From Candidatus Nomurabacteria bacterium (GTDB taxonomy: Bacteria; Patescibacteriota; Minisyncoccia; Phycocordibacterales; UBA918): 64,000 nucleotides of DNA. Location of the stretch: assembly GCA_020632075.1 (NCBI GenBank), contig JACKGH010000001.1:259216-323215 (forward strand). The letters are read 5' to 3'. The notes beneath the pieces are model-generated. The model saw only the letters and a program-made list of their open reading frames with translations, did not search any database and had not been told where the DNA came from. Of the stretch, positions 1 through 64,000 are shown in pieces. Positions within the stretch are counted from its first letter, which is position 1. Every line of letters starts with the position of its first letter. Position numbers and translations under genes: made by a program.

Positions 1-515
1 CCATCTCACCAAAGTTCAAGGAAACCGTAGAAGCAGCAAACAAGGCAAGTATTAGCTTGCGAAAAGGAAACACTCTCATTGATCCTAAAAAGCTTGAGCG
101 GGCAAGTGTTAGTGAAAAAGAGATGGAAGCCTTCAGAAGTGAGCGGACTGGAGACACTGCACCACATCGTGATTACATGATCAAAAATCAATCTCTGCTC
201 AACTCAATAGAGATGCTTTGTTTCATGGTGAATACAAACTTGGCTGATGAAGAGATGGTCTTCAATTGTGTCGGAGGTGTCACGACGCACCTCATCAGCA
301 TGTTTAACATGGACATCCGACTTTCACGAAGCAGCGATTTTTACGGAGTAAAAACATACCAAAATATTACCAAGGTGTACGATTTGTGGCACTGTCGAAT
401 CGGACGTCTGAGAAAAGAAGAAGAGATCAATAAGCACCAAACCAAAGTAAGGACTCTGTATGGCGAAATGCTTGAGTTATCCAGACCTACAACACCGCCA
501 GTTGGCACAACTTAA
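1..515 (+). CDS. hypothetical protein, 5' end truncated by the window edge (frame is open to position 3)
   Basis: ORF continues upstream of window; no recognisable family; possible Rx6H (HEPN-like) motif RTGDTAPH, weak. Confidence 0.4.
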   Translation, partial: ISPKFKETVEAANKASISLRKGNTLIDPKKLERASVSEKEMEAFRSERTGDTAPHRDYMIKNQSLLNSIEMLCFMVNTNLADEEMVFNCVGGVTTHLISMFNMDIRLSRSSDFYGVKTYQNITKVYDLWHCRIGRLRKEEEINKHQTKVRTLYGEMLELSRPTTPPVGTT

Positions 516-571
516 ATCCATGATACAATCATTACATATGGTCTTGTACTAAATTCTTCACAATAGTAAAA

Positions 572-598
572 GAGTCGCCACATGGCGGCTTTTTTGCT
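572..598 (+). terminator. rho-independent terminator
   Basis: hairpin agtcgcca/tggcggct followed by TTTTTT. Confidence 0.6.
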
Positions 599-643
599 TA
601 ATTAATGTGGAATATAGATACTAAGTACGCTAGTATTTGCTGC

Positions 644-1261
644 ATGGAGTATTTGATATTCGACTTTGATGGGGTACTCGGCAACACCTGGAACGCAGTC
701 ATACACGGTATTGTTGCAAGTGGTAGAGAACCAGACACTGAATCTGCAATTGAAAATGCAAGGCGCTACGCCAGCAAAAGGCCCTTTCATTCTAAAGAAC
801 TCACTCTTTCCGACGAGAAGTTAGCAGCAGAATACGAATGGATCAGGTCGTTTGGCAAAATCGTGCACGATCACGGCTTCACACTCTTTGATGATCTTGT
901 TCAGGAAATACTAAAACTTGAAGATGCAAAGATCGCAGTCGTCTCAAGCGGATCACAAAACTACGTACTGCCAGCACTCCAGACTACAAAATTACAACCA
1001 ACCCACATCCTCGCCTTTGAAGACCACCACTCCAAGGAAGAGAAGGTCGCATTGGTCTGCCGTGACTGGGGAATTCCAATTGAAGACGTTTACTATTTCA
1101 CTGACACCCTAGCTGATGTCTATGAACTAAAGGATCTGATTGCACCAGATAAACTCATCGGGGTGAGCTGGGGCTACTGCGCTAAAGAACAGCTTTTGAC
1201 TGAGCTGCCAGAGAACAACATTCTCAATACTCCGCAAGACCTACCGAGCCTTTTCACGTAG
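644..1261 (+). CDS. HAD-superfamily hydrolase
   Basis: N-terminal motif LIFDFDGVLGNT (DxDG[VT]); alternative ATG at 605; TAGTAT -10-like 8 nt before the ATG at 644. Confidence 0.6.
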   Translation: MEYLIFDFDGVLGNTWNAVIHGIVASGREPDTESAIENARRYASKRPFHSKELTLSDEKLAAEYEWIRSFGKIVHDHGFTLFDDLVQEILKLEDAKIAVVSSGSQNYVLPALQTTKLQPTHILAFEDHHSKEEKVALVCRDWGIPIEDVYYFTDTLADVYELKDLIAPDKLIGVSWGYCAKEQLLTELPENNILNTPQDLPSLFT

Positions 1262-1331
1262 ATTTACAGAACAGACATTAAGTGGCAGAATAACCCTTAT
1301 ATTACTTGGGTAAACGGGAGTTATTTTGCGT

Positions 1332-4106
1332 ATGCATAAAAAGTTTGATCATAAGGAGATTGAGAAGAAATGGCAGGAGAAATGGCAGACTGACGGACTG
1401 TATGACACTGGCGAGCGTGACAACAGTAAAGAGAAAGAATACGTACTCGTGGAGTGGCCATACCCGTCAGGCAATCTCCACATTGGGCACTGGTACGCCT
1501 TTGCAGTACCAGATATCTACGTGCGCTACAAGCGCATGGTCGGCACGCAAGTACTGTACCCAATGGGCTTTGATGCCTTTGGTCTCCCAGCCGAAAATGC
1601 CGCGATCAAGCGCAACCTCAACCCACGCGAGTGGACCGAGAGCAATATCGAATACATGCGAGGCCAGCTCGCCAGCATGGGTAATGCGTTCTCCTGGGAC
1701 AAGACCTGCAACTCAACCGACCCCGAATACTACAAGTGGACACAGTGGATGTTCACTAAATTCTTTGAGAATAACATCGCGTACCGCGGCGAAGGTGTGG
1801 TGAACTGGTGTCCAGGCTGTAACACCGTGATCGCCAATGAGCAAGTACAAGCTGACGGCACTTGCGAGCGCTGTGATAGCGTGATCGAAAAGAAAAAGAT
1901 GCCACAGTGGATGCTTCGCATCACTGATTTTGCTGATGAGTTGATCGACGACCTCGCGCCACTCAACTGGCCTGAACATATAAAAGACGCTCAGCGCAAC
2001 TGGATCGGTCGCTCAGAGGGTGCTGAGATCGATTTTGAACTATCTGTCGGAGAGAAGGTGACTGTGTTTACGACGCGTCCTGATACACTCTTTGGTGCGA
2101 CCTACCTGGTACTCGCGCCAGAGCATGAGCTTATAGAAAAATACAAAGATTCGATCATAAACTGGGATGAAGTTGTCGTGTACGCAAAAGAGGCAAAACA
2201 AAAAGCAGAGCAAGATCGCCTCGATAACACCAAAGAAAAGACTGGGGTAAAGCTCGATGGTATTACCGCAACCAATCCAGCCAACGGCGAAGAAATCCCA
2301 GTCTACATCGCTGACTACGTGTTAGCTGGGTACGGTACTGGCGCTATCATGGCCGTACCAGCGCACGATGAGCGCGATCATGCGTTCGCGAAGAAGTATA
2401 GGATCCAGATCAAGTCAGTGGTCACTGAAAAGCCGCTCACACACGCTGGAGCACTACTTGAAGCAAAAGGGAAGCCCGGTACATTTCTCTTCCAGCTCCG
2501 GAAAAAGGACGCAGCAAAGCTGCCAGGAAAGTTGAGTTTCTTTGGTGGCAAGATAGAAAGTGAGGAAACACCACTTGCAGCCACCAAACGCGAACTCGAA
2601 GAAGAACTCGAGTTCAGTTTTACAGACGACGCAGTAAAGGCAACGTACTGCTTTGAATCTGAGATCCCTGGCATGCAAGGCTGGGTCGCGCATATTACTG
2701 ACGTCGATGAGTCATCACTCGTGCTTCATGAAGGCGATGAGATCGTCACACTTACCATAGATGAAGCGATCGAAGACCCACGATCCTCAGCCGGATTAGT
2801 ACAAGTGATGCGTATTTTGAAGGAGCAGAAGATCCGCACTGAGTACGGCGTCTTGGTAGATTCTGGAGAGTTTACCGGTCTTACCTCAGAAGAAGCAAAA
2901 GTAGCCATTACAGAAAAAGTTAGCGGCAAACTCACCAACACCTACCGTCTCCGTGACTGGTCGATCGGTCGTCAGCGCTACTGGGGCGTACCGATACCGA
3001 TCGTGTACGATCCGGAAGGAAGGGCACATCCAATTGCAGAGGAGCACTTGCCGTGGACACTACCAGAGGATGTTGACTTTAAGCCGACAGGGGTGGCGCC
3101 GCTTGCGAAGAGCGAAGCTCTCAAGCGGCGCGTCACCGAGATCTTTGGCGAAGGTTGGACACCAGAAGTAGAAACCATGGATACATTCGTGGATTCTTCG
3201 TGGTACTACCTCCGTTATATCGATAATAAGAACGATGCCGCATTCTCAAGCAAAGAAGCGCAGCAGACCTGGCTCCCGATCGATCTGTACTTCGGTGGTG
3301 CAGAGCATACCACCATGCACTTGTTGTACTCGCGTTTCTGGCAGAAGGCGCTGAAGCGGCTCGGCCTTGCGGAGCACGCCGAGCCGTACGCTCGCCGTAT
3401 CAATCGTGGACTTATCCTTGGTCCAGACGGCAACAAGATGAGTAAGAGCAAGGGAAATGTCATCGACCCTGACGAACAAGTAGAGCGAGTCGGTGCAGAC
3501 ACGGTAAAGATGTATCTCGCTTTTATGGGGCCATATGGGGAGACCGCGAACTACCCGTGGGACATGGGCGGCATTGCTGGTCTCCGCCGCTTCCTCGAGC
3601 GTGTATACGGACTAAGCGAACACATTACTGAAAATGAACCGGCCGCGATCACCTCATTGCTTCACAAGACAATCAAAAAAGTCGATGACGACATCAAGAA
3701 CTTCAAGTTCAACACTGCCATCAGCGCTATGATGATCTTGGTCAACGACATCGAGAAGCAGGGGATTGGAAAAGAATCGTACGAGCTGTTCCTTCGTATG
3801 CTGGCGCCGTTTGCACCGCATGTAACCGAAGAGCTCTGGCAGGCGGCTGGAAATTCGTCGAGTATTCACTCGACTGAATTTCCAGCCTTCGACCCCGACC
3901 TCGCCAAAGACAAGGAGGTTACCATCGGGGTGCAGATCAATGGTAAGGTCCGCGGCGATATCACCGTTTCACCAGAGGCGACCGAGGTAGAAGTGATGGC
4001 AACAGTCGCTGAAAACCATTCACTCCAGGCACGTATCAAAGACGCACAGATCCGCAAGATCATCTACGTTCCTGGCCGCATATTGAACCTTGTGGTTTCT
4101 GAGTAG
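1332..4106 (+). CDS. leuS: leucyl-tRNA synthetase with an inserted Nudix-like domain
   Basis: HIGH (HIGHWYAF), TTRPDT editing motif, KMSKS; ORF-track start at 1326 is TTG, ATG at 1332 gives MHKKFDHKEIEKKWQ. Confidence 0.95.
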   Translation: MHKKFDHKEIEKKWQEKWQTDGLYDTGERDNSKEKEYVLVEWPYPSGNLHIGHWYAFAVPDIYVRYKRMVGTQVLYPMGFDAFGLPAENAAIKRNLNPREWTESNIEYMRGQLASMGNAFSWDKTCNSTDPEYYKWTQWMFTKFFENNIAYRGEGVVNWCPGCNTVIANEQVQADGTCERCDSVIEKKKMPQWMLRITDFADELIDDLAPLNWPEHIKDAQRNWIGRSEGAEIDFELSVGEKVTVFTTRPDTLFGATYLVLAPEHELIEKYKDSIINWDEVVVYAKEAKQKAEQDRLDNTKEKTGVKLDGITATNPANGEEIPVYIADYVLAGYGTGAIMAVPAHDERDHAFAKKYRIQIKSVVTEKPLTHAGALLEAKGKPGTFLFQLRKKDAAKLPGKLSFFGGKIESEETPLAATKRELEEELEFSFTDDAVKATYCFESEIPGMQGWVAHITDVDESSLVLHEGDEIVTLTIDEAIEDPRSSAGLVQVMRILKEQKIRTEYGVLVDSGEFTGLTSEEAKVAITEKVSGKLTNTYRLRDWSIGRQRYWGVPIPIVYDPEGRAHPIAEEHLPWTLPEDVDFKPTGVAPLAKSEALKRRVTEIFGEGWTPEVETMDTFVDSSWYYLRYIDNKNDAAFSSKEAQQTWLPIDLYFGGAEHTTMHLLYSRFWQKALKRLGLAEHAEPYARRINRGLILGPDGNKMSKSKGNVIDPDEQVERVGADTVKMYLAFMGPYGETANYPWDMGGIAGLRRFLERVYGLSEHITENEPAAITSLLHKTIKKVDDDIKNFKFNTAISAMMILVNDIEKQGIGKESYELFLRMLAPFAPHVTEELWQAAGNSSSIHSTEFPAFDPDLAKDKEVTIGVQINGKVRGDITVSPEATEVEVMATVAENHSLQARIKDAQIRKIIYVPGRILNLVVSE

Positions 4107-4124
4107 TGTGGTACACTCAGGGTG

Positions 4125-4153
4125 TTGACCAATTTGAACGGACATGTTATAAA
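4125..4153 (+). promoter_or_regulatory. sigma70-like promoter TTGACC-N17-TATAAA
   Basis: sequence match upstream of the 4209 gene. Confidence 0.4.
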
Positions 4154-4208
4154 TTCGACCACGCATTGAAGACTGAGCAAACAAAACCCAATTTTCCGAA
4201 TTAATATT

Positions 4209-5234
4209 ATGATTTCATTTAAACCAAAACAGATTACAAAAGCCCTTTTGGAGGTATTGCCTGAACGAGCACGTGACGTGCTTGAGAAGCGCTACGGCCT
4301 TGGAAAGGACGGTGATACATTCACCCTCGAAGCGATCGGACAGTCGTACGGAATCACCCGTGAACGCGTTCGCCAGATCGAAAACTACGGCATTCAGTCT
4401 ATTCAAAAGTCTGAGGTCTATAAGAAGCACTACGAGCTCTTCATTGAGCTCCAGAAGCTGATCGATCAGCTTGGTGGTGGTCTCATTGCAGAGCAGGTCT
4501 TGCTCGACGAACTGTCTAGCGACGCTGCCACTCGCAACCACTTGTACTTCCTCCTTGTCGTCGGAGATCCGTTCTACAAGAGCAAGGAAAACCCAAACTA
4601 CACACACCGGTGGTACACCGAGCGTAAAGTAGCTGATGTGGTTGAAAAGGCTCTTCAGAATGTCTACAAGAGCCTCAATCGAGACGAACTTGTCTCTGAA
4701 CATGAAATCATCAATCGTTTCCGTGCTGAGCTTGCTGATGTAGCAGATGCTCACAACGAAGACGTGCTCAAGCGTTGGCTCCAGATCTCAAAGCAGATCA
4801 GCAGCAACCCACTCGGCGACTGGGGTCCAGCTGACAGTCCAAATGTTCGCGTTAAGGGTATTCGCGACTACGCCTATCTCGCCGTGAAGCGCCATGGTTC
4901 ACCAATGCACTTCCGTGAGGTAGCCTCAGCTATTAATGAACTCTTTGGGCACAAGGCACACGTTGCTACCACCCATAACGAGCTCATCAAGGATTCTCGT
5001 TTTGTCCTCGTTGGTCGCGGTCTCTACGCACTCACTGAGTGGGGATACACCGCCGGAGTCGTTAAGGACGTACTCCGCGAGATCCTCGCTACCGAAGGTC
5101 CACTCTCTCGAGAGGAGATCATCGATAAGGTCCGCAAGGAACGTTACGTGAAAGACAATACTATTCTCGTAAACCTCCAGGACACCAACCTCTTCAAGAA
5201 ATTGGCAAACGGTACCTACGCACTTGCTGAGTAA
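4209..5234 (+). CDS. DNA-binding protein with N-terminal sigma-70 region 4 HTH and C-terminal HARE-HTH-like winged helix
   Basis: LPERARDVLEKRYGLG...TLEAIGQSYGITRERVRQIE resembles sigma70 r4; C-terminal GSPMHFREVASAINELFG...GRGLYALTEWG. Confidence 0.6.
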   Translation: MISFKPKQITKALLEVLPERARDVLEKRYGLGKDGDTFTLEAIGQSYGITRERVRQIENYGIQSIQKSEVYKKHYELFIELQKLIDQLGGGLIAEQVLLDELSSDAATRNHLYFLLVVGDPFYKSKENPNYTHRWYTERKVADVVEKALQNVYKSLNRDELVSEHEIINRFRAELADVADAHNEDVLKRWLQISKQISSNPLGDWGPADSPNVRVKGIRDYAYLAVKRHGSPMHFREVASAINELFGHKAHVATTHNELIKDSRFVLVGRGLYALTEWGYTAGVVKDVLREILATEGPLSREEIIDKVRKERYVKDNTILVNLQDTNLFKKLANGTYALAE

Positions 5235-5248
5235 GCACCACGTCACAA

Positions 5249-5285
5249 ACGGCCGGCTGGGCATTAGCCCAGCCGGCCGTTTGTT
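5249..5285 (+). terminator. rho-independent terminator
   Basis: acggccggctgggc-atta-gcccagccggccgt then TTGTT. Confidence 0.75.
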
Positions 5286-5305
5286 ATGGTGTACAATACT
5301 GATAC

Positions 5306-6652
5306 ATGGGAGGAATCATCAAAACGATATTCGGTGCCATCATGATACCGCTCTTTTTGTTTTTAGCGCTCAGCTTCATGTTCTTTGTCGTGTCCATGAC
5401 CGGCACAGACCTTGAACCGATTCTCAGTATCATCGTTGCCACCAGCCCAATCTGGCTCCCGTACACACTTTTCTACATTACCTTCGAAATGTGGATGTGG
5501 TCTGTCGGTGAGAAATTCAAATACCAAAATGGACGGAGCACCCTCCGCATCAAACTCCCACAGGAAGTACTCAAATCTCCAGAAGCGATGGAAAGTGTTC
5601 TTACCCAGGTACACAACGTCAACAGTCCGGATAACTACATGCAAACATACCTGGACGGCAAGCGACCACTCACACTCAGTCTTGAACTTGTATCGATCGG
5701 TGGTGATGTACGCTTTTACATCAACTGCCCGACCAAGAAGATCAAGAATGCGCTTGAAGCACAGCTCTATGCACAGTATCCAGGAATTGAAGTCACCGAA
5801 GAATTGGTCGACTACGCAGCTGAGGTGGTATGGGATAAAGACAAGTGGGAACTGATCTCTTTCCACATCCTCAAGAAGAGCAAGACCAGAGATGATGATG
5901 TCTTTCCGATCAAAACATATATCGATTACGGTCTCGATAAGCAACCAAAGGAGGAGCTCAAGTTTGAACCAATGGCACCGATCCTCGAACACCTGGGGAG
6001 CGCCAAGCCACATGAGCGTGTCTGGATCCAGATACTCTGTACACCACACGCAAAGAAAACTCTTAAAACAGGTAGTTTAAGCAAGCAAGATACCTGGGAA
6101 AAAAGCGCGGCTAAGAAGATCAATGAAATGATGGGGCGCGATGACAAGCGCATGAGTGTCGCTGGTGAAGAAACTGACACGCGCCCAATGCTCACTATGG
6201 GTGAGCGAGATGTGATCGCATCGATCGAGCGAAATACCAGCAAGTACGCGTATTCGGTGGGCATTCGTGCCATGTACATCACTCAAACAGGCAAATTCAA
6301 TCCTGACATGATAAGTCCGATGCTTCGTGGTTTCGGACAATTCGACATGATCGGACGAGCCAACCTTGGTCCAATGTGGCGCACAGACTTCGACTACAAT
6401 TTCTTCCAAGATTTCACTGGGCAGCGCAAGATCCGCATGAAGCGCAATGAACTCGAGTACTACAAGGCGCGCTACTATACCGAAGGTGACAAAAAGAACC
6501 TGGTTGACCGTGAGCGCATTATGTCGGTAGAGGAGCTGGCAACCATTTACCATATCCCTGGAACCTCAGTTATCACCCCAGGTGTTGGGCGAGTCGAAAA
6601 TACTCGCCGCGAAGCACCAGCCAATCTACCGATCGGCGAGTTGCCAACTTAG
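5306..6652 (+). CDS. hypothetical membrane-anchored protein (2 N-terminal TM helices, about 380 aa soluble domain)
   Basis: ORF with hydrophobic N-terminus; no Walker motifs; TACAAT 9 nt before ATG. Confidence 0.55.
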   Translation: MGGIIKTIFGAIMIPLFLFLALSFMFFVVSMTGTDLEPILSIIVATSPIWLPYTLFYITFEMWMWSVGEKFKYQNGRSTLRIKLPQEVLKSPEAMESVLTQVHNVNSPDNYMQTYLDGKRPLTLSLELVSIGGDVRFYINCPTKKIKNALEAQLYAQYPGIEVTEELVDYAAEVVWDKDKWELISFHILKKSKTRDDDVFPIKTYIDYGLDKQPKEELKFEPMAPILEHLGSAKPHERVWIQILCTPHAKKTLKTGSLSKQDTWEKSAAKKINEMMGRDDKRMSVAGEETDTRPMLTMGERDVIASIERNTSKYAYSVGIRAMYITQTGKFNPDMISPMLRGFGQFDMIGRANLGPMWRTDFDYNFFQDFTGQRKIRMKRNELEYYKARYYTEGDKKNLVDRERIMSVEELATIYHIPGTSVITPGVGRVENTRREAPANLPIGELPT

Positions 6653-6654
6653 CT

Positions 6655-7683
6655 ATGTCAGAAGAACGAGTCAACTTTCACCCGAACACTATGGAACCAA
6701 GTTCAGCCAAGATTCGTCGGGTGCACTGGATATTTAAGCTCCTGGCCATGATTGTCATCCTCGGTGCATGTACACTTGGCGTTCTATACTGGTATCTCAA
6801 TAGGCTAAACCAGCCACCAGTACTATTTCCTATTGATCAAGCGGTGACCATTGAACAAGGCATGAATGTTAATGCGATCACTGAGATGCTTGCAGAAAAG
6901 CATATTGTTCAATCTAAGGCCTTACTGTACTACATCATACTGCTCTTCCATGATCCTACAGACATTAAGGCAAGCACGTATGTGTTTGAACACCCACTTA
7001 CAACGGGCGAAATTGCACTACAACTCACGCAGGGTGACTTCGATACAGATCTTGTACGCTTCACACACATAGAAGGTGAACGAGCAACAATGATCGCAGC
7101 CCGTGCTGCTGATGTACTACCGAATTTTAATCCCTCTAATTTCATTGCCGAAGCTGAGCCTCTGGAAGGTAGGTTGTATCCTGACACTTATTTTATTCCA
7201 GCAGATTACACCGATAAGCAACTTCTAACACTTTTGTTGGAGACCTTCGACGAAAAAACTGCGCCTCTTGAAGCGCAAGTCGCGTCATCCTCACTTTCTT
7301 TTGACGAAATTCTAGTCCTTGCCTCCATTATTGAACGTGAAGCAAACACCCCAGAATCTATGCGCCTGGTGTCGAGTGTACTGCAGAACCGCCTGGAAAT
7401 AGACATGGCCCTACAAACAGACGCTTCCATAGAATACATCCTCGACAAACCACTTTCTGAACTTACTCCTGAAGATCTAGAAATTAACTCCTTATACAAC
7501 ACTTACCTCTATCCTGGGTTACCTCCAACACCAATTGGCAATCCTGGCCTTGATGCGATCATGGCCGTTCTCGAACCAGCAGAGAGTGAATATTTCTACT
7601 ACATCACAGATAACGAAGGAGTGTTCCATTTTTCTGAGACATACAACCAACATTTGCGAAATATCGACCTCTATCTCAAATGA
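6655..7683 (+). CDS. mltG: endolytic murein transglycosylase MltG (YceG family)
   Basis: N-terminal TM, conserved YNTY...GLPPTPIGNPG motif. Confidence 0.85.
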   Translation: MSEERVNFHPNTMEPSSAKIRRVHWIFKLLAMIVILGACTLGVLYWYLNRLNQPPVLFPIDQAVTIEQGMNVNAITEMLAEKHIVQSKALLYYIILLFHDPTDIKASTYVFEHPLTTGEIALQLTQGDFDTDLVRFTHIEGERATMIAARAADVLPNFNPSNFIAEAEPLEGRLYPDTYFIPADYTDKQLLTLLLETFDEKTAPLEAQVASSSLSFDEILVLASIIEREANTPESMRLVSSVLQNRLEIDMALQTDASIEYILDKPLSELTPEDLEINSLYNTYLYPGLPPTPIGNPGLDAIMAVLEPAESEYFYYITDNEGVFHFSETYNQHLRNIDLYLK

Positions 7684-7685
7684 TC

Positions 7686-7712
7686 AAAAAGGCGCCCTTC
7701 GGGCGCCTTTGG
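7686..7712. terminator. bidirectional terminator hairpin
   Basis: aaaaaggcgccc-ttc-gggcgcctttgg between convergent genes. Confidence 0.7.
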
Positions 7713-7718
7713 CTACTT

Positions 7719-8030
7719 TTACTCTGCCGGTGCTTCTTCTGCTTCCTTGAGGTACTTTTCGATATAGTACTCGCAGACAGTTCGAAACACATTTTCCTTC
7801 CTGAGTGCACTATCGCCTTTCCCAAGATTCGTGATCGGCGTAACACCACTACAGATCTTCTCGTCCCAGTCCATGAGCTCGACGAGCTTGACTCCTTTGA
7901 GAATTCTCTCAAGCTCCATGAAGTCCATTGACTGAAGTCGCCACAGACGATTCCAGAACTGGAGAAATTGTCCGTCAGTCAGACTGTTTGACCTCTCGAG
8001 CACATCGAGAGCTGTCAACATGCCTTGCAT
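7719..8030 (-). CDS. hypothetical protein (about 104 aa)
   Basis: the long ORF 7719..8492 overlaps mnmA; trimmed to internal ATG giving MQGMLTALDVLERS. Confidence 0.45.
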   Translation of the reverse strand: MQGMLTALDVLERSNSLTDGQFLQFWNRLWRLQSMDFMELERILKGVKLVELMDWDEKICSGVTPITNLGKGDSALRKENVFRTVCEYYIEKYLKEAEEAPAE

Positions 8031-8186
8031 CAGCGCGGCGCGAATGATCGGCGAGCTCTGTGCTTGTACGAACAAAAGTTTACTGATCGGTTTCAATACG
8101 CACCTCCTAGAGTGCAGTGGGAAAACTAGCTGTAAGTATGAATACAATATTTTTACTTGTGAGTCAACATGTGCTAGTCTGGGCGG

Positions 8187-9248
8187 ATGCAACAGAAGGA
8201 AACCGTGTTTGTCGGACTTTCGGGAGGAGTTGATTCGTCGGTAGCGGCCGCGCGCCTTTTGGCGCGCGGCTACGAGGTAGTCGGCGTCTTCATCAAAGTC
8301 TGGCATCCTGATTTCATGGTCTGCAATTGGGAACAAGAACGACTCGACGCTATGCGCGTTGCTGCACATCTTGGTATTCCTTTTCTCACCTGTGATGCCG
8401 AAGCGGCGTATCGTGACGAAGTAGCTCAATATTTTATTGAAGAATACCGAGCCGGACGCACGCCAAACCCCGATGTAATGTGCAACCAGCACGTTAAGTT
8501 TGGCGCATTCTTACGCTTTGCAAAAGAAAAAGGTGCCACCTACATTGCCACTGGGCACTACGCACAACGCGTAGATGGTGAGCGCGGCCCCGAGCTACAT
8601 CGTGGAGTAGATAGCGGTAAAGATCAAACATACTTCCTCTGGAGCCTCGGAGATGAGCAGCTCGGGGCCGCGCTTTTCCCAGTCGGTGACACACCAAAAG
8701 AGCAAATTCGCAAAGAAGCTGAGCAGCTCGGCATACCAGTTGCAGACAAGAAAGACAGCCAGGGCATCTGTTTTCTTGGCCACGTCGATATTCCAGAGTT
8801 CCTCTCGCACTACATCGATCTTGAACCTGGCAATGTTTTGAGTGAACAAGGTGAGGCGATCGGAACACACAAAGGCGCGCTGGTGTACACTCTTGGCCAG
8901 CGACACGGCTTTACTTTAAACACACATGACACAAGCCGCCACGCGATGTTTGTGACCAGTCGAGATATTGAAAATAACACCATTACCGTAGGGGAGGCGC
9001 GGCCTTCGGCCGCGCCTCATGGCACCATCACCCTCACCAACACCACCCTTCGCTCACCCCTTTCACCAGGCAATCAGATCGAAGCGCAGTTCCGTTACCG
9101 CCAAACCCCATTTAAAATTGAGATAATCAGTGTAGGCGAGAACGAACTAGCACTTAAAACTCTTGAATCAACCGAGCAACCAGCAGCGGGTCAATCTTGT
9201 GTCTTATACGAAGGTCAACACTGCCTTGGCGGTGGTACAGTACTGTAA
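8187..9248 (+). CDS. mnmA: tRNA-specific 2-thiouridylase MnmA
   Basis: PP-loop SGGVDSS, conserved MnmA core. Confidence 0.9.
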   Translation: MQQKETVFVGLSGGVDSSVAAARLLARGYEVVGVFIKVWHPDFMVCNWEQERLDAMRVAAHLGIPFLTCDAEAAYRDEVAQYFIEEYRAGRTPNPDVMCNQHVKFGAFLRFAKEKGATYIATGHYAQRVDGERGPELHRGVDSGKDQTYFLWSLGDEQLGAALFPVGDTPKEQIRKEAEQLGIPVADKKDSQGICFLGHVDIPEFLSHYIDLEPGNVLSEQGEAIGTHKGALVYTLGQRHGFTLNTHDTSRHAMFVTSRDIENNTITVGEARPSAAPHGTITLTNTTLRSPLSPGNQIEAQFRYRQTPFKIEIISVGENELALKTLESTEQPAAGQSCVLYEGQHCLGGGTVL

Positions 9249-9314
9249 CTATTGATTTTCTGTAATTTTATGTTATAGTAATCGTGTACAGTACACCACA
9301 CTAGGAGACAACTA

Positions 9315-9527
9315 ATGTCACAAGCTGCAATCAAGTATAGCGTCGCCACCAGCGAACAGATCCAGCAGATTCTCAAGCTCAGCGAGGGAGCTGTCCTGAA
9401 GGTCATCAACGACGAGATCGAGTTGACCGAGGAGGAGGCTCAGATGCTCCTCCAGCATGGCGAAAGCTTCGCTCGTGCCATGCAGGAAGAAGCAAGGCAC
9501 ATGATCCGCAAACTGATCGGCGCGTAA
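9315..9527 (+). CDS. hypothetical small protein (70 aa)
   Basis: AGGAG RBS 8 nt upstream; followed by hairpin plus T-run. Confidence 0.5.
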   Translation: MSQAAIKYSVATSEQIQQILKLSEGAVLKVINDEIELTEEEAQMLLQHGESFARAMQEEARHMIRKLIGA

Positions 9528-9538
9528 CGCAGTATCCA

Positions 9539-9568
9539 ACGGCGACCCACAAGGGCCGCCGTTTTTAA
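9539..9568 (+). terminator. rho-independent terminator
   Basis: cggcgaccc-acaa-gggccgccg then TTTTT. Confidence 0.55.
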
Positions 9569-9594
9569 TTACACTGAGATGCTATGATAGTGGC

Positions 9595-10431
9595 ATGTCA
9601 GTTCTCATCACTAAAGCCGATGGTACTACCGAGTATTTTAAGGTAGAAAAACTGCGCCGTTCACTTCGCCGTGCTGGTGCCAGTCCTGATGAGATAAACG
9701 AGATCATAGCTGATGTCGACAAGACACTTGTCGATGGCATCCGCACTCAAGAGATCTATCGTCACGCCTTTGATCTTCTCCGTCGCAGCAGGCCACCAGC
9801 CGCTGCTCGCTACTCACTCCGGCGCGCACTCTTTAGTCTCGGACCTACCGGCTTTCCATTTGAGTCATTCTTAGCTAGACTCTTTCAACAAGACGGTTAC
9901 ACCACCAAGACTGGCATTACTATTCAAGGCAAGTGCGCACCACACGAGATCGATGTCGCAGCCTATCGAGACGACCACAGTTTTGTGGGAGAAGCTAAAT
10001 TCCACGCGAGGCCAGGAATCAAATCCGATCTGCAGGTTGCCATGTATTCCTACGCACGCCTGCTCGACCTCAAAAATGCGCAGGTCTGCCAAGATGACAC
10101 CTGTGGCATCAAAGAATTCTGGCTCATTACCAACACTAAATTTACGACTACGGCTCAGAACTACGGTAACTGCGTTGGTCTCAAAATGTTGAGTTGGGAT
10201 TATCCAAAGCACGGCAACCTACACGATCGTATCCAGGACACCGGGATCTACCCGATCACTGTCCTACAAAACCTCAATGCTGCTCAAGCTGAAATGCTTA
10301 TCTCACGCGACATCATTCTTTGTCGGGAACTGATCCAAAATGAGCACATTTTAAGACATTTGCACCTCTCAAAACGTAAACATGAGGCGCTAATACAAGA
10401 AGCAAAAGATGTGATGGACGGTCGTGCATAA
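9595..10431 (+). CDS. ATP-cone domain fused to Mrr-like (PD-(D/E)xK) restriction-endonuclease-like domain
   Basis: N-terminus VLITKADGTTEYFKVEKLRRSL resembles NrdR-type ATP-cone; HEIDVAAY...VGEAKF is a D-x(n)-E-x-K nuclease core. Confidence 0.7.
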   Translation: MSVLITKADGTTEYFKVEKLRRSLRRAGASPDEINEIIADVDKTLVDGIRTQEIYRHAFDLLRRSRPPAAARYSLRRALFSLGPTGFPFESFLARLFQQDGYTTKTGITIQGKCAPHEIDVAAYRDDHSFVGEAKFHARPGIKSDLQVAMYSYARLLDLKNAQVCQDDTCGIKEFWLITNTKFTTTAQNYGNCVGLKMLSWDYPKHGNLHDRIQDTGIYPITVLQNLNAAQAEMLISRDIILCRELIQNEHILRHLHLSKRKHEALIQEAKDVMDGRA

Positions 10432-10524
10432 GCTTCATTTCTCATATTCTGTCAATGTTTCGGGCTGTTTTGCCTATGATATACTCACTGCATTACTTAA
10501 TTCAGCAAATCATTTACTTTTTGT

Positions 10525-11079
10525 ATGGCAGAAGAAACACAGCAAGACGGACAGAAGACCCTCGTGGCATTTGTCGTCGGTCTCCTTATTGGTGGAATGT
10601 TGGTTTGGGCGTTTTCTGGCCCAGACGCAAGCGCACCTGCAACTGACAATACAGGCAGCGACACCGAAGAGACAACTCGCACAGAAGACACTGAAAAGAC
10701 ACCAGAGACCACAAACAATACCGGGAACACAGCGGCTCCGGTAGTGGAAACACCAGTACTTGAAGTTGGTAACGGTGCAGTCAGCGTACCTGACCAGCCA
10801 GCTAGTGCTTCTGTTACGCTTGAGAGCGCTACCTACCCAGTAAGTGAAGGATGGATCGGTGTACGTGAGTACAACAATGACCAGCTCGGATACATCCTTG
10901 GTGTTGTTCGCTTCAGCGAATCACAAGGCCTTGTACCAGAAGAAATTACGCTTCAGCGATCAACCACCGCTGGTAACCGCTACGCGGTCGTGATCTTCAC
11001 TGAAGACGGAGACTTCGACTTCAGCCTCGCGGGCGATGTACAGATCGACCAGATCTTCGACACCTTCATCGCACAGTAA
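10525..11079 (+). CDS. hypothetical secreted/membrane-anchored protein
   Basis: N-terminal TM helix, T/E-rich linker. Confidence 0.55.
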   Translation: MAEETQQDGQKTLVAFVVGLLIGGMLVWAFSGPDASAPATDNTGSDTEETTRTEDTEKTPETTNNTGNTAAPVVETPVLEVGNGAVSVPDQPASASVTLESATYPVSEGWIGVREYNNDQLGYILGVVRFSESQGLVPEEITLQRSTTAGNRYAVVIFTEDGDFDFSLAGDVQIDQIFDTFIAQ

Positions 11080-11102
11080 TTGCTGAAATGCCCTCAGGCA
11101 CG

Positions 11103-11130
11103 AAAAAACCGGACATCCGTCCGGTTTTTT
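11103..11130 (+). terminator. rho-independent terminator
   Basis: aaaaaaccggac-atcc-gtccgg then TTTTTT. Confidence 0.85.
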
Positions 11131-11163
11131 CGCGCCAGCTTCTCACAATGGTATACTTCCACC

Positions 11164-11946
11164 ATGGCCGAATATACATACAAATACAACCCGAACCGCA
11201 ACGCCAAATGGAACTATGGTGGCGAAAACTGGAAACTCTCACGCAGTAAGATCGACTTTTTCTACGAATGTCCACGCTGTTTTTATCTCGATAATGTCCT
11301 CGGTACCAAACGACCCGGCTTCCCGAGCTTTAATCTCAACATCGCAGTGGATGAACTCTTTAAAAAAGAGTTCGACGTCCACCGCGCCGCCGGCACCAAA
11401 CACCCGATCTGCGAAAAATACAAAGTAAACGCAGTGCCATTTCAGCATGCCAAAATGGATGAGTGGCGGGATCCGTTTGTCGGTATTATGCATACCCACG
11501 AATCTACCGGACTAGTAGTAAGCGGGGGAGTCGACGATATTTGGATCACTCCTGAAGGCAAGTTGATCATCGTTGACTACAAGTCAACTTCAAAGGAAGG
11601 CACAATCGACAAGCTCGGCGACAGCCCATGGGAACAGCAGTACACGAGGCAGCTAGGCGTGTATCGTTGGCTTCTTGAAAAGAACGGCTTCAAGGTGGAA
11701 GACACCGGCTATCTGGTGTATGCCAATGCCAGCAAGGACGAGGCAGGCTTTGACGACAAACTTGTCTTCGAAACCACCCTGGTCCCGGTAGAAACCAGCG
11801 TCAAATGGATCGAACCAGCTCTCGAGAAGATCAAAGCCTGCCTTGAACAAAAGAACCTCCCACCAAAAGGCGACTCCTGTGAATTCTGCCCATATAGAGA
11901 GGCGGCTGGGAAGAAGTTGCAGGCAGTGCATTTCGCAAACAAGTAA
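11164..11946 (+). CDS. Cas4/RecB-like PD-(D/E)xK nuclease with 4 Cys
   Basis: CPRC near N-terminus, GGVDDIWITPEGKLIIVDYKST, QQYTRQLGVYRWLL (QxxxY), C-terminal CEFCPY. Confidence 0.65.
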   Translation: MAEYTYKYNPNRNAKWNYGGENWKLSRSKIDFFYECPRCFYLDNVLGTKRPGFPSFNLNIAVDELFKKEFDVHRAAGTKHPICEKYKVNAVPFQHAKMDEWRDPFVGIMHTHESTGLVVSGGVDDIWITPEGKLIIVDYKSTSKEGTIDKLGDSPWEQQYTRQLGVYRWLLEKNGFKVEDTGYLVYANASKDEAGFDDKLVFETTLVPVETSVKWIEPALEKIKACLEQKNLPPKGDSCEFCPYREAAGKKLQAVHFANK

Positions 11947-11948
11947 AC

Positions 11949-12233
11949 ATGATCGACTTCACTGAACGGGTACGAGCAGTAGTTAAAGCCATTCCTGTAG
12001 GCAAGGTAATGACCTACGCCGAAGTCGCAGCGGTAGCGGGAAATCCCAAAGCCGCCCGGGCGGTCGCCAATATCATGGCGAGGAATTTTGATCCAGAGAT
12101 ACCGTGTCACCGCGTGATACGCTCTGACGGACGCCCGGGCGGTTATAATCGAGGCGGTGAGAAAGTAAAGCAAGCATTACTCGAAGAAGAGAGAGCGTCT
12201 AGCAATTTCCGGCAGGAAAAGGCCGGAAATTGA
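11949..12233 (+). CDS. MGMT-family DNA-binding domain protein (O6-alkylguanine alkyltransferase-like/Atl-like, C-terminal domain only)
   Basis: PCHRVI active-site-like motif, 94 aa; 3 nt after the Cas4-like gene. Confidence 0.65.
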   Translation: MIDFTERVRAVVKAIPVGKVMTYAEVAAVAGNPKAARAVANIMARNFDPEIPCHRVIRSDGRPGGYNRGGEKVKQALLEEERASSNFRQEKAGN

Positions 12234-12348
12234 GACGTAAATTCGTAATAGTCGGCTTCGCCTCGTTTACTCATTTAAACCGAGGTGGTGAAGAAGCCAA
12301 GCGAAAACTCTTGGAGAAAGAAGGGGTCGTGCTATAGAATAGTCCTAT

Positions 12349-12654
12349 ATGCAGTCTTCATACAAGAAAGACCGAGTCGAGATGATGATCACGAATCTCA
12401 AAAGTGAGTACGATCGACTCAACCACTCAAAAATGCGCGCACAGCGCGACGAACAGTTCGAGATCGAGCGTATTCGTCGTGAGTTTGCACAAAAGATCAA
12501 AGCTATGGAACAACGCCAAGACATGATCCAAAACGAACTCCGCCAGAAAGAACAGGAACTGAAGCATATCGAATTGCGCGAGCGAGAAACCGCGACCACC
12601 GCAGTCTCACCAGGACAAGCAGCCAAGGAGCGCCGTTTACATCCACATCTATAA
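12349..12654 (+). CDS. hypothetical coiled-coil protein
   Basis: charged heptad-like sequence; TAGAAT -10 upstream. Confidence 0.45.
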   Translation: MQSSYKKDRVEMMITNLKSEYDRLNHSKMRAQRDEQFEIERIRREFAQKIKAMEQRQDMIQNELRQKEQELKHIELRERETATTAVSPGQAAKERRLHPHL

Positions 12655-12664
12655 CCCTTTGCTT

Positions 12665-13252
12665 ATGTATACGTACAAGATCGAACAAGCCATCAAAGCC
12701 GCTGCACTCCTGCATCAGGATCAGCTGCGGAAAGGTGACATTGGTCTGCCGTATATTACACACCTCATGGCGGTCATGATGATCCTTCGCGACTACACCA
12801 CCGACGAAGACACACTGGTCGCAGCCCTACTGCACGACACGCTTGAAGATACTGACTACACGATTGAAGAGCTGCAGGAAGATTTCGGAAAGACAGTGGC
12901 GCAATATGTAGAAACCGTGACAGAGCAGCGCAATGAAAGCAGCGGTAAACTCGAGTGGGCAGAGATCAAAAAAGCATACGCCAAACAGCTCAAGAAAGGT
13001 CCTGAGCAAGCAGTCATGATCGCCGCGGCAGACAAGATCCACAACCTCCGTTCCATGGTCGAAGACTACTACGATAATCACGACGGTTTCCTGCGTGAAT
13101 TTGGCACAAATCTTGACTCCCGCCTCGAGGCTTATCAAAGTATCGCCAATGCTATCAATAGTCGCATCTCTGATGGTATAGTGCATGAGTTCAACAACAC
13201 ATTTTCAGCCTATAAAGAATTCCTTCTCGATGTCCAAGAAAGTCTCAACTAA
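12665..13252 (+). CDS. HD-domain protein, (p)ppGpp hydrolase-like (RelA/SpoT HD family)
   Basis: HLMAV...LLHDTLEDT (H...HD...ED); ORF-track start at 12659 is TTG. Confidence 0.65.
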   Translation: MYTYKIEQAIKAAALLHQDQLRKGDIGLPYITHLMAVMMILRDYTTDEDTLVAALLHDTLEDTDYTIEELQEDFGKTVAQYVETVTEQRNESSGKLEWAEIKKAYAKQLKKGPEQAVMIAAADKIHNLRSMVEDYYDNHDGFLREFGTNLDSRLEAYQSIANAINSRISDGIVHEFNNTFSAYKEFLLDVQESLN

Positions 13253-14543
13253 GCCACGAACCATTTCTGGTTATCTCTATGAAAAAACGGTTGGTGATAT
13301 TGAAGTATATAAATTGAAGAGCAATGACCTGCGCGTGCTGTATTTGCACCGACCAGACACCGGCACGGTCACAAACAACCTAACCTACCTGGTCGGTGCG
13401 CGTGACGAAGTACGAGGTGAAACCGGGCTCGCACACATGCTCGAGCATATGTTGTTTAAGCCGACCAAATACGACAACCAGCATCGCATCAAGGAAGGAT
13501 CCGCGATGCATTTTGAGCGGGTCACAGGTGCTATTTTGAATGCTAACACCTGGAAAGACCGCACCACGTACTACTTCAGCGCCCCGACCGCACTCTTTGA
13601 CGAGATGTTGCGCATCGAGGCTGACCGAATTGAAAATGTTGTGCTGACCGATGACGTATTTAAGCCAGAGCAGGGCAATGTGCTAAGTGAGTACGACATG
13701 TACAACGGGGACCCACACTTCGCGCTTGCCGAGCAGATGTGTAGCACTGCATATCTTTCACATCCGTATGGCCACGAAACACTTGGCTACCGTGAAGATA
13801 TCGAGGATTTCACCGCTGAAAAACTTGAGCGCTTTTATCGCAACTACTATCGTCCAGACAACGCAACGTTGATGGTGGTGGGTGATGTTGACCGAGTCAC
13901 CGTACTCGAAGCTATCAAAAAACACTTTGCTGGCATCAAAAATCCAAACACCCCGATACCACGTCACACAATCCGCGAACCAAAACAAGAAGGAACTCGA
14001 CGGATCACAATTGAGCGACCCTCGACCACCAACATCGTCTCGATCGGCTTCAAGCACCCCGGCTTTCCAAGCAAGGAGTGGTTCACTACTCAGGTGATGC
14101 TCGATGTGCTAGCAGGTGGTCCTGAAAGCATCCTTCACAAGCTGCTTGTCGACACCGGCCGAGCAGCAAGCGCAGACACCATGTGTGAACCTACCTCAGA
14201 AGAAAACCTAGGCACTCTCAGTATTACGCTTTCACCTACGGAGTCACACGCAACCATTGAAGCAGATGTACTAGCTGCGATAGAGAAGATCAGTCAGAAA
14301 GATATCACAGCGCTCGTCACCAAAGCCAAGGCCAACATGATCACCGACGAGCTCTTTGGGCGCACTGACTCACTAAAGATCGTAAATGAGCTCACCGAAT
14401 ACGTTGCTGCTCGTGATCTCGAGGCCTACACCAAAACTGCCGAGATCCTTGCGTCGATCACCCCAAAAGACGTCTTTGCGCGCTTAAAAGCATCCTTTAT
14501 CAACACCAATCTAACCATTGGCTACTTTATTGGCAAGCAGTAA
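13230..14543 (+). CDS. M16 family zinc peptidase (catalytic)
   Basis: HMLEHMLF inverted zinc motif HxxEH. Confidence 0.8.
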   Translation: MSKKVSTKPRTISGYLYEKTVGDIEVYKLKSNDLRVLYLHRPDTGTVTNNLTYLVGARDEVRGETGLAHMLEHMLFKPTKYDNQHRIKEGSAMHFERVTGAILNANTWKDRTTYYFSAPTALFDEMLRIEADRIENVVLTDDVFKPEQGNVLSEYDMYNGDPHFALAEQMCSTAYLSHPYGHETLGYREDIEDFTAEKLERFYRNYYRPDNATLMVVGDVDRVTVLEAIKKHFAGIKNPNTPIPRHTIREPKQEGTRRITIERPSTTNIVSIGFKHPGFPSKEWFTTQVMLDVLAGGPESILHKLLVDTGRAASADTMCEPTSEENLGTLSITLSPTESHATIEADVLAAIEKISQKDITALVTKAKANMITDELFGRTDSLKIVNELTEYVAARDLEAYTKTAEILASITPKDVFARLKASFINTNLTIGYFIGKQ

Positions 14544-14547
14544 TCGT

Positions 14548-15834
14548 ATGCACTATCACATTGACCGACAAGAAGCATTTTCGCTCGGCTCTATCGAAGC
14601 TACCGATGAAGGTGTTGTGCTCGCGCATCTGAGCGTAGACACTCACACTGACAACAGTGTACTTGAGCAAGCATTACACTACATGTATCCTGATGCACTT
14701 CTTTCTGGTGCTGGTTCGTACTCTCGGGAAAAATTCCTACACGAAGTAAACATGCTCGGAGCAAGCATCAATACAAGTATCTCAAACGGCATACTACAGA
14801 TCACCCTCCGCAGCACTAGCGTCGTATTCCCAAAGCTTCTGAAGCTAGTCGAAGTCATGCTCACTAAGCCGACTTTTGCCACTAGCGAGCTAGCCCGTAT
14901 CCGCACCACTACCGCCAATGAGCTGCATATAAAACAAGAAAATAGTAGCGCTCTTGCCCATGAAGCAATGCGTAATGCAATGTATAGCACAACGGACCGC
15001 CGCTTCAGTGCGTCACCACAAGTTCTTACGAGCACCCTTCAAAAAGTCACTCAGAAGGATCTGCAGCGATTCCATGAGTCAGTCTTGGCGGCAAGCTGGA
15101 CCTGCAGCATCGCTGGAACTAAAGAAAATATCAGTGATCTCAGCAAACTCGTGCGCAAGCTCAAGAAGGGCGAAGCGACACTCATCACCAGCGCACACAA
15201 GCAGAAAGCCACGACCAATAAGGTCTTACTGACCAACATTCCGAGTCGCAGCAACATCGACTTTAGCATTGGCGTGCCAATTCCGATCACCATTCACCAC
15301 CCAGACTATCTGCCGCTTATGTTTGGACTTGGTGTACTGTCCATCCCTGGCTTTGCTGGCCGCCTCATGAATACTGTGCGAGACAAGGAAGGACTCACGT
15401 ACGGTATCTATGGGTATCTGGAGAGTTTTTCTGGTACAGAACAAGGCTACGCGAGAATCGTAACCTTCTTCAATCCGCCACAAACCATCCAAGGTATCAC
15501 CTCAACCTTTCGTGAGATCAAGAAGATCTACGAGTCTGGCATCACGGCGGCAGAATTTGACCGCTTTCAGACCATCTTCACTACGAAGCAAAGCCTGCTC
15601 CAAGACTCACTCTTGCGCCAGCTCGCTGACTTACATAGCTACAATGTGCATGGCTTTACGGTAGACGAGATCGCTGCTCACAAAGCCAAACTCGCCAACA
15701 TAACCCGAAAAGAGGTAAACGATGCGATCAAAAAGTATCTAGACCCAACCAGGTTCATTATCAGTGGTGCCGGACCAACTAAAGCCTCGGAGAAAGACTT
15801 GCGAAAATTCGTAAGTACCCTCACTAAAGGATAA
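14548..15834 (+). CDS. M16 family peptidase-like (non-catalytic partner, no HxxEH)
   Basis: homologous architecture, follows catalytic subunit; ATG start at 14548. Confidence 0.7.
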   Translation: MHYHIDRQEAFSLGSIEATDEGVVLAHLSVDTHTDNSVLEQALHYMYPDALLSGAGSYSREKFLHEVNMLGASINTSISNGILQITLRSTSVVFPKLLKLVEVMLTKPTFATSELARIRTTTANELHIKQENSSALAHEAMRNAMYSTTDRRFSASPQVLTSTLQKVTQKDLQRFHESVLAASWTCSIAGTKENISDLSKLVRKLKKGEATLITSAHKQKATTNKVLLTNIPSRSNIDFSIGVPIPITIHHPDYLPLMFGLGVLSIPGFAGRLMNTVRDKEGLTYGIYGYLESFSGTEQGYARIVTFFNPPQTIQGITSTFREIKKIYESGITAAEFDRFQTIFTTKQSLLQDSLLRQLADLHSYNVHGFTVDEIAAHKAKLANITRKEVNDAIKKYLDPTRFIISGAGPTKASEKDLRKFVSTLTKG

Positions 15835-16062
15835 CCCAAACCTCGTCGGCAGCCACCCAGCACAACGCATTTTCCACTAAAATAGACTCAACCGAGCCTG
15901 CCTGAAACTCGATCCTGACATCGCCACTTTTGATACGAGTGATGTATTCAGCATGGCCGCGCATGATCTGCTCCATACCACGAACCGTAGGCAAAACCAC
16001 ACTTCGCAGTTCTTCATAGGTCTTAGTTTCGGTTGGACTAGTGATCACACAACGCATAAACA

Positions 16063-16063
<1 letters not shown>
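15824..16063 (-). CDS. atpC: F-type ATP synthase epsilon subunit, N-terminal beta-sandwich only
   Basis: 79 aa, 1-nt overlap with atpD stop, lacks C-terminal helical domain. Confidence 0.7.
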
Positions 16064-18287
<2,224 letters not shown>

Positions 18288-18289
18288 AC

Positions 18290-19753
18290 CTATGCCGTCG
18301 TTAGGAATTCCTCCTTGAATTCAGTCACTATCTTCTCGATCCGTCGTTTGATCACATCATCGAAGACGCCCGCATCGATCTGACTCAAGAGTGGCTTGTG
18401 TCGGCTACGGAATAGATCAAGCAGATAGCTCATGAAATCACTCCACTCATCTTCAGTGAAGTCATCGAAGTATCCATTTTCGACTGCATAGAACAGCACT
18501 GTTTGCTCTGGCGACGTAACGTGGGTGTGTTTGTCTTGCTTTAGTAGCTCAAGAAGCAAGTTACCACGATGAATGTCCTGCATGACCCCTTCACTGACTG
18601 TCGTCTCAAGCTGGGAGAGCTTTTGCAGTTCCTTGTGTTGCGCAAGTGCCAAACGAATGCCACCAAGTACTTCCTTGAGTACCTTCGGCTGCACCTGCGA
18701 ACCGACACGCGATACCGAAAGACCAACATTGACCGCTGGTAGAAAATTCTTCTGGAAGAGTCCTCGCTCAAGATAGATCTGTCCATCAGTAATAGAAATG
18801 ATATTTGTCGGTATGTATGCGGTCACATCACCTTCTTGGGTTTCGATGATCGGTAGGGCAGTAAGTGAGCCACCACTTTGATCGTCTGAGAGTTGCGCAG
18901 CTCGCTCGAGCAGTACCGCATGCAGCGAAAAAATGTCACCCGGATACGCTTCTCGACCAGGAACACGACCAAGGATGAGTGAGATGTCACGATAGACCTT
19001 TGCGTGACGAGACAGATCATCGTAGACCACCAAGGCGTCACGGCCAGTGTTACGGAAATGCTCTGCGATCGTACAACCAATAAATGGCGCTAAGTACTGC
19101 GACAAATACGATTCGCTTGTCGTTGCTGCCACGACCGTGCTGTACAAAAACGCGTTGTGTTCATTGAACTTCGCAACAAGCTCATCTACTTTCTGTACAC
19201 GTTGACCACACGAAACATACACACACTGCACTGGTGACTTGGCGTACTTCTGGTTGAGTACCACATCCATTGCGATCGTACTCTTACCAAGCTTTCGGTC
19301 GCCAATAATAAGCTCTCGCTGGCCACGTCCAAGGGGCAAGGTTGTATCGATAACCTTAATGCCAGTTACCAGCGGTCTGGTGATCGGCTTACGATGAATG
19401 ATCGGCGGTGGTTCTAGAAACACCGAGCTCTCAAATCCTTCAGGGATCGACGCATATTCATCAAGCGATCGTCCGAGACCATCAACCACTCGACCAATGA
19501 ATGCGTCTGAAACAGATATTGAGAATTGCTTTCCGCTTCGAAAGACTGGACGAGTAACATCGAACTGCTCATCAACAAACAACGCCTCGACCACGTCGTG
19601 AGTGAAGCCGATCACAACAGCCGCAGACCGACCCGACTCATCAGAGAGAACTTCATGTAAAAAGACTTTTGGAAGGCCACGCAAGGTTGCCACACCAGCG
19701 TAAAAACTCACCACATACCCAGCCTCTGTAACTGTAGTATCACGATGACCCAT
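18290..19753 (-). CDS. atpA: F-type ATP synthase alpha subunit
   Basis: GDRKLGKSTIAMD P-loop, alpha core. Confidence 0.95.
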   Translation of the reverse strand: MGHRDTTVTEAGYVVSFYAGVATLRGLPKVFLHEVLSDESGRSAAVVIGFTHDVVEALFVDEQFDVTRPVFRSGKQFSISVSDAFIGRVVDGLGRSLDEYASIPEGFESSVFLEPPPIIHRKPITRPLVTGIKVIDTTLPLGRGQRELIIGDRKLGKSTIAMDVVLNQKYAKSPVQCVYVSCGQRVQKVDELVAKFNEHNAFLYSTVVAATTSESYLSQYLAPFIGCTIAEHFRNTGRDALVVYDDLSRHAKVYRDISLILGRVPGREAYPGDIFSLHAVLLERAAQLSDDQSGGSLTALPIIETQEGDVTAYIPTNIISITDGQIYLERGLFQKNFLPAVNVGLSVSRVGSQVQPKVLKEVLGGIRLALAQHKELQKLSQLETTVSEGVMQDIHRGNLLLELLKQDKHTHVTSPEQTVLFYAVENGYFDDFTEDEWSDFMSYLLDLFRSRHKPLLSQIDAGVFDDVIKRRIEKIVTEFKEEFLTTA

Positions 19754-20117
19754 GACGATTCACTTCAGCAAGACGCTGGTTAATTTGAGCAATGACAGCT
19801 TCTTTTTCACGAGCAGTCTCTTCCTGTGCCTGTTCGCGGATACTTTCAGCAATGCCTTCTGCTTCCTCAATAATCGCCTTAGCTCGTTCTTTGGTTTCGG
19901 TCAGATAGTGTTGTTCGGTAAGCTTAAGTTCTCGCTCCTTTTCTACCAGCGCTTCCTCAGCGCGAGCTGACTCCGCCAGCGCAGCTTCATCAGCCTCAAT
20001 ACGCTTGATAAGTGGTTTGTATACAAACTTTGAGAGCACCCACAAAAGGATCACGAAGTTAACCACTTGCGCGATAAGGAGCCCAATATCAATACCTAAA
20101 TTACCCAGAAAGTGCAT
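19740..20117 (-). CDS. atpF: F-type ATP synthase b subunit (short, 125 aa)
   Basis: N-terminal TM plus charged helix; directly followed (14-nt overlap) by atpA, no delta gene. Confidence 0.7.
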   Translation of the reverse strand: MHFLGNLGIDIGLLIAQVVNFVILLWVLSKFVYKPLIKRIEADEAALAESARAEEALVEKERELKLTEQHYLTETKERAKAIIEEAEGIAESIREQAQEETAREKEAVIAQINQRLAEVNRHGSS

Positions 20118-20151
20118 ACGAACTACGGCATACCAATGCCACGAATTGGCA

Positions 20152-20379
20152 TCATGCCACGAACTTCAAGATCAAGGCCACAACAAGCACATAGATGGCA
20201 ATTGCCTCAGCAAAAGCGATCGCAATGATCATTGCAAGCTGGATCTTTTCTGAATTGTCTGGATTACGAGCCATGGCCAAAAGGGCAGCTGCACCGATCA
20301 TACCGATCGCGAGTGCAGGGCCGATCGAACCAATGGCGATCGTAAACGCTGAAGGATCTTGTATCATAAAATTACCCAT
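20152..20379 (-). CDS. atpE: F-type ATP synthase c subunit
   Basis: two TM hairpin, ARNP loop, conserved Glu in AFAEAIAIY. Confidence 0.85.
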   Translation of the reverse strand: MGNFMIQDPSAFTIAIGSIGPALAIGMIGAAALLAMARNPDNSEKIQLAMIIAIAFAEAIAIYVLVVALILKFVA

Positions 20380-20426
20380 TCACTTCACATAAAAGTATAT
20401 CAAACACGTTACCTGTAGCGGCGTGC

Positions 20427-21179
20427 TTATCCTCCTTTTACCGCAACTTCCGAAGCCATACTGAGCCTGATAAAAGTGAGTGTTAAGATGCAGAAAATAT
20501 ATGCTTGGATGAGACTGATGAAAACCTCTAGTATCATAAATGGCACCGGCAACACCACCGGTACCAAGAAAGCGATAACAATCAGCAGCACCTCACCGGC
20601 AAACACATTACCGAAGAGACGGAAAGAGAAGGACAGTACGCGCATCGACTCAGACAACGCCTCGAAGAATCCAAGCACGAACGGAATAATGCCCGAGAAA
20701 TTGAAAAAACGCTTCAAGTATCCACCCCAACCCTTAGACTTGATAGAAAAATACTGGATCGAAAAGACTGTAACGAGAGCAAGTGCTAAGGTGGTGGTCA
20801 GATCACTATTTGGCGAGCGAAATACTGACATCTGGCCGCTTGAGGTCGTGATATGAAATGACCCCAAGAAGCCAGGCAACAGTGCAATAAGGTTGGTAGT
20901 AAAAATAAAAAGAAAGAGGGTTGCCACAAGCGGCAACAAGCGCTTTGAAAGTGTTCGATCTTGTGTGATCGTATCAGCCAGTCGCAGAAGTTCGTACACC
21001 AGAATATGCCACCCTTTCAGCAACACGTGAGCATTCTCATTCTGGTGGGGCTGCACGTAGTAGAAACTCGCCAACGCTATCAGTAAAAAAGTCGCCACCA
21101 ATGTCGTGAGAAATGTATTGGTCACCAAGAACCCAAACACTGACATGACATACTCTGACTGTAGCGTGATGTTTGTCAT
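20427..21179 (-). CDS. atpB: F-type ATP synthase a subunit
   Basis: RLFGNVFAGE motif with conserved Arg. Confidence 0.85.
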   Translation of the reverse strand: MTNITLQSEYVMSVFGFLVTNTFLTTLVATFLLIALASFYYVQPHQNENAHVLLKGWHILVYELLRLADTITQDRTLSKRLLPLVATLFLFIFTTNLIALLPGFLGSFHITTSSGQMSVFRSPNSDLTTTLALALVTVFSIQYFSIKSKGWGGYLKRFFNFSGIIPFVLGFFEALSESMRVLSFSFRLFGNVFAGEVLLIVIAFLVPVVLPVPFMILEVFISLIQAYIFCILTLTFIRLSMASEVAVKGG

Positions 21180-21394
21180 GATCCAGTTTTGTCGGGTGTA
21201 ACCAGCGGTTTAATGAGGTGGTATGCCTCACGCACCGTCACAATAATACCCACAATAATACCAAGCACTAACAACCACGGTGCTGTACTCAGCTTAGCGT
21301 CAAGCCAGTAACCAAGTAGTAGAAAACCACCGATCGAAGACACAACCAAAAAGCCTAGCTGAGCAGCCAACGATAGTGCATACGAAAAACGCAT
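21176..21394 (-). CDS. AtpZ/AtpI-like small membrane protein
   Basis: two TM, upstream of atpB; ORF-track start at 21451 is GTG, ATG at 21394. Confidence 0.5.
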   Translation of the reverse strand: MRFSYALSLAAQLGFLVVSSIGGFLLLGYWLDAKLSTAPWLLVLGIIVGIIVTVREAYHLIKPLVTPDKTGS

Positions 21395-21474
21395 GCCGTC
21401 AGTTTTTTCGGTACCGAACTTCACTACTAAAATTCTATCATGTTGCAACACCGAAGACGTGATAGACTAATCAC

Positions 21475-21642
21475 ATGCAATCAAAACGTATCATCTCACT
21501 CCTTACGATCGTAGGAGCAACGATCGGTGGCTACGTACCAAGCTTGTGGGGAGACGGATATTTTTCATTTGCGTCGATCATCACCAGTGGACTTGGCGCC
21601 ATCCTCGGGATCTGGATCGGTTTCAAAATGACCAGATTCTAG
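21475..21642 (+). CDS. possible small membrane protein (55 aa), not in the ORF track
   Basis: my translation: MQSKRIISLLTIVGATIGGYVPSLWGDGYFSFASIITSGLGAILGIWIGFKMTRF; glycine-zipper-like. Confidence 0.3.
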   Translation: MQSKRIISLLTIVGATIGGYVPSLWGDGYFSFASIITSGLGAILGIWIGFKMTRF

Positions 21643-21726
21643 TCAAAGCACCAAAAAAAGACTCGCCAGACAGCGTTTTTTTGGTATAGTTTACGAAATT
21701 TAAAAATCGATTTAACCATTGTTACT

Positions 21727-23682
21727 ATGACCGGGAACGATATTCGTAAAAAATACTTAGCTTTTATGGCCGAAAAGGGCCACGCTGTTGTTCCGTCGGC
21801 GGCCTTGGTGCCAGACAATGACCCAACCACGCTCTTTACCGGGAGCGGTATGCAGCCAATGGTGCCGTATTTGCTTGGTGAAACACACCCAAAGGGAGTC
21901 CGGATCGCTGACTCGCAGAAGTGTTTTCGTGCTGAAGACATTGAAGAAGTGGGAGACAATCGTCACACCACATTCTTCGAGATGCTCGGTAACTGGTCTT
22001 TTGGTGACTACTTTAAGGAAGAGCAGGTAAACTGGATGTTTGACTTCCTGGTGGATGAACTCGGACTCGACCCAAACAAGCTCTATATCACGGTCTTTGG
22101 CGGGGATGAAGCGAGCGGTGTCCCGATGGACGAAGACGCACCAGCCTACTGGCAGAAGCGTTTTACTGAGAAGGGCATCGATGCTGGTATTGCACACGTC
22201 GGTAGCGAGGAAGACGGCTATGAACGCGGTATGAAGGAGGGTGAGCGTATCTTCTACTACAACGCCAAAAAGAACTGGTGGAGTCGCGCTGGCGTACCTC
22301 AAAACATGCCCGTCGGTGAGCCTGGTGGTCCAGACTCTGAGATGTTCTACGACTTCGGTACTCCACACGATCCAAAGTGGGGCAAACACTGCCACCCAAA
22401 CTGTGATTGTGGCCGCTTCATGGAGATCGGCAACAACGTCTTCATGCAGTACGTGAAGAAGGGAGAAGGGAAGTTTGAAGAACTCAAGAACCGCAACATC
22501 GACTTCGGCGGCGGTCTTGAGCGTGTCGCCGCAGCGGTAAATGACGAGCCTGATGTGTTTAAGGTCGATCTCCTTTGGACCGTGGTTGAGCACATTGAAG
22601 AGCTCACCGGAAAGAAATACCAAGACAACAAAGAAGCCTTCAGGGTTATTACCGACCATATTCGCGGCGCGGTCTTTATGATCGGCGACGGCATTTTGCC
22701 TGGCAACAGTGAGCAGGGCTACTTTGTGCGCCGCTTGCTTCGTCGTGCAGTACGCTACGCAGACATCCTTGAGATTCCGGCTGGGAAGTTCCCAAACCTC
22801 GCTGAAAGTGTGATCGGAAAATACGAAGAGCACTACACCAATCTCGCCGAAAAGCGCGAAGCGATCAAAGACGCTATCGCCACAGAAGAAGCACAGTTCC
22901 GCAAGACACTTGAGAATGGACTCAAGCAGTTCAATAAGATCGAGCTGCAGATCCATATCACAAAGGAAGAACTCGACAAAGCAAAGGAGACGGGCGAGAA
23001 GATTGTCGGTACAAAGGAGAACACCAAAAAGGCGATCTCAGCTAAAAATGCCTTTGATCTCTTTACGACGTTTGGTTTCCCGATCGAGCTGACCGAAGAA
23101 ATTGCTGCAGAAAAAGGACTTGTCGTAGATCGCGCTGGCTTTGAGAAGCTGATGGAAGAACATCGTGAAAAGTCACGGGCTGGTTCGGAGCAGAAGTTTA
23201 AGGGTGGACTGGCAGATCAAGGTGAAAAAACCGTGCAGTACCACACCACGACCCACCTCATGCTGGCGGCACTGCGCAACATCCTTGGCGATCATGTGCA
23301 TCAAGCCGGCAGCAACATCACCGGCGAACGTCTCCGCTACGACTTCACACACCCTGAGAAAGTAGAGAAGGAAACACTTGAGAAAGTAGAAGGGTGGGTG
23401 AATCATGCGATCCAAACTGGTGGTAAGGTCACAATTGAAACAATGAAACGTGACGACGCTGAAAAAGATCCTTCAATTGAAGGTAGTTTCTGGGACCGCT
23501 ATCCTGATGAAGTAAAGGTGTATGTCGTGACCGGAAATGACGGTACCGTATTCTCGAAAGAACTTTGCGGCGGACCCCACGTACAGGAGCTCGCTGACAT
23601 CAAAGGCACTTTCAAGATCCAGAAGGAAGAATCCTCCTCTGCTGGGGTCCGCCGCATCAAGGCGGTGTTGGTAGATGAGTAG
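21727..23682 (+). CDS. alaS: alanyl-tRNA synthetase, short form lacking the C-terminal C-Ala domain
   Basis: class II core, editing HTTTHLMLAAL...H motif; 651 aa. Confidence 0.9.
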   Translation: MTGNDIRKKYLAFMAEKGHAVVPSAALVPDNDPTTLFTGSGMQPMVPYLLGETHPKGVRIADSQKCFRAEDIEEVGDNRHTTFFEMLGNWSFGDYFKEEQVNWMFDFLVDELGLDPNKLYITVFGGDEASGVPMDEDAPAYWQKRFTEKGIDAGIAHVGSEEDGYERGMKEGERIFYYNAKKNWWSRAGVPQNMPVGEPGGPDSEMFYDFGTPHDPKWGKHCHPNCDCGRFMEIGNNVFMQYVKKGEGKFEELKNRNIDFGGGLERVAAAVNDEPDVFKVDLLWTVVEHIEELTGKKYQDNKEAFRVITDHIRGAVFMIGDGILPGNSEQGYFVRRLLRRAVRYADILEIPAGKFPNLAESVIGKYEEHYTNLAEKREAIKDAIATEEAQFRKTLENGLKQFNKIELQIHITKEELDKAKETGEKIVGTKENTKKAISAKNAFDLFTTFGFPIELTEEIAAEKGLVVDRAGFEKLMEEHREKSRAGSEQKFKGGLADQGEKTVQYHTTTHLMLAALRNILGDHVHQAGSNITGERLRYDFTHPEKVEKETLEKVEGWVNHAIQTGGKVTIETMKRDDAEKDPSIEGSFWDRYPDEVKVYVVTGNDGTVFSKELCGGPHVQELADIKGTFKIQKEESSSAGVRRIKAVLVDE

Positions 23683-23759
23683 TAGTTCAGATTATTGATG
23701 CGAAAAAACATTCGTGCTATGACAGTCAATGGAACAGAACATTTACCAGGAGAAATTCA

Positions 23760-24038
23760 GTGGATGCGAGCAACAAAGAAGGTATCGAAAAAGTTATTTT
23801 GAAGGATGTACCTGAGGGAAGTATCGTGTGTACTGGAACAAGCTTCTATAAGCGAGGAGGTAAGTACCTAGGTGGCATTGCACTATATCCGGTCGTACAA
23901 ATTGGTAACGAGTGGTGTCACCTGAATGAGCCTGGACGTTGTACTTTGAATCAAGAATCACCAGTAGAAGTCATCACGGATCCAATTGAAATTGTCAGGC
24001 ACGTCTATCGACGAGGAGGCCGGATTTGCGATTCATGA
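23760..24038 (+). CDS. hypothetical small protein
   Basis: AGGAG RBS; followed by two tandem terminators. Confidence 0.5.
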   Translation: MDASNKEGIEKVILKDVPEGSIVCTGTSFYKRGGKYLGGIALYPVVQIGNEWCHLNEPGRCTLNQESPVEVITDPIEIVRHVYRRGGRICDS

Positions 24039-24048
24039 GCCACAGACT

Positions 24049-24080
24049 TGAACCCTGTCATATCAGGGTTCATTTTTTGT
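24049..24080 (+). terminator. rho-independent terminator 1
   Basis: tgaaccctg-tcatat-cagggttca then TTTTTT. Confidence 0.8.
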
Positions 24081-24092
24081 TAATCCACTTAT

Positions 24093-24125
24093 CTGGCGGG
24101 CGGGCTTCGCCCGCCCGCCAGTTTT
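24093..24125 (+). terminator. rho-independent terminator 2 (tandem)
   Basis: ctggcgggcgggc-ttcg-cccgcccgccag then TTTT. Confidence 0.8.
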
Positions 24126-24142
24126 ATTGCTATACTTAGGTT

Positions 24143-25375
24143 ATGTCATTTTTTGGGCTTGGGAAACCAAGTGATCGTTACGGCGTTATCATAGACGTTG
24201 GTTCTGGTAGTGTGCTGACAGCAATCGTGCACTCTAGTCCAAAACAAAAACACCCACAGATCGTTTGGTCGCAACGTGAACACGCACCACTGCGCAATGT
24301 CGACTCTCTCGAACAGAGTGCCAAGGCGGTCATGACCGCACTCGTAAACTCAAGCATGCTCCTTGATACTGAAGGTCGTACTGCGCTGCGAGAGTACAAT
24401 CCCGACGCAAAACTCACCGAGCTCCAATGCAGCATCTCTGCACCGTGGTCATACACCGTCACAAAAACCATCAACTACAAGCAAGAAAAACCGTTTACGA
24501 TCACTGAGGAGCTTATCGAAGAACTCACTCATTCACTCCAACAAAAGATCGATAATGAGATCCGAGAAAATGAGGCAATGCAAAACCTAGGTCTGCAAGT
24601 GATCACCAGGGCCACCATGGACAGCCTTTCAAACGGCTACCGAGTAGAGGATCCGATCGGGGAAGAAGCCAAGGAGTTCTCGATCTCTCAGGGTAGTGTG
24701 GTTGCGCAAAACTACCTTATCGATGCGCTTGATGAAATGCGCGATAAACTTTTCCCAACAACAACTGGGAAAAAGCTCTCTTTCATTCTCATGCTGTTCA
24801 GTGTTACTCGCGAGCTACTACCGAAAACATACGATATCTGCCTTGTCGACGTAACCTACGAGGCGACCGAGATCGGAGTAGTTCGTGATGGCACACTGTC
24901 GTACTGCACCCACACACCATTTGGCTCATTTTCACTAGCCCGCGAGATCTCAGCGATCACAAATGTGCCACTACACGAAGCATTTGGCTACCTCCACACT
25001 GACAAGCCTCTGGCGTTTATGGAAGCATTATCTGCGGAGCAGAGGAAAGGTGTGGACGCAGCGATTGAAGCTTACATTGAAAAACTCAGCGCACTCTTTA
25101 GAGAAACGGGTGACGCACTCTCCATTCCGAAGAAGATCTCACTACATGCCGATCTGAAAAGCGAGCCGCTTTTTACTGGCTTGATCATGAAGGCAGCGAA
25201 AAGAAACCTTAAATCTGAACCAATAATTACCCCGATCTCGGGCAAAATCATTGAAATGACCTACGCTGAATCAACCAAGAAGACCACTCAGGTAGTTACC
25301 GGAGACACCGCACTCCTTCTCTCGGCCCAGTTTTTCCACAAACGCAAGCCGCGTGAGACTTTCGAGTACTTCTAA
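24143..25375 (+). CDS. actin-fold ATPase (FtsA/PilM-like)
   Basis: phosphate-1 IIDVGSGSV and phosphate-2 VDVTYEATEIGVV motifs; about 410 aa. Confidence 0.55.
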   Translation: MSFFGLGKPSDRYGVIIDVGSGSVLTAIVHSSPKQKHPQIVWSQREHAPLRNVDSLEQSAKAVMTALVNSSMLLDTEGRTALREYNPDAKLTELQCSISAPWSYTVTKTINYKQEKPFTITEELIEELTHSLQQKIDNEIRENEAMQNLGLQVITRATMDSLSNGYRVEDPIGEEAKEFSISQGSVVAQNYLIDALDEMRDKLFPTTTGKKLSFILMLFSVTRELLPKTYDICLVDVTYEATEIGVVRDGTLSYCTHTPFGSFSLAREISAITNVPLHEAFGYLHTDKPLAFMEALSAEQRKGVDAAIEAYIEKLSALFRETGDALSIPKKISLHADLKSEPLFTGLIMKAAKRNLKSEPIITPISGKIIEMTYAESTKKTTQVVTGDTALLLSAQFFHKRKPRETFEYF

Positions 25376-25398
25376 GCGCTATACTGTACAATATACGT

Positions 25399-26736
25399 AT
25401 GACACAAAAATGGAACCTACAGGACATTCGTCCAGCAGAACCACGGAAGCGTCGACCCGCACCACGGCCGATGAACCAAGAAGAACGACCAAAAGCGCCA
25501 CCGATGGAAAAGCGCGAGAATATTCCTGAAATTGTTATTGAAGACGGACGAAAGAATTCGTCAAAGCGACTTTGGATATCTATTCTTATCTTTGCAGTGA
25601 TCGTTGGAGGTGCTGTCGCCCTCAGTGCCATGATGGCCAAGACCGAGATAACCGTCTACCCAGAACACCGCGAACCAAACGTCAGTGCAGAATTCACTGC
25701 CTATCCTGACAAGCGAGACAACGCACTGAGTTATGAGATCTTGACCCTAGAATCAACCAGCGAAAGCCAAGTGAAAGCAACCGGTCAAGTACAGGTTGAA
25801 GAGCAAGCCACCGGCATGATCGAGATCAAAAAGACAACTCCTGGCGCCGAGCGACTCATCAAAAATACTCGTTTCCGCACCCCCGACGGCTTGGTCTACC
25901 GTATCCAAGAATCAGTAGTGGTTCCAGGTTCAGTCACTAGCGAAACCGGTGCAAATATGCCAGGCACCATCCAAGCGGAAGTATTTGCTGACGACGTTGG
26001 CGAAGAATACAACGTTCCAGCTGGCACAACCTTTGATATTCCAGGCTTTGAAGAAAATGGTCTTATGGATCTCTACAACACCATTTCAGCCACTGCAGCT
26101 ACAGATCTCTCCGGCGGCTTCAGCGGACCGCAGTTTCAGATAGATGAAGGCGAGCTACAAACTGCACGACAAAAACTCCAAGTAGACCTTCGCAACACAC
26201 TCTTAGCACGAATCGAAAATGAACGCCCAGCAGATTTCATCGCGTTTCCAGGGGCAGTTGCTGTTACGTACAATCAACTTCCGGCTGTTGAGTACGGCAA
26301 TGAACTCGTCACTATTCGAGAGCAAGCCATCCTTCAGATCCCGCTGTTCCAAGCGACGGAGTTCGGTTCATTTCTTGCTAAAGAAACAATCCCAACCTAC
26401 GAAGGAGATCCGGTCCGTGTTGAAGACCCATCTGTACTAACATTCATGTATACCTCAGCAACCACAAGCTCGAGCGTCATCGCGAATGAGCCTTCGCTCA
26501 CTTTTAAACTCACTGGTAAGCCGCTCCTCATCTGGGAATACGACCCTGAAATGATGGCCGAAAACCTGGCTGGATTGCCAAAGACAGCAATTCACAATGC
26601 AACCCGTGATTATCCTGGAATTATTGGAGCACGCGTACACATGACCCCATTCTGGAAGCGCGCTTTCCCAGAAGACCCGACTGAAATAATCGTGATCGAA
26701 GAATTGAAGGATCCAGCTGAGCTCACAACTGAATAA
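25399..26736 (+). CDS. bitopic membrane protein with large extracytoplasmic domain
   Basis: P/R/K-rich N-terminus, single TM, about 370 aa ectodomain; TACAAT 6 nt before ATG. Confidence 0.55.
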   Translation: MTQKWNLQDIRPAEPRKRRPAPRPMNQEERPKAPPMEKRENIPEIVIEDGRKNSSKRLWISILIFAVIVGGAVALSAMMAKTEITVYPEHREPNVSAEFTAYPDKRDNALSYEILTLESTSESQVKATGQVQVEEQATGMIEIKKTTPGAERLIKNTRFRTPDGLVYRIQESVVVPGSVTSETGANMPGTIQAEVFADDVGEEYNVPAGTTFDIPGFEENGLMDLYNTISATAATDLSGGFSGPQFQIDEGELQTARQKLQVDLRNTLLARIENERPADFIAFPGAVAVTYNQLPAVEYGNELVTIREQAILQIPLFQATEFGSFLAKETIPTYEGDPVRVEDPSVLTFMYTSATTSSSVIANEPSLTFKLTGKPLLIWEYDPEMMAENLAGLPKTAIHNATRDYPGIIGARVHMTPFWKRAFPEDPTEIIVIEELKDPAELTTE

Positions 26737-26761
26737 TGCTTGAAATATAGGAAAGAAACTG

Positions 26762-26790
26762 TTGACGACACGTAGTAATTTTGGTAGACT
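26762..26790 (+). promoter_or_regulatory. sigma70-like promoter TTGACG-N17-TAGACT, near-leaderless infA
   Basis: sequence match; ATG 12 nt after -10. Confidence 0.5.
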
Positions 26791-26802
26791 CACCCTCGTT
26801 TA

Positions 26803-27030
26803 ATGGATCAAGAGACATCAACGGTTAAGGACGATTTGGTATACGGTATTGTCGATGAGGCACTGCCGAATGCCCTTTTTCGTGTCACCGTAGAAGGGGA
26901 AGAAGAGCCCGTTCTCGCATATCTCTCTGGGAAAATGCGACGATTCCGGATTCGCGTACTCGTTGGCGACAAAGTCGGGATGGTAACCGATCCATACGGA
27001 GGTAAAGCACGCATTACGAAGCGCCTCTAA
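26803..27030 (+). CDS. infA: translation initiation factor IF-1
   Basis: S1-like fold, [11 protein letters not shown]...SGKMRRF...GDKV. Confidence 0.85.
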
Positions 27031-27051
27031 AACAAAAAAATATTATTAAGT

Positions 27052-27168
27052 ATGAAAGTACGTTCATCAGTTAAAAAAATGAGCCCGGATGACAAGATCG
27101 TGAAGCGACGAGGCGTCGTGTATGTCATCAACAAACGGAAACCACGACATAAGCAACGACAAGGCTAA
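27052..27168 (+). CDS. rpmJ: ribosomal protein L36, zinc-free variant (not in ORF track)
   Basis: my translation: [38 protein letters not shown]; canonical Cys ligands replaced. Confidence 0.8.
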
Positions 27169-27171
27169 TCT

Positions 27172-27549
27172 ATGAGAATTTCAGGTATCACTATCCCTGA
27201 CGAGAAGCATCTGTCATACGCCCTTACAGCGGTGTATGGTATCGGCCTTTCTCGTGCTAAGGATATTCTCGACGAACTTTCGATCGAGCACACCAAGAAG
27301 CCAACTGAACTTACGACTGACGAAGAAAACGCCATTCGTGAAAAAGTTGAAGGCTTCCAAATCGAGGGGGAACTGAAGCGTCAAGTTTCAGCCAACATCA
27401 AGCGTCTGAAGGACATCGGTTCATACCGAGGTTCACGTCATGCCAAGCGCCTTCCAGCGCGTGGACAGCGCACCAAGACCAACGCTCGCACACTTAAGGG
27501 TGTGAAGAAGACTATGGGTAGCGGTCGCCGTAAGCTCGAAAAGACCTAA
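27172..27549 (+). CDS. rpsM: ribosomal protein S13
   Basis: conserved S13 sequence. Confidence 0.9.
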   Translation: MRISGITIPDEKHLSYALTAVYGIGLSRAKDILDELSIEHTKKPTELTTDEENAIREKVEGFQIEGELKRQVSANIKRLKDIGSYRGSRHAKRLPARGQRTKTNARTLKGVKKTMGSGRRKLEKT

Positions 27550-27580
27550 AATTATCAGCTAGTTTCATTGTATTTGATAT

Positions 27581-28012
27581 ATGGGAAAGAAACGAATCAT
27601 GAAGAAGAGCGGCGGCTCAGATGTAGCTGGTACTTCACGAGCACTCAATCGCATTCCAAAGCGAAAACTCGCTGTTGGAAAGCTCAATATTCTCGCCACC
27701 TTCAACAACACACTCGTGACACTTTGCGATGCAAAGGGAAACGCAGTGATGTCAGCATCAAGTGGTGCTCTTGGCTTCAAGGGCTCACGCAAAAGTACTC
27801 CTTTCGCAGCTGCGAAAGTGGGTGAAATTATTGGTGAAAAGGCTCAACAGATGGGTATGAAGGAGGCTGATGTGGTCATCCGTGGCGTTGGCGCTGGTCG
27901 CGAATCTGCACTCCGTGCATTCGCCGGCAAAGGCATCAGCGTGACCAAGATCACTGACCAGACTCCAGTTCCATTTAACGGCCCACGTGCTCCTAAGGCG
28001 CGTCGCGTATAG
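27581..28012 (+). CDS. rpsK: ribosomal protein S11
   Basis: conserved S11 sequence. Confidence 0.9.
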   Translation: MGKKRIMKKSGGSDVAGTSRALNRIPKRKLAVGKLNILATFNNTLVTLCDAKGNAVMSASSGALGFKGSRKSTPFAAAKVGEIIGEKAQQMGMKEADVVIRGVGAGRESALRAFAGKGISVTKITDQTPVPFNGPRAPKARRV

Positions 28013-28022
28013 TAATTTGCCT

Positions 28023-28634
28023 ATGAAAATTGGACCAAAATTCAAAATCGCCAAGCGCCTCGGGGCTCCTATCTTTGAAAAGACCCAGTCTGCAAAGTTC
28101 GAACTCTCACTCGCTCGTGGCACAAACGCTCGCCGTGGACGTCGCCCAGGGCAGATGTCTGACTACAAGCGTCAGCTCATCGAAAAGCAGAAGATGCGCT
28201 TTACCTACGGCATCTCTGAAAAGCAGCTTCGTCGCTACGTTGACGAAGCAGTTGAGAAGAGTCACCAGCCAGTGGCACTTCTTATGGATCGTCTAGAATC
28301 ACGTCTTGATAACGTGATCTACCGCATGGGTCTTGCTAAGACTCGCCGTCTCGCTCGCCAGATCGTGTCACATGGACACATCTGTGTGAACGGCAAGAAG
28401 ATGACCATTCCTTCACACCGAGTTAAGGTTGGCGATGTCGTGTCTATCCGTGAGGGTAGCCGTCAGACCGGACTCTTTGTGAACCTAAGCGAAACCCACG
28501 AAGCAGCGGGTGTGCCAGCTTGGGTCACGTTCGACGTAAAGAAAATGGAAGGCACCATGAAGTCTGCAGCAGTTTACAATCCAGCCGAGAGTCTGTTCGA
28601 CCCTGAGCAAGTAATGGAATACTACAGTCGATAA
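28023..28634 (+). CDS. rpsD: ribosomal protein S4
   Basis: MKIGPKFKIAKRLG start, S4 domain. Confidence 0.9.
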   Translation: MKIGPKFKIAKRLGAPIFEKTQSAKFELSLARGTNARRGRRPGQMSDYKRQLIEKQKMRFTYGISEKQLRRYVDEAVEKSHQPVALLMDRLESRLDNVIYRMGLAKTRRLARQIVSHGHICVNGKKMTIPSHRVKVGDVVSIREGSRQTGLFVNLSETHEAAGVPAWVTFDVKKMEGTMKSAAVYNPAESLFDPEQVMEYYSR

Positions 28635-28672
28635 GGATTGAGAGGATTACAAAAATAATTTCATTCAAGATT

Positions 28673-29632
28673 ATGTTGGAAACAAATGTAACACTCCCAT
28701 CAAAGCCACGTGTGGTATCTGAAGAAGATAACCGCGGTATCTTTGAGATCGACGGCCTCTATCCAGGGTATGGCCACACACTCGGTAATTCACTACGACG
28801 CATCATCCTTTCGTCACTGCCAGGAGCAGCGATCACACAGGTGAAGATCGATGGTGTTGAACACGAATTCTCTACACTCAGCGGAGTGAAGGAGGACGTG
28901 ATCACTATCCTCCTCAACCTACGCCGTGTTCGTCTCAACCTGCACAGCGATGAGCCAATGACCATTGCACTCAAGAAGAAGGGAACTGGTGTCGTGACCG
29001 CTGCTGATATTGAGTGTCCTTCACAAGTTGAAGTCCTTAATGGAGACCAGCAGATCGCTGAGATCACTAACAAGAGCACTGAGCTCGTTATTGAAATGAC
29101 AGTGGAGCGTGGCCTCGGTTACGTGCCACGCGAGGTGCATCAGAAGGACAAAGTAGAGATCGGCACTATTGCAATGGACGCAGTCTTTACTCCGATCCGA
29201 CGCGCTAACTACGAAGTAGAAAACATGCGTGTTGGTGACCGAACGGACTACAACCGCTTGCGCGTCATCATTGAGACAGACGGAACATACTCAGCCCGTG
29301 AGGCGCTGGAGAAGTCTATCGAGATCATGATCCACCAGCTTAAGTCGATCATTGGCTTCCAAGAAGAAGTCACGACCGCTGCAGCACCGGTGGTTGAAAA
29401 AGAAGCTGAAGCTTCAGAAGCTCCAGATCAGGAAGTTCTGAAGACTCGCATTGAAACACTTGACCTTACCAGCCGCACACTACAGGCTCTCGAAGAAGCG
29501 TCTATCCGCACTATCGGAGGCCTCGTGCGTAAGAAGACAAATGACATCCTTGCTCTAGACGGCATCGGACCAAAGGGACTTGATGAAATTCAAGAGCTCC
29601 TTGGGAAGATGGGTCTGAAGCTTGAAGAATAA
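28673..29632 (+). CDS. rpoA: RNA polymerase alpha subunit
   Basis: conserved NTD and CTD. Confidence 0.9.
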   Translation: MLETNVTLPSKPRVVSEEDNRGIFEIDGLYPGYGHTLGNSLRRIILSSLPGAAITQVKIDGVEHEFSTLSGVKEDVITILLNLRRVRLNLHSDEPMTIALKKKGTGVVTAADIECPSQVEVLNGDQQIAEITNKSTELVIEMTVERGLGYVPREVHQKDKVEIGTIAMDAVFTPIRRANYEVENMRVGDRTDYNRLRVIIETDGTYSAREALEKSIEIMIHQLKSIIGFQEEVTTAAAPVVEKEAEASEAPDQEVLKTRIETLDLTSRTLQALEEASIRTIGGLVRKKTNDILALDGIGPKGLDEIQELLGKMGLKLEE

Positions 29633-29637
29633 CGCCT

Positions 29638-29994
29638 ATGCGACACGCTAATAACACCCGCACGCTCAGCCGAACCCGCAGTCAGCGCACCGCGCTCGTC
29701 CGCGGCTTGGCGGTGTCTCTCATTCGTGACGGTCAGATCAAGACAACCCTTGCGAAAGCGAAAGAGCTCCAGCCAAACATTGAGCGTCTCATTACAAACG
29801 CTAAGAAAGACAGCGTTTCTGCTCGCCGCCTCGCAGCTTCAAAGCTCGGCGAACCTAGCGAGACCATTATCAAGAAGCTCTTCACTGAGATCGCGCCAAA
29901 GATGGCTGATCGAAATGGAGGCTACACCCGCGTTGTGAAACTTGGTCGAACTTCACCAGGACGCGATGAAGCGATCATTGAGTTCGTCTCATAA
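29638..29994 (+). CDS. rplQ: ribosomal protein L17
   Basis: conserved L17. Confidence 0.9.
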   Translation: MRHANNTRTLSRTRSQRTALVRGLAVSLIRDGQIKTTLAKAKELQPNIERLITNAKKDSVSARRLAASKLGEPSETIIKKLFTEIAPKMADRNGGYTRVVKLGRTSPGRDEAIIEFVS

Positions 29995-30002
29995 TTTTGC
30001 GT

Positions 30003-30368
30003 ATGACAACTACTGAAAACACCACTCGCATTCACACCATCGATGCAGCAGGAAAGCGTCTTGGAAAGATCGCGACTGAAGCCGCTACCGTGCTCATGGG
30101 CAAGGACCAAGCAACCTTCGCCAAGCACATTATTGAAGATGTGCGAGTAGAGATCCAGAATGTCAGCAAGATGGACATCCCTGAAAAGAAGAAGGGGGAG
30201 ATCTATCAGAGCTATTCTGGCTACCCAGGCGGACGCAAGACTGAAACCTTGGAACACCTCGGTGAACGTCTTGGCTACGCTGAAGTAGTACGCCGCACTG
30301 TTCGTGGCATGCTTCCAAAGAACACCCACCAGGATCGTCTTATGAAGCAACTAATCGTTTCTGAATAA
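30003..30368 (+). CDS. rplM: ribosomal protein L13
   Basis: L13 core; ORF-track start at 29997 is TTG, ATG at 30003. Confidence 0.85.
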   Translation: MTTTENTTRIHTIDAAGKRLGKIATEAATVLMGKDQATFAKHIIEDVRVEIQNVSKMDIPEKKKGEIYQSYSGYPGGRKTETLEHLGERLGYAEVVRRTVRGMLPKNTHQDRLMKQLIVSE

Positions 30369-30372
30369 TCGT

Positions 30373-30780
30373 ATGTCTGCAACTAAAACCGTGTACGTAG
30401 AAGGAATCGGACGTCGTAAGACTGCCACCGCTCGCGTACGACTTACCCCAGCTTCAAAGACTGAGATCATCGTAAACGACAAGCCAGTCGCTGAGTACTT
30501 CCAGAATCTTTCACACCAGAAGGATATCCAGTCAGTACTCGACACGAAAGACGCTGGGATCCAGGATTACACCATCACTGCAAAGGTGCTTGGTGGCGGT
30601 ATCTCAGCTCAGGCTGAAGCGATCCGACTCGGTATTGCTCGCGCCCTCGTGAAGGAAAAGGCTGACCGCCGAAGCGCCCTCAAAGCTGAAGGCTTCCTCA
30701 TGCGAGACCCGCGTTCTGTTGAACGTAAGAAGTTTGGTCTCCGCAAGGCTCGTAAGCGACCAGCTTGGAGTAAACGATAA
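30373..30780 (+). CDS. rpsI: ribosomal protein S9
   Basis: C-terminal LRKARKRPAWSKR. Confidence 0.9.
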   Translation: MSATKTVYVEGIGRRKTATARVRLTPASKTEIIVNDKPVAEYFQNLSHQKDIQSVLDTKDAGIQDYTITAKVLGGGISAQAEAIRLGIARALVKEKADRRSALKAEGFLMRDPRSVERKKFGLRKARKRPAWSKR

Positions 30781-30885
30781 AGACTTATCGTTTACTCTGG
30801 TCCTGACGCCAGTCAGGAATTCCCGATGCCGTCTAGGCAAGGGAATAGGAGGACAAAGCGATAAGCTTTCAAAAATCTTATTACA

Positions 30886-30910
30886 AAAAGCCCCTCTGGG
30901 GCTTTTTGTG
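30886..30910 (+). terminator. rho-independent terminator
   Basis: aaaagcccc-tct-ggggctttttg. Confidence 0.75.
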
Positions 30911-30951
30911 TACTCTAGCAATAGAGCCAGTTGTGTGATTTTATACATGAA

Positions 30952-31260
30952 ATGAGTAGTAAAAAGTTCACACGCACCAAAGAAGACTTCACTTGTGAAA
31001 AGTGCGGCTTTTTTGTGGAAGGGAACGGATACACCAATCACTGTCCAAAATGTCTCTGGAGTAAACATGTAGATGTAAATCCCGGCGACCGAGCCGCTTC
31101 CTGCCAAGGGCTTATGGAGCCAATACGAGTTGAAACAAAAGGAGATGTATACACCATCACGCACCGCTGTACGATCTGCAACTATGAGAAACGAAATAAA
31201 ACTACTGCTCAGGATGATTTTGACGCAATACTCAAAATTGTGACAACACCAAGAGAATAG
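30952..31260 (+). CDS. RNHCP-domain protein
   Basis: CEKCG...NHCPKC...CTICN motifs; ORF-track start at 30931 is TTG, ATG at 30952. Confidence 0.6.
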   Translation: MSSKKFTRTKEDFTCEKCGFFVEGNGYTNHCPKCLWSKHVDVNPGDRAASCQGLMEPIRVETKGDVYTITHRCTICNYEKRNKTTAQDDFDAILKIVTTPRE

Positions 31261-31288
31261 TCATCGGTTCTGATACAATATTCAGAAC

Positions 31289-31840
31289 ATGCCTAAGAAA
31301 GAACTCGTCGATTATATTGAAGCAGAACTTGCAAAAGGAAATTCGGTCGAAGCAACTGCCAATAAGCTACTGCAAGTAGGATGGTCCGAACCAGACATCA
31401 CAGCTGCGTTCGACTACCTCTTTCCACATGCTACTGAGAGCACTGCCCCTGTTCCGCCACCAGCTCATATCCCGACCAGCCCGTCCGTATTCACACCACC
31501 GGCACAACCAATGGCGACAACTTCAAAGTTCACTACACTCGAATTTACTTTACTAACTTTCATAGTCACAATTAGCGTAGAGCTCATTACTTCTCTAGCC
31601 TTCCACTTTTTTGGGTACTATGTTCTTGGCTCAGTCGTTTTTCTTCCCGTCTTAGTACTTACAGGCATAGTCTACCTCTCCTATGGCGTCCTTAGCTTTG
31701 TACTGTTTAAACACGCGCACCAATCAGAAAACCGACGTACCGCAAAACTTTGTTACGTCGCAGCGATCTTACTGGCCGGAAAATCTCTCGTCCAAATATG
31801 GTCTCTGGTTTTGTCTACGCTAATGGGATTAGCCTATTGA
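31289..31840 (+). CDS. hypothetical membrane protein
   Basis: soluble N-terminal domain then 3-4 TM; TACAAT 9 nt before ATG. Confidence 0.5.
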   Translation: MPKKELVDYIEAELAKGNSVEATANKLLQVGWSEPDITAAFDYLFPHATESTAPVPPPAHIPTSPSVFTPPAQPMATTSKFTTLEFTLLTFIVTISVELITSLAFHFFGYYVLGSVVFLPVLVLTGIVYLSYGVLSFVLFKHAHQSENRRTAKLCYVAAILLAGKSLVQIWSLVLSTLMGLAY

Positions 31841-31904
31841 CATTGAATCAGACTATCGTACTGTATCGACCAGTAGTACGCAGACACACCACAGGAGGTG
31901 AAGA

Positions 31905-32294
31905 TTGAACATACTACTGTTTGAAGATGACTTTTCGTGGCAAAGGCTGCTGCAAATAGAGCTTGAAGAAGAAGGACACTCCGTGACAGTCTATGGAGAC
32001 GGCAGCGTCCTGCGCGACCCAAGTTTCAACATCGACAAGTTCGATGTGGTGATCACCGACATGGAAATGCCAGTCGATGATGGGAGCGTAGTCATTGAAC
32101 TCGTGACTACGAGAGATGCAGAGCTACCGATCCTGCTCCACAGTTTTCACTACGATGGGTTCTTCGGCGGGGAACTGTGGCAACTGGCCGACATCTCTGG
32201 CAAGTACCCCTCAGTGACCTACCATGAAAAGCAAGTCGGCAACACTGATTACATCTACGAATTCCTCGAGCAGGTCGAACAGATGTACGACTGA
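31905..32294 (+). CDS. stand-alone response-regulator receiver (REC)-like domain protein, divergent
   Basis: ILLFEDD, FDVVITDMEMPVDDG; TTG start 6 nt after AGGAGG. Confidence 0.5.
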   Translation: MNILLFEDDFSWQRLLQIELEEEGHSVTVYGDGSVLRDPSFNIDKFDVVITDMEMPVDDGSVVIELVTTRDAELPILLHSFHYDGFFGGELWQLADISGKYPSVTYHEKQVGNTDYIYEFLEQVEQMYD

Positions 32295-32297
32295 ACA

Positions 32298-32328
32298 GCG
32301 GCCGGGCGCAAGCGCCCGGCCTTTTTGA
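32298..32328 (+). terminator. rho-independent terminator
   Basis: gcggccgggcgc-aa-gcgcccggcc then TTTTT. Confidence 0.85.
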
Positions 32329-32340
32329 TTCTCAATAGTA

Positions 32341-32368
32341 TTGACAAAACACATTATTACAGTATATT
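32341..32368 (+). promoter_or_regulatory. sigma70-like promoter TTGACA-N16-TATATT
   Basis: near-consensus hexamers upstream of the 32426 gene. Confidence 0.55.
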
Positions 32369-32425
32369 TCTAAACAGGTTACAGGCATAAAGCCTGTTTT
32401 TTGTACCAAGACAAGGAGTAGACAA

Positions 32426-33328
32426 ATGACCAAACTCGTTGGACATCTTCTGGCTCGCTTCATTCAATTCGGCATCATTATCGTGGCTGCATTCATGGCA
32501 GTGGCAGTTTTTGATGCTGACATTATCTCGAGCATACGCACACTGCTGCCAAGCACTGTAATTGATACCACCTTCACTGCAAGGGCAATGATCTTCCCTT
32601 TTGTAATGATCATTGCTGTCATCATTTGGTGGTCCATTGAATACAACAGTCAAGCAGAGGAGAGAGTAACTCAGTCAGTGACTGAAAAAGATCTGAAAAG
32701 ACTCAATGAAGAATTCAACGAGTTCAGACACACCGCTTCCGCTAAGGAAGCAGCTCTGCAAACAACAGTAAAATCTCTTCGGAGTCAGTTGGAGGTTTCG
32801 GCTCTACCCAGAAACATGGAGGAGTTTGCTGCATATATCGCCGGCAGCGTGAGCGGACTCACGAGCGCTGTCGATTCGTTCGGCGACTTGATCCGCGAGA
32901 CCAGAGCCCGCGAAGCAACGCTCGCTGAAGGCCAAGAGGCATTCAACGAACGAGCTCGGGCGCTTCTCAAGGCCATAGGCGGCGATGAATCTGCCAGCAA
33001 GTCCTTCGACGACATGCCAGGAGTGCGCATGGAAGAAATGTCTGCGGAAATTTACGCAGACATCATGACTGCACTCAGGATGCTGAAGAAACCGTACGAG
33101 GCAAATGACCTCGACAGCATCCTCGACACCGCCTTCGAAACCGCCGAGTCTGCCCAAACGCTCTACAAGAACAAGAGCTTGCCGCTCGTTGTCTACATCA
33201 GCATCATCTGGGCCGTCGGGTACATCTTCGACGAGCACAAGGATGACGATGAAGATATCGACGACAACGGAAAAACGCTCTACATGAGCGCCGAAAAGAT
33301 CTTGCCGGCACTGTGTGCGATCAGATAA
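32426..33328 (+). CDS. hypothetical membrane protein
   Basis: AAGGAG RBS; N- and C-terminal TM segments flanking a helical soluble region. Confidence 0.55.
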   Translation: MTKLVGHLLARFIQFGIIIVAAFMAVAVFDADIISSIRTLLPSTVIDTTFTARAMIFPFVMIIAVIIWWSIEYNSQAEERVTQSVTEKDLKRLNEEFNEFRHTASAKEAALQTTVKSLRSQLEVSALPRNMEEFAAYIAGSVSGLTSAVDSFGDLIRETRAREATLAEGQEAFNERARALLKAIGGDESASKSFDDMPGVRMEEMSAEIYADIMTALRMLKKPYEANDLDSILDTAFETAESAQTLYKNKSLPLVVYISIIWAVGYIFDEHKDDDEDIDDNGKTLYMSAEKILPALCAIR

Positions 33329-33344
33329 CAAGTTCCTAAAGACA

Positions 33345-33376
33345 CCGCCGCGCCAATTTATTGGCGCGGCTTTTTG
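33345..33376 (+). terminator. rho-independent terminator
   Basis: ccgccgcgccaa-ttta-ttggcgcggc then TTTTTG. Confidence 0.85.
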
Positions 33377-33404
33377 TTGCCTGTGTCACAATCGCTCACA
33401 CGTC

Positions 33405-33433
33405 TTTACACGCAACTTTTTTCGATTTATAAT
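33405..33433 (+). promoter_or_regulatory. consensus sigma70 promoter TTTACA-N17-TATAAT (leaderless grpE)
   Basis: ATG 9 nt after -10. Confidence 0.6.
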
Positions 33434-33442
33434 GCGCGACGT

Positions 33443-34042
33443 ATGGTGCATGAAAACAATGAAGACACAGATATTGAGGTAGAAACCACCAACGAAGAAA
33501 CTGGATTTGAAGAAACTGAATTAGCAGAAGAAGAAGAGCAAGGTAAGGATAAGATCAAGAAATTGAAGACCAAAATTGCTCAATTAGAAGATGACAAAAA
33601 GCAGCTGCAAGACGACCTGCAGCGCGCCAAGGCGGAATTCCTCAACGTCCGCAAGCGACTCGAAGAAGAACGCACCCGCGACCGTGTCCGAGCCCGGATG
33701 CAGCACGTCGAGGAAATGCTCCCGCTCTGCGACAGCTTCCAAATGGCGATGAATGATAAAGCTGCCTGGGAGAAGGCTGACGAAGCGTGGCGTAAGGGTG
33801 TCGAAGGCATCCACATGCAACTCATGGGGATCCTCAGCGCCTACGGCGTCAAAGCAGTGGACCCAACCGGTGAGCACTTTGACCCAAACCGACACGAAGC
33901 CATCGGGACCGAAAAGGTTGACGATACGAAATTGCAAGATACGGTCGTTTCGGTCGTACAAAGAGGGTATGAGATGACACAAGACGGCAAGACAGAACTG
34001 ATCCGCCCAGCCCGTGTCACCACAGGAACATTAGATGATTAA
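33443..34042 (+). CDS. grpE: nucleotide exchange factor GrpE
   Basis: coiled-coil plus C-terminal GrpE domain. Confidence 0.85.
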   Translation: MVHENNEDTDIEVETTNEETGFEETELAEEEEQGKDKIKKLKTKIAQLEDDKKQLQDDLQRAKAEFLNVRKRLEEERTRDRVRARMQHVEEMLPLCDSFQMAMNDKAAWEKADEAWRKGVEGIHMQLMGILSAYGVKAVDPTGEHFDPNRHEAIGTEKVDDTKLQDTVVSVVQRGYEMTQDGKTELIRPARVTTGTLDD

Positions 34043-34068
34043 ATTGAAATTTAGGTAACAAAGTACAT

Positions 34069-35979
34069 ATGGCAAAGATTCTAGGAATTGACTTGGGAAC
34101 CACTAACTCAGCAATGGCTGTGATTGAAGCTGGTGAGCCAAGCATTGTTGAAAACAGCGAAGGAACACGCACGACACCATCGATCGTCGCGATCTCAAAG
34201 ACCAATGAACGTCTCGTTGGCCAGATCGCAAAGCGTCAAGCAGTGACCAACCCAACCAATACGATCTACGGTATCAAGCGTTTCATGGGCCACGACTACG
34301 AAGACGCAGCGGTGCAGAAGGACAAGGAAGTCGTCCCATACGAGATCAAAAAGGGAGCAGACGGTGGCGCAATTGTCGTGATGGATGGTAAGGACTACCG
34401 CCCAGAAGAAGTATCTGCGATGATCCTCACGAAGCTAAAGCAAGATGCTGAAGCCAAGCTCGGCGAGAAGATCACTGAGGCTGTTATCACGGTTCCAGCC
34501 TACTTCGACGACTCACAGCGTAAAGCAACGCAAGACGCGGGTAAGATCGCTGGTCTTGAAGTAAAGCGCATTATCAACGAACCAACCGCAGCCGCGCTCG
34601 CATACGGTTTTAATAAGAAGAAGGACGAGAAGATCGTTGTCTACGACTTCGGTGGTGGAACGTTCGACGTGACTGTGCTTGAAGTAGGTGACGACGTGGT
34701 AGAAGTACAGTCTACCGACGGTGACGCCCACATGGGTGGTCGCGACATCGATCAGTCGATCGTGCGTTTCCTTATCGATGAATTCAAGAAGACTAACGGC
34801 GTTGACCTTGGTAAGGACAAGCTTGCACTCCAGCGTCTCGATGAAGCTGCAGAAAAGGCCAAGCTCGAACTTTCATCAACCACCGAAACTGACATCAACA
34901 TTCCATTCATTTCACAAGGTTCAGACGGACCACTTCACATGGATGTGAAACTTACCCGTGCGAAGCTCGAAGAACTGGCTGGCTCATACATCGAGAAATC
35001 AATCGAGATCACTAAGCGCGCACTCGAAGCATCAAGCTTCAGTAAGGAAGAGATCAACGAGATCATTCTCGTTGGTGGACAGACTCGTATGCCAGCGATT
35101 CAGAAGGCCGTACAGGAACTCTTCGGCAAGGAACCAAACCGCACCATCAACCCAGACGAAGTGGTAGCGCTCGGTGCAGCAATCCAGGCAGGTATCTTCC
35201 AGGGTGACGTACAGGACATTACCCTCGTCGACGTGATCCCACTGTCACTATCAATCGAAACGATGGGCGGCGTCGCAACCAAGCTGATCGAGAAGAACAC
35301 CCACATCCCAACCAAGAAGTCACAAGTGTTCTCAACCGCAGCTGACAACCAAACCTCAACTGAGATCCACATCACCCAAGGTGAACGACCAATGTCCGCT
35401 GACAACAAATCGCTTGGTAAGTTTGTACTCGATGGTATTCCACCAGCACCACGCGGTGTCCCACAAGTGGAAGTAACCTTCGATGTCGATAGTAACGGCG
35501 TACTTAATGTAACCGCAAAAGACAAGTCTACCGGCAAAGAACAATCAATCCGCATTGAAGCGACTTCAGGACTCTCAGAAGACGACATCGAACGTATGAA
35601 GAAGGAAGCGGAAGATCATGCTGGAGAAGACGCCAAGAAGAAGGAACTCATCGATGTGCGCAATAACGCTGAACAAATGATCTACACCGCTGAAAAGGCG
35701 ATGAAGGATCATGAAAAAGACATTCCAGAAGATGTAAAAACTGAGATCAGCGACAAGATCAAAGCTGTCCAGGAAGTAAAGGAAAAGGATGACAAAGATG
35801 CGATCAATACTGCAACTGAAGCCCTCTCGACTTCACTCCAGAAGATCGGCGAAGTGATGCAGAAGGCCGCTGAAGAAGCACAAAAGAACAGTGCTGAAGG
35901 CGGGGAAGAAAAGAAGTCAGATGACGAACCAATCGTACATGACGCAGAAGAAGTGAAGGACGACGAAAAGAAGGACTAG
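34069..35979 (+). CDS. dnaK: chaperone DnaK (Hsp70)
   Basis: [18 protein letters not shown] and other Hsp70 signatures. Confidence 0.95.
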
Positions 35980-36169
35980 TGAGTTTTTAGTGGCGGGGAC
36001 GCTTCGCGTCCCCGCCACCCTAAAGCTCGTTTGCAACACCACAGACAAGCATCTTGCGTCGATACTCAGCGAGTAGCGACTATGCGCGGGAGGGTTTGGC
36101 TGGGGCGCGCAAGGAGCGTGCGAGTCGAGTATCGACCAAGATAATTGTCCGCCATACAAATCACACACC

Positions 36170-37237
36170 ATGAAAGATTACTACCAAATTCTAGGCCTCC
36201 AGAAAGGCGCCTCAAAGGACGAAGTAAAAAAAGCTTTTCGTAAGCTCGCTTCACAGTACCACCCAGACAAAAAGACCGGTGACGAAGAGAAGTACAAAGA
36301 GATCACCGAAGCCTACGCGGTTCTTGGTGACGAAAAGAAAAAGGCCGAGTACGACACATACGGTCAGTCATTCAACGGCGCTGGTGGTGGCAATCCATTT
36401 GGCGGCGCTGGGTTCGACTTTTCACAGTTCCAGCAAGGATTTGGCGGGCAGGGGGTTGAATTCGATATCAATGACCTCTTCTCAAGCTTTGGCTTCGGTG
36501 GCGGTCGGAGTACTCGCCAGCGCGGACGTGATGTCTCAATTGATATCAACCTCACCTTTGAAGAATCAGTCTTCGGTGTGACCCGCAAGGTCCTCATCAC
36601 CAAGAACAACACTTGTACGCACTGCGATGGTTCAGGTGCCAAGAAGGGAAGTGGCACAGAGACCTGTAGCACGTGTGGTGGACAGGGTAAGATCCACGAG
36701 AATCGCCAGAGTATCATGGGTGCTTTTACGACTGTTCGAGAATGTTCAACCTGTCATGGTACTGGTCAGATTCCAAAAGAACGTTGTCCGCATTGTGCTG
36801 GCGCAGGAGTCGCGCGCACTGAGGAAGAGATCTCGATCAAGGTCCCAGCTGGTATTCAAAATGGCGAAGTCATCCGCATGACTGGCCGCGGCGAAGCAAT
36901 GCCGCACGGCGAGCCCGGCGACCTATACATAAAGGTACACGTCGAACAACATGCGACCATCAAGCGTGATGGCAGCACGCTCACCACCAAGCTTCCAATC
37001 AAACTCACTGACGCACTCCTTGGTGCAACCTACACCGTACAAACCCTCGACGGAACCGTTGATATCAAGATCCCAGCCGGCGTCACCCACGGCGAACTCA
37101 TCCGTATCAAAGACAAGGGTGTACCGCTCGATCGTGGACGTGGCGACTTCATGGTCAAGATCTCAGTCGAAACACCAAAAAAGCTCTCGCGCAAAGCACG
37201 AAAGCTAGTAGAGGAATTGAAAGAAGAGGGTATCTAA
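36170..37237 (+). CDS. dnaJ: chaperone DnaJ
   Basis: J-domain HPD, G/F region, 4x CxxCxGxG. Confidence 0.9.
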
Positions 37238-37294
37238 TTGCATATTTAAAATACTTTCTTTAAGATACTTCTAGTCACGTACTGGGAGTATTTT

Positions 37295-37549
37295 ATGAAG
37301 ACTTGGGAAGAAACCTTTCCGGTATCGCCGGAAGATTACGAGAACTATCCACTCACCAGAGATCAAGAAAACGAAATTGCCAGCACTGGCTTTGAACTCA
37401 GTGCCAAACAGCGCAGCGAAACGGCAGCTCGGCAACAGCGTGCGTTTGTGTACAAAAACAAACTGCTTGCAAACACGGGCATGACTGATTCTGAAGCAAC
37501 TGAACACACCATCGGACTCATGAGGGAGTATTACAAGCAGCGGAGTTAA
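37295..37549 (+). CDS. hypothetical small protein
   Basis: GGGAG RBS; strong terminator follows. Confidence 0.45.
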   Translation: MKTWEETFPVSPEDYENYPLTRDQENEIASTGFELSAKQRSETAARQQRAFVYKNKLLANTGMTDSEATEHTIGLMREYYKQRS

Positions 37550-37552
37550 TTT

Positions 37553-37586
37553 CGGCCCGCGAGACATTCGTCTCGCGGGCCGTTTT
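37553..37586 (+). terminator. rho-independent terminator
   Basis: cggcccgcgagac-attc-gtctcgcgggccg then TTTTCC. Confidence 0.75.
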
Positions 37587-37602
37587 CCATTTACATTGAA
37601 CC

Positions 37603-37842
37603 TTACTTGCCTTGCGCAACCACCGGCCAGACTACCGGCTGTGCATTCGCCTGACGATCGTAGAGCTGCAAGATCTCGCTACTGTTTGAGAGAATGGTTG
37701 TAATGACCGCTGCAAGCAAGACGGCCAAACCACCAGCGACAAGATTTTTATCAGTACACGCACTGCACGCAAATCGAATCGCTTGCACGGCCAACAGAGT
37801 CACTGAGACACCGATCATGAAGGAACCGAATTCAATATCCAT
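37603..37842 (-). CDS. hypothetical small membrane protein
   Basis: two hydrophobic segments; start uncertain (GTG at 37851 or ATG at 37842). Confidence 0.35.
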   Translation of the reverse strand: MDIEFGSFMIGVSVTLLAVQAIRFACSACTDKNLVAGGLAVLLAAVITTILSNSSEILQLYDRQANAQPVVWPVVAQGK

Positions 37843-37973
37843 CTGTCGCACCCTCTATAATTTGTTGAACGACTCTACAACTCACAGTATGCTAGGAGCT
37901 AATACCCGTCAACATGGATCTGCACACCAATCGACTCGACTTCGGCGATAGCCGCACTCCACACTCTAGTTTT

Positions 37974-38330
37974 ATGCTCTTTGAAAATATCATAGAGGAC
38001 CGAGGCAGTCGCTACTCTGTAAGTATGGGCAGGGTGACAAACCGCGAAGACATCGAAAACTTCTTAAAACAACTCAAAAGTAAAAAGAAATACGCCAAGG
38101 CCACCCACAACAGTTGGGCCGCGCGCATCAGTCATGAAGGCGCAATCTACGAGACCAAGAAGGACGATGGGGAAGTAGGTGCCGGAATGGTCATACTGCG
38201 CATCATGCAAAAAGAGAATGTGACTGATTGCATCATTTGTGTCACGAGATGGTTTGGTGGCATAAAACTCATGAACGACCGCTTCAAACACCTCCAAGAC
38301 GCCACCAAATACGCCATTGACCAACTGTGA
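37974..38330 (+). CDS. IMPACT/YigZ-family N-terminal domain protein (UPF0029)
   Basis: RGSRYS...ATHNSWA...DDGEVGAG...VTRWFGGIKL; upstream ATG at 37914 also possible. Confidence 0.6.
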   Translation: MLFENIIEDRGSRYSVSMGRVTNREDIENFLKQLKSKKKYAKATHNSWAARISHEGAIYETKKDDGEVGAGMVILRIMQKENVTDCIICVTRWFGGIKLMNDRFKHLQDATKYAIDQL

Positions 38331-38373
38331 ATAAGTTGTGTTATGAAGCATTGTCGAACCTATAATTAGAAAT

Positions 38374-38859
38374 ATGGATTGGGGACACATACTCAACTTT
38401 ATCTATGAGTTTGCTTACTTTATTGGTGTGTTTGCATTGTTTATTGTCTTTGCCGTCTTCAAGGGAAGACAAGCGACAATCAATGTGATTTTTGGACTTT
38501 ATCTCGCACTTTTGATCACGCTCGAGTTCCCGAACTACGATGCTATTTTCAAAAATATCGAGGGCGGTGCGCAAACTGCTATCGCACATTTGGTGCTCTT
38601 TGCGATCATTACCTTTATGACCACCGCACTTTGCTGGCGAGTCATGCCGGATGAATTCAGGGAAGAACGCTTCGAAAGCATGGGGAAGAAATTACTTCTC
38701 GCATTAAGTGCCACGATGCTGGTTATGATCTTTAGCTTCCACGTACTGCCAGTGACCGAATTCCTCACTCCTGGCACACCACTTCAGTCACTCTTTGGTC
38801 CGGAGCAATATTTCTTCTGGTGGCTACTAGTCCCACTGGTCATTCTCTACATAGTCTGA
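38374..38859 (+). CDS. hypothetical membrane protein (about 5 TM)
   Basis: TATAAT 7 nt before ATG. Confidence 0.55.
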   Translation: MDWGHILNFIYEFAYFIGVFALFIVFAVFKGRQATINVIFGLYLALLITLEFPNYDAIFKNIEGGAQTAIAHLVLFAIITFMTTALCWRVMPDEFREERFESMGKKLLLALSATMLVMIFSFHVLPVTEFLTPGTPLQSLFGPEQYFFWWLLVPLVILYIV

Positions 38860-38871
38860 GCAAGCAAAAGA

Positions 38872-38899
38872 AAAAGCGCGACCGGTGGTCGCGCTTTGC
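38872..38899. terminator. bidirectional terminator
   Basis: aaaagcgcgacc-ggt-ggtcgcgctttg between convergent genes. Confidence 0.7.
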
Positions 38900-38918
38900 T
38901 ATTCGTAAAAGGTTTTTC

Positions 38919-39446
38919 TCAATCCAAACCCCACGATTCGCGAGCAGTCATGAGCTCGTCGATCTTTTCCTGGACGTCGTCCGGGTCCACATCGAGTCTC
39001 CGAGTGAGATCCCGCTCCTTCTCCATAGCGTCCTGATGGAACGCATAGTAGGGACAGTCGGGATCATCACCGGCTTCCGAGGTGTCTCCCGGGGCACGCT
39101 TGGCTTCGTACGCGAGGTCAAACTCGTCGACTTCGCGGAACGTAATTCCAGCGTGCCAAGCCTGCGGAACCTCGGTCTTTTCGTGATACTTAATGACGTA
39201 GTTGTAACGCCAGTCTCCCAGATCGGAGACCAGGATCACGAGCGTACCAAACATGGTGTAGTAGTAGTCACCAACGGTATTATACCGTTGCCACCAATGT
39301 TTGATCTCTTTTTCAACCGTCTTCCGCGGCTTATACTGACCAACGTAGCGCTGGTCCCAGTACGCGGTCCAGTACGCGGTCCACGGCCGTTTGACCATGA
39401 GCCACAACCGGACAACCAAGAGCAAACTTTTGCTAGGAACTTGCAT
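38919..39446 (-). CDS. hypothetical W/Y-rich protein
   Basis: GGGAGGTG RBS 6 nt before ATG; overlapping + strand ORF 38820..39590 looks antisense. Confidence 0.55.
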   Translation of the reverse strand: MQVPSKSLLLVVRLWLMVKRPWTAYWTAYWDQRYVGQYKPRKTVEKEIKHWWQRYNTVGDYYYTMFGTLVILVSDLGDWRYNYVIKYHEKTEVPQAWHAGITFREVDEFDLAYEAKRAPGDTSEAGDDPDCPYYAFHQDAMEKERDLTRRLDVDPDDVQEKIDELMTARESWGLD

Positions 39447-39582
39447 TCGACACCTCCCGATGTCTTAAGTAACTTATGTTTACATTATAGCATATTTCTG
39501 CAAAAAATCAATATTTTAGGCCAAAATCCACACCTACCCTTGAAAAAGTTGCATTTTTGTGTTACTGTTTTAATACAACATT

Positions 39583-39993
39583 ATGATTAACGTAGAAGCT
39601 GAAGGAATACAATTCGGCATCCATTTCATCCTGGATGGATACGGTGCCGCTAAAGAAACACTCACGAGCAGCAGTGACCTCCAAGACCTGCTTGAGCGCT
39701 TGCCAGCAGAGGTTGGCATGCACACTATTCACGACCCGGTCGTGGTAGAAGTCGGTCCAAACAACAAGAAAGACCCAGGAGGGATCAGTGGTTTTGTAAT
39801 GGTGGCAGAAAGCCATATTGCGATCCACACATTCCCAAATAGGGGCTTTGTTTCTATCGATGTCTACACCTGCAATGACACGCTACCAACTGATATCTTG
39901 CAGCAGCGTTTTACTGAACACTTCAAACTACAAAATGCTGACGTGCAAGTGATCGCACGAGGCACCAAGTATCCTGAACACGATATCTACTAA
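39583..39993 (+). CDS. speH: S-adenosylmethionine decarboxylase proenzyme, bacterial small form
   Basis: VAESHIAIHTFPN...VDVYTC; Ser of ESH is the pyruvoyl precursor. Confidence 0.8.
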   Translation: MINVEAEGIQFGIHFILDGYGAAKETLTSSSDLQDLLERLPAEVGMHTIHDPVVVEVGPNNKKDPGGISGFVMVAESHIAIHTFPNRGFVSIDVYTCNDTLPTDILQQRFTEHFKLQNADVQVIARGTKYPEHDIY

Positions 39994-40006
39994 ATTCTGA
40001 ATCACC

Positions 40007-41323
40007 ATGAAAGTCTTATTTATTTCCGGAGAACTGATCGGCTCAGCAGTCGTACACCAACTTATCAAGGAAGGGCACGACGTAAAGTTATATATCGACC
40101 ACGAAGATCGCCAAGACTGTTTCGACGGGATCGTTGAGCGTGTTGAATCCTGGGAAGACGAACTCGACTGGGTTGGGAAAGATGGCCTGATCGTGTTCGA
40201 TGATGTTACGTTTGCAGGTGAACAAGACCGTTTGCGTGAAGCTGGCTACAGTGTATTTGGCGGGGATTCGAAGAGCGATAAGCTTGAGATCGACCGTCTT
40301 CATTTTCATGACGTACTCGAAGCGCACGGCATTAAGACTTTGCGCGCCTATAATTTTGAAACAGCCGATGAAGCAGAACGGTTCATCCGTGAACAAAATG
40401 GTTCGAAGAAGTGGGTACTTAAGCAAAGCAGTCATATCGGTATGTTGAACTATGTCGGGCAGCGCCAAGATGGCCAAGATGTTTTTGACATGCTTAAGAT
40501 CTACCGCGAGAAGAACATCTCTCCCGTACATATCCAGCAGCGTGCAGAAGGGATCGAGATCGGTGTTGGCCGCTATTTCAACGGTAACGACTGGGTTGGC
40601 CCGATCGAGGTCAATCTCGAACATAAGCCGCTCTGTAATGGCGACATCGGCCCGCTCACTGCCGAAATGGGGACCGTCATTTGGTATGAGAACGACGAGA
40701 CATTGCCTCTGTACCAAGAAACACTCGCAAAACTCAAGCCATACCTTCAAGAAATAAACTACAAGGGTGACATCGACATCGACTGTATCGTCAATGCCGA
40801 GGGTGTCTGGCCGCTTGAGGCGACCATGCGCTTTGGTACTCCTTCGACTGAGCTCCAGTGTGAACTCCACGAATCACCATGGGGAGATTTCATGAAAGCG
40901 ATCGCTGACGGCCAACCATACGATCTACAGTACAAGACTGACTACGGCATCGTGGTGTCGGTTGTCATTCCACCATTTCCGTTTGCGCCAGAGATCTTTG
41001 GCGACTCAAATATTGAGACATGTCAGGGTGTCTCTGTATTCTTCAAAGACAACTTCAGCAAAGAAGATATGGAACACGTTCACTTTGAGGAGGTCTCACG
41101 CACCGTCAGTGACGACGGTCAAGAGCGCTACTATCTATCTGGGAAACACGGCTATGCACTCTACGCGACTGGCCACGGAGAGACTGTCGAAGAAGCACAG
41201 CAAAAAGCGTACGACATCATCAAGAAAATTATCATCCCCGAGATGTTTTACCGCACTGACATTGGCGACAAGTTTGTTCGCGAAGATCGGCAGCAGCTCA
41301 AAGACTGGGGATGGATCAAATAG
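40007..41323 (+). CDS. PurD-like ATP-grasp ligase, divergent (lacks GNGGREHA N-motif)
   Basis: C-terminal ...GYALYATGHGETVEEAQQKAYDIIKKI...RTDIG resembles the PurD C-domain; ATP-grasp central region. Confidence 0.6.
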   Translation: MKVLFISGELIGSAVVHQLIKEGHDVKLYIDHEDRQDCFDGIVERVESWEDELDWVGKDGLIVFDDVTFAGEQDRLREAGYSVFGGDSKSDKLEIDRLHFHDVLEAHGIKTLRAYNFETADEAERFIREQNGSKKWVLKQSSHIGMLNYVGQRQDGQDVFDMLKIYREKNISPVHIQQRAEGIEIGVGRYFNGNDWVGPIEVNLEHKPLCNGDIGPLTAEMGTVIWYENDETLPLYQETLAKLKPYLQEINYKGDIDIDCIVNAEGVWPLEATMRFGTPSTELQCELHESPWGDFMKAIADGQPYDLQYKTDYGIVVSVVIPPFPFAPEIFGDSNIETCQGVSVFFKDNFSKEDMEHVHFEEVSRTVSDDGQERYYLSGKHGYALYATGHGETVEEAQQKAYDIIKKIIIPEMFYRTDIGDKFVREDRQQLKDWGWIK

Positions 41324-41353
41324 CCACTATCTTCTAACTGCTACACTTACAAC

Positions 41354-42289
41354 ATGACTTGGTTTTTCTTCGCTCTCATCGGTCCGCTCTTGTATGCGAC
41401 GACAAATCATATCGACAAACTTCTCCTTGAAAAATACTTCAAAGAAGGTGGGGTAGGGACGCTGATGATCTTTTCATCAGTTTTGTCGATCTTGATCGTG
41501 CCATTTGTGTATATTGGCGAGATCTACTTCCATGGGAGTTCGAGTGCGTTTTCACTTGGCTGGGTAAACACGCTCACGCTCTGTACGGTAGGGTTACTTA
41601 ACATTCTCTTGCTTTGGTTCTACCTAAAAGCACTCGAAGACGATGAAGCCTCGATCGTGATCGTGTTTTATCAGCTCGTGCCAGTTTTTGGCTATATTCT
41701 TGGTTACTTCATCCTCGGTGAGGTTTTAAATCAGATGCAGCTTATTGCTATGGCGATCGTCATTCTCGGAACAAGCATCATTGCGGTTGAGATCGACAGT
41801 GAAAATAAATTCAAACTGCGCCGTAAGACGGTCTACTACATGCTTGGCGCGTCGTTGTGTTGGGCTCTTGGATCAGTGATCTTCAAGGCAGTGGCTATAG
41901 AAGAAAACGTCTGGGTGTCGCTCTTTTGGGAGAACACCATGCTCGTGATCGTTGGTATTTTCTTCCTCCTATTCATACCAAGCTACCGCAATCACTTTTT
42001 GACCGCGGTGCACAAAAACTCAGCTGCCATTCTTTCGATCAACGTCACCAACGAAGTACTCTACATGCTCGGTAACGCAGTAATGGCCTTTGCCTTCCTG
42101 ATGGCACCGATCGCACTTGTGCTGCTCACTCAATCATTCCAACCTATCTTCGTGCTAGCGATCGGCATCTTACTCACCATTTTCTTCCCAAGATTAGGAA
42201 CCGAGAAGATCGAATCAAAATACATCTTACAGAAATTGATCGCTATCCTGATCACTGGTATCGGTACATATCTACTGCTCACCAGTTAG
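41354..42289 (+). CDS. EamA/DMT-superfamily transporter (10 TM)
   Basis: duplicated 5-TM EamA-like halves. Confidence 0.75.
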   Translation: MTWFFFALIGPLLYATTNHIDKLLLEKYFKEGGVGTLMIFSSVLSILIVPFVYIGEIYFHGSSSAFSLGWVNTLTLCTVGLLNILLLWFYLKALEDDEASIVIVFYQLVPVFGYILGYFILGEVLNQMQLIAMAIVILGTSIIAVEIDSENKFKLRRKTVYYMLGASLCWALGSVIFKAVAIEENVWVSLFWENTMLVIVGIFFLLFIPSYRNHFLTAVHKNSAAILSINVTNEVLYMLGNAVMAFAFLMAPIALVLLTQSFQPIFVLAIGILLTIFFPRLGTEKIESKYILQKLIAILITGIGTYLLLTS

Positions 42290-42366
42290 CATTATGCACG
42301 CACGATCCAAAGTCACCTGAATGGCTTTGGTATACTATCAAGTGAAGCATGTCGCGGTGAATAAAC

Positions 42367-42780
42367 ATGCAGCACCTTAAAGACCATCTTTTGTCATATG
42401 TTCTCGTACCGCTCCTTATCCTAGCGGCGGGAGCTTCGTATTATCGCTTTATGGTACTGCACGACCATATGGTCTCATACGAAGGTTTTTGTGACCCTGC
42501 TACCGAAAGCTGTTTCGTTGGTTGCGAGGAAGAGGTTGATGATATTGCAGAGTGTCCGACCGATCTGGTCTTTTACTACACTGAGGTGGAGCGACACGCC
42601 ACAGAGCTCTACACCCACTGCGGTGATTCAATCATCGATTGTCCTGAAGCTGACTACTGCACTGAAGACGAGCTAGATAGCTGTGTCGTTATTTACTGTG
42701 ATCCTCTAGAAGACGTGGGGCTGTGTGACGGTGAGGAACTAGCGCCCGACACAAGCGAGATTCGTTACCCGATCAATTAG
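42367..42780 (+). CDS. small secreted acidic Cys-rich protein (10 Cys)
   Basis: N-terminal TM/signal; D/E-rich; 4 nt upstream of histidine kinase. Confidence 0.5.
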   Translation: MQHLKDHLLSYVLVPLLILAAGASYYRFMVLHDHMVSYEGFCDPATESCFVGCEEEVDDIAECPTDLVFYYTEVERHATELYTHCGDSIIDCPEADYCTEDELDSCVVIYCDPLEDVGLCDGEELAPDTSEIRYPIN

Positions 42781-42783
42781 CCT

Positions 42784-44460
42784 ATGAACTGTTACTTATA
42801 CCCAGAACCTTCATATTTCTTCTTTGCTCCTGATCTACCTGGGTTGCTCTACTACTCGCATATTCCAACTTCTATCATCGCACTCTTAGTTGGCCTCTTT
42901 GTATTCTTGAACGCACGAAAACTACTCCTGAACAAACTCCTCCTCCTGATCGCGGTTTGTTTCTCGCTCTACACTTTCTTTAGCTTGATCGCATGGACGA
43001 ACGTCCATGGTGACTTTATCCTGTTCATCTGGCCTGCATTTGGCATTTTGCAAGCATTCATCTCAATATTTTCCGTCTACTTCATCTATGTTTTCTTACA
43101 AAAGTCAGATGTGTCAACCAAGCTCAAAGCTGTCTTTGCGGCTCTCTTAGCGCCAGTACTACTTTTTGCACACACCGATCTCAGCGTCAGCGGTTTCAAT
43201 CTCACGTATTGTGATTCATTTGGCTACGAAGGTGAACTGTACAAGTTCTATTACACTGCGCTTGGCGTACTCGCAATGTTCTGGATCGCAATACTCCTCT
43301 TAAAACACTATCGAAGCGCTGCGGTTGAATTCCGCAAACAGATCATTCTTATGGGTATTGGCATCGAGTTCTTCCTGTTTAGCTTCTTTACTATGTCTTT
43401 TTTAGCAACCTACCTGGCTGGACTCGGGGTGTTCGAAGACTCTAGTTTGGAGTTCTACGGCATGTTCGGCATGGCAGTGTTCATGACTATGATGGGCGTC
43501 CTCATTGTCCGTTTCAAAACCTTCAATGTTGGCCTTAGTGCATCGGTTGCACTAGTCGTCTCATTGGTTATTCTTGTTGGCTCACAATTCACGTACGTCG
43601 AGACCATGACAGCAAAGCTGCTGACTTCATTTACCTTGGTCATTACCGGTCTTATCGGTATCTTGTTGATGCGAAGTGTAAAGAAAGAGATCAAGCAGCG
43701 CCAAGAGCTTGAAGACCTCACCAAAAGACTTGAGAAGGCAAACACCAGACTCAAGGTGCTGGATAAGCAGAAGTCTGAGTTTGTGTCGATCGCATCACAC
43801 CAGCTGCGTAGCCCACTCACGGCGATCCGCGGATACGCGTCGCTACTCATTGATGGCGACTATGGAAACATCCCAAAGAAAGCTCTCGAGCCACTTTCGC
43901 GCATTGAGCAGTCGTCTCGACTGATGGTTATGGCGATCGAAGACTACCTCAACGTGTCTCGCATTGAAGCAGGAAACATGAAGTACAACATGGCTGATTT
44001 CAACCTTCGCGATGAAACCGAGCATGTGTGCGACGACCTCCGTGCCAGCGCGATCAAACGAGGTCTGGTATTGTACTTCAAAACCAACCTTCATAGTCGC
44101 GGTGTGGTCAATGCCGATCTTGGTAAAACAGTCCAGATCGTTCAAAACCTCATCACCAACTCGATCAAGTACACTGAGAAGGGGACCGTCGAAGTGCTCG
44201 TGCGAGACAACGTCGCTAAAAAACGCATCTATGTCGATATCATCGATACGGGTATTGGCATGAGTCAGGAAACACAACATACGATCTTCCAAAAGTTTGA
44301 GCGAGCGCATAATGCCAATGCAGTTAACATTCACGGCACTGGACTTGGCTTATACGTAGCACTCAAAATGGCACAAGCAATGAGAGGCGACATCACCGCC
44401 CACTCAGACGGAGAAGGAAAGGGGTCACGCTTTACCTTTGAGCTTCCGCTCGCACTATAA
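42784..44460 (+). CDS. sensor histidine kinase with about 7 TM N-terminal sensor
   Basis: H-box SEFVSIASHQLRSPL, N/G1/G2 boxes (GTGLGLYVA). Confidence 0.8.
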   Translation: MNCYLYPEPSYFFFAPDLPGLLYYSHIPTSIIALLVGLFVFLNARKLLLNKLLLLIAVCFSLYTFFSLIAWTNVHGDFILFIWPAFGILQAFISIFSVYFIYVFLQKSDVSTKLKAVFAALLAPVLLFAHTDLSVSGFNLTYCDSFGYEGELYKFYYTALGVLAMFWIAILLLKHYRSAAVEFRKQIILMGIGIEFFLFSFFTMSFLATYLAGLGVFEDSSLEFYGMFGMAVFMTMMGVLIVRFKTFNVGLSASVALVVSLVILVGSQFTYVETMTAKLLTSFTLVITGLIGILLMRSVKKEIKQRQELEDLTKRLEKANTRLKVLDKQKSEFVSIASHQLRSPLTAIRGYASLLIDGDYGNIPKKALEPLSRIEQSSRLMVMAIEDYLNVSRIEAGNMKYNMADFNLRDETEHVCDDLRASAIKRGLVLYFKTNLHSRGVVNADLGKTVQIVQNLITNSIKYTEKGTVEVLVRDNVAKKRIYVDIIDTGIGMSQETQHTIFQKFERAHNANAVNIHGTGLGLYVALKMAQAMRGDITAHSDGEGKGSRFTFELPLAL

Positions 44461-44490
44461 TTCATTGTTTTGGAGCAGTTTTCTGCTACT

Positions 44491-45444
44491 ATGAGCGATA
44501 TGACTACTGGAAAGAAGCGACTACTTACTGGCCTGCAAGCTTCAGGCAATCTACATATTGGTAACTACTTTGGTGCTCTTAAACCCTTTTTGGATATTTA
44601 CGAAGACTATGAAAGCTACTTGATGGTAGCCGACTACCACGCCCTCACCAGCTTACGAGACCCTGAGGCGCTTCGCGCAAACATCCTTAATGTTGTACGT
44701 GACTACCTCGCAGTAGGAGTTGATCCTGAAAAAGCAGTGATCTTTTGTCAATCTGACAACCAAGATCACACTGAGCTTGGTTGGGTGATGGACTGTATGG
44801 TCACAGTGCCGTTCCTTATGCAAGCTCATTCATACAAAGACAAGGTAGCAAAGGGAATTGAACCGAATGCAGGCCTTTTCACCTACCCGATGCTCCAAGC
44901 CGCTGACATAGCTCTCTACAATACCGATGTCGTACCCGTCGGCGAAGACCAACGACAGCATATTGAATACACTCGTGAAGCAGTAGGGAAGTTTAATCGT
45001 GCGTATGGCGATATTCTGAAAGAGCCAGCTGAAATGATCCTGGAAGGAGTTGGCGTAGTACCAGGAACCGATGGTCAGAAAATGAGCAAGAGCTACGGTA
45101 ATACCGTTCCGCTTTTTGGCACTAAGGAAGAGATAGAAAAGGCTGTCATGAGTATCGTAACTGACTCTGCTGGAGATCGACCTGAGAATGTCTACGCGAT
45201 CCACCGACTTCTGAAGAGTGCCAAGGAACTCGACCCGATCTACGAGGAGCATAAGGGGCGATACGGTGACCTGAAAAAACTGCTCGCTGCGGACCTCGAA
45301 GCTTTGATCGCTCCAATGCGTGAGAAGCGAGCTAGCATCAGTGACGATGATGTTCGTGCTGTGCTCCAAGCTGGTGCAGAAAAAGCAAGAGCTGTCTCTG
45401 GTCAGACGTTGAAGACAGTGAGAAAGGCGATTGGCATTGACTAG
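44491..45444 (+). CDS. trpS: tryptophanyl-tRNA synthetase
   Basis: HIGN (GNLHIGNYFG) and KMSKS; ORF-track start at 44470 is TTG. Confidence 0.9.
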   Translation: MSDMTTGKKRLLTGLQASGNLHIGNYFGALKPFLDIYEDYESYLMVADYHALTSLRDPEALRANILNVVRDYLAVGVDPEKAVIFCQSDNQDHTELGWVMDCMVTVPFLMQAHSYKDKVAKGIEPNAGLFTYPMLQAADIALYNTDVVPVGEDQRQHIEYTREAVGKFNRAYGDILKEPAEMILEGVGVVPGTDGQKMSKSYGNTVPLFGTKEEIEKAVMSIVTDSAGDRPENVYAIHRLLKSAKELDPIYEEHKGRYGDLKKLLAADLEALIAPMREKRASISDDDVRAVLQAGAEKARAVSGQTLKTVRKAIGID

Positions 45445-45499
45445 TGACTATACAATGGTATAGTCTTCGCCAGAACACACAGCTGCCGAGGAGGAAGCT

Positions 45500-45805
45500 A
45501 TGCACGGGAATACAACCGACCTTTCGGTTGAAGAACAAGTACAACTGGTGGCGATGCGGCACGATTTTGAAGTCGCGCGACTGCATGTCTACGAAGCGCC
45601 AGATACGATGGTGTTTCAGGCGAGTCAGGACGGCGTCGGCCCTTCGCGACTTACTGCCGAACACTTTCTCGACATCCTGCAGAATACCTTGCTGCTGGAG
45701 AGACCCCTGGACTGCTCGGTAATCAGTAGAAACCCGGGACCGGCACCATTGGGTGAAGGAAGCTGGGTCGAGAACACCGTATACTTGATCGAAGTCAAGA
45801 TCTAA
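45500..45805 (+). CDS. hypothetical small protein
   Basis: GAGGAGG RBS, terminator immediately after. Confidence 0.5.
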   Translation: MHGNTTDLSVEEQVQLVAMRHDFEVARLHVYEAPDTMVFQASQDGVGPSRLTAEHFLDILQNTLLLERPLDCSVISRNPGPAPLGEGSWVENTVYLIEVKI

Positions 45806-45821
45806 ACAGAACTGACCTGTA

Positions 45822-45848
45822 AGTCTCGCGTCGCGAGACTTTTTTGTT
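45822..45848 (+). terminator. rho-independent terminator
   Basis: agtctcgcg-tcg-cgagact then TTTTTGTT. Confidence 0.85.
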
Positions 45849-46120
45849 GACGTAAAGTAAGCTTCAGGATATTCTTTCAATAAGCCATTGAAGCAGCTGA
45901 CACTGTGGAGGTGGGAGAAGAAACGTGGCGGGATTTTTTAAAAGGTCTTTTAAAAAATCCCGCCACAGAGTAGACCTCTCCGGTTTGTGCCCGATATCGC
46001 ACTGGTCGAAAACTAAGGTCCTCACCTGAGGATGAAGTAGGGTGGCACCGCGACTCACAAGAGATTCGCCCCTACGAAACTATTAGTTACTAATACTTTC
46101 GTAGGGGCGGTTTTCTTTTC
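45847..46120 (+). promoter_or_regulatory. promoter (TTGACG-N17-TATTCT) plus T-box riboswitch leader controlling aspS
   Basis: T-box core tAGGGTGGCACCGCG at 46038..46052; antiterminator GGG[UGGCACC]GCG...CGCCCC competes with the terminator at 46067..46120; stem I hairpin at 45925..45966; candidate GAC specifier at 45973..45975. Confidence 0.7.
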
Positions 46121-46140
46121 CTCCCCTACACACAAATCAT

Positions 46141-47499
46141 ATGGAACGAACACTTATTTCCGACCTACACGAAAAAGTGGGGGAAGAAACACTTATTAAC
46201 TGTGTTGTCAGTACCGTGCGTCAGCAGGGCAAGATGGCCTTCTTCGACTTCCGCGACCGATCAAGTGTGATCCAGGGTGTGGTCTTCGGTAAACCTGAAG
46301 TACTCGAGGTCGCCAAGACCGTAAGCGAAGAAAGCCCACTCGCCGTGACCGGCATCGTCAACAAGCGCCCAGAAAAGGGAGTAAACGATAAGGTACCAAA
46401 TGGCGACATCGAACTCGAAATCACGAGCATCGAGGTGCTCAACCTTTCAGAAGCGATGCCGTTTGATATGAGTGCGGAACTCAACCTCGAGACTATTCTC
46501 GACAACCGGCCGCTTACCCTACGCCGACCACACGACCGCGCGATCTTCAAGATCCAAGCCACCATCACCCGCGCGTACGGTGAGTACATGCGGAGTCAAG
46601 GCTTTACTGAATTCCAAGCCCCAAAGATCGTTGGTGGCGATGCCGAAGGAGGGGCGGAGGTCTTCAAGGTCGACTACTTCAAGGGCGTAAAAGCCTCACT
46701 CGCTACCAGCCCGCAACTGTACAAGCAGATCATGGTGGGAGTGTTCGAGCGGGTCTTCACCTACGCCACCGCCTTCCGCGCCGAAAAGAGCGCAACGACC
46801 CGACACCTCAGCGAGTACACGTCACTCGATATGGAAATGGGATTCATCAAGGATCACACGGATCTTATGCGGATGGAAACCGGCTTGATGAAATACATCA
46901 GCACAGAAATCGGGAAAGTAAACGCTGCTGAACTCGAGATCCTCGGTATGGAGTTGCCGAAGCTACCTGAAGAAGACCTCTTCCCGCACTACAAGCTGCG
47001 CGAAGCACAGGAACTAATCAAGGAAAAAACTGGTAAAGATAAGGTAGGGGAGCCAGACCTAGAACCAGAAGACGAGCGCTGGCTTTGCGAGTACGCTGCA
47101 AGCGAGCTTGGTAGTGACTTCATTTTCATCACACACTATCCAGTCAGCAAACGACCATTCTACACGTACGAAGATGAAAATGACCCAGGCTTCACCAAGA
47201 GCTTCGACCTACTCTTCCGCGGGGTAGAGGTGACTACCGGCGGACAGCGTATCCACAGCCTTGAGACACTGAAAGATAAACTCGCTGCGAAGAAGATGGA
47301 CGCGAGCAACTTCGACTTCTACTTCCAAGCCTTCAAGTACGGCATTCCGCCACACGGCGGCTGGGGCATGGGGCTTGAGCGTCTCACACAGAAATTCTGT
47401 GGTGTACACAACGTAAAGGAAGCCACCCTCTTCCCACGCGACATCAACCGTATTGATACCTTTACATCAAAGGATGTGAGCGAGAGTGCAGAAATCTAA
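46141..47499 (+). CDS. aspS: aspartyl-tRNA synthetase, short archaeal/eukaryal-like type
   Basis: class II motifs FRAE..., GGWGMGLERL; SPQLYKQ; no GAD insertion. Confidence 0.85.
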   Translation: MERTLISDLHEKVGEETLINCVVSTVRQQGKMAFFDFRDRSSVIQGVVFGKPEVLEVAKTVSEESPLAVTGIVNKRPEKGVNDKVPNGDIELEITSIEVLNLSEAMPFDMSAELNLETILDNRPLTLRRPHDRAIFKIQATITRAYGEYMRSQGFTEFQAPKIVGGDAEGGAEVFKVDYFKGVKASLATSPQLYKQIMVGVFERVFTYATAFRAEKSATTRHLSEYTSLDMEMGFIKDHTDLMRMETGLMKYISTEIGKVNAAELEILGMELPKLPEEDLFPHYKLREAQELIKEKTGKDKVGEPDLEPEDERWLCEYAASELGSDFIFITHYPVSKRPFYTYEDENDPGFTKSFDLLFRGVEVTTGGQRIHSLETLKDKLAAKKMDASNFDFYFQAFKYGIPPHGGWGMGLERLTQKFCGVHNVKEATLFPRDINRIDTFTSKDVSESAEI

Positions 47500-47620
47500 A
47501 ACTCAACACAACTGCATCAATCGCACAAAGACTCAACGTCCTCGCTCCTGACATTGTCGCTGCGGATGTTTCGCTATTGTGTGACTGAAGCAGTTGCTTA
47601 CCTAGACTTTAAAAGTGACC

Positions 47621-47656
47621 AGCGGCAGAAAGCTTTCAGCTTCTGCCGCTTTTGTT
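47621..47656 (+). terminator. rho-independent terminator
   Basis: agcggcagaa...ttctgccgct then TTTGTT. Confidence 0.75.
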
Positions 47657-47667
47657 ATACTTCCTCC

Positions 47668-49095
47668 ATGACTAAAATCACCACATCGCCAAAGACCCTG
47701 GCTGACATTCCAAAAAAATACACCCACATTATTCTGACTGAGGACAAGCCAAGCTGGCATCGTTTGGTAAAAGCGGCTGACGGTTCGCTCGAGTACCGTA
47801 TGGGAGTGGGAAAGTGGAAGAATGTAGACCAACGTACATTTCGTACAGTAGTACGATCAGTGGTGCAGGCAGCAAAAGCGCATCAGCTCGAACACATCGC
47901 GGTGCAATTTTCTAATTCTCCATTTCCAAAACTAACTGAGTACGGAGACGAGTGGGTCGTGCGCACTATTGCTGAAAACCTCGAGCTCGCACACTACGAA
48001 TTCACCAAGTACAAGACGCGCAAAAAGTCAGAGAAGGGGCTCAAGGAGATTTTAGTGTGTGGTGGGATGAGTGCGGCGGAAAAGCGAAGCTTTTCCGCCG
48101 GCCAGGTGATCGGCCAGTCAGCCAACTTCACTCGCGACATCGCCAACACCACTGGCGAACACATGACCCCAAGTGAGCTGGCCAAGGCAGCCAAAGAAGC
48201 GGTGAAGGGGACAAAGGTTTCAGTAAAGATCCTCAATATGGCAGCCATCAAAAAAGAGGGGATGGGGCTACTTGAAGCAGTTGGAAAGGGTGCAGCTGAC
48301 GGGCCATGCTTGATCGTGATGGAATACTGGGGCGCCGGGAAGCCAACCAAGAAAGATAAAAGCAAGGCGCCAATTGCCCTCATCGGCAAAGGCATCACCT
48401 ACGACAGTGGGGGCCTCAACGTAAAGCCGGGTGGCTTTATGCACGAAATGCACATGGACATGTCTGGTGGCGCAGCCATGATCGGCACCATGCGAGCGAT
48501 CGCAAAGCTTGGTGTGAAGAAGAATGTCATTGCAGTAATAGCAGCCGCTGAAAACTCCATCTCACGCGATAGTATGCGGGCTGGCGACATTGCCACTTCG
48601 ATGAGTGGTAAGACCGTAGAGATCCTCCACACCGACGCCGAAGGTCGCCTGGTACTGGCTGATGCAATGACCTACGCCGAAAAGTACTACTCGCCACGCG
48701 TTATGCTCGACGCCGCGACACTGACTGGAGCTTCGCTTGCCGCGCTCGGTCAACACACCTCGGCAGTCCTCACCAAAGACAAAGCTTTGGCAGATCAGAT
48801 CGTCGAGCTCGGCGAAGACGCTGGCGATCTCATGTGGCCACTCCCACTCTGGGACGAATACAAAGCCATGCTCAAGACCTACCGCGCAGACCTAAGCAAC
48901 ATCGCGAGCAACTTCTCCCGCTACGGTGGTTGTATTGAGGGCGGTATCTTCCTAGCACATTTTGCCCCCAAGAAGACACCATGGGCCCACCTCGACATCG
49001 CTCCACGCATGACCAGTATCCCAAGCGATAAACTCGCAAAAGGTGCTACTGGTGAACCAGTCAGACTGCTTGTGAAATTTGTAGAAGAATATTAA
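47668..49095 (+). CDS. pepA: leucyl aminopeptidase (M17)
   Basis: NTDAEGRLVLADA signature; the track ORF start at 47554 lies upstream of the terminator, so trimmed. Confidence 0.85.
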   Translation: MTKITTSPKTLADIPKKYTHIILTEDKPSWHRLVKAADGSLEYRMGVGKWKNVDQRTFRTVVRSVVQAAKAHQLEHIAVQFSNSPFPKLTEYGDEWVVRTIAENLELAHYEFTKYKTRKKSEKGLKEILVCGGMSAAEKRSFSAGQVIGQSANFTRDIANTTGEHMTPSELAKAAKEAVKGTKVSVKILNMAAIKKEGMGLLEAVGKGAADGPCLIVMEYWGAGKPTKKDKSKAPIALIGKGITYDSGGLNVKPGGFMHEMHMDMSGGAAMIGTMRAIAKLGVKKNVIAVIAAAENSISRDSMRAGDIATSMSGKTVEILHTDAEGRLVLADAMTYAEKYYSPRVMLDAATLTGASLAALGQHTSAVLTKDKALADQIVELGEDAGDLMWPLPLWDEYKAMLKTYRADLSNIASNFSRYGGCIEGGIFLAHFAPKKTPWAHLDIAPRMTSIPSDKLAKGATGEPVRLLVKFVEEY

Positions 49096-49127
49096 AAAAG
49101 GCCCTGGGTCATTCCAGGACCTTTTGT
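49096..49127. terminator. bidirectional terminator
   Basis: aaaaaaggccctgg...ccaggaccttttg between convergent genes. Confidence 0.6.
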
Positions 49128-49147
49128 TGCAAAAGAAGGAAAAAGCT

Positions 49148-50332
49148 TCAGCTTGCCTGCTGCTCTAGCGACAGCTCACCGATGGCAGCCGCTGCCCGCA
49201 GGTACAAGACCGCGCTCCACAACTGATCAGCCGAACCCATGGCAAAGCCATTGGCTGGATTGTAGTACTCATAGAAGCCGCTGTGGCTTTCAAGTTTGGC
49301 AAACTGATTCCGGGCGAGACCAAACTCTCCCATGTGAGCCAGTGCCATGACAGTGAAGCCAACAATGAATGGCCATACGACCACGCCGTTAGTCTCTTCG
49401 ATCACCAGGGCCTCCGCTTCGGTCTGCGGATTATGTCTGCAACTGATGGTCACTCCGTAGCTTGTGTTTACATTCATGAGTGCAGACACCACAGCCAGAT
49501 ACCGCTCCGGCGGCACAATGCCATACAGCACCGCCAGCGATGTCCCGAGCGGATCGATATGCAACACCTCAGGCCGATCCTGATACGCACCGTTCACGAA
49601 GAATCGCTCGTTTATCAGGTCTTTGAGAGCTGCTGCTTCCGCTGCAAACTGCTCGCCGTAGATGAGTGAAGCAGCTTCAGCATCATTGTGCCAAACACCA
49701 TTCAAATCGGTACTAAACTCCGCCAACATGGACAATGCGTGGTACCACAGACTGTTGTTGGTCAGAAGCGTCTTGTCGCCAAGCTCCTTCTCCATGGTGT
49801 CGCGCCAATCGCAACCTACCACCAGCCCGTCACGGAGCAAGTGCTCTTTGACGTACCAGTACGCGTGGAAGATCTGACCATAGAATCTGATCAACAACGT
49901 GTGATCACCAGTCAGATTTGCATACTCGAGCATCGCCACGATGTACATGATCTCGGAGTCCTTGGTGCCGGGAGTCAGGTTATACAACCCTTCCTCGCCA
50001 CCTTCCTCGATCATGCGCCGGAGCGGAAAGCCGATCTTGTGCCGATCGACCGCTTCCTCTACCTTGACACCGAGCATCTTCCACAGATCATCGGCAAACA
50101 AGATCGGCACACGACCGTCTTCACGGATCCGGACCGACAGTGCCTCGAGGTGACGCCGCGCAAGCCCAGCTCCACGCTCGCCACCAAAGCGAATCAGCGC
50201 CGGCAAGATAGCCAACGCCAGATCCCTGGTCCAACACTGGTACCGATACCGGTGTGGTGACGCCCAAACGCCGTTTTCTCCATAGCAACTCTGCAGAATA
50301 TTGAGTGCTTGTGTACTTTTTTCAGTGCTCAT
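49148..50332 (-). CDS. (alpha/alpha)6-barrel glycoside hydrolase (GH15/GH63/GH100-like)
   Basis: CWTRDLALA motif; AGGAGG RBS. Confidence 0.6.
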   Translation of the reverse strand: MSTEKSTQALNILQSCYGENGVWASPHRYRYQCWTRDLALAILPALIRFGGERGAGLARRHLEALSVRIREDGRVPILFADDLWKMLGVKVEEAVDRHKIGFPLRRMIEEGGEEGLYNLTPGTKDSEIMYIVAMLEYANLTGDHTLLIRFYGQIFHAYWYVKEHLLRDGLVVGCDWRDTMEKELGDKTLLTNNSLWYHALSMLAEFSTDLNGVWHNDAEAASLIYGEQFAAEAAALKDLINERFFVNGAYQDRPEVLHIDPLGTSLAVLYGIVPPERYLAVVSALMNVNTSYGVTISCRHNPQTEAEALVIEETNGVVVWPFIVGFTVMALAHMGEFGLARNQFAKLESHSGFYEYYNPANGFAMGSADQLWSAVLYLRAAAAIGELSLEQQAS

Positions 50333-50444
50333 AAAGCACCTCCTTTTGTTAGGTCAAAGATCTAGGTTTCTATTCTGCCACTTGGAGTAGCTCAATAACT
50401 TACCCTAAATATACCACTCTTAATGCTTTAGTCAATTACCCAGT

Positions 50445-51212
50445 ATGTGGCATAGACTGACGTGCTACACTAGTAGCGTGACCACCACAACGGCTTTTGC
50501 TATTAAAACAGAGACCTTTGAAGGTCCGATGGAACTCCTCATTGAACTCGTTGAAAAACGAAAGCTGTTGATCAATGACATTTCACTCGCTTCTGTGACC
50601 GACGAATACATGCAGACAGTGAGCGCCATGCAGGAACTCTCGCTCCCGAACACTGCCCAGTTCATCACTCTGGCCGCTACACTTCTCCTCATTAAATCAA
50701 AATCACTCTTGCCGGTCCTTGATCTCACTTCTGAAGAGGAGGCTAGTATTGATGACCTTGAGCAACGACTGAAACTCTACCAGCTCTATCGTGACGCCAG
50801 TCTTGAACTGCAGCTGTACTTCGGCAAGACCAATATGTACGAACCAGAGTACGTGCCACCACGCGAACCACTCTTTGTGCCTGACGTCTACTGTAATGTT
50901 AGTTCACTTAATGTAGCCATGCAGGAGGTGCTAGCCGGACTACCGAAGAACGAACCAAAACCAACCGCCAAGGTCCGTCCGACTGTCTCACTTGAAGACA
51001 TGATGGAACGACTCCAACGACGGATCGAGCAACAGATGAGAACTAAGTTCTCTGAGATCAGAGCCGGAGAGACTGAGCACAAGAATGTGATCGTTGGCTT
51101 TTTGGCGATCTTAGAACTCTTCAAGCAGGGCAACATCCTCATTACGCAAGAAGGAAGATTTAACGATATTCATATGGAACTCGAGCGAGCGGATACGCCG
51201 CGGTACTACTAG
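50445..51212 (+). CDS. scpA: segregation and condensation protein A
   Basis: FEGPMELLIELV motif. Confidence 0.8.
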   Translation: MWHRLTCYTSSVTTTTAFAIKTETFEGPMELLIELVEKRKLLINDISLASVTDEYMQTVSAMQELSLPNTAQFITLAATLLLIKSKSLLPVLDLTSEEEASIDDLEQRLKLYQLYRDASLELQLYFGKTNMYEPEYVPPREPLFVPDVYCNVSSLNVAMQEVLAGLPKNEPKPTAKVRPTVSLEDMMERLQRRIEQQMRTKFSEIRAGETEHKNVIVGFLAILELFKQGNILITQEGRFNDIHMELERADTPRYY

Positions 51213-51218
51213 AAAAGC

Positions 51219-51252
51219 AAAAAGGCCGGTGCCTTCGGCACCGGCCTTTTGC
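51219..51252 (+). terminator. rho-independent terminator
   Basis: aaaaaggccggtgcc-ttcg-gcaccggcc then TTTTG. Confidence 0.8.
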
Positions 51253-51299
51253 GCACAACCACCCCTGAAAATCCATATTTTTCATGCTATTATGACAGC

Positions 51300-51824
51300 A
51301 TGTCCTTGGATATTCTCATCGAGGCGCTGCTTTTTTATAAAGCAGCGCCTCAAAGCAAGCAAAAACTCATGAAGCTTTTTGCGGTGGGGGAGGAGGAATT
51401 TGGCGCCGCTTTGGCCGTTCTGAAAGAACGGCTGCAAAGCGGCGCTACACGACTCATCGAGACTGACGATCAGATCCAACTCGTAACCGCGCCGGAACTC
51501 TCAGAGTTCATCGAATCACTCCGTAAACAAGACCTCACCGGTGACATCGGCAAAGCTGGTGCCGAAACCCTCGCGATCATCTTGTACAGAGAACCAGTCT
51601 CGCGCAGTGAGATCGACCGCATTCGTGGCGTGAATTCATCATTTATCCTTCGAAACCTCCTTACTCGAGGACTTATCACCCGCGACTCAGTCACCGGACA
51701 AGGCTACCGTTTCAGCATCAGCCCCAATCTACTTCAACACCTTGGTATAACTGACAAGCGCGCACTACCAAATTATTCACAATTCATGGGCGCCATTGAT
51801 GCATTTGACACCGCCGAAACATGA
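51300..51824 (+). CDS. scpB: segregation and condensation protein B
   Basis: two winged-helix domains; ORF-track start at 51249 is TTG. Confidence 0.8.
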   Translation: MSLDILIEALLFYKAAPQSKQKLMKLFAVGEEEFGAALAVLKERLQSGATRLIETDDQIQLVTAPELSEFIESLRKQDLTGDIGKAGAETLAIILYREPVSRSEIDRIRGVNSSFILRNLLTRGLITRDSVTGQGYRFSISPNLLQHLGITDKRALPNYSQFMGAIDAFDTAET

Positions 51825-52822
51825 ACGACCAATTCCCACAACTGATCGAAACTGTCGATGATGCGCCGAGCACCAAGAATCATTTTCCGATTGTTGCACA
51901 GTTAGGTGTACTTGCTTTTGTGTTGACAGGCATCTTTGGCACACTCTATGTAGTTGGCGACAATAGCCAACAACCAACAGTGACCCAAACCCCACCCCCT
52001 CCGATCATTGAGATCAAGCAACAAACATTGCCACCACAAAAGATCGAGGATGTTGAACTCCGCGCTACCGCTGCCTATGTCTGGGACGTCACCGGACAGC
52101 GAGCGCTCTACAACAAAAACGCCAGTGAACCACTCCCGCTAGCGTCGATCACCAAACTCATGACGACGCTTCTCGCACATGAGCTCATTGCTGACAATGA
52201 AGCTGCAGTGGTCTCGCTGAACGCGATCCGCCAAGAAGGGAGTAGCGGCTTGTTTGCAGGCGAAGAGCTTGAGATCAAAGATCTCCAGGAGCTCGCACTT
52301 ATCTCTTCTTCTAATGATGCCGCGTACGCACTTGCTGCGAGCGTCGGTAATCTTCTTGGCGATAATGACCCAACCAACCAATTCATCGCCGGCATGAACA
52401 TCCGCGCAGCAGAACTCGGTCTTGAAACACTCGAATTCAAGAGTACAACCGGGCTCGATATTTCAGAGACTGAACCCGGCGCCACCGGCTCGGCTCGTGA
52501 TGTTACTTTCTTGATGGAATACATCATCACACACTACCCAGACCTCATCGCACCAACCAAGCAGGCAGAAACTCTCGTGTACAACACCGCCGGAGCGTAT
52601 CACGAGGCACACAACACCAACGAGATCGTTCTTGACGTCCCGAATCTCCTCGGTTCAAAGACAGGCTACACCGACCTAGCTGGTGGCAACCTGACCATTG
52701 CGTTTGATGCTGGACTTAACCGTCCGATTATCATTACTGTCCTTGGCTCAACTCGAGATGAACGCTTTACTGACGTGCTCACCCTTGTAAAAGCCGTCCA
52801 AGAATCAGTGGGTGTACAATAA
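51821..52822 (+). CDS. D-alanyl-D-alanine carboxypeptidase (S11, PBP5-like)
   Basis: SITK (SxxK), SSND (SxN), KTGYT (KTG). Confidence 0.8.
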   Translation: MNDQFPQLIETVDDAPSTKNHFPIVAQLGVLAFVLTGIFGTLYVVGDNSQQPTVTQTPPPPIIEIKQQTLPPQKIEDVELRATAAYVWDVTGQRALYNKNASEPLPLASITKLMTTLLAHELIADNEAAVVSLNAIRQEGSSGLFAGEELEIKDLQELALISSSNDAAYALAASVGNLLGDNDPTNQFIAGMNIRAAELGLETLEFKSTTGLDISETEPGATGSARDVTFLMEYIITHYPDLIAPTKQAETLVYNTAGAYHEAHNTNEIVLDVPNLLGSKTGYTDLAGGNLTIAFDAGLNRPIIITVLGSTRDERFTDVLTLVKAVQESVGVQ

Positions 52823-52827
52823 TTATT

Positions 52828-53886
52828 ATGGATTCTCTTTTACTTAACGTCCTTATTCCTGCACTAACCTCCTTTACGGTCGGTATTTTGATCACACCTT
52901 TAGTGACACACTACCTGTACAAATTCCGCGTCTGGAAGAAACAGGGCGGCAAAGTGGCCATGAGTGGCCAGGAGGCAACTGAGTTCAATCGACTCAAAGG
53001 AGGGGAGGAGACCAAGACGCCGCGCATGGGCGGCATTGTCATTTGGAGCAGCGCGATCATCACGCTGTTTGGTACATACGTACTCTCAGTACTCTTTCCA
53101 GACACATTTCTGGCTGAACTAAACTATTTGAGCCAAGAGCAAACTCTCATCCCAGCTGCAATGCTGATCGCTGGCGCATTCATTGGTTTTTTGAACGATT
53201 TCTACGATGTAACCCACGGTGGTCAAGGCCTCCGACTGCGCGCACGCTTACTCATGATCACTGCGCTCGCGAGCTTCTCTGGTTGGTGGTTCTACGCCAA
53301 AAATGGTGTCGAAAGCATCAACATCCCGTTTGATGGCAGTCTCGAGCTTGGTATACTCATCATCCCATTTTTTGTTCTCCTTACCCTTATGCTCTACGCA
53401 AGTGGCGTGATCGACGGCATTGACGGCCTCTCGGGTGGAGTATTTGCTTCGATCTTTGCTGCCTATACTGGGGTAGCAGTCATCCAAGAACAATTTGAAC
53501 TGGCAGTATTTTGCGCAACAGTCGTCGGCGGTATCATGGCGTTTTTATGGTTCAACGTGCCGCCAGCGCGTTTCTGGATGACTGAGACTGGCTCAATGGC
53601 GCTCACCCTCTCACTCGCCGCAGTGGTATTTATGACCGACTCGCTTGGAGACGGAAACGGTATCAGCCTGCTCTTGATCATCGGTCTACCCCTCATTGCT
53701 ACCGTCTGCTCAAACGTATTACAGATCACATATAGAAAGACCACCGGCAAGAAGCTCTTCCGTATTGCACCACTACACCACCACTTCGAAGCGATCGGCT
53801 GGCCGTCAGCAAAAGTGACCATGCGCTACTGGATCATCAGTATCTTCTGCGCTGTTATTGGAGTGATCATCGCAAGTTTGGCATGA
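52828..53886 (+). CDS. mraY: phospho-N-acetylmuramoyl-pentapeptide transferase
   Basis: KTPRMGG and polytopic MraY topology. Confidence 0.9.
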   Translation: MDSLLLNVLIPALTSFTVGILITPLVTHYLYKFRVWKKQGGKVAMSGQEATEFNRLKGGEETKTPRMGGIVIWSSAIITLFGTYVLSVLFPDTFLAELNYLSQEQTLIPAAMLIAGAFIGFLNDFYDVTHGGQGLRLRARLLMITALASFSGWWFYAKNGVESINIPFDGSLELGILIIPFFVLLTLMLYASGVIDGIDGLSGGVFASIFAAYTGVAVIQEQFELAVFCATVVGGIMAFLWFNVPPARFWMTETGSMALTLSLAAVVFMTDSLGDGNGISLLLIIGLPLIATVCSNVLQITYRKTTGKKLFRIAPLHHHFEAIGWPSAKVTMRYWIISIFCAVIGVIIASLA

Positions 53887-54992
53887 GCAATAAACCCAAG
53901 TCTGTCGATACTGTACTACTTATACTGATCGGCCTCATGGTAGCCGGCGGTTTTCTTATTTTTTCATCTGCATCGCTCGGGCTTATGGCTCGCGATGGTG
54001 CCACCTTCGGCTCAGTAGCACTCAGTCAATTTCTCTTTGGGATAGTTGGTGGCGGCATTACCTTACTCCTCATCAGCAACGTCTACTATCGCAACTGGCG
54101 TAAGTACGCTTTTTATCTTTTTGTGGTCTCACTGCTCGCGACACTCGCTGTATTCATTCCTGGCATCGGCATGACCCACGCAGGCGCTACGCGCTGGCTA
54201 GACCTCGGTTTCACCACGGTCCAGCCTTCAGAGTTCCTTAAGATCGGTTTTGTGGTGTACCTTGCGACCTGGTTTTCTGGTATTCACCACAAGATCACCA
54301 ACTGGCGCTTTGGGCTTGTGCCGTTTGGTGCGATCGTCGGCGTGGTCGGAGCAGTCATGCTACTACAGCCAGACACCGACACCTTCCTCATCATGGCTTT
54401 CGCAGGGATGGCAATGTATCTGGCGGCTGGCGCCAAATGGCAAGATATCGCACTCATCATTCTTGGCGGTGTCATGATGCTCGCGGTGGTTGCTAGCATG
54501 CGACCATACATCATGGATCGTTTCACCACCTTTATGAATCCAGACGCTGACCCGCTTGGAAGCGGGTATCAGATCCAACAGTCACTCATTGCAGTTGGAT
54601 CCGGTGGTTTGACTGGTAGGGGATACGGGCAAAGCATCCAGAAATTCCAGTACTTACCGGAGCCAATTGGCGACTCGATCTTTGCTGTATACGCAGAAGA
54701 ATTTGGCTTTCTTGGGACTATGTTACTTATCGTCGCCCTCATATTTCTCACCTTGCGTGGCTACCGGATCGCCACCCAGGCGAAGGATATTTTTGGCACC
54801 TTACTGGTAGTTGGTTTCATGACCATTATCATTGCTCAAGCATTTTTGAATATTGGCGCCATGGTTGCGCTTGCGCCGCTTTCAGGCCTACCACTCCCGT
54901 TCATCAGCCACGGCGGTACCGCACTCATGGCCACACTCGCATCGCTCGGAATCGTGTTGAACGTGTCGAAATATCGAACTTTGCGAAACTGA
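53883..54992 (+). CDS. ftsW: SEDS-family peptidoglycan glycosyltransferase FtsW/RodA
   Basis: 10 TM, LPEPIGDSIFAVYAEEFG motif. Confidence 0.85.
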   Translation: MSNKPKSVDTVLLILIGLMVAGGFLIFSSASLGLMARDGATFGSVALSQFLFGIVGGGITLLLISNVYYRNWRKYAFYLFVVSLLATLAVFIPGIGMTHAGATRWLDLGFTTVQPSEFLKIGFVVYLATWFSGIHHKITNWRFGLVPFGAIVGVVGAVMLLQPDTDTFLIMAFAGMAMYLAAGAKWQDIALIILGGVMMLAVVASMRPYIMDRFTTFMNPDADPLGSGYQIQQSLIAVGSGGLTGRGYGQSIQKFQYLPEPIGDSIFAVYAEEFGFLGTMLLIVALIFLTLRGYRIATQAKDIFGTLLVVGFMTIIIAQAFLNIGAMVALAPLSGLPLPFISHGGTALMATLASLGIVLNVSKYRTLRN

Positions 54993-55011
54993 GCATGCTA
55001 CACTTGGGTGT

Positions 55012-56124
55012 ATGAGAATTGGTTTTGTTGGTGGAGGATCCGGAGGACACTTCTATCCACTCGTTGCCGTTGCATATGAACTCAATCATTCCGATGCACA
55101 GCCGGAGCTCTTTTACTTTGGCCCATCACCATATGACGAAGCAGCGCTGACAAAATACGATATCAAGTGGGTAAAGTGTCCAGCAGGTAAACTGCGCCGC
55201 TACTTCTCGATCCAAAACTTCTTTGATCTATTTCGTAATTTCTTTGGCGTGTTTGTTGCCATTTGGAAACTCTACGTCATCTATCCAGACGTGATCTTCA
55301 GTAAAGGTGGCTACACGAGTGTACCTATTCTCGTGGCAGCAAAGTTCCTACGCATACCAGTCGTAATCCATGAATCGGACGCGATCCCGGGTCGTGCGAA
55401 TAAGCTCGCTATGAAACAGGCACGTTACATTGGTGTTGCGTACGATGACGCCGCGCAGTTTTTTCCGCAGGAAAAAACTGCGCTCGTCGGCATCCCAATG
55501 CGCCCAGAGATCAAAAACATTCCAACCGATCCTTTTTCACAGCTGGGTATTCCAAACGACAAACCTCTGATCTACATCACCGGCGGCTCTAGCGGCGCAG
55601 AGCGCATCAATAATATCGTCTTGCGCCTACTCAAGGATCTGTTGCCACACTATCGGATCTTCCACCAGACCGGCCAAGCCAATCTCGACGAAATGCGTCT
55701 TGCAGCCCAGAGTCTGCTGACAGGAACCGGTCTGGAAGACAGCTACTACCTCGAAGGACTCATCCCGCCAGAAACTGTTTCGGCACTCATGGCAGCCGCT
55801 TCGCTCATTATCACTCGCGCCGGCAGCACCACACTCTTTGAGATCGCGTACCACGCCAAGCCATCGATCGTCATCCCGATCCCTGAAGATGTTAGTCGAG
55901 ACCAGCGCTCAAACGCCTACGCCTACGGTCGTAGCGGCGCAGCAGTAGTGATGGAAGAACACAACATCACTGAGCACTTGCTTGCAAACGAAATTCACAC
56001 TATTATCAGTGACCCAGCAAAAGCTGCCGCAATGAGTCAGGCAGCCAAGGGAATGTTTGTCGATAACGCAGCACTCAAGATCGCCAATATACTCATTTCA
56101 ATCGGAACAGAACATGGATCATAA
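55012..56124 (+). CDS. murG: UDP-GlcNAc:lipid I transferase MurG
   Basis: GGGSGGHFYP motif. Confidence 0.9.
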   Translation: MRIGFVGGGSGGHFYPLVAVAYELNHSDAQPELFYFGPSPYDEAALTKYDIKWVKCPAGKLRRYFSIQNFFDLFRNFFGVFVAIWKLYVIYPDVIFSKGGYTSVPILVAAKFLRIPVVIHESDAIPGRANKLAMKQARYIGVAYDDAAQFFPQEKTALVGIPMRPEIKNIPTDPFSQLGIPNDKPLIYITGGSSGAERINNIVLRLLKDLLPHYRIFHQTGQANLDEMRLAAQSLLTGTGLEDSYYLEGLIPPETVSALMAAASLIITRAGSTTLFEIAYHAKPSIVIPIPEDVSRDQRSNAYAYGRSGAAVVMEEHNITEHLLANEIHTIISDPAKAAAMSQAAKGMFVDNAALKIANILISIGTEHGS

Positions 56125-57577
56125 TACTTCTAAACCCGTCGTGACACGCTTTGCGCCGTCACCAACTGGTTTTCTACACATCGGCGGTGTTCGCACTGCA
56201 CTCTACGCGTATCTCTATGCCCGCAAGCACCAGGGTACGTTTATATTACGTATTGAAGACACTGACAAAAACCGCGAAGTGGAGGGATCGATTCAGCACA
56301 TCCAAGACTCACTCGCATGGCTTGGTATCAACTGGGACTACGGACCAGACAAACCAGGACCCTTTGGCTCTTGTTTACAATCAGACCGCCTCGATATCTA
56401 TAAGAAATACGCTGAAAAGCTCGTTGAAAAAGGACTAGCGTACCCAGATCCGTACACCGCGGAAGAAACGGCCGCTTTTCGTGAGCAGGCCGAAACCGAA
56501 AAGCGGCCGTTTCTCATGCGCCACCACCGCCCAGACACCTTCGAAGCTTGGGACGGTACGAAACCGCTACGCTTAAAAGTACCCGAGCTCAAACGCTACG
56601 AGTGGCACGATGTGGTCCGCGGCAAACTCTCAGCTGGAGAAGAAATGCTCGATGATATCATTCTCATCAAAGCCGACGGGTACCCAACCTATAACTTTGC
56701 GCACATCATCGACGATCTCGAAATGGGAGTTACGCACGTGATGCGCGGTGAAGAATTCATTGCCAGCACACCAAAATTCCTCAGCATCTATGATGCGCTT
56801 GAGATCCCGTGGCCGGTCTTTGTGACCCTACCACCGATCATGGGCCCTGACGGTAAGAAGAAGCTCAGCAAACGAGACGGCGCCAAAGACCTGCTCGACT
56901 ACAAGAAAGATGGCTATTTGCCTGAGGCAATGTGCAACTTCTTGGCACTCATTGGCTGGAATCCGGGCGGCGACCAGGAGCTTTTCTACAACACTGACGA
57001 ACTCACCGCGGCTTTTTCACTCGAAAAGATCCATCGCTCTGGCGGTGCCTTCAATGAAGAAAAGCTGAAGTGGATGAACAAAGAACACATCAAGAAGCTC
57101 TCAGCTGCAGAAAAGTCTGCGTACATCAAACGCACCACTATTCCGACCGAACTATCTGGCGTGTATGCTGAAGCTAGGCAAGAGAAACTCACCGAGACCA
57201 TCCTCGAGCGCACACACAACATCGCTGAGATAAACGAAGCGGCAGCAGCAGGGGAGTATGACTGGCTGAAGAGCACTCCAGAATACGACGGAGCTATTCT
57301 CAAATGGAAAAATGATCCTTCGATCGACGAAGCACTCCCACGTCTTGAGAAGGCTGCAGAGCTACTTACGCAAGCTGATTTTTCAACCTTAGATACTGTG
57401 AAGGAGGGTGTTTGGTCGTACGCAGAAGAAACCGGAAAAGGGGAAGTGCTTTGGCCACTACGAGTAGCACTTTCTGGAAAGGAACGCTCACCAGACCCAT
57501 TCACTCTCGCGTTCATACTTGGACAAGCCGAGACCATTTCACGCATCACCGAAGCTTGTGATAAAATTAAGGCGTAA
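56114..57577 (+). CDS. gltX: glutamyl-tRNA synthetase
   Basis: PSPTGFLHIGG (HIGH), KLSKR (KMSKS). Confidence 0.9.
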   Translation: MDHNTSKPVVTRFAPSPTGFLHIGGVRTALYAYLYARKHQGTFILRIEDTDKNREVEGSIQHIQDSLAWLGINWDYGPDKPGPFGSCLQSDRLDIYKKYAEKLVEKGLAYPDPYTAEETAAFREQAETEKRPFLMRHHRPDTFEAWDGTKPLRLKVPELKRYEWHDVVRGKLSAGEEMLDDIILIKADGYPTYNFAHIIDDLEMGVTHVMRGEEFIASTPKFLSIYDALEIPWPVFVTLPPIMGPDGKKKLSKRDGAKDLLDYKKDGYLPEAMCNFLALIGWNPGGDQELFYNTDELTAAFSLEKIHRSGGAFNEEKLKWMNKEHIKKLSAAEKSAYIKRTTIPTELSGVYAEARQEKLTETILERTHNIAEINEAAAAGEYDWLKSTPEYDGAILKWKNDPSIDEALPRLEKAAELLTQADFSTLDTVKEGVWSYAEETGKGEVLWPLRVALSGKERSPDPFTLAFILGQAETISRITEACDKIKA

Positions 57578-58884
57578 TGCCAAAACGCCTGTTCGTAGCC
57601 TTTTTACTTGGGATCCTCATCCCGCAATTGTTGTTGGTACAACCACCGAATGTTTTTGCTGAATCAGAGATAGATAAACTCCGCCGCGAGATCGATAGTC
57701 GTAGTAACCGTCTCGCTGAGATCGAAGCTGAGATCGCACAGTTTGAATCACAACTCAAGGAGGTTGGAGCAGAGAAGAAGACTCTCCAAAATGCCATCAG
57801 CCAGCTCGAACTCGAACGCAAGAAGGTGAACGCAGAGATCACCAAGACCGAGAATCTCATCACCTCAACTGACCTTGAGATCAATAAAATCGTCCTCGAG
57901 ATCGACCGTACTCAGAAAGACATCAACGCCAGCGAAAAAGCCATCGCTTCAATCATTCGCACCGAATACAAAGCAAGCGAAGATAGTTTGATCGAACTTC
58001 TCCTCCAACATGACCGACTATCTGAGTTTTGGAGCAGCTATGAAGCACACGAAAGCCTTCGCGATACGATGGCGGGCAAGGTCGCTGAGCTCGATACCTT
58101 CAAGGCACTGCTTGAGGAACAGCGTGATGACAATCAAGCCAAGCGAGACCGACTGAGTTCTCTGAAGAACCAATACACTGACCAAAACATGGTCCTCGAG
58201 AACAACAAACGCGAACAAGCTGACCTCCTTGAGGTGACCAAGAGTGAAGAACGCAATTATCAGCAACTGCTCGCCAGCAAGGAGCAAGCCCGAAAGGAGA
58301 TCGAAGCAGAAATGCGTGAATTCGAATCCAAGCTCCAGTTTATCCTCGACCCAAACACCATCCCAACTCCTGGAACTGCGGTGTTCAGCTGGCCGCTCGA
58401 TAACATCATCATCACGCAGTACTTTGGTGGAACTGAGTTTGCAGCACGCAACGCCAGCGTCTACGGCGGACGAGCCTACCACCCAGGCGTCGACTTTGGC
58501 GTACCACGCGGCACGCCGATCAAAGCTCCACTCAGCGGTACCGTCCGAGCTACCGGAAACACCGACGCGGTGCCTGGCTGTTATTCGTGGGGCAAGTGGA
58601 CACTTATCGATCACGCCAACGGACTCACCACGCTCTACGCTCACCAAGACGTGATCGCTGTGAGCCCTGGTCAACGTGTAAGCACTGGTGAGGTCATTGG
58701 GTACTCAGGCAACACCGGCTACTCAACCGGTCCACACCTTCACTTCACCGTGTACGCCAAAGACGGTGTAAGTGTCCGCAAGTTCAATGAGATCAAGACC
58801 GTCACGAGCTGTGGCGCTGCCACCACACCAGTCGCCGCCACCGAGGCATACATAGATCCAATGCTCTATTTGCCAGCGTACTAA
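57577..58884 (+). CDS. M23 peptidase with N-terminal coiled coil (EnvC-like)
   Basis: HPGVDFG...GNTGYSTGPHLHF. Confidence 0.8.
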   Translation: MPKRLFVAFLLGILIPQLLLVQPPNVFAESEIDKLRREIDSRSNRLAEIEAEIAQFESQLKEVGAEKKTLQNAISQLELERKKVNAEITKTENLITSTDLEINKIVLEIDRTQKDINASEKAIASIIRTEYKASEDSLIELLLQHDRLSEFWSSYEAHESLRDTMAGKVAELDTFKALLEEQRDDNQAKRDRLSSLKNQYTDQNMVLENNKREQADLLEVTKSEERNYQQLLASKEQARKEIEAEMREFESKLQFILDPNTIPTPGTAVFSWPLDNIIITQYFGGTEFAARNASVYGGRAYHPGVDFGVPRGTPIKAPLSGTVRATGNTDAVPGCYSWGKWTLIDHANGLTTLYAHQDVIAVSPGQRVSTGEVIGYSGNTGYSTGPHLHFTVYAKDGVSVRKFNEIKTVTSCGAATTPVAATEAYIDPMLYLPAY

Positions 58885-58952
58885 ACTGCTGTATTTTATC
58901 TCAAAACGTGATACATTCGTTTTCGGTAGTACGCACTAGTTGAGGTGAGCAG

Positions 58953-59084
58953 ATGTCTGAACACACGATGAAAGCAGTGGTTGGTGCAGCCGTTTCTATT
59001 GCGGTTGCGGTAGGTGTATACGTCACCAAAGATCTAAATGCCATGTGGGGACTGAGCGTCCTAGTCTTCTTTTTCCTGAAATAA
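58953..59084 (+). CDS. possible small hydrophobic protein (43 aa), not in ORF track
   Basis: my translation: MSEHTMKAVVGAAVSIAVAVGVYVTKDLNAMWGLSVLVFFFLK; GAGGTGAG RBS. Confidence 0.3.
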   Translation: MSEHTMKAVVGAAVSIAVAVGVYVTKDLNAMWGLSVLVFFFLK

Positions 59085-59225
59085 ACTAAACGAGCAGCCT
59101 TCTTCAGATAATTTGAGGGCTGTTTTTATAAACTGGGGATAACTTGGCACATTTCAGTGGATAACTCTGTGGAATAACTGTAAAATATAAGTGCGATGCA
59201 GTGCATCGTAGGAACTTACCCGAAT

Positions 59226-59266
59226 GGAAGCCCGCGCCAAGCGCGGGCTTCTGGGGCCTTTTTTAT
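59226..59266 (+). terminator. rho-independent terminator
   Basis: ggaagcccgcgc-caa-gcgcgggcttc ... TTTTTT. Confidence 0.6.
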
Positions 59267-59289
59267 ATTAGAACCTACACTTACTCTTT

Positions 59290-59318
59290 TTGAGTAAGTC
59301 TCTGTATTGCGATATAGT
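59290..59318 (+). promoter_or_regulatory. sigma70-like promoter TTGAGT-N17-TATAGT, leaderless zwf
   Basis: ATG 7 nt after -10. Confidence 0.5.
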
Positions 59319-59325
59319 TACACAC

Positions 59326-60738
59326 ATGTCAGACACTTCAGCAACGCAGATCGTTATTTTAGGTGGTGGCGGAGATCTAAGTCAGCGCAAGTTGCTTCCG
59401 GCGCTTTTTGACTTGTATCTGCGTGATATGCTTCCAGTAAATTTTCATATTATTGGACTTGCTCGTAGCGAGCGTAGTGATGAAGACTATCGTACTTTCG
59501 TGCAGCAAGCGCTCACGAAGCATGTCACACCAAAAGAAGGGAAGCACCGCACCCTTAAAGACTTTTGTGATCGAGTATCATATGTCAGCGGTTCATTCGA
59601 CGAAGAATCAACCTACGGATCACTTCATAAAGCACTGGGTGATTTTGATGAACAAGAGGGAAGGGCGAACCGGCTTTTCTACCTGGCAGTACCACCAAAA
59701 TTCTACGGACAGATCTTTCGCGATCTGAAGGGAAGTGGCGTAGCTGAAGAAGCCGAAGGAAAGTGGACGCACATTTTGGTAGAAAAGCCATTTGGCCACA
59801 ACCTTGAAACCGCTCAAGCACTCGATGCAGAACTTGCTGATCTCTACCGCGAAGATCAAATCTTCCGCATCGATCATTATCTAGCGAAGGAGGCTGTCCA
59901 AAACATTCTTTCATTCCGTTTTGCTAATACACTACTTAAGGCACCTTGGAATAAAGACGCAATCGAATCAGTCACTATCACCATGACAGAGACTCTTGAC
60001 GTGGGAGACCGTACCAATTTCTACGAGGGCGTCGGGGCACTACGCGATGTTGGACAGAATCATCTCCTTCAACTGCTTGCCCTTACCGCCATGCGTGAAC
60101 CTGCAGAATTCACGGTGAAGTCTATTCGTGATGCCCGCACCGAGGTGCTTGAAGCCTTGGTTCCGATCGATCAGAGCCAGCTCGAACTCTCCGTCCTTCG
60201 CGCCCAATACGACGACTACAAGACTCACGAACACATCCCAGATACTTCAGAAACCGAAACCTACTTCGAGCTACGAGCAGAAGTAAATCTGCCAGAGTGG
60301 GAAGGCGTGCCGTTTTACATCCGCTCTGGGAAAGCGCTTGATCAAGCGGAGGTGTCTATTACCGTACAGTTTAAAGATGTCGCAAGTGGCATGTTTGAAA
60401 CGCAAAGCTGTCTTAGTAAGGGTAACGTAGTGAAGCTCACCATCTCACCCGAGCAAGTGATCGAGATCAATCTCAATGCCAAAGAACCAGGTCTCGGGTT
60501 TCAGCTCGAAGACCGTAATCTACGCTTTGTCTGCGAAAAAGGAGATGTCGAGATCAAGAACTCATACGAGAAGGTGCTCTACGATTCGATCATCGGTGAC
60601 CAAACACTCTTTACGCGCACCGAGGAAGTGCTCGCTGCTTGGAAGTACATCACACCGATCATCGACATGTGGCAGGATCTGCCACTCTATACGTATACAA
60701 AAGGAAGTACTGGGCCGGACCAGACGATTATTCTGTAA
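59326..60738 (+). CDS. zwf: glucose-6-phosphate 1-dehydrogenase
   Basis: GGGGDLSQRKLLPAL, RIDHYLAKE. Confidence 0.9.
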   Translation: MSDTSATQIVILGGGGDLSQRKLLPALFDLYLRDMLPVNFHIIGLARSERSDEDYRTFVQQALTKHVTPKEGKHRTLKDFCDRVSYVSGSFDEESTYGSLHKALGDFDEQEGRANRLFYLAVPPKFYGQIFRDLKGSGVAEEAEGKWTHILVEKPFGHNLETAQALDAELADLYREDQIFRIDHYLAKEAVQNILSFRFANTLLKAPWNKDAIESVTITMTETLDVGDRTNFYEGVGALRDVGQNHLLQLLALTAMREPAEFTVKSIRDARTEVLEALVPIDQSQLELSVLRAQYDDYKTHEHIPDTSETETYFELRAEVNLPEWEGVPFYIRSGKALDQAEVSITVQFKDVASGMFETQSCLSKGNVVKLTISPEQVIEINLNAKEPGLGFQLEDRNLRFVCEKGDVEIKNSYEKVLYDSIIGDQTLFTRTEEVLAAWKYITPIIDMWQDLPLYTYTKGSTGPDQTIIL

Positions 60739-60747
60739 CACTTTTCT

Positions 60748-61656
60748 ATGGAGAAAGAACTCATTTTCATTGGACTTGGGCGTATGGGACTCGCCATGAC
60801 TGCACATTTGGTTGCAGAGGGTTTTGTTGTGCATGGCTTTGATGTCACTGAAGCGTCACGCCAAGAGGCCGCTAAAGCAGGTGTACAAGTGCAAGCAACC
60901 CTCACTGACACACTTGCACAAATGTCTGAGAAGAAGATCGTGTGGCTGATGGTGCCATCGAAGTTTGTTGATGAGGTGATCACAGAAATGAAGCCTCTCC
61001 TCAAGTCAGGAGACATCGTGATCGATGGCGGTAACTCATTCTTCAAAGATACGCTGCGCCGTGGCGAGGCGCTCGCTAAGGACGATATTCATTTTGTAGA
61101 CTGCGGCACCTCCGGTGGCATGCGCGGTGCTCGCCACGGCGCAGCTCTCATGGTCGGCGGACCAAAAGATGTTGTATCAGAGATCGAACCGATCTTCACT
61201 ACACTCGCCATTGAAAACGGCTACGCACATGTCGGTAAGACCGGCGCTGGTCACTTTGTAAAAATGGTCCACAACGGCATCGAATACGGCATGATGGGAG
61301 CGATTGCAGAAGGCCTCAGCTACATTGAAGACCGTCAAGAAGAATTCGATATTGATATCCAAAAGGTCCTCGATCCATACCAACACGGTAGTATCGTGAC
61401 CAGCAGTCTCATGGACTGGATGGCTGACTCATACCGTACTGAAGGCTACCTCGAAGCAATTGCGGGAGAAGTTCCACGCGGCGAAACAGAAGAGGAGATG
61501 GAATACATTATTGAAGCAGGAAAGACTCCAGTTTTAGAAGCATCTGTCGAACAGCGCAAAGCGACCCGAGGAAATCCATCACGAATCGGCACCTTACTCT
61601 CAGCAATGCGGAATCAGTTCGGTGGCCACGCAGTTGTTAAAAAAGAAGAGAAGTAA
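60748..61656 (+). CDS. gnd: 6-phosphogluconate dehydrogenase, short (about 300 aa) form
   Basis: GLGRMG NAD(P) fold, GTSGG, HNGIEYGMM. Confidence 0.85.
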   Translation: MEKELIFIGLGRMGLAMTAHLVAEGFVVHGFDVTEASRQEAAKAGVQVQATLTDTLAQMSEKKIVWLMVPSKFVDEVITEMKPLLKSGDIVIDGGNSFFKDTLRRGEALAKDDIHFVDCGTSGGMRGARHGAALMVGGPKDVVSEIEPIFTTLAIENGYAHVGKTGAGHFVKMVHNGIEYGMMGAIAEGLSYIEDRQEEFDIDIQKVLDPYQHGSIVTSSLMDWMADSYRTEGYLEAIAGEVPRGETEEEMEYIIEAGKTPVLEASVEQRKATRGNPSRIGTLLSAMRNQFGGHAVVKKEEK

Positions 61657-61657
61657 C

Positions 61658-62458
61658 ATGCAACTCCACACCAGCGATAATCCAGCCAAGGAGCTGGGGC
61701 AGGCGATCAGTACAGCGATCAATGAACACGACGGGGACGTGGTCTGCTTGCTATCGGGCGGATCAGCGCTGGATGTGGTAGAGCACATAAATATCACACG
61801 TTCGCCTGGTCGACTACCTGAGAATCGCCCGGTCCTCGCAGATGACATTTCTGCTGCGGGGGCATCCCTACAGGCAGTCGACCAGACTTCAGAAAGTAAC
61901 TCGAATAAACCTGAATGTCGCACAATATTCATGATGGGGGATGAACGGGGGAGCAGGGAGCCTGAGATCAACAACACCTTACAACTGCTCGCGCGGCATC
62001 CGAACCATCCAGTCAGTCACATGCTCCTAGAGACCATTCCAGAGGAAAACGAATCCTTGGAAGATTTTGCAGCTAGAATTGAAAAAACTTTTTTGCAAAA
62101 AATTTCGCAGCTTCAGAATCCAAAAATATTCATGATCCTAGGTATGGGTCCAGACGGGCACACAGCCGGAATTTTTCCGTTGCCCGAAGAAGTGTTCCAA
62201 GAGATCTACCGACCCGACTCTACCTACGTCCCAGTACACGTCGAAGGCCTTACAATCGATTCTAGAGCCTCGCTGACTCCGTCTTGGATCCTAGATCATG
62301 TAGATCAGGTCCTAGGGTTCATAGTTGGCGAATCCAAAGCTGAGATGCTGGAGTCATTGGTAACTGAATCCAAAAAGCTGCATGAACGGCCAGCTGAGCT
62401 ACTGAAGCTGCATAAGGACGCTCATATCTACACAGACCTATACATAGATTCAAAATAG
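61658..62458 (+). CDS. pgl: 6-phosphogluconolactonase
   Basis: ILGMGPDGHTAGIFP. Confidence 0.8.
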   Translation: MQLHTSDNPAKELGQAISTAINEHDGDVVCLLSGGSALDVVEHINITRSPGRLPENRPVLADDISAAGASLQAVDQTSESNSNKPECRTIFMMGDERGSREPEINNTLQLLARHPNHPVSHMLLETIPEENESLEDFAARIEKTFLQKISQLQNPKIFMILGMGPDGHTAGIFPLPEEVFQEIYRPDSTYVPVHVEGLTIDSRASLTPSWILDHVDQVLGFIVGESKAEMLESLVTESKKLHERPAELLKLHKDAHIYTDLYIDSK

Positions 62459-62568
62459 GCTCTAGAGAAGGGTTATACGGCATTGCAATATATGCCGTAT
62501 TTGCCATATTGATTATGTCGCAAAAGATATATTGTGCGACGTAAGGGAATATAAAAAGAAATAGCTTA

Positions 62569-63357
62569 CTATTCCTCTGCCACATACACCCCACCGAGGA
62601 AGTGGCCCATAGTCTGGTCGTAGTCCGGCCGATGTGCGGTTAAATGTATCGTTCGCTCTCCCCCTCGTGTCAGTCGAGACTCTATCTCCGGATGTGCAGC
62701 CAGATAGCTTTGCAATTTTTCTGGAATAATTTCATCCTGGGAAATGATCTGCTTCTTATTGCCAAAATGAGCTCGAAGCTCATCTTTGATCTGCGTGTAA
62801 TGCGTACACCCGAGTACAACCACCTCACTCTCCCCTCCTTCCCCCTCTAGCCTCGAAATCGCCTGCACGGCTGCAGCTTCAAGTTCATTCATTTCAATGA
62901 GTGGTACGAGCTCAGGCGTCGCGATCTGCACGAGCTTCGTGTTTCCGTTTCCTTTATGATCGAGTTCTAGCTGATACTTACCCGACTCAACGGTTCGTTT
63001 GGTGCCAATCAGCGCTACTGTGGTCGGCGCGCCGAACTCCAGCTCCTCGATCGTCGGCACAATGATCCCGAGAATCTTGCGATCGGGGTATTCCTCCGGC
63101 AGAAACTCATTCTGGAGTCGGCGCGCCGTCTCTGCCGAAGCTGTATTGCACGCAATGATGACTAGCACTGCTCCACCCTCAAAGAGATAACGCACCCCCT
63201 CCTTAGTGAGTTCATATATCTCTTGCTCAGTTTTGTCGCCGTACGGGAGGTGTGCAGTATCACCATAGAATGAGTAGTCGTATTCTGGCAGCATCTTTAC
63301 TACCGCCCTGAGTACTGTCAGTCCGCCGAGTCCAGAATCAAAAAAACCGATTTTCAT
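62569..63357 (-). CDS. murI: glutamate racemase
   Basis: FDSGLGGLTV, IACNTAS, GCTHY. Confidence 0.9.
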   Translation of the reverse strand: MKIGFFDSGLGGLTVLRAVVKMLPEYDYSFYGDTAHLPYGDKTEQEIYELTKEGVRYLFEGGAVLVIIACNTASAETARRLQNEFLPEEYPDRKILGIIVPTIEELEFGAPTTVALIGTKRTVESGKYQLELDHKGNGNTKLVQIATPELVPLIEMNELEAAAVQAISRLEGEGGESEVVVLGCTHYTQIKDELRAHFGNKKQIISQDEIIPEKLQSYLAAHPEIESRLTRGGERTIHLTAHRPDYDQTMGHFLGGVYVAEE

Positions 63358-63400
63358 GTGGCTAGATTATACTGCACAAACAAAAAAGGTGTAGCCGTAG

Positions 63401-63850
63401 CTACACTCTTTTCTTGCTGTTTAGCTCAGCAAGTACATGTTTTGGCAGGAATGACACATAGACCCTCTGACTTGTTTTCGCGCAAAAAAACTTAAAGCGC
63501 TGCACCACACCCGCACGATCATCCATCGACCCGACCAGGTGGTAGTCGTGAGTAGGACCACTTATCGGCCACCTAAAAAGTACAACGCCATTCTGCTGAC
63601 CTGGCTCAAGAGAGAAAGTGTCAGGTCTTAAGACCCAGGCAACACCACGCTCGCCTTCTACCCGAGCCATCAGTTGTCTTGGGACGTGTCTGTCGCGAAA
63701 GCCTAGAAATTCCATCGCCATGTCGATCGATTCGAATTGCAACGGCTCTGTTGACTGCTGTATCGATTCAGTCATTTCATTCATGGGATACACCAAAAGA
63801 TCAAGGTTAGAAGCTAAGTAAAACTGTACTACTTTTTTAAAATTAGTCAA
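63401..63850 (-). CDS. hypothetical protein
   Basis: ORF only. Confidence 0.4.
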   Translation of the reverse strand: MTNFKKVVQFYLASNLDLLVYPMNEMTESIQQSTEPLQFESIDMAMEFLGFRDRHVPRQLMARVEGERGVAWVLRPDTFSLEPGQQNGVVLFRWPISGPTHDYHLVGSMDDRAGVVQRFKFFCAKTSQRVYVSFLPKHVLAELNSKKRV

Positions 63851-64000
63851 TATAAAAAGAACGGCGTCTAGCGCCGTTCAAGGACATGTTTGTGGGATGA
63901 AGTTCAATCAAATACAAGATGAAATCTCATCTGTGACTTTGCTTTTTTAGCAACAAAATACCAGTCGTTCCCGTGTGTGTTCGGACCGGACTGCAGCACC

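Follow-up and report, generated by a model that had tools for sequence, protein, structure and literature searches.

The window, by which we mean the whole 64-kb stretch of DNA analyzed, encodes near its left end a bacterial-type leucyl-tRNA synthetase (LeuRS) with a complete Nudix domain nested in one loop of its CP1 editing domain. The gene and its features are as follows.

1326..4106, + strand: leuS, bacterial-type leucyl-tRNA synthetase and host of the nested domain; 926 residues from a TTG start (ORF list, TIGR00396, Pfam).
1479..1490, + strand: HIGH class I signature, residues 52-55; H52, G54 and H55 invariant in 55 relatives.
1995..2438, + strand: CP1 editing domain, N-terminal portion as far as the insertion point; PF13603 (tRNA-synt_1_2), residues 224-371, 201 bits.
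2070..2087, + strand: TTRPDT, the threonine-rich editing-site motif, residues 249-254; T249, T250, R251, D253 and T254 invariant in 55 relatives.
2352..2378, + strand: AVPAHDERD with the conserved editing-site aspartate D348; V344 to D348, R350 and D351 invariant in 55 relatives.
2382..2423, + strand: left conserved LeuRS flank AFAKKYRIQIKSVV, residues 353-366; site of the left breakpoint of cassette exchange in relatives (DNA junctions L001/L002 and L004/L005; flank divergence).
2424..2846, + strand: nested Nudix cassette, class A, residues 367-507, 141 residues with short linkers (Pfam NUDIX, AF2, Foldseek, profile matches).
2493..2501, + strand: Q390-x-R392, upstream subfamily motif; without variation in the 23 nested class A copies, 94% and 96% conserved in 85 free-standing relatives.
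2544..2615, + strand: Nudix box GGKIESEETPLAATKRELEEELEF, residues 407-430; G407, E414, R422, E423, E426 and E427 present, terminal Gly replaced by E429.
2727..2735, + strand: H468-E469-G470, downstream motif; E and G invariant and H 96% in 23 class A copies, conserved at 95%/94% in free-standing relatives.
2847..2882, + strand: right conserved LeuRS flank GVLVDSGEFTGL, residues 508-519, where CP1 resumes; right breakpoint here or just downstream, at SEEAK.
3435..3449, + strand: KMSKS class I signature, residues 704-708; invariant in 55 relatives.
3648..3983, + strand: anticodon-binding domain, residues 775-886 (Pfam PF08264).

The host protein scores 903.3 bits against TIGR00396 (leuS_bact), well above the equivalog cut-off of 548.4, and contains the Pfam domains tRNA-synt_1, tRNA-synt_1_2 and Anticodon_1. 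An alternative ATG start at 1332 gives the 924-residue version held at NCBI, and the protein matches one from a Candidatus Kaiserbacteria MAG (P0001) at 100%. As the first-pass annotation had read it, the open reading frame runs unbroken through the insert and the HIGH, TTRPDT and KMSKS motifs are all intact; together with D348, they are unchanged in 55 relatives, whether the insert is present or absent. Relative to the canonical bacterial enzymes (T. thermophilus, 1H3N/2BYT; E. coli, 4AQ7/4ARC), the window LeuRS is colinear over its full length (653 bits) and keeps both class I signatures, the threonine-rich motif and the editing aspartate, but it lacks the leucine-specific domain before KMSKS, residues 700-705 of the query aligning with 580-638 of the T. 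thermophilus protein. This domain is present in most, though not all, bacterial LeuRSs and is not a defining feature. In Mycoplasma mobile LeuRS a tetrapeptide is reported to take its place (PMC3643597). Elsewhere in the 64-kb window there is no other Nudix domain and no second LeuRS, and the 10 largest other ORFs, three of which encode other synthetases, contain no nested domain. PGAP downgrades leuS genes of this kind to 'class I tRNA ligase family protein'.

The insertion occupies a loop of the CP1 domain that spans about 11 residues in T. thermophilus LeuRS (365 to 377 of 1H3N) and 3-61 residues, with a mode of 11, in the closest relatives without an insert. In alignment with the T. thermophilus protein, the window LeuRS has about 133 residues at this point; counted between the conserved flanks the segment is 141 residues long, in agreement with the estimate of ~140 made at first reading. 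Its identity as a Nudix domain was established by profile and fold. Pfam NUDIX (PF00293) matches the isolated insert at 34.2 bits (E=3e-8) and the full protein at 30.7 bits, both above the gathering cut-off of 21.1. Modeled alone with AF2, the insert reaches a pLDDT of 94.6 and a pTM of 0.87, and within the full-length LeuRS model (mean pLDDT 84.3) it retains values of 90-97 and the Nudix fold. A Foldseek search of the PDB with the insert returned 490 matches at E<=1e-3, the best 50 of which are all Nudix structures, and matched Nudix structures with probability 1.00 and TM scores of 0.65-0.75. These models confirm a Nudix domain with the predicted α/β/α sandwich. The closest solved sequences are MutT (7syc, 4e-12), NudG (2rrk, 2e-11) and NudI. 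The first-pass annotation had proposed a PF00293 search, a structure prediction of the full protein and a survey of LeuRS orthologues as checks on its claim of a complete in-frame Nudix domain inside an otherwise intact LeuRS, and each bears it out, the survey by showing that a Nudix domain recurs at this loop with the glutamates of the REx2EE motif conserved.

Within the box, the window insert reads G-x5-E-x7-R-E-L-x-E-E-x-[E]-F; with E469 further downstream, the full catalytic set (G407, E414, R422, E423, E426, E427 and E469) is retained. The description of this box as near-canonical, with only the terminal Gly changed to Glu, stands; its position, first given as ~2542..2610, is corrected to 2544..2615. 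The 'EELE' ending with its terminal Glu is shared across a whole subfamily whose members are mostly free-standing, as found by a degenerate DNA pattern scan; taxonomic counts for this free-standing pool are lower bounds, to be read as 'at least'. The substitution is the hallmark of a large natural Nudix subfamily and not a sign of degeneration. The free-standing members (uncharacterized proteins of 140-200 residues from many phyla) match the class A profile with E-values down to about 1e-31 and share the box ending, the QxR motif and the HEG motif, but are encoded by separate genes; the window copy is closer to other LeuRS-nested copies, with 37-49% identity, than to any of the free-standing ones, with 32-43%. 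In the 23 nested class A copies, which are only 26-46% identical to that of the window, there is no variation at G41, R56, E57, E60, E61, E103 or G104 (insert numbering), and E48 is kept in at least 90%. The HEG motif aligns with HEH of NudG (2rrk), and from the residue count we take it to correspond to K97-E98-G99 of E. coli MutT, in which E98 is a metal ligand.

The resemblance to MutT, NudG (ORF135) and NudI (7syc, 1mut, 2rrk, 6dt3) comprises a small Nudix fold of ~130 residues, the G, E, R-E and E-E positions of the box, the downstream Glu and an upstream R-rich strand motif, and these proteins give the best profile matches (E=4e-12 to 3e-9). Identity is nevertheless only ~20-25%, the terminal Gly of the box is Glu in the window, and the window domain is nested rather than free-standing. 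The insert falls short of the NCBIfam equivalog cut-offs for MutT, NudG and NudI (30.1 bits versus 97.9 for the MutT model TIGR00586, and 31.0 versus 148 for NF008044), and thus no substrate can be assigned from sequence. By these scores, the insert is MutT-like but not a MutT orthologue. Ap4A hydrolases (3i7u, 4mpo) rank 41-48 in the fold search and are not among the top sequence matches; fold alone assigns no substrate. The matches also include the NadM-Nudix proteins (NMN adenylyltransferase/ADP-ribose pyrophosphatase; 2qjo, 2qjt), in which a Nudix domain is likewise joined covalently to a nucleotide-handling enzyme; there the two enzymes are joined end to end and follow a shared pathway logic, whereas the LeuRS Nudix is loop-nested, polymorphic and exchangeable.

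To follow the nested domain across relatives, inserts were cut out by column slicing of a full LeuRS alignment; the insert by itself gave no matches in a word-indexed homologue search, and the full-length LeuRS was used as the query instead. Among the 120 closest LeuRSs, which come from Kaiserbacteria, Nomurabacteria and other Patescibacteria, about half have a Nudix domain in this position, representing six sub-types or more, and the architecture is found in-frame in >60 independent assemblies from NCBI, JGI, ENA and Logan, a recurrence that places it far beyond chance. A profile search of representatives clustered at 50% listed the free-standing pool and other hosts but not the nested LeuRSs, which had presumably collapsed onto representatives lacking an insert. 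Nudix domains from this same search are also nested at a different LeuRS site, in isoleucyl-tRNA synthetase (IleRS) and in a Mur ligase; judging by this range of hosts, the domain is not specific to LeuRS. Other enzymes nested in the LeuRS or IleRS of relatives include Ham1, a nucleotidyltransferase-like domain, α/β-hydrolases and a low-molecular-weight (LMW) phosphatase, and related IleRS architectures are present in Saccharibacteria. In L129 and L130 leuS directly follows a gene for a class A-like Nudix protein. A free-standing Nudix gene beside leuS is not a general rule, being confined to these two, and no LeuRS-like ORF was seen in the loci (up to 8 kb) of about 90 free-standing Nudix matches listed.

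Such a locus could in principle result from a chimeric assembly, or from an intein or self-splicing intron that is missing from the mature protein, and an in-frame insertion in an essential gene is all that speaks for an origin of this kind. The >60 independent assemblies with the same in-frame architecture are at odds with an assembly artefact. Inteins resemble the LeuRS inserts in occupying a conserved essential host gene, in varying among close relatives and in spreading via conserved flanks, but the junctions here (VV|TEKP and RTEY|GVL) have neither a Cys/Ser at the N-terminal side nor HN[CST] at the C-terminal side, and Pfam detects NUDIX only, with no Hint or homing endonuclease domain. 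Rfam shows no match to an intron or any other RNA family at E<=1 in 2200..3050, and there is no target-site duplication or terminal repeats of a transposon or IS-type element at the insert boundaries. The GC content of the insert is like that of the rest of leuS, which also speaks against an artefact or removable element and gives no sign of recent foreign origin. Moreover, the nested class B2 insert of L129 and L130 has a dN/dS of 0.062, versus 0.037-0.045 for the LeuRS core of the same pair (dS is 0.9-1.2, near saturation, making both omegas approximate), evidence that selection acts on such inserts as protein. Nested inserts are enzymes under purifying selection, in contrast to inteins, and the insert is presumably retained in the mature LeuRS; a removable or artefactual origin is extremely improbable.

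The content of the loop turns over rapidly among close relatives. LeuRS cores that are 95-97% identical in protein differ in slot state, carrying another Nudix type or no insert. L001 and L002 are syntenic with 95-97% nucleotide identity, yet their slots measure 537 and 87 nt; L004 (class B1) and L005 (class B3) have flanks of 94-97% nucleotide identity around segments of 511 and 522 nt that cannot be aligned. Insert identity between classes averages 23%, and within class A the divergence of inserts is uncorrelated with that of the cores (r = -0.02). Two slot states, those of P0092 and P0094, occur within one metagenome (ERZ28573545). The slot is therefore polymorphic at strain level, and the breakpoints fall in the conserved LeuRS flanks. 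In all 12 discordant close pairs, the 20-residue flanks are ~2-9 times more divergent than the rest (p = 8e-6 to 0.04), whereas in five control pairs of the same state they are not. The junctions record replacement together with diverged flanks rather than clean insertion: flanking LeuRS residues were co-imported with the cassette. This pattern fits homologous recombination between leuS alleles, which is presumably the mechanism of transfer.

We consider it probable that the gene product is a working LeuRS to which an independently folding Nudix pyrophosphohydrolase is tethered, and that the loop is a cassette slot exchanged by homologous recombination. The synthetase would have an intact CP1 proofreading domain, with a Nudix domain of the MutT/NudG/NudI-like 'house-cleaning' branch nested in one of its loops. 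Since this domain keeps all the residues with which its free-living relatives bind metal and carry out catalysis, we infer catalytic activity, most likely the Mg2+-dependent hydrolysis of an NTP or a nucleoside-diphosphate-X compound. It would act as a second, autonomous enzyme, merely tethered and co-expressed, outside the mechanism of aminoacylation or editing; we infer this independence, and with it a biological role of its own, from a slot that holds different Nudix sub-types, a nucleotidyltransferase-like domain or only short filler in otherwise near-identical leuS genes. Given such differences between near-identical cores, the domain is most likely dispensable for LeuRS and exchangeable, cassettes presumably being swapped between leuS alleles through the highly conserved flanking sequence.

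A catalytically dead domain that serves the editing domain in a structural or RNA-binding capacity would be consistent with the degenerate boxes of class B6 (P0080, P0106 and P0116; R to A, E to Q) and of P0032 (G to D), and with the free-standing neighbor in L129, in which RE is changed to RA. For the class of the window this is very unlikely: its catalytic residues are conserved in copies only 26-46% identical to that of the window, in the same pattern as in free-standing enzymes. A functional link to the synthetase has more to recommend it. The first-pass annotation had suggested action on Ap4A or on mis-activated aminoacyl-adenylates; more broadly, the domain might clear nucleotides made by LeuRS or directed against it, such as Ap4A/Ap3A formed from Leu-AMP, or adenylate-mimicking antibiotics, or it might act on an RNA or tRNA end held by CP1. 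Nested domains recur in CP1, at two LeuRS sites and in IleRS, nucleotides are the target of several cassette types (Nudix, Ham1, nucleotidyltransferase-like), and a class A-like Nudix gene precedes leuS in L129/L130, all of which could hint at such a link; another free-standing Nudix lies near a TM7 IleRS in L128, the sequence and fold searches also turned up BdRppH and Ap4A hydrolases, and an IleRS with a GNAT domain (NF040702 of NCBIfam) provides a precedent for a synthetase with an accessory enzyme domain. Nudix enzymes, however, cleave a diphosphate bond, which aminoacyl-adenylates do not offer. The 95-97% identical cores with a very different Nudix sub-type or none, the occurrence in a Mur ligase, and conserved residues equal to those of free-standing relatives, and hence no LeuRS-specific remodeling, likewise argue against coupling, as do the α/β-hydrolase and LMW phosphatase cassettes, which are not nucleotide enzymes, and a gene-neighbor arrangement restricted to two lineages, with none of the about 90 listed free-standing matches near a LeuRS-like ORF. 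We therefore do not favor coupling and regard it as unlikely.

A simple house-cleaning role leaves unexplained why the cassettes are under strong purifying selection and yet turn over rapidly. Variation of presence, absence and type by strain, despite such selection on each cassette, is typical of flexible or defense genes, and the cassettes could be conflict cargo directed against phage-modified dNTPs or toxins, under diversifying, frequency-dependent selection and parked for easy exchange in an essential, constitutive and conserved gene. Consistent with this, the window insert matches the PADLOC candidate PDC-S07 (E=4.4e-11, 40.6 bits) better than it matches Pfam NUDIX, classes B1 and B2 match PDC-S07 too, two slot states coexist in one metagenome, and there are several insertion sites and enzyme types. 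But PDC-S07 is a candidate model without a curated cut-off, and Nudix models cross-match one another; no PADLOC model matches the nucleotidyltransferase-like or Ham1 cassettes, and the called neighbors include no phage-related genes or defense neighborhood, flanking synteny being conserved. As an account of the cassettes, defense is likewise unlikely. A broader proposal built on the tethered, exchangeable enzyme is quite possible, although we advance it tentatively: CP1 surface loops of class Ia synthetases (LeuRS and IleRS) in the CPR may be integration slots for a pool of small enzymes (Nudix types, Ham1, nucleotidyltransferase-like domains, α/β-hydrolases and LMW phosphatases) that spread between strains and species without mobile-element machinery, the conserved host gene supplying homology arms and its essentiality guaranteeing expression, with phage or toxin conflict perhaps driving turnover.

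Few proteins are as conserved as the aminoacyl-tRNA synthetases, which are used routinely as phylogenetic markers and drug targets. A search of the literature outside paywalled papers found no report of a synthetase with a Nudix domain, in line with the first impression that the fusion is undescribed; it is not unique, being widespread in Patescibacteria/CPR, with public database entries dating back to 2016 or earlier (for example, Portnoybacteria OGZ35000.1). A 2026 survey reported that the LeuRS editing domain is never host to another domain (PMC13114784); that of the window is, and it offers a natural example of a complete, apparently active enzyme nested in the LeuRS proofreading domain. 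Accessory gene content that varies by strain can thus be concealed in the core genes of ultra-small bacteria, where pangenome or marker-gene analyses that count leuS as one orthologue would overlook it, and a route of transfer without integrase or transposase is suggested. Saccharibacteria have cultured representatives, and since some of these bacteria carry related IleRS architectures, the cassette idea would be experimentally tractable. If the proposed slots are real, they would constitute an unrecognized form of accessory genome, hidden inside core genes; if the cassettes are defense or detoxification modules, the search for such functions, few of which are known from these organisms, would gain a new target.

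One long open reading frame encodes a bacterial-type leucyl-tRNA synthetase (LeuRS; TIGR00396, 903 bits versus a cut-off of 548), in which Pfam recognizes tRNA-synt_1, the LeuRS editing domain PF13603 and the anticodon-binding domain. A Candidatus Kaiserbacteria MAG contains a protein 100% identical to it, named by NCBI only as a 'class I tRNA ligase family protein'. The gene lies in the window among the following features.

Features of the window
605..1261 (+): 218-aa ORF with a DxDGVL motif
1326..4106 (+): leuS
4209..5234 (+): 341-aa sigma70_r4/HARE-HTH protein
5306..6652 (+): DUF8128 protein, followed by YceG and MnmA
21643..23679 (+): alanyl-tRNA synthetase of only 679 aa, compact, with catalytic domain and tRNA_SAD and without a nested domain; no further C-terminal domain by Pfam at E ≤ 1e-4
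25357..26733 (+): 459-aa ORF, no Pfam match at E ≤ 1e-4

The 218-aa ORF upstream of leuS looks HAD-like from its motif, and relatives have DUF5671 in that place. Downstream, the order leuS, sigma70_r4/HARE-HTH, DUF8128, YceG, MnmA is kept in all relatives examined. The window's three further synthetases are of plain architecture, and the 64-kb window contains neither a second LeuRS nor any Nudix-containing ORF besides LeuRS.

Four motifs are present in the window LeuRS and invariant in 55 relatives, including the three (HIGH, TTRPDT and KMSKS) that the first-pass annotation had described as intact.

Invariant motifs of the window LeuRS
HIGH: aa 52-55
TTRPDT: aa 249-254
Editing Asp in AVPAHD: D348
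KMSKS: aa 704-708

A stretch of 141 residues (nt 2424..2846) separates AFAKKYRIQIKSVV from GVLVDSGEFTGL. The extra, Nudix-like domain proposed here from the sequence alone is confirmed with slightly adjusted coordinates, and its motif GGKIESEETPLAATKRELEEELEF, located at nt 2544..2615, reads exactly as originally described. At the same site the LeuRS of T. thermophilus has about 11 residues (between 365 and 377 of 1H3N), and in the closest relatives without an insert the number is 3-61, most often 11. Because we take the CP1 editing domain of 1H3N to span approximately residues 224-417, the insertion site would fall inside this domain. The window LeuRS also has no leucine-specific domain: in the region 3414..3449 (aa 697-708, ILGPDGNKMSKS), the segment 700-705 aligns with T. 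thermophilus 580-638, and a short GPDGN turn takes the place of about 57 residues. Mycoplasma mobile LeuRS is likewise reported to have a tetrapeptide, GKDG, in place of this domain (PMC3643597).

Pfam NUDIX matches the isolated insert at 34.2 bits and the full protein at 30.7 bits (cut-off 21.1). AlphaFold2 modelled the insert alone with a pLDDT of 94.6 and pTM of 0.87, and the best 50 PDB matches listed by Foldseek are all Nudix structures (TM 0.52-0.75). In the full-length model (mean pLDDT 84.3, pTM 0.73), residues ~370-500 stand at 90-97 and the insert has the same secondary-structure elements as when modelled alone; profile and predicted fold thus both bear out the proposed assignment. 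A profile built from the 23 nested copies of the window type (class A) and searched against solved structures matched MutT (7syc, 4e-12; 1mut, 3e-9), NudG/ORF135 (2rrk, 2e-11) and NudI. Class A copies share only 26-46% identity with the window copy, yet are invariant at G41, R56, E57, E60 and E61 of the Nudix box (insert numbering; window G407, R422, E423, E426 and E427) and, besides the box, at Q24, R26, F40, E103 and G104 (window Q390, R392, F406, E469 and G470), with E48 (window E414) at least 90% conserved. Their invariant HEG motif aligns with HEH of NudG and, by our own residue count, with K97-E98-G99 of E. coli MutT, in which E98 is a known metal ligand. The insert did not reach the NCBIfam equivalog cut-offs for MutT. 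Judged from its sequence, the nested domain is MutT-like and not a MutT orthologue, a Nudix domain with a putative, live-looking active site.

When species-representative genomes were scanned with a degenerate DNA pattern for FGG-x13-RE[LIV]xEE[LIV]E, at least 120 matches came back. Most of those listed are free-standing proteins of 140-200 aa, from Alphaproteobacteria, Chloroflexi, CPR groups and even archaea, and an exhaustive search with the class A profile found free-standing proteins of 130-150 aa at E~1e-31. At positions outside the search pattern, 85 of the free-standing proteins from the scan are conserved as the nested copies are (Q24 94%, R26 96%, E48 98%, E103 95%, G104 94%). The window insert nonetheless resembles the other LeuRS-nested copies (37-49% identical) more than any free-standing protein (32-43%). 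The change of the box-terminal G to E marks a natural Nudix subfamily.

The LeuRS-Nudix architecture is widespread, and the content of the loop that holds the insert (the slot) is variable. Among the 120 closest LeuRS, which are 63-84% identical over the best local alignment and which NCBI labels as Kaiserbacteria, Nomurabacteria, Pacebacteria, Paceibacterota and Parcubacteria, among others, 61 have a large insert at this loop. Relative proteins and their genomic loci are denoted by P- and L-numbers, respectively.

Slot contents in the 120 closest LeuRS
Class A (as in the window): 23 proteins, EELE at the end of the box
Classes B1-B5: 34 proteins, EExG boxes of canonical form
Class B6: 3 proteins (P0080, P0106, P0116), box degenerate through R-to-A and E-to-Q changes
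Non-Nudix insert: P0092, nucleotidyltransferase matches sub-threshold only
Short filler: 59, 3-61 aa

Insert identity between classes averages 23%. The nested box of P0032 is degenerate as well (G to D); together with class B6, it suggests that catalytic function may have been lost or changed in a few lineages. The 167-aa non-Nudix insert of P0092 (L006 6001..8856), at the same loop, has a GG...SDVDFF motif and matches, below threshold only, the nucleotidyltransferase families DUF2204, Aminoglyc_resit and DUF6036. Its LeuRS core is 92-93% identical to those of Nudix-bearing and empty-slot relatives.

Nesting also occurs at other sites and in other hosts. A second site lies at the start of the editing domain, between GAEIDF and VTVFTTRPDT (window equivalent aa ~232-248, nt ~2019..2069), and is occupied by a Ham1/ITPase domain (PF01725, 50 bits) in P0058 and P0098, the latter holding both Ham1 and a class A Nudix. 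The more distant P0126 has a Nudix at this GAEIDF/TTRPDT site, and the equally more distant P0133 combines Nudix with an alpha/beta-hydrolase. So does P0134 (Candidatus Portnoybacteria, OGZ35000.1, UniProt A0A1G2FBJ3), where a Ham1 match is near threshold (21.9 bits versus a cut-off of 22.5). Among the matches listed, about 15 Saccharibacteria (TM7) genomes encode an isoleucyl-tRNA synthetase (IleRS) of 1,300-1,700 aa with a nested LMW phosphatase/ArsC-like domain, bearing CNANAARS, and a class A-like Nudix; the inserted domains immediately precede the Thr-rich editing motif WTTTPWTLP.

Saccharibacteria IleRS loci
L032 820..4986 (-)
L037 2600..7705 (-)
About 13 further loci: L017, L043, L061, L075, L089, L099, L102, L106, L107, L118, L128

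Two more inserted segments of the L037 IleRS look like alpha/beta-hydrolases, judged by their motifs GHSLGG and THSLGA. Nesting of such Nudix domains is not confined to synthetases, because P0199 (569 aa, from a Logan contig of 34,720 bp) is a Mur ligase with a Nudix at residues 247-371, between its middle and C-terminal domains. In a Candidatus Gracilibacteria MAG (L030 2079..5771 (+)), translation with table 11 makes LeuRS appear as a run of four successive ORFs on one strand, the Nudix ORF being central. This lineage reads UGA as Gly (code 25), and the locus is probably one nested LeuRS-Nudix gene split by in-frame UGA codons.

Insert class is scattered across the LeuRS core tree, and slot states differ between proteins with very similar cores: P0023 (B1) versus P0031 (no insert), 97.3% core identity; P0047 (B1) versus P0085 (B3), 96.1%; P0051 (B2) versus P0067 (none), 95.1%; P0108 (B2) versus P0112 (none), 94.7%; and P0092 (nucleotidyltransferase-like) versus P0094 (none), 91.9%, both from one metagenome. 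At the DNA level the comparison covered two pairs. L001 and L002 have the gene order DUF5671, leuS, sigma70-like, DUF8128, YceG, MnmA in common; they are 94.8% identical on one side and 97.1% on the other, with 537 nt in place of 87 nt. Their identity is perfect for ~60 nt up to the KKFNLP codons and picks up again at the SEEAK codons; in between, the LINSGEF segment, though shared, has diverged. L004 and L005, from two different MAGs, have flanks 94.1% and 97.4% identical around 511 versus 522 nt that cannot be aligned. In 12 of 12 close pairs whose slots differ, divergence of the 20 flanking LeuRS residues to either side exceeds that of the remaining protein about 2- to 9-fold (Fisher p = 8e-6 to 0.04); five same-state control pairs have no such excess (p = 0.16-1). 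Insert divergence does not track host divergence in class A (r = -0.02, 253 pairs), and the GC content of the insert is that of the host gene. Target-site duplications and inverted repeats were looked for at the insert boundaries and none were found. The simplest reading would be that homologous recombination between leuS genes replaces one allele by another, the conserved flanks serving as homology arms.

Selection was estimated from the closest same-class pair, L129 and L130 of class B2, class A having no close pair. The dN/dS of 0.062 on the insert, versus 0.045 and 0.037 on two LeuRS core segments, is approximate because dS (0.9-1.2) is near saturation; these low values therefore indicate that selection preserves the protein of each cassette with roughly the stringency that it applies to the essential host. 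A simple house-cleaning role does not account for both this stringent maintenance and the replaceable slot content. Both loci also encode, at 468..899 and directly upstream of the leuS with its nested B2 Nudix, a free-standing 143-aa class A-like Nudix whose box (KRALAEEIKF) has RE changed to RA and whose HEG is changed to LDDN. At L128, a similar free-standing Nudix lies ~2.4 kb from the TM7 IleRS.

The best-supported explanation, and in our judgement a probable one, is bifunctionality by tethering. LeuRS would work as usual, and the nested domain would cleave a nucleoside triphosphate or NDP-X compound as an autonomous, Mg2+-dependent pyrophosphohydrolase, with the chemistry of its free-living relatives. 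Autonomy is favoured by the existence of near-identical LeuRS without a nested Nudix or with a very different one, by the conserved residues common to it and its free-standing relatives, and by the occurrence of such domains at further sites and in further host proteins. A Nudix function coupled to the synthetase seems unlikely to us; it would fit the recurrence of nesting in the CP1 domain of two editing synthetases, the nucleotide-directed nature of several cassettes, and the class A-like Nudix, its box partly degenerate, directly upstream of leuS in L129 and L130.

A conflict or defence function for the cassettes has room because slot content varies at strain level and the window insert matches the PADLOC candidate PDC-S07, itself untested (E=4.4e-11, 40.6 bits), on which it scores better than on Pfam NUDIX. 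Classes B1 and B2 match PDC-S07 as well, and no match was obtained for the nucleotidyltransferase-like, Ham1 or B3 cassettes; we consider this role, too, improbable. That the insert is a dead structural module, given invariant box residues in class A, is very improbable. An artefact, intein or intron is scarcely credible: the insert junctions have no intein junction residues, and no Rfam element was found in the region.

Bacterial LeuRS and MutT-like Nudix proteins, taken singly, are known parts, and the tethered protein is related to two known kinds, multi-domain synthetases and bifunctional Nudix fusions. The impression in the first-pass annotation that this fusion had not been described agrees with the open-access literature searched, which gave no description of the nested architecture, multiple cassette types or strain-level exchange. 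In a 2017 survey of the Nudix clan the words tRNA, synthetase and ligase do not occur, and a 2026 survey of domain insertions classes the LeuRS editing domain as insertion-exclusive, with zero instances as host (PMC13114784). Public databases have contained proteins of this kind from 2016 at the latest, so the novelty is one of recognition and interpretation, not of new sequence. We suggest, tentatively, that they may exemplify a more general, unrecognised mode in which core genes harbour accessory genes.

What the first reader, a model, noticed from the sequence alone, without database searches (positions are those of the whole stretch)
9595..10431. ATP-cone sensor fused to Mrr-like PD-(D/E)xK nuclease
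The N-terminal about 90 aa match the ATP-cone nucleotide-sensing domain known from NrdR and ribonucleotide reductases. The C-terminal half has an Mrr-type restriction endonuclease catalytic core, HEIDVAAY...VGEAKF. The architecture suggests a DNA nuclease allosterically gated by ATP/dATP pools, which is a plausible defence or DNA-surveillance effector. It sits 5 kb from a Cas4-like nuclease and far from any R-M methyltransferase.
Basis: partly seen in the sequence, partly recalled or inferred. Interest (0 to 1): 0.55.

Follow-up and report, generated by a model that had tools for sequence, protein, structure and literature searches.

The report
ATP-cone-gated nuclease, conserved core gene
This gene really does encode a nucleotide-sensing ATP-cone fused to a Mrr/AF1548-type nuclease, but it looks like a slowly evolving chromosomal core gene tied to nucleotide and energy economy, not a restriction or anti-phage gene, and nobody has tested its function.

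Summary
ORF 9595-10431 (+, 278 aa) has three parts: an N-terminal ATP-cone (Pfam above threshold; superposes on NrdR/NrdA cones), a PD-(D/E)xK nuclease homologous to the orphan structure AF1548/1Y88 (E 1.8e-35) with invariant E90, D120, E133 and K135, and an AF1548-like C-terminal helical domain.

The window is from a Candidatus Kaiserbacteria (Patescibacteria) genome. The protein is 100% identical to a deposited entry annotated 'ATPase'. The family is large (thousands of sequences) and catalogued, but I found no functional study.

The defence reading is not supported:
- There is no PADLOC hit, no recurrent methyltransferase, no phage or viral-contig relatives, and only 2 of 72,556 plasmids carry a relative.
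- In Patescibacteria the gene sits in a fixed housekeeping backbone (LeuRS...MltG-MnmA-target-...-AlaRS).
- It is more conserved than LeuRS or MnmA in the same genomes.

In Bacteroidota and a Chlamydiota plasmid it is followed by a beta-CASP nuclease. In four of those loci an AMP-phosphorylase-like enzyme and a PRPP-synthase-like enzyme come next. Usp, PPK2, MgtC and P-type ATPases lie nearby.

My best reading is an adenine-nucleotide-gated nuclease for nucleic-acid turnover and salvage. The architecture is near certain; the physiological role is inferred (about 0.45).

The parts
9595..10431 (+). Complete ORF, 278 aa: ATP-cone, then an AF1548/Mrr-type PD-(D/E)xK nuclease, then an AF1548-like C-terminal domain
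   Evidence: ORF list. It is 100% identical to P0001, annotated 'ATPase', Candidatus Kaiserbacteria. AF2 model has pLDDT 93 and pTM 0.88.
9607..9825 (+). ATP-cone domain (aa 5-77), the presumed adenine-nucleotide sensor
   Evidence: Pfam PF03477, E 2.4e-8, above the gathering score. Foldseek matches NrdR/NrdA cones at rmsd 1.6-2.1 A. K7, E13, K19 and T51 align to E. coli NrdA K9, E15, K21 and T55. K7, G10, F15, K19 and T51 are nearly invariant in the family.
9793..9864 (+). Conserved linker (aa 67-90, PPAAARYSLRRALFSLGPTGFPFE) that joins the last cone helices to the first nuclease helix and ends in the invariant E90
   Evidence: Y73, G83, G86, F89 and E90 are invariant, and L75 and P84 nearly invariant, in 28 sequences down to 33% identity.
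9850..10194 (+). PD-(D/E)xK nuclease core (about aa 86-200)
   Evidence: 1y88_A E 1.8e-35. Mrr_cat aa 86-190 is below threshold here but matches 27 of 28 relatives. Secondary structure is alpha-beta-beta-beta-alpha-beta.
9943..9999 (+). Catalytic motif H117-E118-x-D120 ... E133-x-K135
   Evidence: Read directly from the sequence. E118, D120, E133 and K135 are invariant. D120, E133 and K135 align with the AF1548 D38/E51/K53 predicted in PMC1821046 and PMC1874628.
10249..10413 (+). AF1548-like C-terminal helical domain (aa 219-273), presumed nucleic-acid-binding module
   Evidence: Pfam PF22357, E 6.2e-10, above the gathering score. It is covered by the 1Y88 alignment. The model shows helices 229-275. 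The helix-hairpin-helix-like classification is from memory of SCOP and was not tested.
9538..9566 (+). Terminator-like hairpin plus T-run between the upstream 70-aa ORF and the gene, suggesting the gene has its own promoter
   Evidence: RNA fold -20.9 kcal/mol, z -2.35. The simple terminator scan did not call it, so this is weak evidence.

Best explanation
The ORF encodes the Patescibacteria orthologue of a widespread, catalogued but uncharacterised enzyme family. It is a cytoplasmic, metal-dependent PD-(D/E)xK nuclease of the AF1548/Mrr_cat type, and an N-terminal ATP-cone probably switches its activity.

**Proposed mechanism**
1. The cone binds adenine nucleotides (ATP versus dATP, possibly ADP/AMP), as in ribonucleotide reductases and NrdR.
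2. Binding changes the oligomeric state or the pose of the cone. The change is passed through the invariant linker (Y73...G83-P-x-G86-F-P-F89-E90) straight into the first active-site helix.
3. The E90/D120/E133/K135 site cleaves nucleic acid that the C-terminal helical domain holds without sequence specificity.

**Proposed role**
- The enzyme serves the cell's own nucleotide and energy economy. It opens up nucleic acid (the cell's own or imported) for turnover or salvage when the adenylate or dATP signal calls for it. It is not a restriction or anti-phage enzyme.
- In Bacteroidota and Chlamydiota the products would pass to the co-encoded beta-CASP nuclease, then to an AMP-phosphorylase-like enzyme and a PRPP-synthase-like enzyme.
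- In Patescibacteria the gene is a vertically inherited core gene. These organisms are commonly reported to lack de novo nucleotide synthesis (background knowledge, not tested here).

**Shown:** the domains, the conserved residues, the gene contexts and the conservation.

**Inferred:** nucleotide binding, gating and its direction, the substrate, and the physiological role.
For: **Domains and active site**
- The catalytic tetrad and the linker are invariant.
- Cone residues correspond to NrdA nucleotide-binding positions.

**Core-gene behaviour in Patescibacteria**
- The backbone LeuRS, sigma-like, DUF8128, MltG, MnmA, TARGET, c8/MgtC, PDDEXK_1, MGMT-DBD, HD_4, peptidases, AlaRS is kept in about 60 loci at 40-100% identity.
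- Median identity of the target is 70%, against 63% for LeuRS, 64% for MnmA and 51% for MltG in the same 28 genomes.
- At least 599 species genomes carry a relative.

**Not mobile and not defence**
- PADLOC gives nothing significant.
- Phage records give 0 hits and viral contigs 0. Plasmids give 2 of 72,556.

**Functional linkage outside Patescibacteria**
- The target is immediately followed by a beta-CASP/RMMBL nuclease, with overlaps or gaps of at most 18 nt, in 8 of 15 Bacteroidota loci from the genome scan.
- The same pairing appears in L084/85, L091, L092/93, L094, L095 and L096.
- The full four-gene string is target, beta-CASP, thymidine-phosphorylase-family, ribose-phosphate pyrophosphokinase. 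It occurs in Cyclobacterium, Pontibacter and a Criblamydia plasmid. A Saprospiraceae locus has the same genes with MgtC and PPK2 inserted between the target and the beta-CASP gene.
- The phosphorylase's best solved relative is entry 4ga5, E 3.6e-100. From memory this is Thermococcus AMP phosphorylase. It passes the NCBIfam archaeal-type phosphorylase model.
- PPK2, Usp, AAA_28/dNK-like, MgtC and P-type ATPases recur nearby. MgtC is the +1 or +2 gene in 13 Patescibacteria loci.
- Genes annotated MBL fold hydrolase, PRPP synthase and thymidine-phosphorylase-family (bll3115-3117) belong to the core microoxia-induced proteome of Bradyrhizobium (PMC6515984). I did not check their homology to this module.
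Against: - There is no biochemical datum for any member. ATP/dATP binding, nuclease activity and substrate (DNA or RNA) are all inferred.
- The second NrdA phosphate-binding residue (R10) is not conserved here (A8), and H59 is Y55. Ligand preference may therefore differ from RNR cones.
- The 64-kb window contains no beta-CASP, TP-family, PRPP-synthase-like or PPK2 partner (tblastn). The salvage-module argument is therefore transferred from relatives at 40-45% identity.
- Synteny in streamlined Patescibacteria genomes may reflect a frozen gene order rather than a shared function.
- Several Bacteroidota loci lack the beta-CASP partner.
- Strong conservation does not strictly exclude an immune role.
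Confidence: 0.45

Rival explanations
1. It is an anti-phage or abortive-infection effector. The ATP-cone would sense collapse or distortion of the ATP/dATP pool during infection and unleash a non-specific nuclease, much as CARF or SAVED sensor-nuclease effectors do.
For: - The sensor-plus-PD-(D/E)xK layout resembles Can2/Card1/Cdn1.
- Foldseek places the nuclease domain near Cdn1, Can2, MspJI and AspBHI at E of about 3e-3 to 7e-3.
- Three of 28 relatives give weak Card1_endonuc hits.
- One Balneola locus has a type ISP/MmeI-like R-M gene 3.5 kb away on the other strand.
Against: - The only PADLOC hit has E 0.043.
- The gene is absent from phage and viral collections and nearly absent from plasmids.
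- It has a fixed position in a housekeeping backbone across about 60 Patescibacteria genomes.
- It is more conserved than LeuRS or MnmA.
- Recurrent neighbours are metabolic or stress genes, never defence genes or methyltransferases.
Confidence: 0.12
2. It is a DNA-repair or recombination nuclease (structure-specific, resolvase-like) whose activity is tuned to dATP/ATP, that is, to replication status.
For: - In Patescibacteria, a Cas4-like PDDEXK_1 nuclease lies within the next four ORFs downstream in 46 loci, an MGMT DNA-binding-only (Atl-like) protein in 31, and a family-4-like uracil-DNA glycosylase in 9.
- Two of 28 relatives give weak Pfam Hjc hits.
- JGI names some members 'Holliday junction resolvase'.
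- The nuclease-plus-helical-DNA-binding-domain layout recalls XPF/Hef-type nucleases (from memory).
Against: - The repair-gene neighbours are part of a long backbone that also holds tRNA synthetases and peptidases, so linkage may be incidental.
- Outside Patescibacteria no repair genes accompany it. The partners are a beta-CASP nuclease, nucleotide phosphorylase, PRPP synthase, PPK2 and Usp.
Confidence: 0.2
3. It is an ordinary restriction enzyme, either a type II subunit or a type IV Mrr-like modification-dependent enzyme.
For: NCBI names many members 'restriction endonuclease'. The catalytic domain belongs to the Mrr_cat group.
Against: - No methyltransferase recurs in 81 loci or in 13 annotated contexts.
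- No Mrr_N or other modification-reader domain is present. The N-terminus is an ATP-cone.
- Vertical inheritance and high conservation are atypical for R-M genes.
Confidence: 0.03
4. It is a non-catalytic, NrdR-like nucleotide-responsive DNA-binding regulator that uses a dead nuclease fold.
For: The ATP-cone is the sensor of the repressor NrdR (PMC9110341). The C-terminal helical domain could bind DNA.
Against: E90, E118, D120, E133 and K135 are invariant across the family, which argues for retained catalysis. There is no Zn-ribbon or HTH.
Confidence: 0.05

Closest known systems
AF1548 of Archaeoglobus fulgidus (PDB 1Y88), structural-genomics protein of unknown function
   Same: It is homologous over aa 89-276 (E 1.8e-35, 36% identity; Foldseek target-normalised TM 0.80). 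It has the same nuclease core with D-ExK and the same C-terminal helical domain.
   Different: The solved AF1548 chain (199 residues) aligns only from residue 19 onward and shows no ATP-cone. The residue aligned to the invariant E90 is Q. It is also uncharacterised, so it gives no functional transfer.
ATP-cone of ribonucleotide reductases (NrdA/NrdD/NrdB) and of the repressor NrdR
   Same: Same fold (rmsd 1.6-2.1 A over about 81 residues). The Pfam model is passed. Residues equivalent to NrdA K9, E15, K21 and T55 are present. The likely logic of ATP/dATP-dependent switching through oligomerisation is described for NrdR in PMC9110341.
   Different: The output domain is a nuclease, not a reductase or a Zn-ribbon DNA binder. 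The R10 equivalent is not conserved and H59 is Y. Ligand and direction of regulation are unknown.
Mrr / Mrr_cat (PF04471) type IV restriction endonucleases
   Same: The catalytic domain is of the same PD-(D/E)xK subgroup (Steczkiewicz 2012 group 50). Twenty-seven of 28 relatives hit Mrr_cat.
   Different: This protein scores below the Pfam threshold. There is no modification-reading N-terminal domain. The genomic behaviour is that of a core gene, not an R-M gene.
CARF-nuclease effectors Can2/Card1/Cdn1 of type III CRISPR
   Same: A small-nucleotide sensor domain is fused to a PD-(D/E)xK nuclease. The nuclease folds are similar by Foldseek. This family probably works in a similar, ligand-gated way.
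   Different: The sensor is an ATP-cone, not CARF. The ligand is presumably a housekeeping adenine nucleotide, not a cyclic oligoadenylate. There is no CRISPR or defence context.
Archaeal AMP-phosphorylase (pentose bisphosphate) nucleotide-catabolic pathway
   Same: In Bacteroidota and Chlamydiota, relatives are co-operonic with a phosphorylase whose closest solved relative is entry 4ga5 (E 3.6e-100), which from memory is Thermococcus AMP phosphorylase.
   Different: The phosphorylase scores below the AMP_phos equivalog cutoff (480 vs 535 bits). No R15P isomerase or RuBisCO was seen in these loci. None of these partners is in this window.

Membership tests
ATP-cone domain (PF03477) | Matches the curated Pfam model above its gathering score | tested here: met
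   34.8 bits against a 25.8 cutoff, aa 5-77. Twenty-six of 28 relatives also match.
ATP-cone domain (PF03477) | Beta-hairpin plus four-helix fold that superposes on solved cones | tested here: met
   The model has strands at 4-6 and 12-14 and helices at 17-80. Foldseek matches NrdR 9a6n/7p37/9gex at rmsd 1.6-2.1 A over 81-82 residues, probability 1.00.
ATP-cone domain (PF03477) | Conserved nucleotide-contact residues (E. coli NrdA K9, R10, E15, K21, T55, H59; this residue list is from memory) | tested here: inconclusive
   K7, E13, K19 and T51 are present, and K7, K19 and T51 are nearly invariant across the family. R10 is A8 and H59 is Y55.
ATP-cone domain (PF03477) | Binds ATP/dATP | not testable with these tools
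   Needs ITC, DSF or a co-crystal structure.
AF1548-like / Mrr_cat PD-(D/E)xK nucleases | Sequence and fold homology to AF1548 (1Y88) | tested here: met
   phmmer E 1.8e-35. Foldseek E 6.3e-16. AF1548-like_C PF22357 is above threshold.
AF1548-like / Mrr_cat PD-(D/E)xK nucleases | Passes the Pfam Mrr_cat model | tested here: inconclusive
   This protein scores 18.4 bits, below the 21 cutoff. Twenty-seven of 28 relatives hit at E <= 0.01, best 1.6e-9.
AF1548-like / Mrr_cat PD-(D/E)xK nucleases | Intact E...D...(D/E)xK catalytic residues | tested here: met
   E90, D120, E133 and K135 are invariant in 28 sequences. They align to AF1548 D38/E51/K53 (PMC1821046, PMC1874628).
AF1548-like / Mrr_cat PD-(D/E)xK nucleases | Metal-dependent nuclease activity | not testable with these tools
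   No member has been assayed, according to the literature searches.
Restriction-modification systems (type II / type IV Mrr-like) | Linked cognate methyltransferase (type II) or a modification-reader domain (type IV) | tested here: not met
   No methyltransferase cluster recurs in 81 loci. The N-terminus is an ATP-cone.
Restriction-modification systems (type II / type IV Mrr-like) | Patchy, horizontally mobile distribution | tested here: not met
   Synteny is conserved and identity exceeds LeuRS/MnmA. There are 0 phage hits and 2 of 72,556 plasmids carry a relative.
Known anti-phage defence systems (PADLOC-DB 2.0) | Match to a defence-protein model | tested here: not met
   The only hit is PDC-S02, E 0.043, 11 bits.
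NrdR repressors | N-terminal Zn-ribbon followed by an ATP-cone | tested here: not met
   The cone is at the N-terminus. There is no Zn-ribbon and no NCBIfam NrdR hit.

The most novel reading that the evidence does not exclude
The ATP-cone nuclease is the energy- or dATP-sensing gatekeeper of a previously undescribed bacterial pathway. That pathway cannibalises nucleic acid for nucleotides and energy under hypoxia or starvation. Its steps would be: gated endonuclease, then beta-CASP exonuclease, then AMP-phosphorylase-like enzyme, then PRPP-synthase-like enzyme, with PPK2 and Usp alongside. In Patescibacteria the same enzyme would be a core component of their scavenging lifestyle. This would be the first ATP-cone shown to control anything other than ribonucleotide reduction.
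Probability: 0.3. Interest if true: 0.75.

Novelty: new variant of a known kind. Interest (0 to 1): 0.5.

Why it matters
ATP-cones are understood almost only as the master switch of ribonucleotide reductases and of their repressor NrdR. Here the same sensor is hard-wired, through an invariant linker, to a nuclease. The family has thousands of members.

In Patescibacteria the gene is as conserved as aminoacyl-tRNA synthetases. In Bacteroidota and Chlamydiota it heads an operon of nucleic-acid and nucleotide catabolic enzymes.

If the gating is real, it would show how cells couple nucleic-acid degradation to adenylate or dATP status. It would also assign a function to a conserved 'hypothetical' core gene of the candidate phyla radiation, and to the 20-year-old orphan structure AF1548.

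If it is not real, the gene is just one more generically annotated 'restriction endonuclease'.

Tried and rejected
- **Family libraries.** NCBIfam gave no family. PADLOC gave nothing significant.
- **Locus scan.** The search for related loci with the 28-sequence alignment failed for lack of a conserved stretch. A 9-sequence alignment worked.
- **Literature.** Searches for AF1548, 1Y88, 'ATP-cone' with nuclease or restriction endonuclease, 'ATP cone domain-containing protein', and AMP phosphorylase with beta-CASP found no functional study.
- **Inteins.** I tested whether the longer members (P0124, P0158, P0170, P0268) carry inteins, which would mark an essential replication-type gene. They do not. 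The insertions sit in the variable loop around residues 160-173.
- **Module partners in the window.** tblastn found no beta-CASP, TP-family, PRPP-synthase-like, PPK2, MgtC or AAA_28 partner in this window.
- **Classical R-M and NrdR-like regulator readings.** Both are rejected on the membership tests above.
Full report
**1. The observation**

Pfam gives three domains:
- ATP-cone PF03477, aa 5-77, E 2.4e-8, 34.8 bits against a cutoff of 25.8.
- Mrr_cat PF04471, aa 86-190, E 0.0025, 18.4 bits, just below the cutoff of 21.
- AF1548-like_C PF22357, aa 219-273, E 6.2e-10, above its cutoff.

The C-terminal two thirds are clearly homologous to the structural-genomics protein AF1548 (PDB 1Y88, E 1.8e-35, aa 89-276).

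An AlphaFold2 model built on 28 diverse relatives is confident (mean pLDDT 93, pTM 0.88). By Foldseek:
- It matches 1Y88 (E 6e-16, target-normalised TM 0.80).
- Its N-terminal domain matches the ATP-cones of NrdR and E. coli NrdA (rmsd 1.6-2.1 A over 81-82 residues).
- Its nuclease domain weakly matches Cdn1/Can2, MspJI/AspBHI and the R2 restriction-like endonuclease.

The quoted motif HEIDVAAY...VGEAKF is residues 117-124 and 131-136. D120, E133 and K135 align with the D38/E51/K53 predicted as catalytic in AF1548 (PMC1821046; PMC1874628). The PDB chain is offset by 13 residues from that numbering. Steczkiewicz et al. file 1y88 with Mrr_cat (PMC3424549), and 27 of 28 relatives hit Mrr_cat individually. 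'Mrr-like' is therefore fair at the family level.

**2. What it belongs to**

The protein is 100% identical to a deposited Candidatus Kaiserbacteria protein annotated 'ATPase' (P0001). The window is therefore from a Patescibacteria (CPR) genome.

The family is large:
- 3943 sequences at 90% clustering match the single-sequence query, and 6197 match a profile.
- There are 1192 clusters at 50% identity, of which 429 have E < 1e-30. Nearly all of the 150 best listed are 270-290 aa and match over the full length.

Public names are generic: 'ATP cone domain-containing protein', 'restriction endonuclease', 'ATPase', 'Holliday junction resolvase'. I found no functional paper.

Across 28 sequences down to 33% identity:
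- Invariant residues are Y73, G83, G86, F89, E90, G101, G112, E118, D120, E133, K135, R155, D158, N180, W201, P204, P220 and E269.
- K7, G10, F15, K19, S23, G28, T51, C114, H117, T179 and C193 are nearly invariant.

So the catalytic tetrad is intact. Most cone positions that correspond to E. coli NrdA K9, E15, K21 and T55 are kept, while R10 is A8 and H59 is Y55 (the NrdA sequence and its contact list are from memory). The linker joining the cone to the first catalytic helix is one of the most conserved stretches. That is what one expects if the cone controls the active site.

**3. Context in Patescibacteria**

I called ORFs in 81 loci (the window plus 80 from the genome scan) and clustered them. 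About 60 Patescibacteria loci, at 40-100% identity to the target, share one co-directional backbone:

LeuRS, a sigma70_r4/HARE-HTH protein, DUF8128, MltG/YceG, MnmA, TARGET, a 184-aa membrane-anchored protein or MgtC, a Cas4-like PDDEXK_1 nuclease, an MGMT DNA-binding-only protein, sometimes uracil-DNA glycosylase or a YfbR-like HD protein, an HD_4 protein, M16/M3 peptidases, AlaRS (Pfam).

No methyltransferase or defence gene recurs.

In the 28 closest genomes, median identity is 70% for the target. The comparison values are LeuRS 63%, MnmA 64%, MltG 51% and HD_4 58%. In 28 more distant genomes the figures are 44% for the target, 42% for LeuRS and 48% for MnmA. The gene thus behaves as a vertically inherited core gene under strong purifying selection.

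A terminator-like hairpin (9538-9566) separates it from the upstream 70-aa ORF.

**4. Context elsewhere**

In Flavobacteriaceae the gene is preceded by three or four tandem universal stress proteins. A beta-CASP/RMMBL metallo-nuclease follows directly, with gaps of -29 to +18 nt, in 8 of 15 Bacteroidota loci from the scan.

Annotated contigs and plasmids repeat this pattern:
- Cyclobacterium marinum: target, beta-CASP, thymidine-phosphorylase-family (506 aa), PRPP-synthase-like, with PPK2, PFOR and PEP-synthase fragments nearby.
- Saprospiraceae: P-type ATPase, target, MgtC-DUF4010, PPK2, beta-CASP, TP-family, PRPP-synthase-like.
- Sediminibacterium and two metagenomic lineages: target followed by beta-CASP with a 2-nt gap or overlapping it, then PPK2, AAA_28 and Usp.
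- Pontibacter actiniarum plasmid: the same four genes in a row.
- Criblamydia sequanensis (Chlamydiota) plasmid: the same four genes with overlapping stops and starts, flanked by phosphoketolase, glycogen phosphorylase, acetate kinase and a P-type ATPase.

Counting all sources, 16 of 26 non-Patescibacteria loci have the beta-CASP gene within three genes of the target.

The phosphorylase's best solved relative is entry 4ga5 (E 3.6e-100), which from memory is Thermococcus kodakarensis AMP phosphorylase. It passes the NCBIfam archaeal-type phosphorylase models but falls short of the AMP_phos equivalog (480 vs 535 bits).

Genes annotated MBL fold hydrolase, ribose-phosphate pyrophosphokinase and thymidine-phosphorylase-family (bll3115-3117) are adjacent in Bradyrhizobium diazoefficiens and belong to its core microoxia-induced proteome (PMC6515984 Table 2). 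I did not verify that they are orthologues, so this is a lead only.

The family is absent from 50,697 phage records and from the viral-contig scan. It is present in only 2 of 72,556 plasmids.

**5. Most likely mechanism**

Shown:
- The three-domain architecture.
- The intact catalytic residues.
- The conserved cone and linker.
- Core-gene behaviour in Patescibacteria.
- Operon linkage to a second nuclease and to nucleotide-catabolic and energy-stress genes in other phyla.

Inferred:
1. The cone binds adenine nucleotides and, as in RNR and NrdR, changes the oligomeric state or domain pose.
2. This switches the nuclease through the linker that ends in E90.
3. The C-terminal helical domain holds nucleic acid non-specifically.
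4. The fragments feed nucleotide turnover or salvage.

The sign of regulation is unknown. An RNR-like logic (dATP = 'enough', off) would suit a salvage enzyme. I put about 0.45 on this overall reading. The architecture itself is near certain.

**6. Rivals**

- A DNA-repair or structure-specific nuclease (0.2). It draws on the Patescibacteria neighbours (Cas4-like nuclease, Atl-like protein, UDG) and weak Hjc hits. It finds no support outside that phylum.
- A defence or abortive-infection effector (0.12). It draws on the sensor-nuclease layout and the fold resemblance to Can2/Cdn1/MspJI. Distribution, conservation and context all contradict it.
- A classical R-M enzyme (0.03). It fails the membership tests.
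- A dead-nuclease regulator (0.05). It also fails the membership tests.

**7. Novelty and score**

The sequence family and its domain architecture are already in the databases, and this gene is an ordinary member. No function is known, however. An ATP-cone controlling a nuclease would be a new use of a well-studied allosteric module. The cross-phylum four-gene module appears undescribed in the literature I could search.

I rate it a new variant of a known kind (a ligand-gated PD-(D/E)xK nuclease combined with ATP-cone allostery), with interest 0.5.

Noticed in passing
L084 7001-11755; L088 7001-13735; L094 1972-6597; L095 7995-12602: A tightly packed four-gene string is conserved between Bacteroidota and a Chlamydiota plasmid: ATP-cone nuclease, beta-CASP MBL nuclease, archaeal-type thymidine/AMP-phosphorylase-family protein, and PRPP-synthase-like protein. 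In the Saprospiraceae locus L088, MgtC and PPK2 are inserted between the target and the beta-CASP gene. PPK2, Usp, MgtC and P-type ATPases often lie nearby. Similarly annotated genes (bll3115-3117) are microoxia-induced in Bradyrhizobium (PMC6515984).
   Followed up: partly
window 4209-5234 (+): A 341-aa protein with Sigma70_r4 and HARE-HTH domains is the most conserved gene of the syntenic block. Its median identity is 80%, above LeuRS and the target. It looks like an unusual conserved Patescibacteria DNA-binding protein.
   Followed up: no
window 11080/11164-11946 (+) and 11949-12233 (+): A Cas4-like PDDEXK_1 nuclease is followed after 2 nt by a 94-aa ORF consisting only of the MGMT DNA-binding domain (Atl-like). 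Both are conserved downstream of the target in many Patescibacteria loci. The Cas4-like gene is about 0.7 kb from the target, not 5 kb.
   Followed up: partly
window 10525-11079 (+): A 184-aa protein has an N-terminal membrane anchor, an acidic Thr/Glu-rich spacer and a C-terminal domain with no Pfam match. It is the immediate downstream neighbour in 38 Patescibacteria loci. In others an MgtC-family protein occupies this position, sometimes alongside the 184-aa protein.
   Followed up: no
window 5306-6652 (+): A 448-aa DUF8128 protein with N-terminal transmembrane segments is a constant member of the backbone. Its function is unknown.
   Followed up: no
window 9538-9566 (+): A GC-rich hairpin followed by TTTTT lies between the 70-aa ORF (9315-9527) and the target (fold z -2.35). 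The simple terminator scan missed it.
   Followed up: partly
target aa 160-173 (window 10072-10113); proteins P0124, P0158, P0170, P0268, P0196: The loop between the helix at 146-161 and the strand at 174-179 is the only low-confidence part of the model and is where longer relatives carry insertions; these are not inteins. In the close Patescibacteria clade it holds two invariant cysteines, C165 and C170. P0196 has a Lys-rich, histone-H1-like N-terminal extension (below the Pfam threshold).
   Followed up: partly
L059 7537-7947 and equivalents in L049, L052, L073, L079, L081: A protein of about 135 aa with no Pfam match lies immediately upstream of the target in Flavobacteriaceae, between the tandem Usp genes and the target.
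   Followed up: no

Follow-up and report, generated by a model that had tools for sequence, protein, structure and literature searches.

A pyruvoyl decarboxylase and a PurD-like ATP-grasp ligase share a five-gene operon of Patescibacteria with a transporter, a cysteine-rich membrane protein, and a sensor kinase

Several described systems bear on the locus analyzed here. In phevamine biosynthesis, which relies on the amidinotransferase HsvA and the ATP-grasp ligases HsvB and HsvC, HsvC condenses L-Val with amidinospermidine (PMC6187163). The AdoMetDC homologues tested from SpeY gene clusters are arginine decarboxylases of an agmatine-dependent pathway, and AdoMetDC-, PvlArgDC-, and PLP-type folds all serve as arginine decarboxylases in these clusters (PMC13625781). 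One Kaiserbacteria homologue assayed in the work on SpeDA and SpeY is an ornithine decarboxylase (PMC10407285, PMC13625781). Gln, Thr, Phe, and Tyr residues in the central region are diagnostic of SpeDC, the ornithine type (PMC10407285, section 7, Fig. S5). SpeDA proteins did not rescue an E. coli speD mutant (PMC10407285). Residue roles are also available for PurD, where the Arg and Glu of the GxGGREH loop have been assigned to the phosphate/acyl phosphate and ribose of PRA (PMC2978367). Our literature search found no description of the pathway that we propose below.

The window (the whole 64-kb stretch of Candidatus Nomurabacteria DNA that was analyzed) had received an initial annotation of a speH gene, a 438-aa ATP-grasp protein 13 nt on, and then an EamA-type exporter. 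These three genes are real, and their coordinates and sizes all match: on the plus strand, 39583-39993 encodes 136 aa, 40007-41323 encodes 438 aa, and 41354-42289 encodes 311 aa, with 13 nt between the decarboxylase and ligase genes and 30 nt between the ligase and EamA genes. They are, however, only the 5' portion of an operon of five genes (decarboxylase, ATP-grasp ligase, EamA, CysTM, kinase) that is undescribed and widespread in Patescibacteria. The continuation, a cysteine-rich membrane protein (CysTM) and a membrane histidine kinase, had been missed; across 81 loci, both are linked to the ligase more tightly than the decarboxylase is. A divergent intergenic region (39447-39582) separates the operon from a 175-aa gene on the minus strand and holds promoter-like sites at 39479-39508 (plus strand, 9/12) and 39511-39484 (minus strand, 10/12 with TG), which are consensus matches only. 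No Rfam element was found in this region. Further upstream, at 38374-38859 on the plus strand, lies c11memb, a 161-aa multi-pass membrane protein without a Pfam family, and members of its family precede the module in 9/81 ligase-anchored and 11/36 kinase-anchored loci. Between 39583 and 45821, the plus strand offers only short terminator-like matches with stems of 5-7 pairs. The first well-formed terminator-like hairpin after the operon start, with 9 pairs (45821-45841, plus strand), is probably where the transcription unit stops on its 3' side; the unit would then take in trpS and a 101-aa ORF as well. Intergenic gaps along this unit measure 13, 30, 77, 3, 9, and 55 nt. Scanned against Pfam, the roughly 45 long ORFs of the window yielded neither purine-biosynthesis genes nor a spermidine synthase, and custom HMMs for SpeE, PvlArgDC, arginase, and GAMT found no homologues in the window. 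The initial annotation was thus right that other purine genes are missing, and the spermidine synthase that it did not see next to speH is absent from the entire 64 kb.

The product of 40007-41323 (plus strand) is a PurD-like ATP-grasp protein, predicted to be an amide ligase from HMM searches, hhalign, AlphaFold/Foldseek, and residue conservation. Pfam reports GARS_A (31.9 bits) and GARS_C (35.5 bits) with no GARS_N match, and homology to PurD had been described for the C-terminal region. The homology holds, but it is not restricted in this way. Aligned with E. coli PurD by hhalign, the ligase family matches over 393 columns from residue 1 (98.8 %, E 6.6e-17, 22 % identity), and the AlphaFold model (pLDDT 93.8) has the complete four-domain fold (N, B, A, C), with PurD structures taking all of the top 15 Foldseek places (E 1e-31 to 1e-25, TM 0.69-0.77). 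The ATP/Mg and carboxylate residues of an ATP-grasp carboxylate-amine ligase are kept (E94, R97, K139, E184, K207, E271, R275), and K139, E184, K207, and E271 are invariant in 54 sequences; the carboxylate-binding Arg is invariant as well. As had been noticed, the GNGGREHA motif is absent; SGELIGSA stands in its place, and none of the 54 family members has the GxGGREH(A/T) loop, nor does the wider clade. Compared with human PurD, R292 is kept as R275, D217 has become E205, D295 has become T278 (a variable position), and E297 has become S280. All PRA-assigned residues (the Arg and Glu of GxGGREH, and D295) are therefore gone, and so are two glycine ligands, the majority of the residues with that role. 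The family has invariant residues of its own, E220 (a Glu in the GGMG loop) and T273 (a Thr for the Mg-site Asn), and reads FDD in place of the PurD GPE. The changes at PRA and glycine positions are common to a wider clade of 30-45 % identity that spans archaea, proteobacteria, and phage contigs. Polaromonas, Halorussus, and a Rhodospirillales genome of 6 Mb all carry homologues, although these organisms should have their own purD, and a fusion of ATP-grasp and SET domains exists. Against TIGR00877 (purD), the ligase scores 99.9 bits where the cutoff is 288; PurD proteins from the PDB score 17-55 bits. The earlier doubt about a PurD identity was well placed: this is an intact ATP-grasp enzyme but not PurD, and it belongs to a separate, uncharacterized clade of PurD paralogues rather than to GAR synthetase.

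The remaining genes suggest transport and sensing. The EamA/DMT-family protein (41354-42289, plus strand; PF00892 40.5 bits, cutoff 28.2) has ten hydrophobic segments, consistent with about 10 TM segments, and is the presumed exporter of the module's product. EamA proteins may import as well as export. CysTM (42367-42780, plus strand) matches no Pfam family. It has one TM segment, about 10 cysteines in a conserved pattern, and an acidic domain (18.5 % Asp+Glu); the Cys-rich domain is presumably extracellular, and the protein is a possible co-sensor. The kinase gene (42784-44460, plus strand) starts 3 nt past the CysTM stop and encodes the HisKA and HATPase_c core of a two-component kinase (PF00512 53.5 bits, PF02518 84.7 bits), preceded by a polytopic sensor region (residues 1-300, about 9 TM segments) for which no family match was found. 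A cognate response regulator is adjacent in only 16/81 loci, and none is adjacent in the window. What hints at a possible quorum-sensing-like operon of synthase, exporter, and receptor is the order of the genes together with the polytopic sensor.

To describe linkage, we counted genes within 2.5 kb of the ligase, unless stated otherwise, in 81 species-level ligase loci. The kinase was found in 62/81, EamA in 59/81, CysTM in 48/81, and an AdoMetDC-like gene in 25/81, while gene order and orientation were shuffled and proximity was kept. The adjacency of the ligase to speH and EamA is consequently not a matter of chance, and the functional link that had been proposed between these genes is supported. 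A polyamine gene of any kind lies within 6 kb of the ligase in only 34/81 loci, which leaves room for an amine made at another locus or taken from the host. The decarboxylase slot itself varies. A PvlArgDC-type gene occupies it in a close patescibacterial relative (L103), where identity to the window is 66 % for the ligase, 67 % for EamA, and 64 % for the kinase, and also in the Rhodospirillales copy (L004). In three further loci (L050, L076, L094) it is filled by a PLP-dependent decarboxylase (Orn/DAP/Arg-type), which is closest to DAP decarboxylases and so need not act on arginine. Among the accessory genes are an agmatinase (TIGR01230 184 bits, cutoff 174), a GAMT homologue (PDB match E 3.7e-45), PrmA/PRMT-like, SET, and GNAT enzymes, a formyltransferase, and SpeE. 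Judged by their families, these recurrent enzymes act on guanidino or amino groups.

Two foreign copies, one on the chromosome of the alphaproteobacterium (Rhodospirillales) and one on a phage-like contig, consist of a low-GC ligase and EamA in high-GC DNA, with a decarboxylase gene beside them and without the kinase. EamA moves together with the ligase in both of these cases of horizontal transfer. All three genes are low-GC in L094; in L004 the PvlArgDC-like gene has a host-like GC content (58 %) and may have joined the ligase and EamA by recruitment instead of arriving with them. Decarboxylase, ligase, and EamA thus recur together outside Patescibacteria.

Loci anchored on the kinase provide a second view. 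In 36 such loci with at least 5 kb upstream, CysTM was present in 29, and the enzyme before EamA-CysTM-kinase was ATP-grasp in 9/36, LPG_synthase_C in 10/36, and a protein of unknown family in 10/36. The three were never found together and are mutually exclusive in one slot. LPG_synthase_C is an aminoacyl-tRNA-dependent transferase domain, and some of these loci follow the gene order of the window, with it in the ligase position (speH, LPG_synthase_C, EamA, CysTM, kinase). The exclusive condensing enzymes and the collinear loci point to aminoacyl transfer as the shared chemistry.

Setting out from the gene identities, folds, residue conservation, and patterns of linkage and replacement observed, we infer substrates, a transport direction, and a role for the kinase. 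The reading that we favor, at roughly even confidence, is a module in which amine supply, ATP-dependent amide ligation, and export are coupled to a sensor kinase. The pyruvoyl decarboxylase would supply a polyamine-type primary amine, most likely agmatine from arginine; alternatively, it would provide decarboxylated SAM (dcSAM) for an aminopropylated amine such as N1-aminopropylagmatine. The PurD-like enzyme would phosphorylate a carboxylate, which probably belongs to an amino acid, and the resulting acyl phosphate would react with the amine to give a cationic amide, of either aminoacyl-agmatine or aminoacyl-polyamine type. In other lineages this product may be methylated, acetylated, formylated, or de-amidinated. 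EamA would export it, and the acidic Cys-rich protein and the 9-TM kinase would act as sensors of the product or of the changes that it causes in the envelope. A bolder version, which we consider unlikely, is a phylum-wide, diversifying system of chemical communication. Cationic pseudo-peptides peculiar to each lineage, aminoacyl-agmatines or aminoacyl-polyamines, would be exported by EamA and sensed by CysTM and the kinase, and the molecule would be diversified by the three interchangeable condensing enzymes and by lineage-specific methyl-, acetyl-, and formyl-transferases. The kinase and CysTM would detect the molecule or a host response, as a signal-receptor pair between symbionts or between symbiont and host.

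The initial annotation had proposed a similar route of amine-carboxylate ligation and export, with dcSAM as its key intermediate. Ligation and export survive as the most economical reading; the special place of dcSAM is not supported, since a PvlArgDC (L103, L004) or a PLP decarboxylase (L050, L076, L094) can fill the same slot. The decarboxylase (39583-39993, plus strand) has the class 1b AdoMetDC fold (PF02675, 89 bits) and keeps the self-processing site ES77↓H as well as His82 and Cys97, which align with S63, H68, and C83 of T. maritima. The SpeDC signature Q..ETS..HF..Y is not found, the window reading VMVAESHIAIHTFP; a SpeDC-type ornithine decarboxylase was rejected for 39583-39993 because Q..ETS..HF is absent. 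The substrate would be either L-arginine (SpeDA-type) or AdoMet. A genuine AdoMet decarboxylase, whose dcSAM would serve as aminopropyl donor (with SpeE elsewhere) or as the amine substrate of the ligase, is the strongest of the rival explanations, though we think it improbable. It gains from a TIGR03330 score just over the cutoff (76.4 bits against 75.65, a borderline pass) and from the Pro of the HTxP motif, which is conserved in bona fide AdoMetDC and present here. A 69 %-identical homologue in L116, whose immediate downstream neighbor is a canonical SpeE (motifs GGGDGG and DSTDP), suggests an AdoMetDC too. One locus (L068) carries a bona fide-like SpeD-SpeE fusion and a second SpeE in the slot upstream of the ligase, and another (L058) has a SpeE-like fragment. 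However, SpeE is absent from the window, identity is 26 % to T. maritima SpeD and only 22-26 % to bona fide SpeD overall, and where the six bona fide or bona fide-like SpeD sequences that we examined have WPE, FPN/K/R stands here. The SpeDA family has no clear sequence signature. The contexts conflict: set against the SpeE neighbor are a 55 %-identical homologue (P0324) in an agmatine-dependent cluster with SpeY and SpeB, and the PvlArgDC replacement, both of which suggest an arginine decarboxylase. Arginine decarboxylation is at least as likely as direct use of dcSAM, and L116 and L068 mean that dcSAM may still contribute an aminopropyl group.

A second rival is modification of envelope charge, in the manner of MprF or Arn. 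The condensing enzyme would place a cationic group (an amino acid, agmatine, or a polyamine) on a membrane lipid or cell-wall precursor, EamA would flip the modified lipid outward, and the acidic CysTM and the kinase would sense cationic stress and regulate the system. We regard this as somewhat less probable again. One argument for it is LPG_synthase_C, the aminoacyl-phosphatidylglycerol synthase domain of MprF, as the exclusive alternative to ATP-grasp in the same slot; such domains normally aminoacylate lipids, which fits the envelope explanation, and a stand-alone homologue has a solved structure (2hqy). Several loci contain a formyltransferase; ArnA carries a formyltransferase domain, and the flippases ArnE/F belong to the DMT type. 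Nearly the whole kinase sensor lies within the membrane, CysTM is acidic, and a distant phage homologue of the ligase adjoins an M15 peptidase, a lysin-like gene. On the other hand, the LPG_synthase_C variant, too, comes with a gene of the arginine-decarboxylase type (speH, LPG_synthase_C, EamA). Such a gene would be needless if phosphatidylglycerol were the acceptor, which suggests a free amine in that role. The ligase has no membrane segment, genes for lipids or peptidoglycan precursors are not consistently adjacent, and ligase and EamA, with a decarboxylase alongside, are found in unrelated hosts with different envelopes.

Adjacency could also be inherited synteny of a patescibacterial housekeeping region (dnaK, dnaJ ... 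trpS, aspS) without shared function, which we consider very improbable. DnaK, DnaJ, TrpRS, and AspRS do recur near the ligase in many loci, and this conserved synteny inflates some of the linkage, but the housekeeping neighbors reach only 13-20/81 loci, whereas the kinase reaches 62 and EamA 59. Proximity outlasts changes in order and orientation, ligase and EamA lie with a decarboxylase in foreign high-GC DNA, and the condensing enzymes exclude one another in a single slot. It is highly improbable that the ligase is a true, if divergent, PurD belonging to a residual purine pathway, beside unrelated neighbors: PurD is by far its closest known family in sequence and fold, and many members are publicly annotated as phosphoribosylamine--glycine ligase, but the subthreshold TIGR00877 score, the lost PRA residues and two glycine ligands, the window without pur genes, the homologues in Polaromonas, Halorussus, and Rhodospirillales, and the strong linkage to EamA and the kinase argue against it, as does the module's presence in the cultured Minisyncoccus archaeiphilus, for which several nucleotide-biosynthesis genes are reported missing (PMC12281837).

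The ligase family defines a new functional clade of PurD paralogues, whose members are misannotated in many genomes, including those of archaea, proteobacteria, and phages. The locus also offers a natural test case for the mutual replacement of ATP-grasp ligases and aminoacyl-tRNA-dependent transferases. A large part of bacterial diversity belongs to the Patescibacteria, or candidate phyla radiation, which live on other cells with hardly any biosynthetic capacity; for this reason it is notable that so many of them retain a dedicated locus for synthesis, export, and sensing. An arginine- or polyamine-derived amide, should the product prove to be one, would rank among the first specialized metabolites attributed to Patescibacteria and would be a candidate mediator of host interaction. 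As one carrier of the module, M. archaeiphilus PMX.108, is in culture, the hypothesis is directly testable.

Under the amide-ligation reading, the locus resembles known systems in part only. It shares with PurD (EC 6.3.4.13) the N-B-A-C architecture over the whole length of the ligase, the ATP/Mg ligands, and the Arg that holds the carboxylate or acyl phosphate, so the same chemistry is expected, namely formation of an acyl phosphate followed by attack of a primary amine. It differs in being about 20 % identical, far under the equivalog cutoff, in replacing the GxGGREH loop, the PRA-amine-binding Asp, and one glycine-binding Glu, and in having no purine-pathway context. With MprF, the likeness lies in sister loci that put a stand-alone LPG_synthase_C beside a polytopic transporter and a membrane sensor kinase. 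The logic of synthase, flippase, and GraS/ApsS sensing is echoed here. Unlike MprF, the window has no LPG_synthase_C, its transporter is of the DMT type rather than an MprF flippase domain, a decarboxylase accompanies the module, and a lipid acceptor is hypothetical. The SpeDA/SpeY systems (PMC10407285, PMC13625781) have in common with the locus the class 1b AdoMetDC fold with its pyruvoyl Ser, His, and Cys, the lack of a nearby SpeE, interchange with PvlArgDC- and PLP-type decarboxylases, and the 55 % homologue in a SpeD-SpeY-SpeB cluster. The partner of the window decarboxylase is, however, an ATP-grasp ligase and not SpeY, and the assayed Kaiserbacteria ornithine decarboxylase carries a signature that the window decarboxylase lacks. 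Phevamine of Pseudomonas syringae differs in that an amidinotransferase adds the guanidino group to spermidine, where here arginine decarboxylation would provide it, and in an hsv operon described without EamA, CysTM, or kinase. In the small hsv operon, an ATP-grasp enzyme joins the carboxylate of an amino acid to the primary amine of a guanidino-polyamine, and the reaction proposed here would be of the same kind. Phevamine is a cationic pseudo-peptide that is secreted and affects another organism, and the product here may likewise be one.

The five genes considered here stand in a row on the plus strand. The decarboxylase gene speH (39583-39993, 136 aa) is followed after 13 nt by that of a PurD-like ATP-grasp ligase (40007-41323, 438 aa), after 30 nt by an EamA-family transporter (41354-42289, 311 aa), after 77 nt by CysTM, an acidic protein with one transmembrane segment and about 10 cysteines (42367-42780), and after 3 nt by a histidine kinase with about nine transmembrane segments ahead of its HisKA and HATPase_c domains (42784-44460). 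The first three ORFs lie exactly where the initial annotation had placed them. As it also stated, there is no purine-biosynthesis gene in the window and no spermidine synthase beside speH; neither occurs among the roughly 45 further ORFs across the 64 kb, which are housekeeping genes or unknowns. Between 39583 and a nine-pair hairpin at 45821, all terminator-like matches were short, with stems of 5-7 pairs. Neither the region ahead of the operon nor 10 related loci showed a riboswitch or other RNA element that might name a metabolite, and the kinase sensor, CysTM, the alternative membrane protein c10 and a divergent 175-aa gene matched no Pfam family even at E = 1.

The 175-aa gene (38919-39446, minus strand) has its own promoter-like and terminator-like sites, and homologues of it lie beside the module in one comparison locus (L009) and between ligase and kinase in another (L069). 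The kinase has no adjacent regulator in the source genome; 10 kb upstream of it, an ORF of about 130 codons from stop to stop (31902-32294, plus strand) weakly resembles (27.5 bits) the receiver domain found in the module's response regulator. Downstream, a T-box-leader-like element (45879-46076, plus strand; 37 bits, E 1.9e-5, well under the Rfam gathering score of 93) directly precedes an aspartyl-tRNA synthetase gene (46141-47499). Elsewhere in the window, leucyl-tRNA synthetase (1326-4106, plus strand, 926 aa) carries a NUDIX-domain match (E 3.5e-7) at residues 377-453, just past the editing domain, which would be an unusual insertion. Large plus-strand ORFs lacked a Pfam match at E 1e-3 (5306-6652, 448 aa; 24143-25375, 410 aa) or at E 1e-5 (25399-26736, 445 aa).

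The ligase matches GARS_A and GARS_C weakly and scores 99.9 bits against TIGR00877 (purD), for which the cutoff is 288. Public data contain an identical protein, assigned to Candidatus Kaiserbacteria. An indexed search returned 1324 homologues, mostly 50-66 % identical and mostly patescibacterial, and an exhaustive search gave 290 family representatives at E <= 1e-30. For an AlphaFold model built from 54 sequences (pLDDT 93.8), the 15 best solved-structure matches were all PurD (E 1e-31 to 1e-25, TM about 0.75, 18-22 % identity), followed by biotin carboxylase and PurK at about 1e-17 to 1e-18. The initial annotation had confined the likeness to the C-terminal region. That part stands; the restriction does not, since a profile comparison of the family with E. 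coli PurD aligned 393 columns from residue 1 (98.8 %, E 6.6e-17), and the homology therefore takes in the N domain. To locate the functional residues, we transferred to the alignments the ligand residues reported for PurD from A. aeolicus and human (PMC8880213, PMC2978367). Kept and invariant are E94 (ATP/Mg site), R97 (the counterpart of PurD K103), K139 and E184 (ATP ligands), K207 (ATP/Mg ligand), E271 (Mg site) and R275, the Arg holding the carboxylate or acyl phosphate. The missing N-terminal motif was noted correctly at the outset: the Arg-Glu of GxGGREH, which in PurD binds the phosphate and ribose of phosphoribosylamine (PRA), is Ile-Gly. In addition, the Asp binding the PRA amine corresponds to a variable position (T278), one glycine-binding Glu is Ser or Ala (S280), the Mg-site Asn is an invariant Thr (T273), and the GGMG loop has an extra invariant Glu (E220). 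Distant relatives at 30-45 % identity, from Halorussus, Polaromonas, Woesearchaeota and phage-like contigs, have the same changes. Judged by these residues, the family is a distinct clade of PurD paralogues with an apparently intact catalytic core and a predicted different substrate pair.

Several distant homologues have features of their own. Inteins with Hint, Intein_splicing and LAGLIDADG domains interrupt three of them (P0137, P0147 and P0153) at sites close to residues 223 and 274 in window numbering, beside conserved active-site motifs. In P0149 (L093, 3179-4915), the PurD-like ATP-grasp is fused to a C-terminal SET domain; upstream are a separate SET-domain gene (2781-3170), a CMAS-like methyltransferase and a radical-SAM enzyme. 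In Polaromonas aquatica (L085, 7228-10887), a homologue with 36 % identity is the middle gene of three, between a methyltransferase and a heme-oxygenase-like protein (Haem_oxygenas_2), and a histidine kinase follows closely downstream on the other strand; here the same ligase clade seems to serve a different small-molecule pathway. Homologues at 28-33 % identity occur in phage-like contigs (L091/L092, 6001-7287 in L091; L095, 4992-6305; L096, 5001-6299), one beside genes for a lysin-like M15 peptidase and for a family A DNA polymerase, and two among large proteins without a Pfam match. A phage origin of the ligase was rejected, as an annotated phage collection gave only weak matches (22-26 % identity) and the single close copy among IMG/VR contigs lies in a low-GC insert.

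To assess the gene neighbourhood, we fetched 80 species-representative genome loci anchored on the ligase, nearly all from Patescibacteria and including the cultured Minisyncoccus archaeiphilus. ORFs were called, clustered and searched with HMMs made from the clusters, and counts are given per 81 loci. The grouping of decarboxylase, ligase and transporter to which the initial annotation drew attention is conserved: within 2.5 kb of the ligase, EamA was found at 59 loci and an AdoMetDC-like decarboxylase at 25, along with the membrane histidine kinase (62), CysTM (48) and a REC-domain response regulator (16). Another polytopic membrane protein replaces EamA at 10 loci, most of them EamA-less. 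One metagenome-assembled genome, CAJWTE01, holds two copies of the module (L007 and L008), each with speH, ligase, EamA, CysTM and kinase and with ligases that share 64 and 65 % identity with that of the window; either the two modules are paralogues or the bin mixes strains.

The reciprocal search took the kinase sensor domain as its query. Among 80 metagenome loci fetched, 36 had at least 5 kb upstream, and there CysTM was present in 29 and EamA in 22. EamA-CysTM-kinase was preceded by the PurD-like ligase at 9 loci, by a stand-alone LPG_synthase_C protein at 10, by a 275-aa family, fam278, at 10 and by none of the three at 7. No locus had more than one of them, where by our own arithmetic about 8 would be expected under independence. 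Since only about a quarter of loci with the kinase have the ligase, we dropped the idea of a kinase dedicated to it. EamA-CysTM-kinase forms the conserved core, to which three enzyme modules, the ligase among them, are joined as alternatives. The LPG_synthase_C protein (PF09924, 62 bits) corresponds to the aminoacyl-tRNA-dependent transferase domain of MprF; it was found at none of the 81 ligase-anchored loci. Several loci are collinear with the window save for this one gene, reading speH, LPG_synthase_C, EamA, CysTM, kinase, with speH 46-58 %, EamA 59-61 % and kinase 45-63 % identical. Because one of the alternatives is an aminoacyl transferase, their common chemistry is likely aminoacyl transfer to a nucleophile, which agrees with two residues that the ligase retains, the Arg that binds the carboxylate and an acidic ligand of the amino group (E205). 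For fam278, which stands in place of the ligase at roughly one kinase locus in four (e.g., L116, 3823-4662; L135, 3808-4644; L127, 4748-5605; L156, 2724-3527), a model with pLDDT 91 gave no significant solved-structure match and only weak matches to HUP-class nucleotidyltransferases and ligases.

Evidence of horizontal transfer comes from base composition. On a 6-Mb Rhodospirillales chromosome (L004), the ligase and EamA genes have 38-41 % GC between flanks of 55-60 %, with a PvlArgDC-like gene of 58 % GC just 5'; this decarboxylase either came with the pair or was recruited locally. Of the three ligase copies in IMG/VR, one close and two distant, the close one lies on a contig of 60-65 % GC encoding a helicase, a Prim-Pol primase and a ParB-methylase, in a 4-kb insert of 34-40 % GC whose only genes are those of the ligase, a PLP decarboxylase and EamA. 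Ligase and EamA, with a decarboxylase adjoining and without the kinase, thus occur in two unrelated foreign contexts.

The identity of the decarboxylase bears on the amine that the ligase would use. The speH product matches Pfam AdoMet_dc (89 bits) and TIGR03330 (76.4 bits, just over the cutoff of 75.65), and the Ser that gives rise to the pyruvoyl group is retained, as are the catalytic His and Cys. The protein is one of a patescibacterial subfamily numbering about 300 sequences, and its identity to bona fide SpeD is just 22-26 %; an ornithine decarboxylase of the SpeDC type was ruled out, as the SpeDC signature is missing. In the slot of speH, both the Rhodospirillales copy and a closely related patescibacterial contig (L103) have a PvlArgDC-type gene that carries the LSS processing motif; L103 shares 66, 67 and 64 % identity with the window in ligase, EamA and kinase, respectively. 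A PLP-dependent decarboxylase of the Orn/DAP/Arg fold takes the slot in L050, L076 and L094. In L068 it is filled by a SpeD-SpeE fusion accompanied by another SpeE, and in L058 by a SpeE-like fragment. One speH homologue (55 % identical) lies in a cluster of AdoMet_dc, SpeY and SpeB. Those AdoMetDC homologues of SpeY clusters that were assayed are arginine decarboxylases, and the SpeY pathway needs agmatine (PMC10407285, PMC13625781), which three decarboxylase folds supply (PMC13625781); the same three are found beside the ligase. Finally, speH has FPN/K/R in place of the WPE motif that was seen in the six SpeD sequences examined, all of them bona fide or bona fide-like. The PvlArgDC replacements, the SpeY cluster, the shared folds and the altered motif argue for an arginine decarboxylase. 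A genuine AdoMetDC is suggested by the SpeD-SpeE fusion, by the TIGR03330 score and by a 69 %-identical homologue directly 5' of canonical SpeE (L116), a pair that weakened an earlier reading of speH as clearly an arginine decarboxylase. On balance, we slightly favour arginine decarboxylase; AdoMetDC is possible, and some other activity improbable. The amine might need both agmatine and decarboxylated SAM (dcSAM), for example as N1-aminopropylagmatine, which would reconcile both sets of evidence. This compound is an isomer of amidinospermidine, which the ATP-grasp HsvC acylates with valine in phevamine biosynthesis (PMC6187163). Recurrent at module loci are an agmatinase over the TIGR01230 cutoff, a guanidinoacetate-methyltransferase homologue (E 3.7e-45 against solved GAMT structures), PrmA/PRMT-like, SET and GNAT enzymes and a formyltransferase, all of which work on guanidino or primary amino groups.

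The model best supported, to which we give about an even chance, has four parts: the decarboxylase would supply an amine, the PurD-like enzyme would carry out ATP-dependent amide ligation, EamA would export the product, and CysTM and the kinase would sense. A pathway centred on dcSAM, as in the initial annotation's proposal of dcSAM-based ligation and export, overlaps with this model and draws on the SpeE associations of speH; we regard it as conceivable and rather doubtful. The main rival, which we hold to be unlikely, is envelope modification of the MprF/Arn kind, in which the product would be a lipid- or wall-linked cationic group flipped outward by EamA. The LPG_synthase_C loci bring MprF to mind, but this rival is weakened by the presence of the decarboxylase with that variant too. 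Very unlikely are both mere synteny, with gene order and orientation differing among ligase loci (kinases divergent, transporter 5' or 3' of the ligase) and the housekeeping neighbours AspRS, DnaK and TrpRS at only 13-20 of them, and a genuine PurD, rejected because of the HMM score below cutoff, the loss of substrate-binding residues and the neighbouring genes.

Our literature searches found no description of the module or of the PurD-paralogue clade, and no paper tying ATP-grasp enzymes to AdoMetDC, agmatine or polyamines in Patescibacteria; a paper on a CfmP/TupA-like ATP-grasp proved unrelated. By descent, the closest relative of the ligase is PurD, while the closest functional analogue of the four-part model is the phevamine pathway. 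The decarboxylase resembles the AdoMetDC-derived arginine decarboxylases (SpeDA) of the Michael laboratory, and the sister loci with LPG_synthase_C recall MprF. A small biosynthetic operon with an ATP-grasp amide ligase at its heart is a known arrangement. Unusually, the module is tied throughout the phylum to a transporter, a Cys-rich membrane protein and a polytopic sensor kinase, and its condensing enzyme is swapped among three types.
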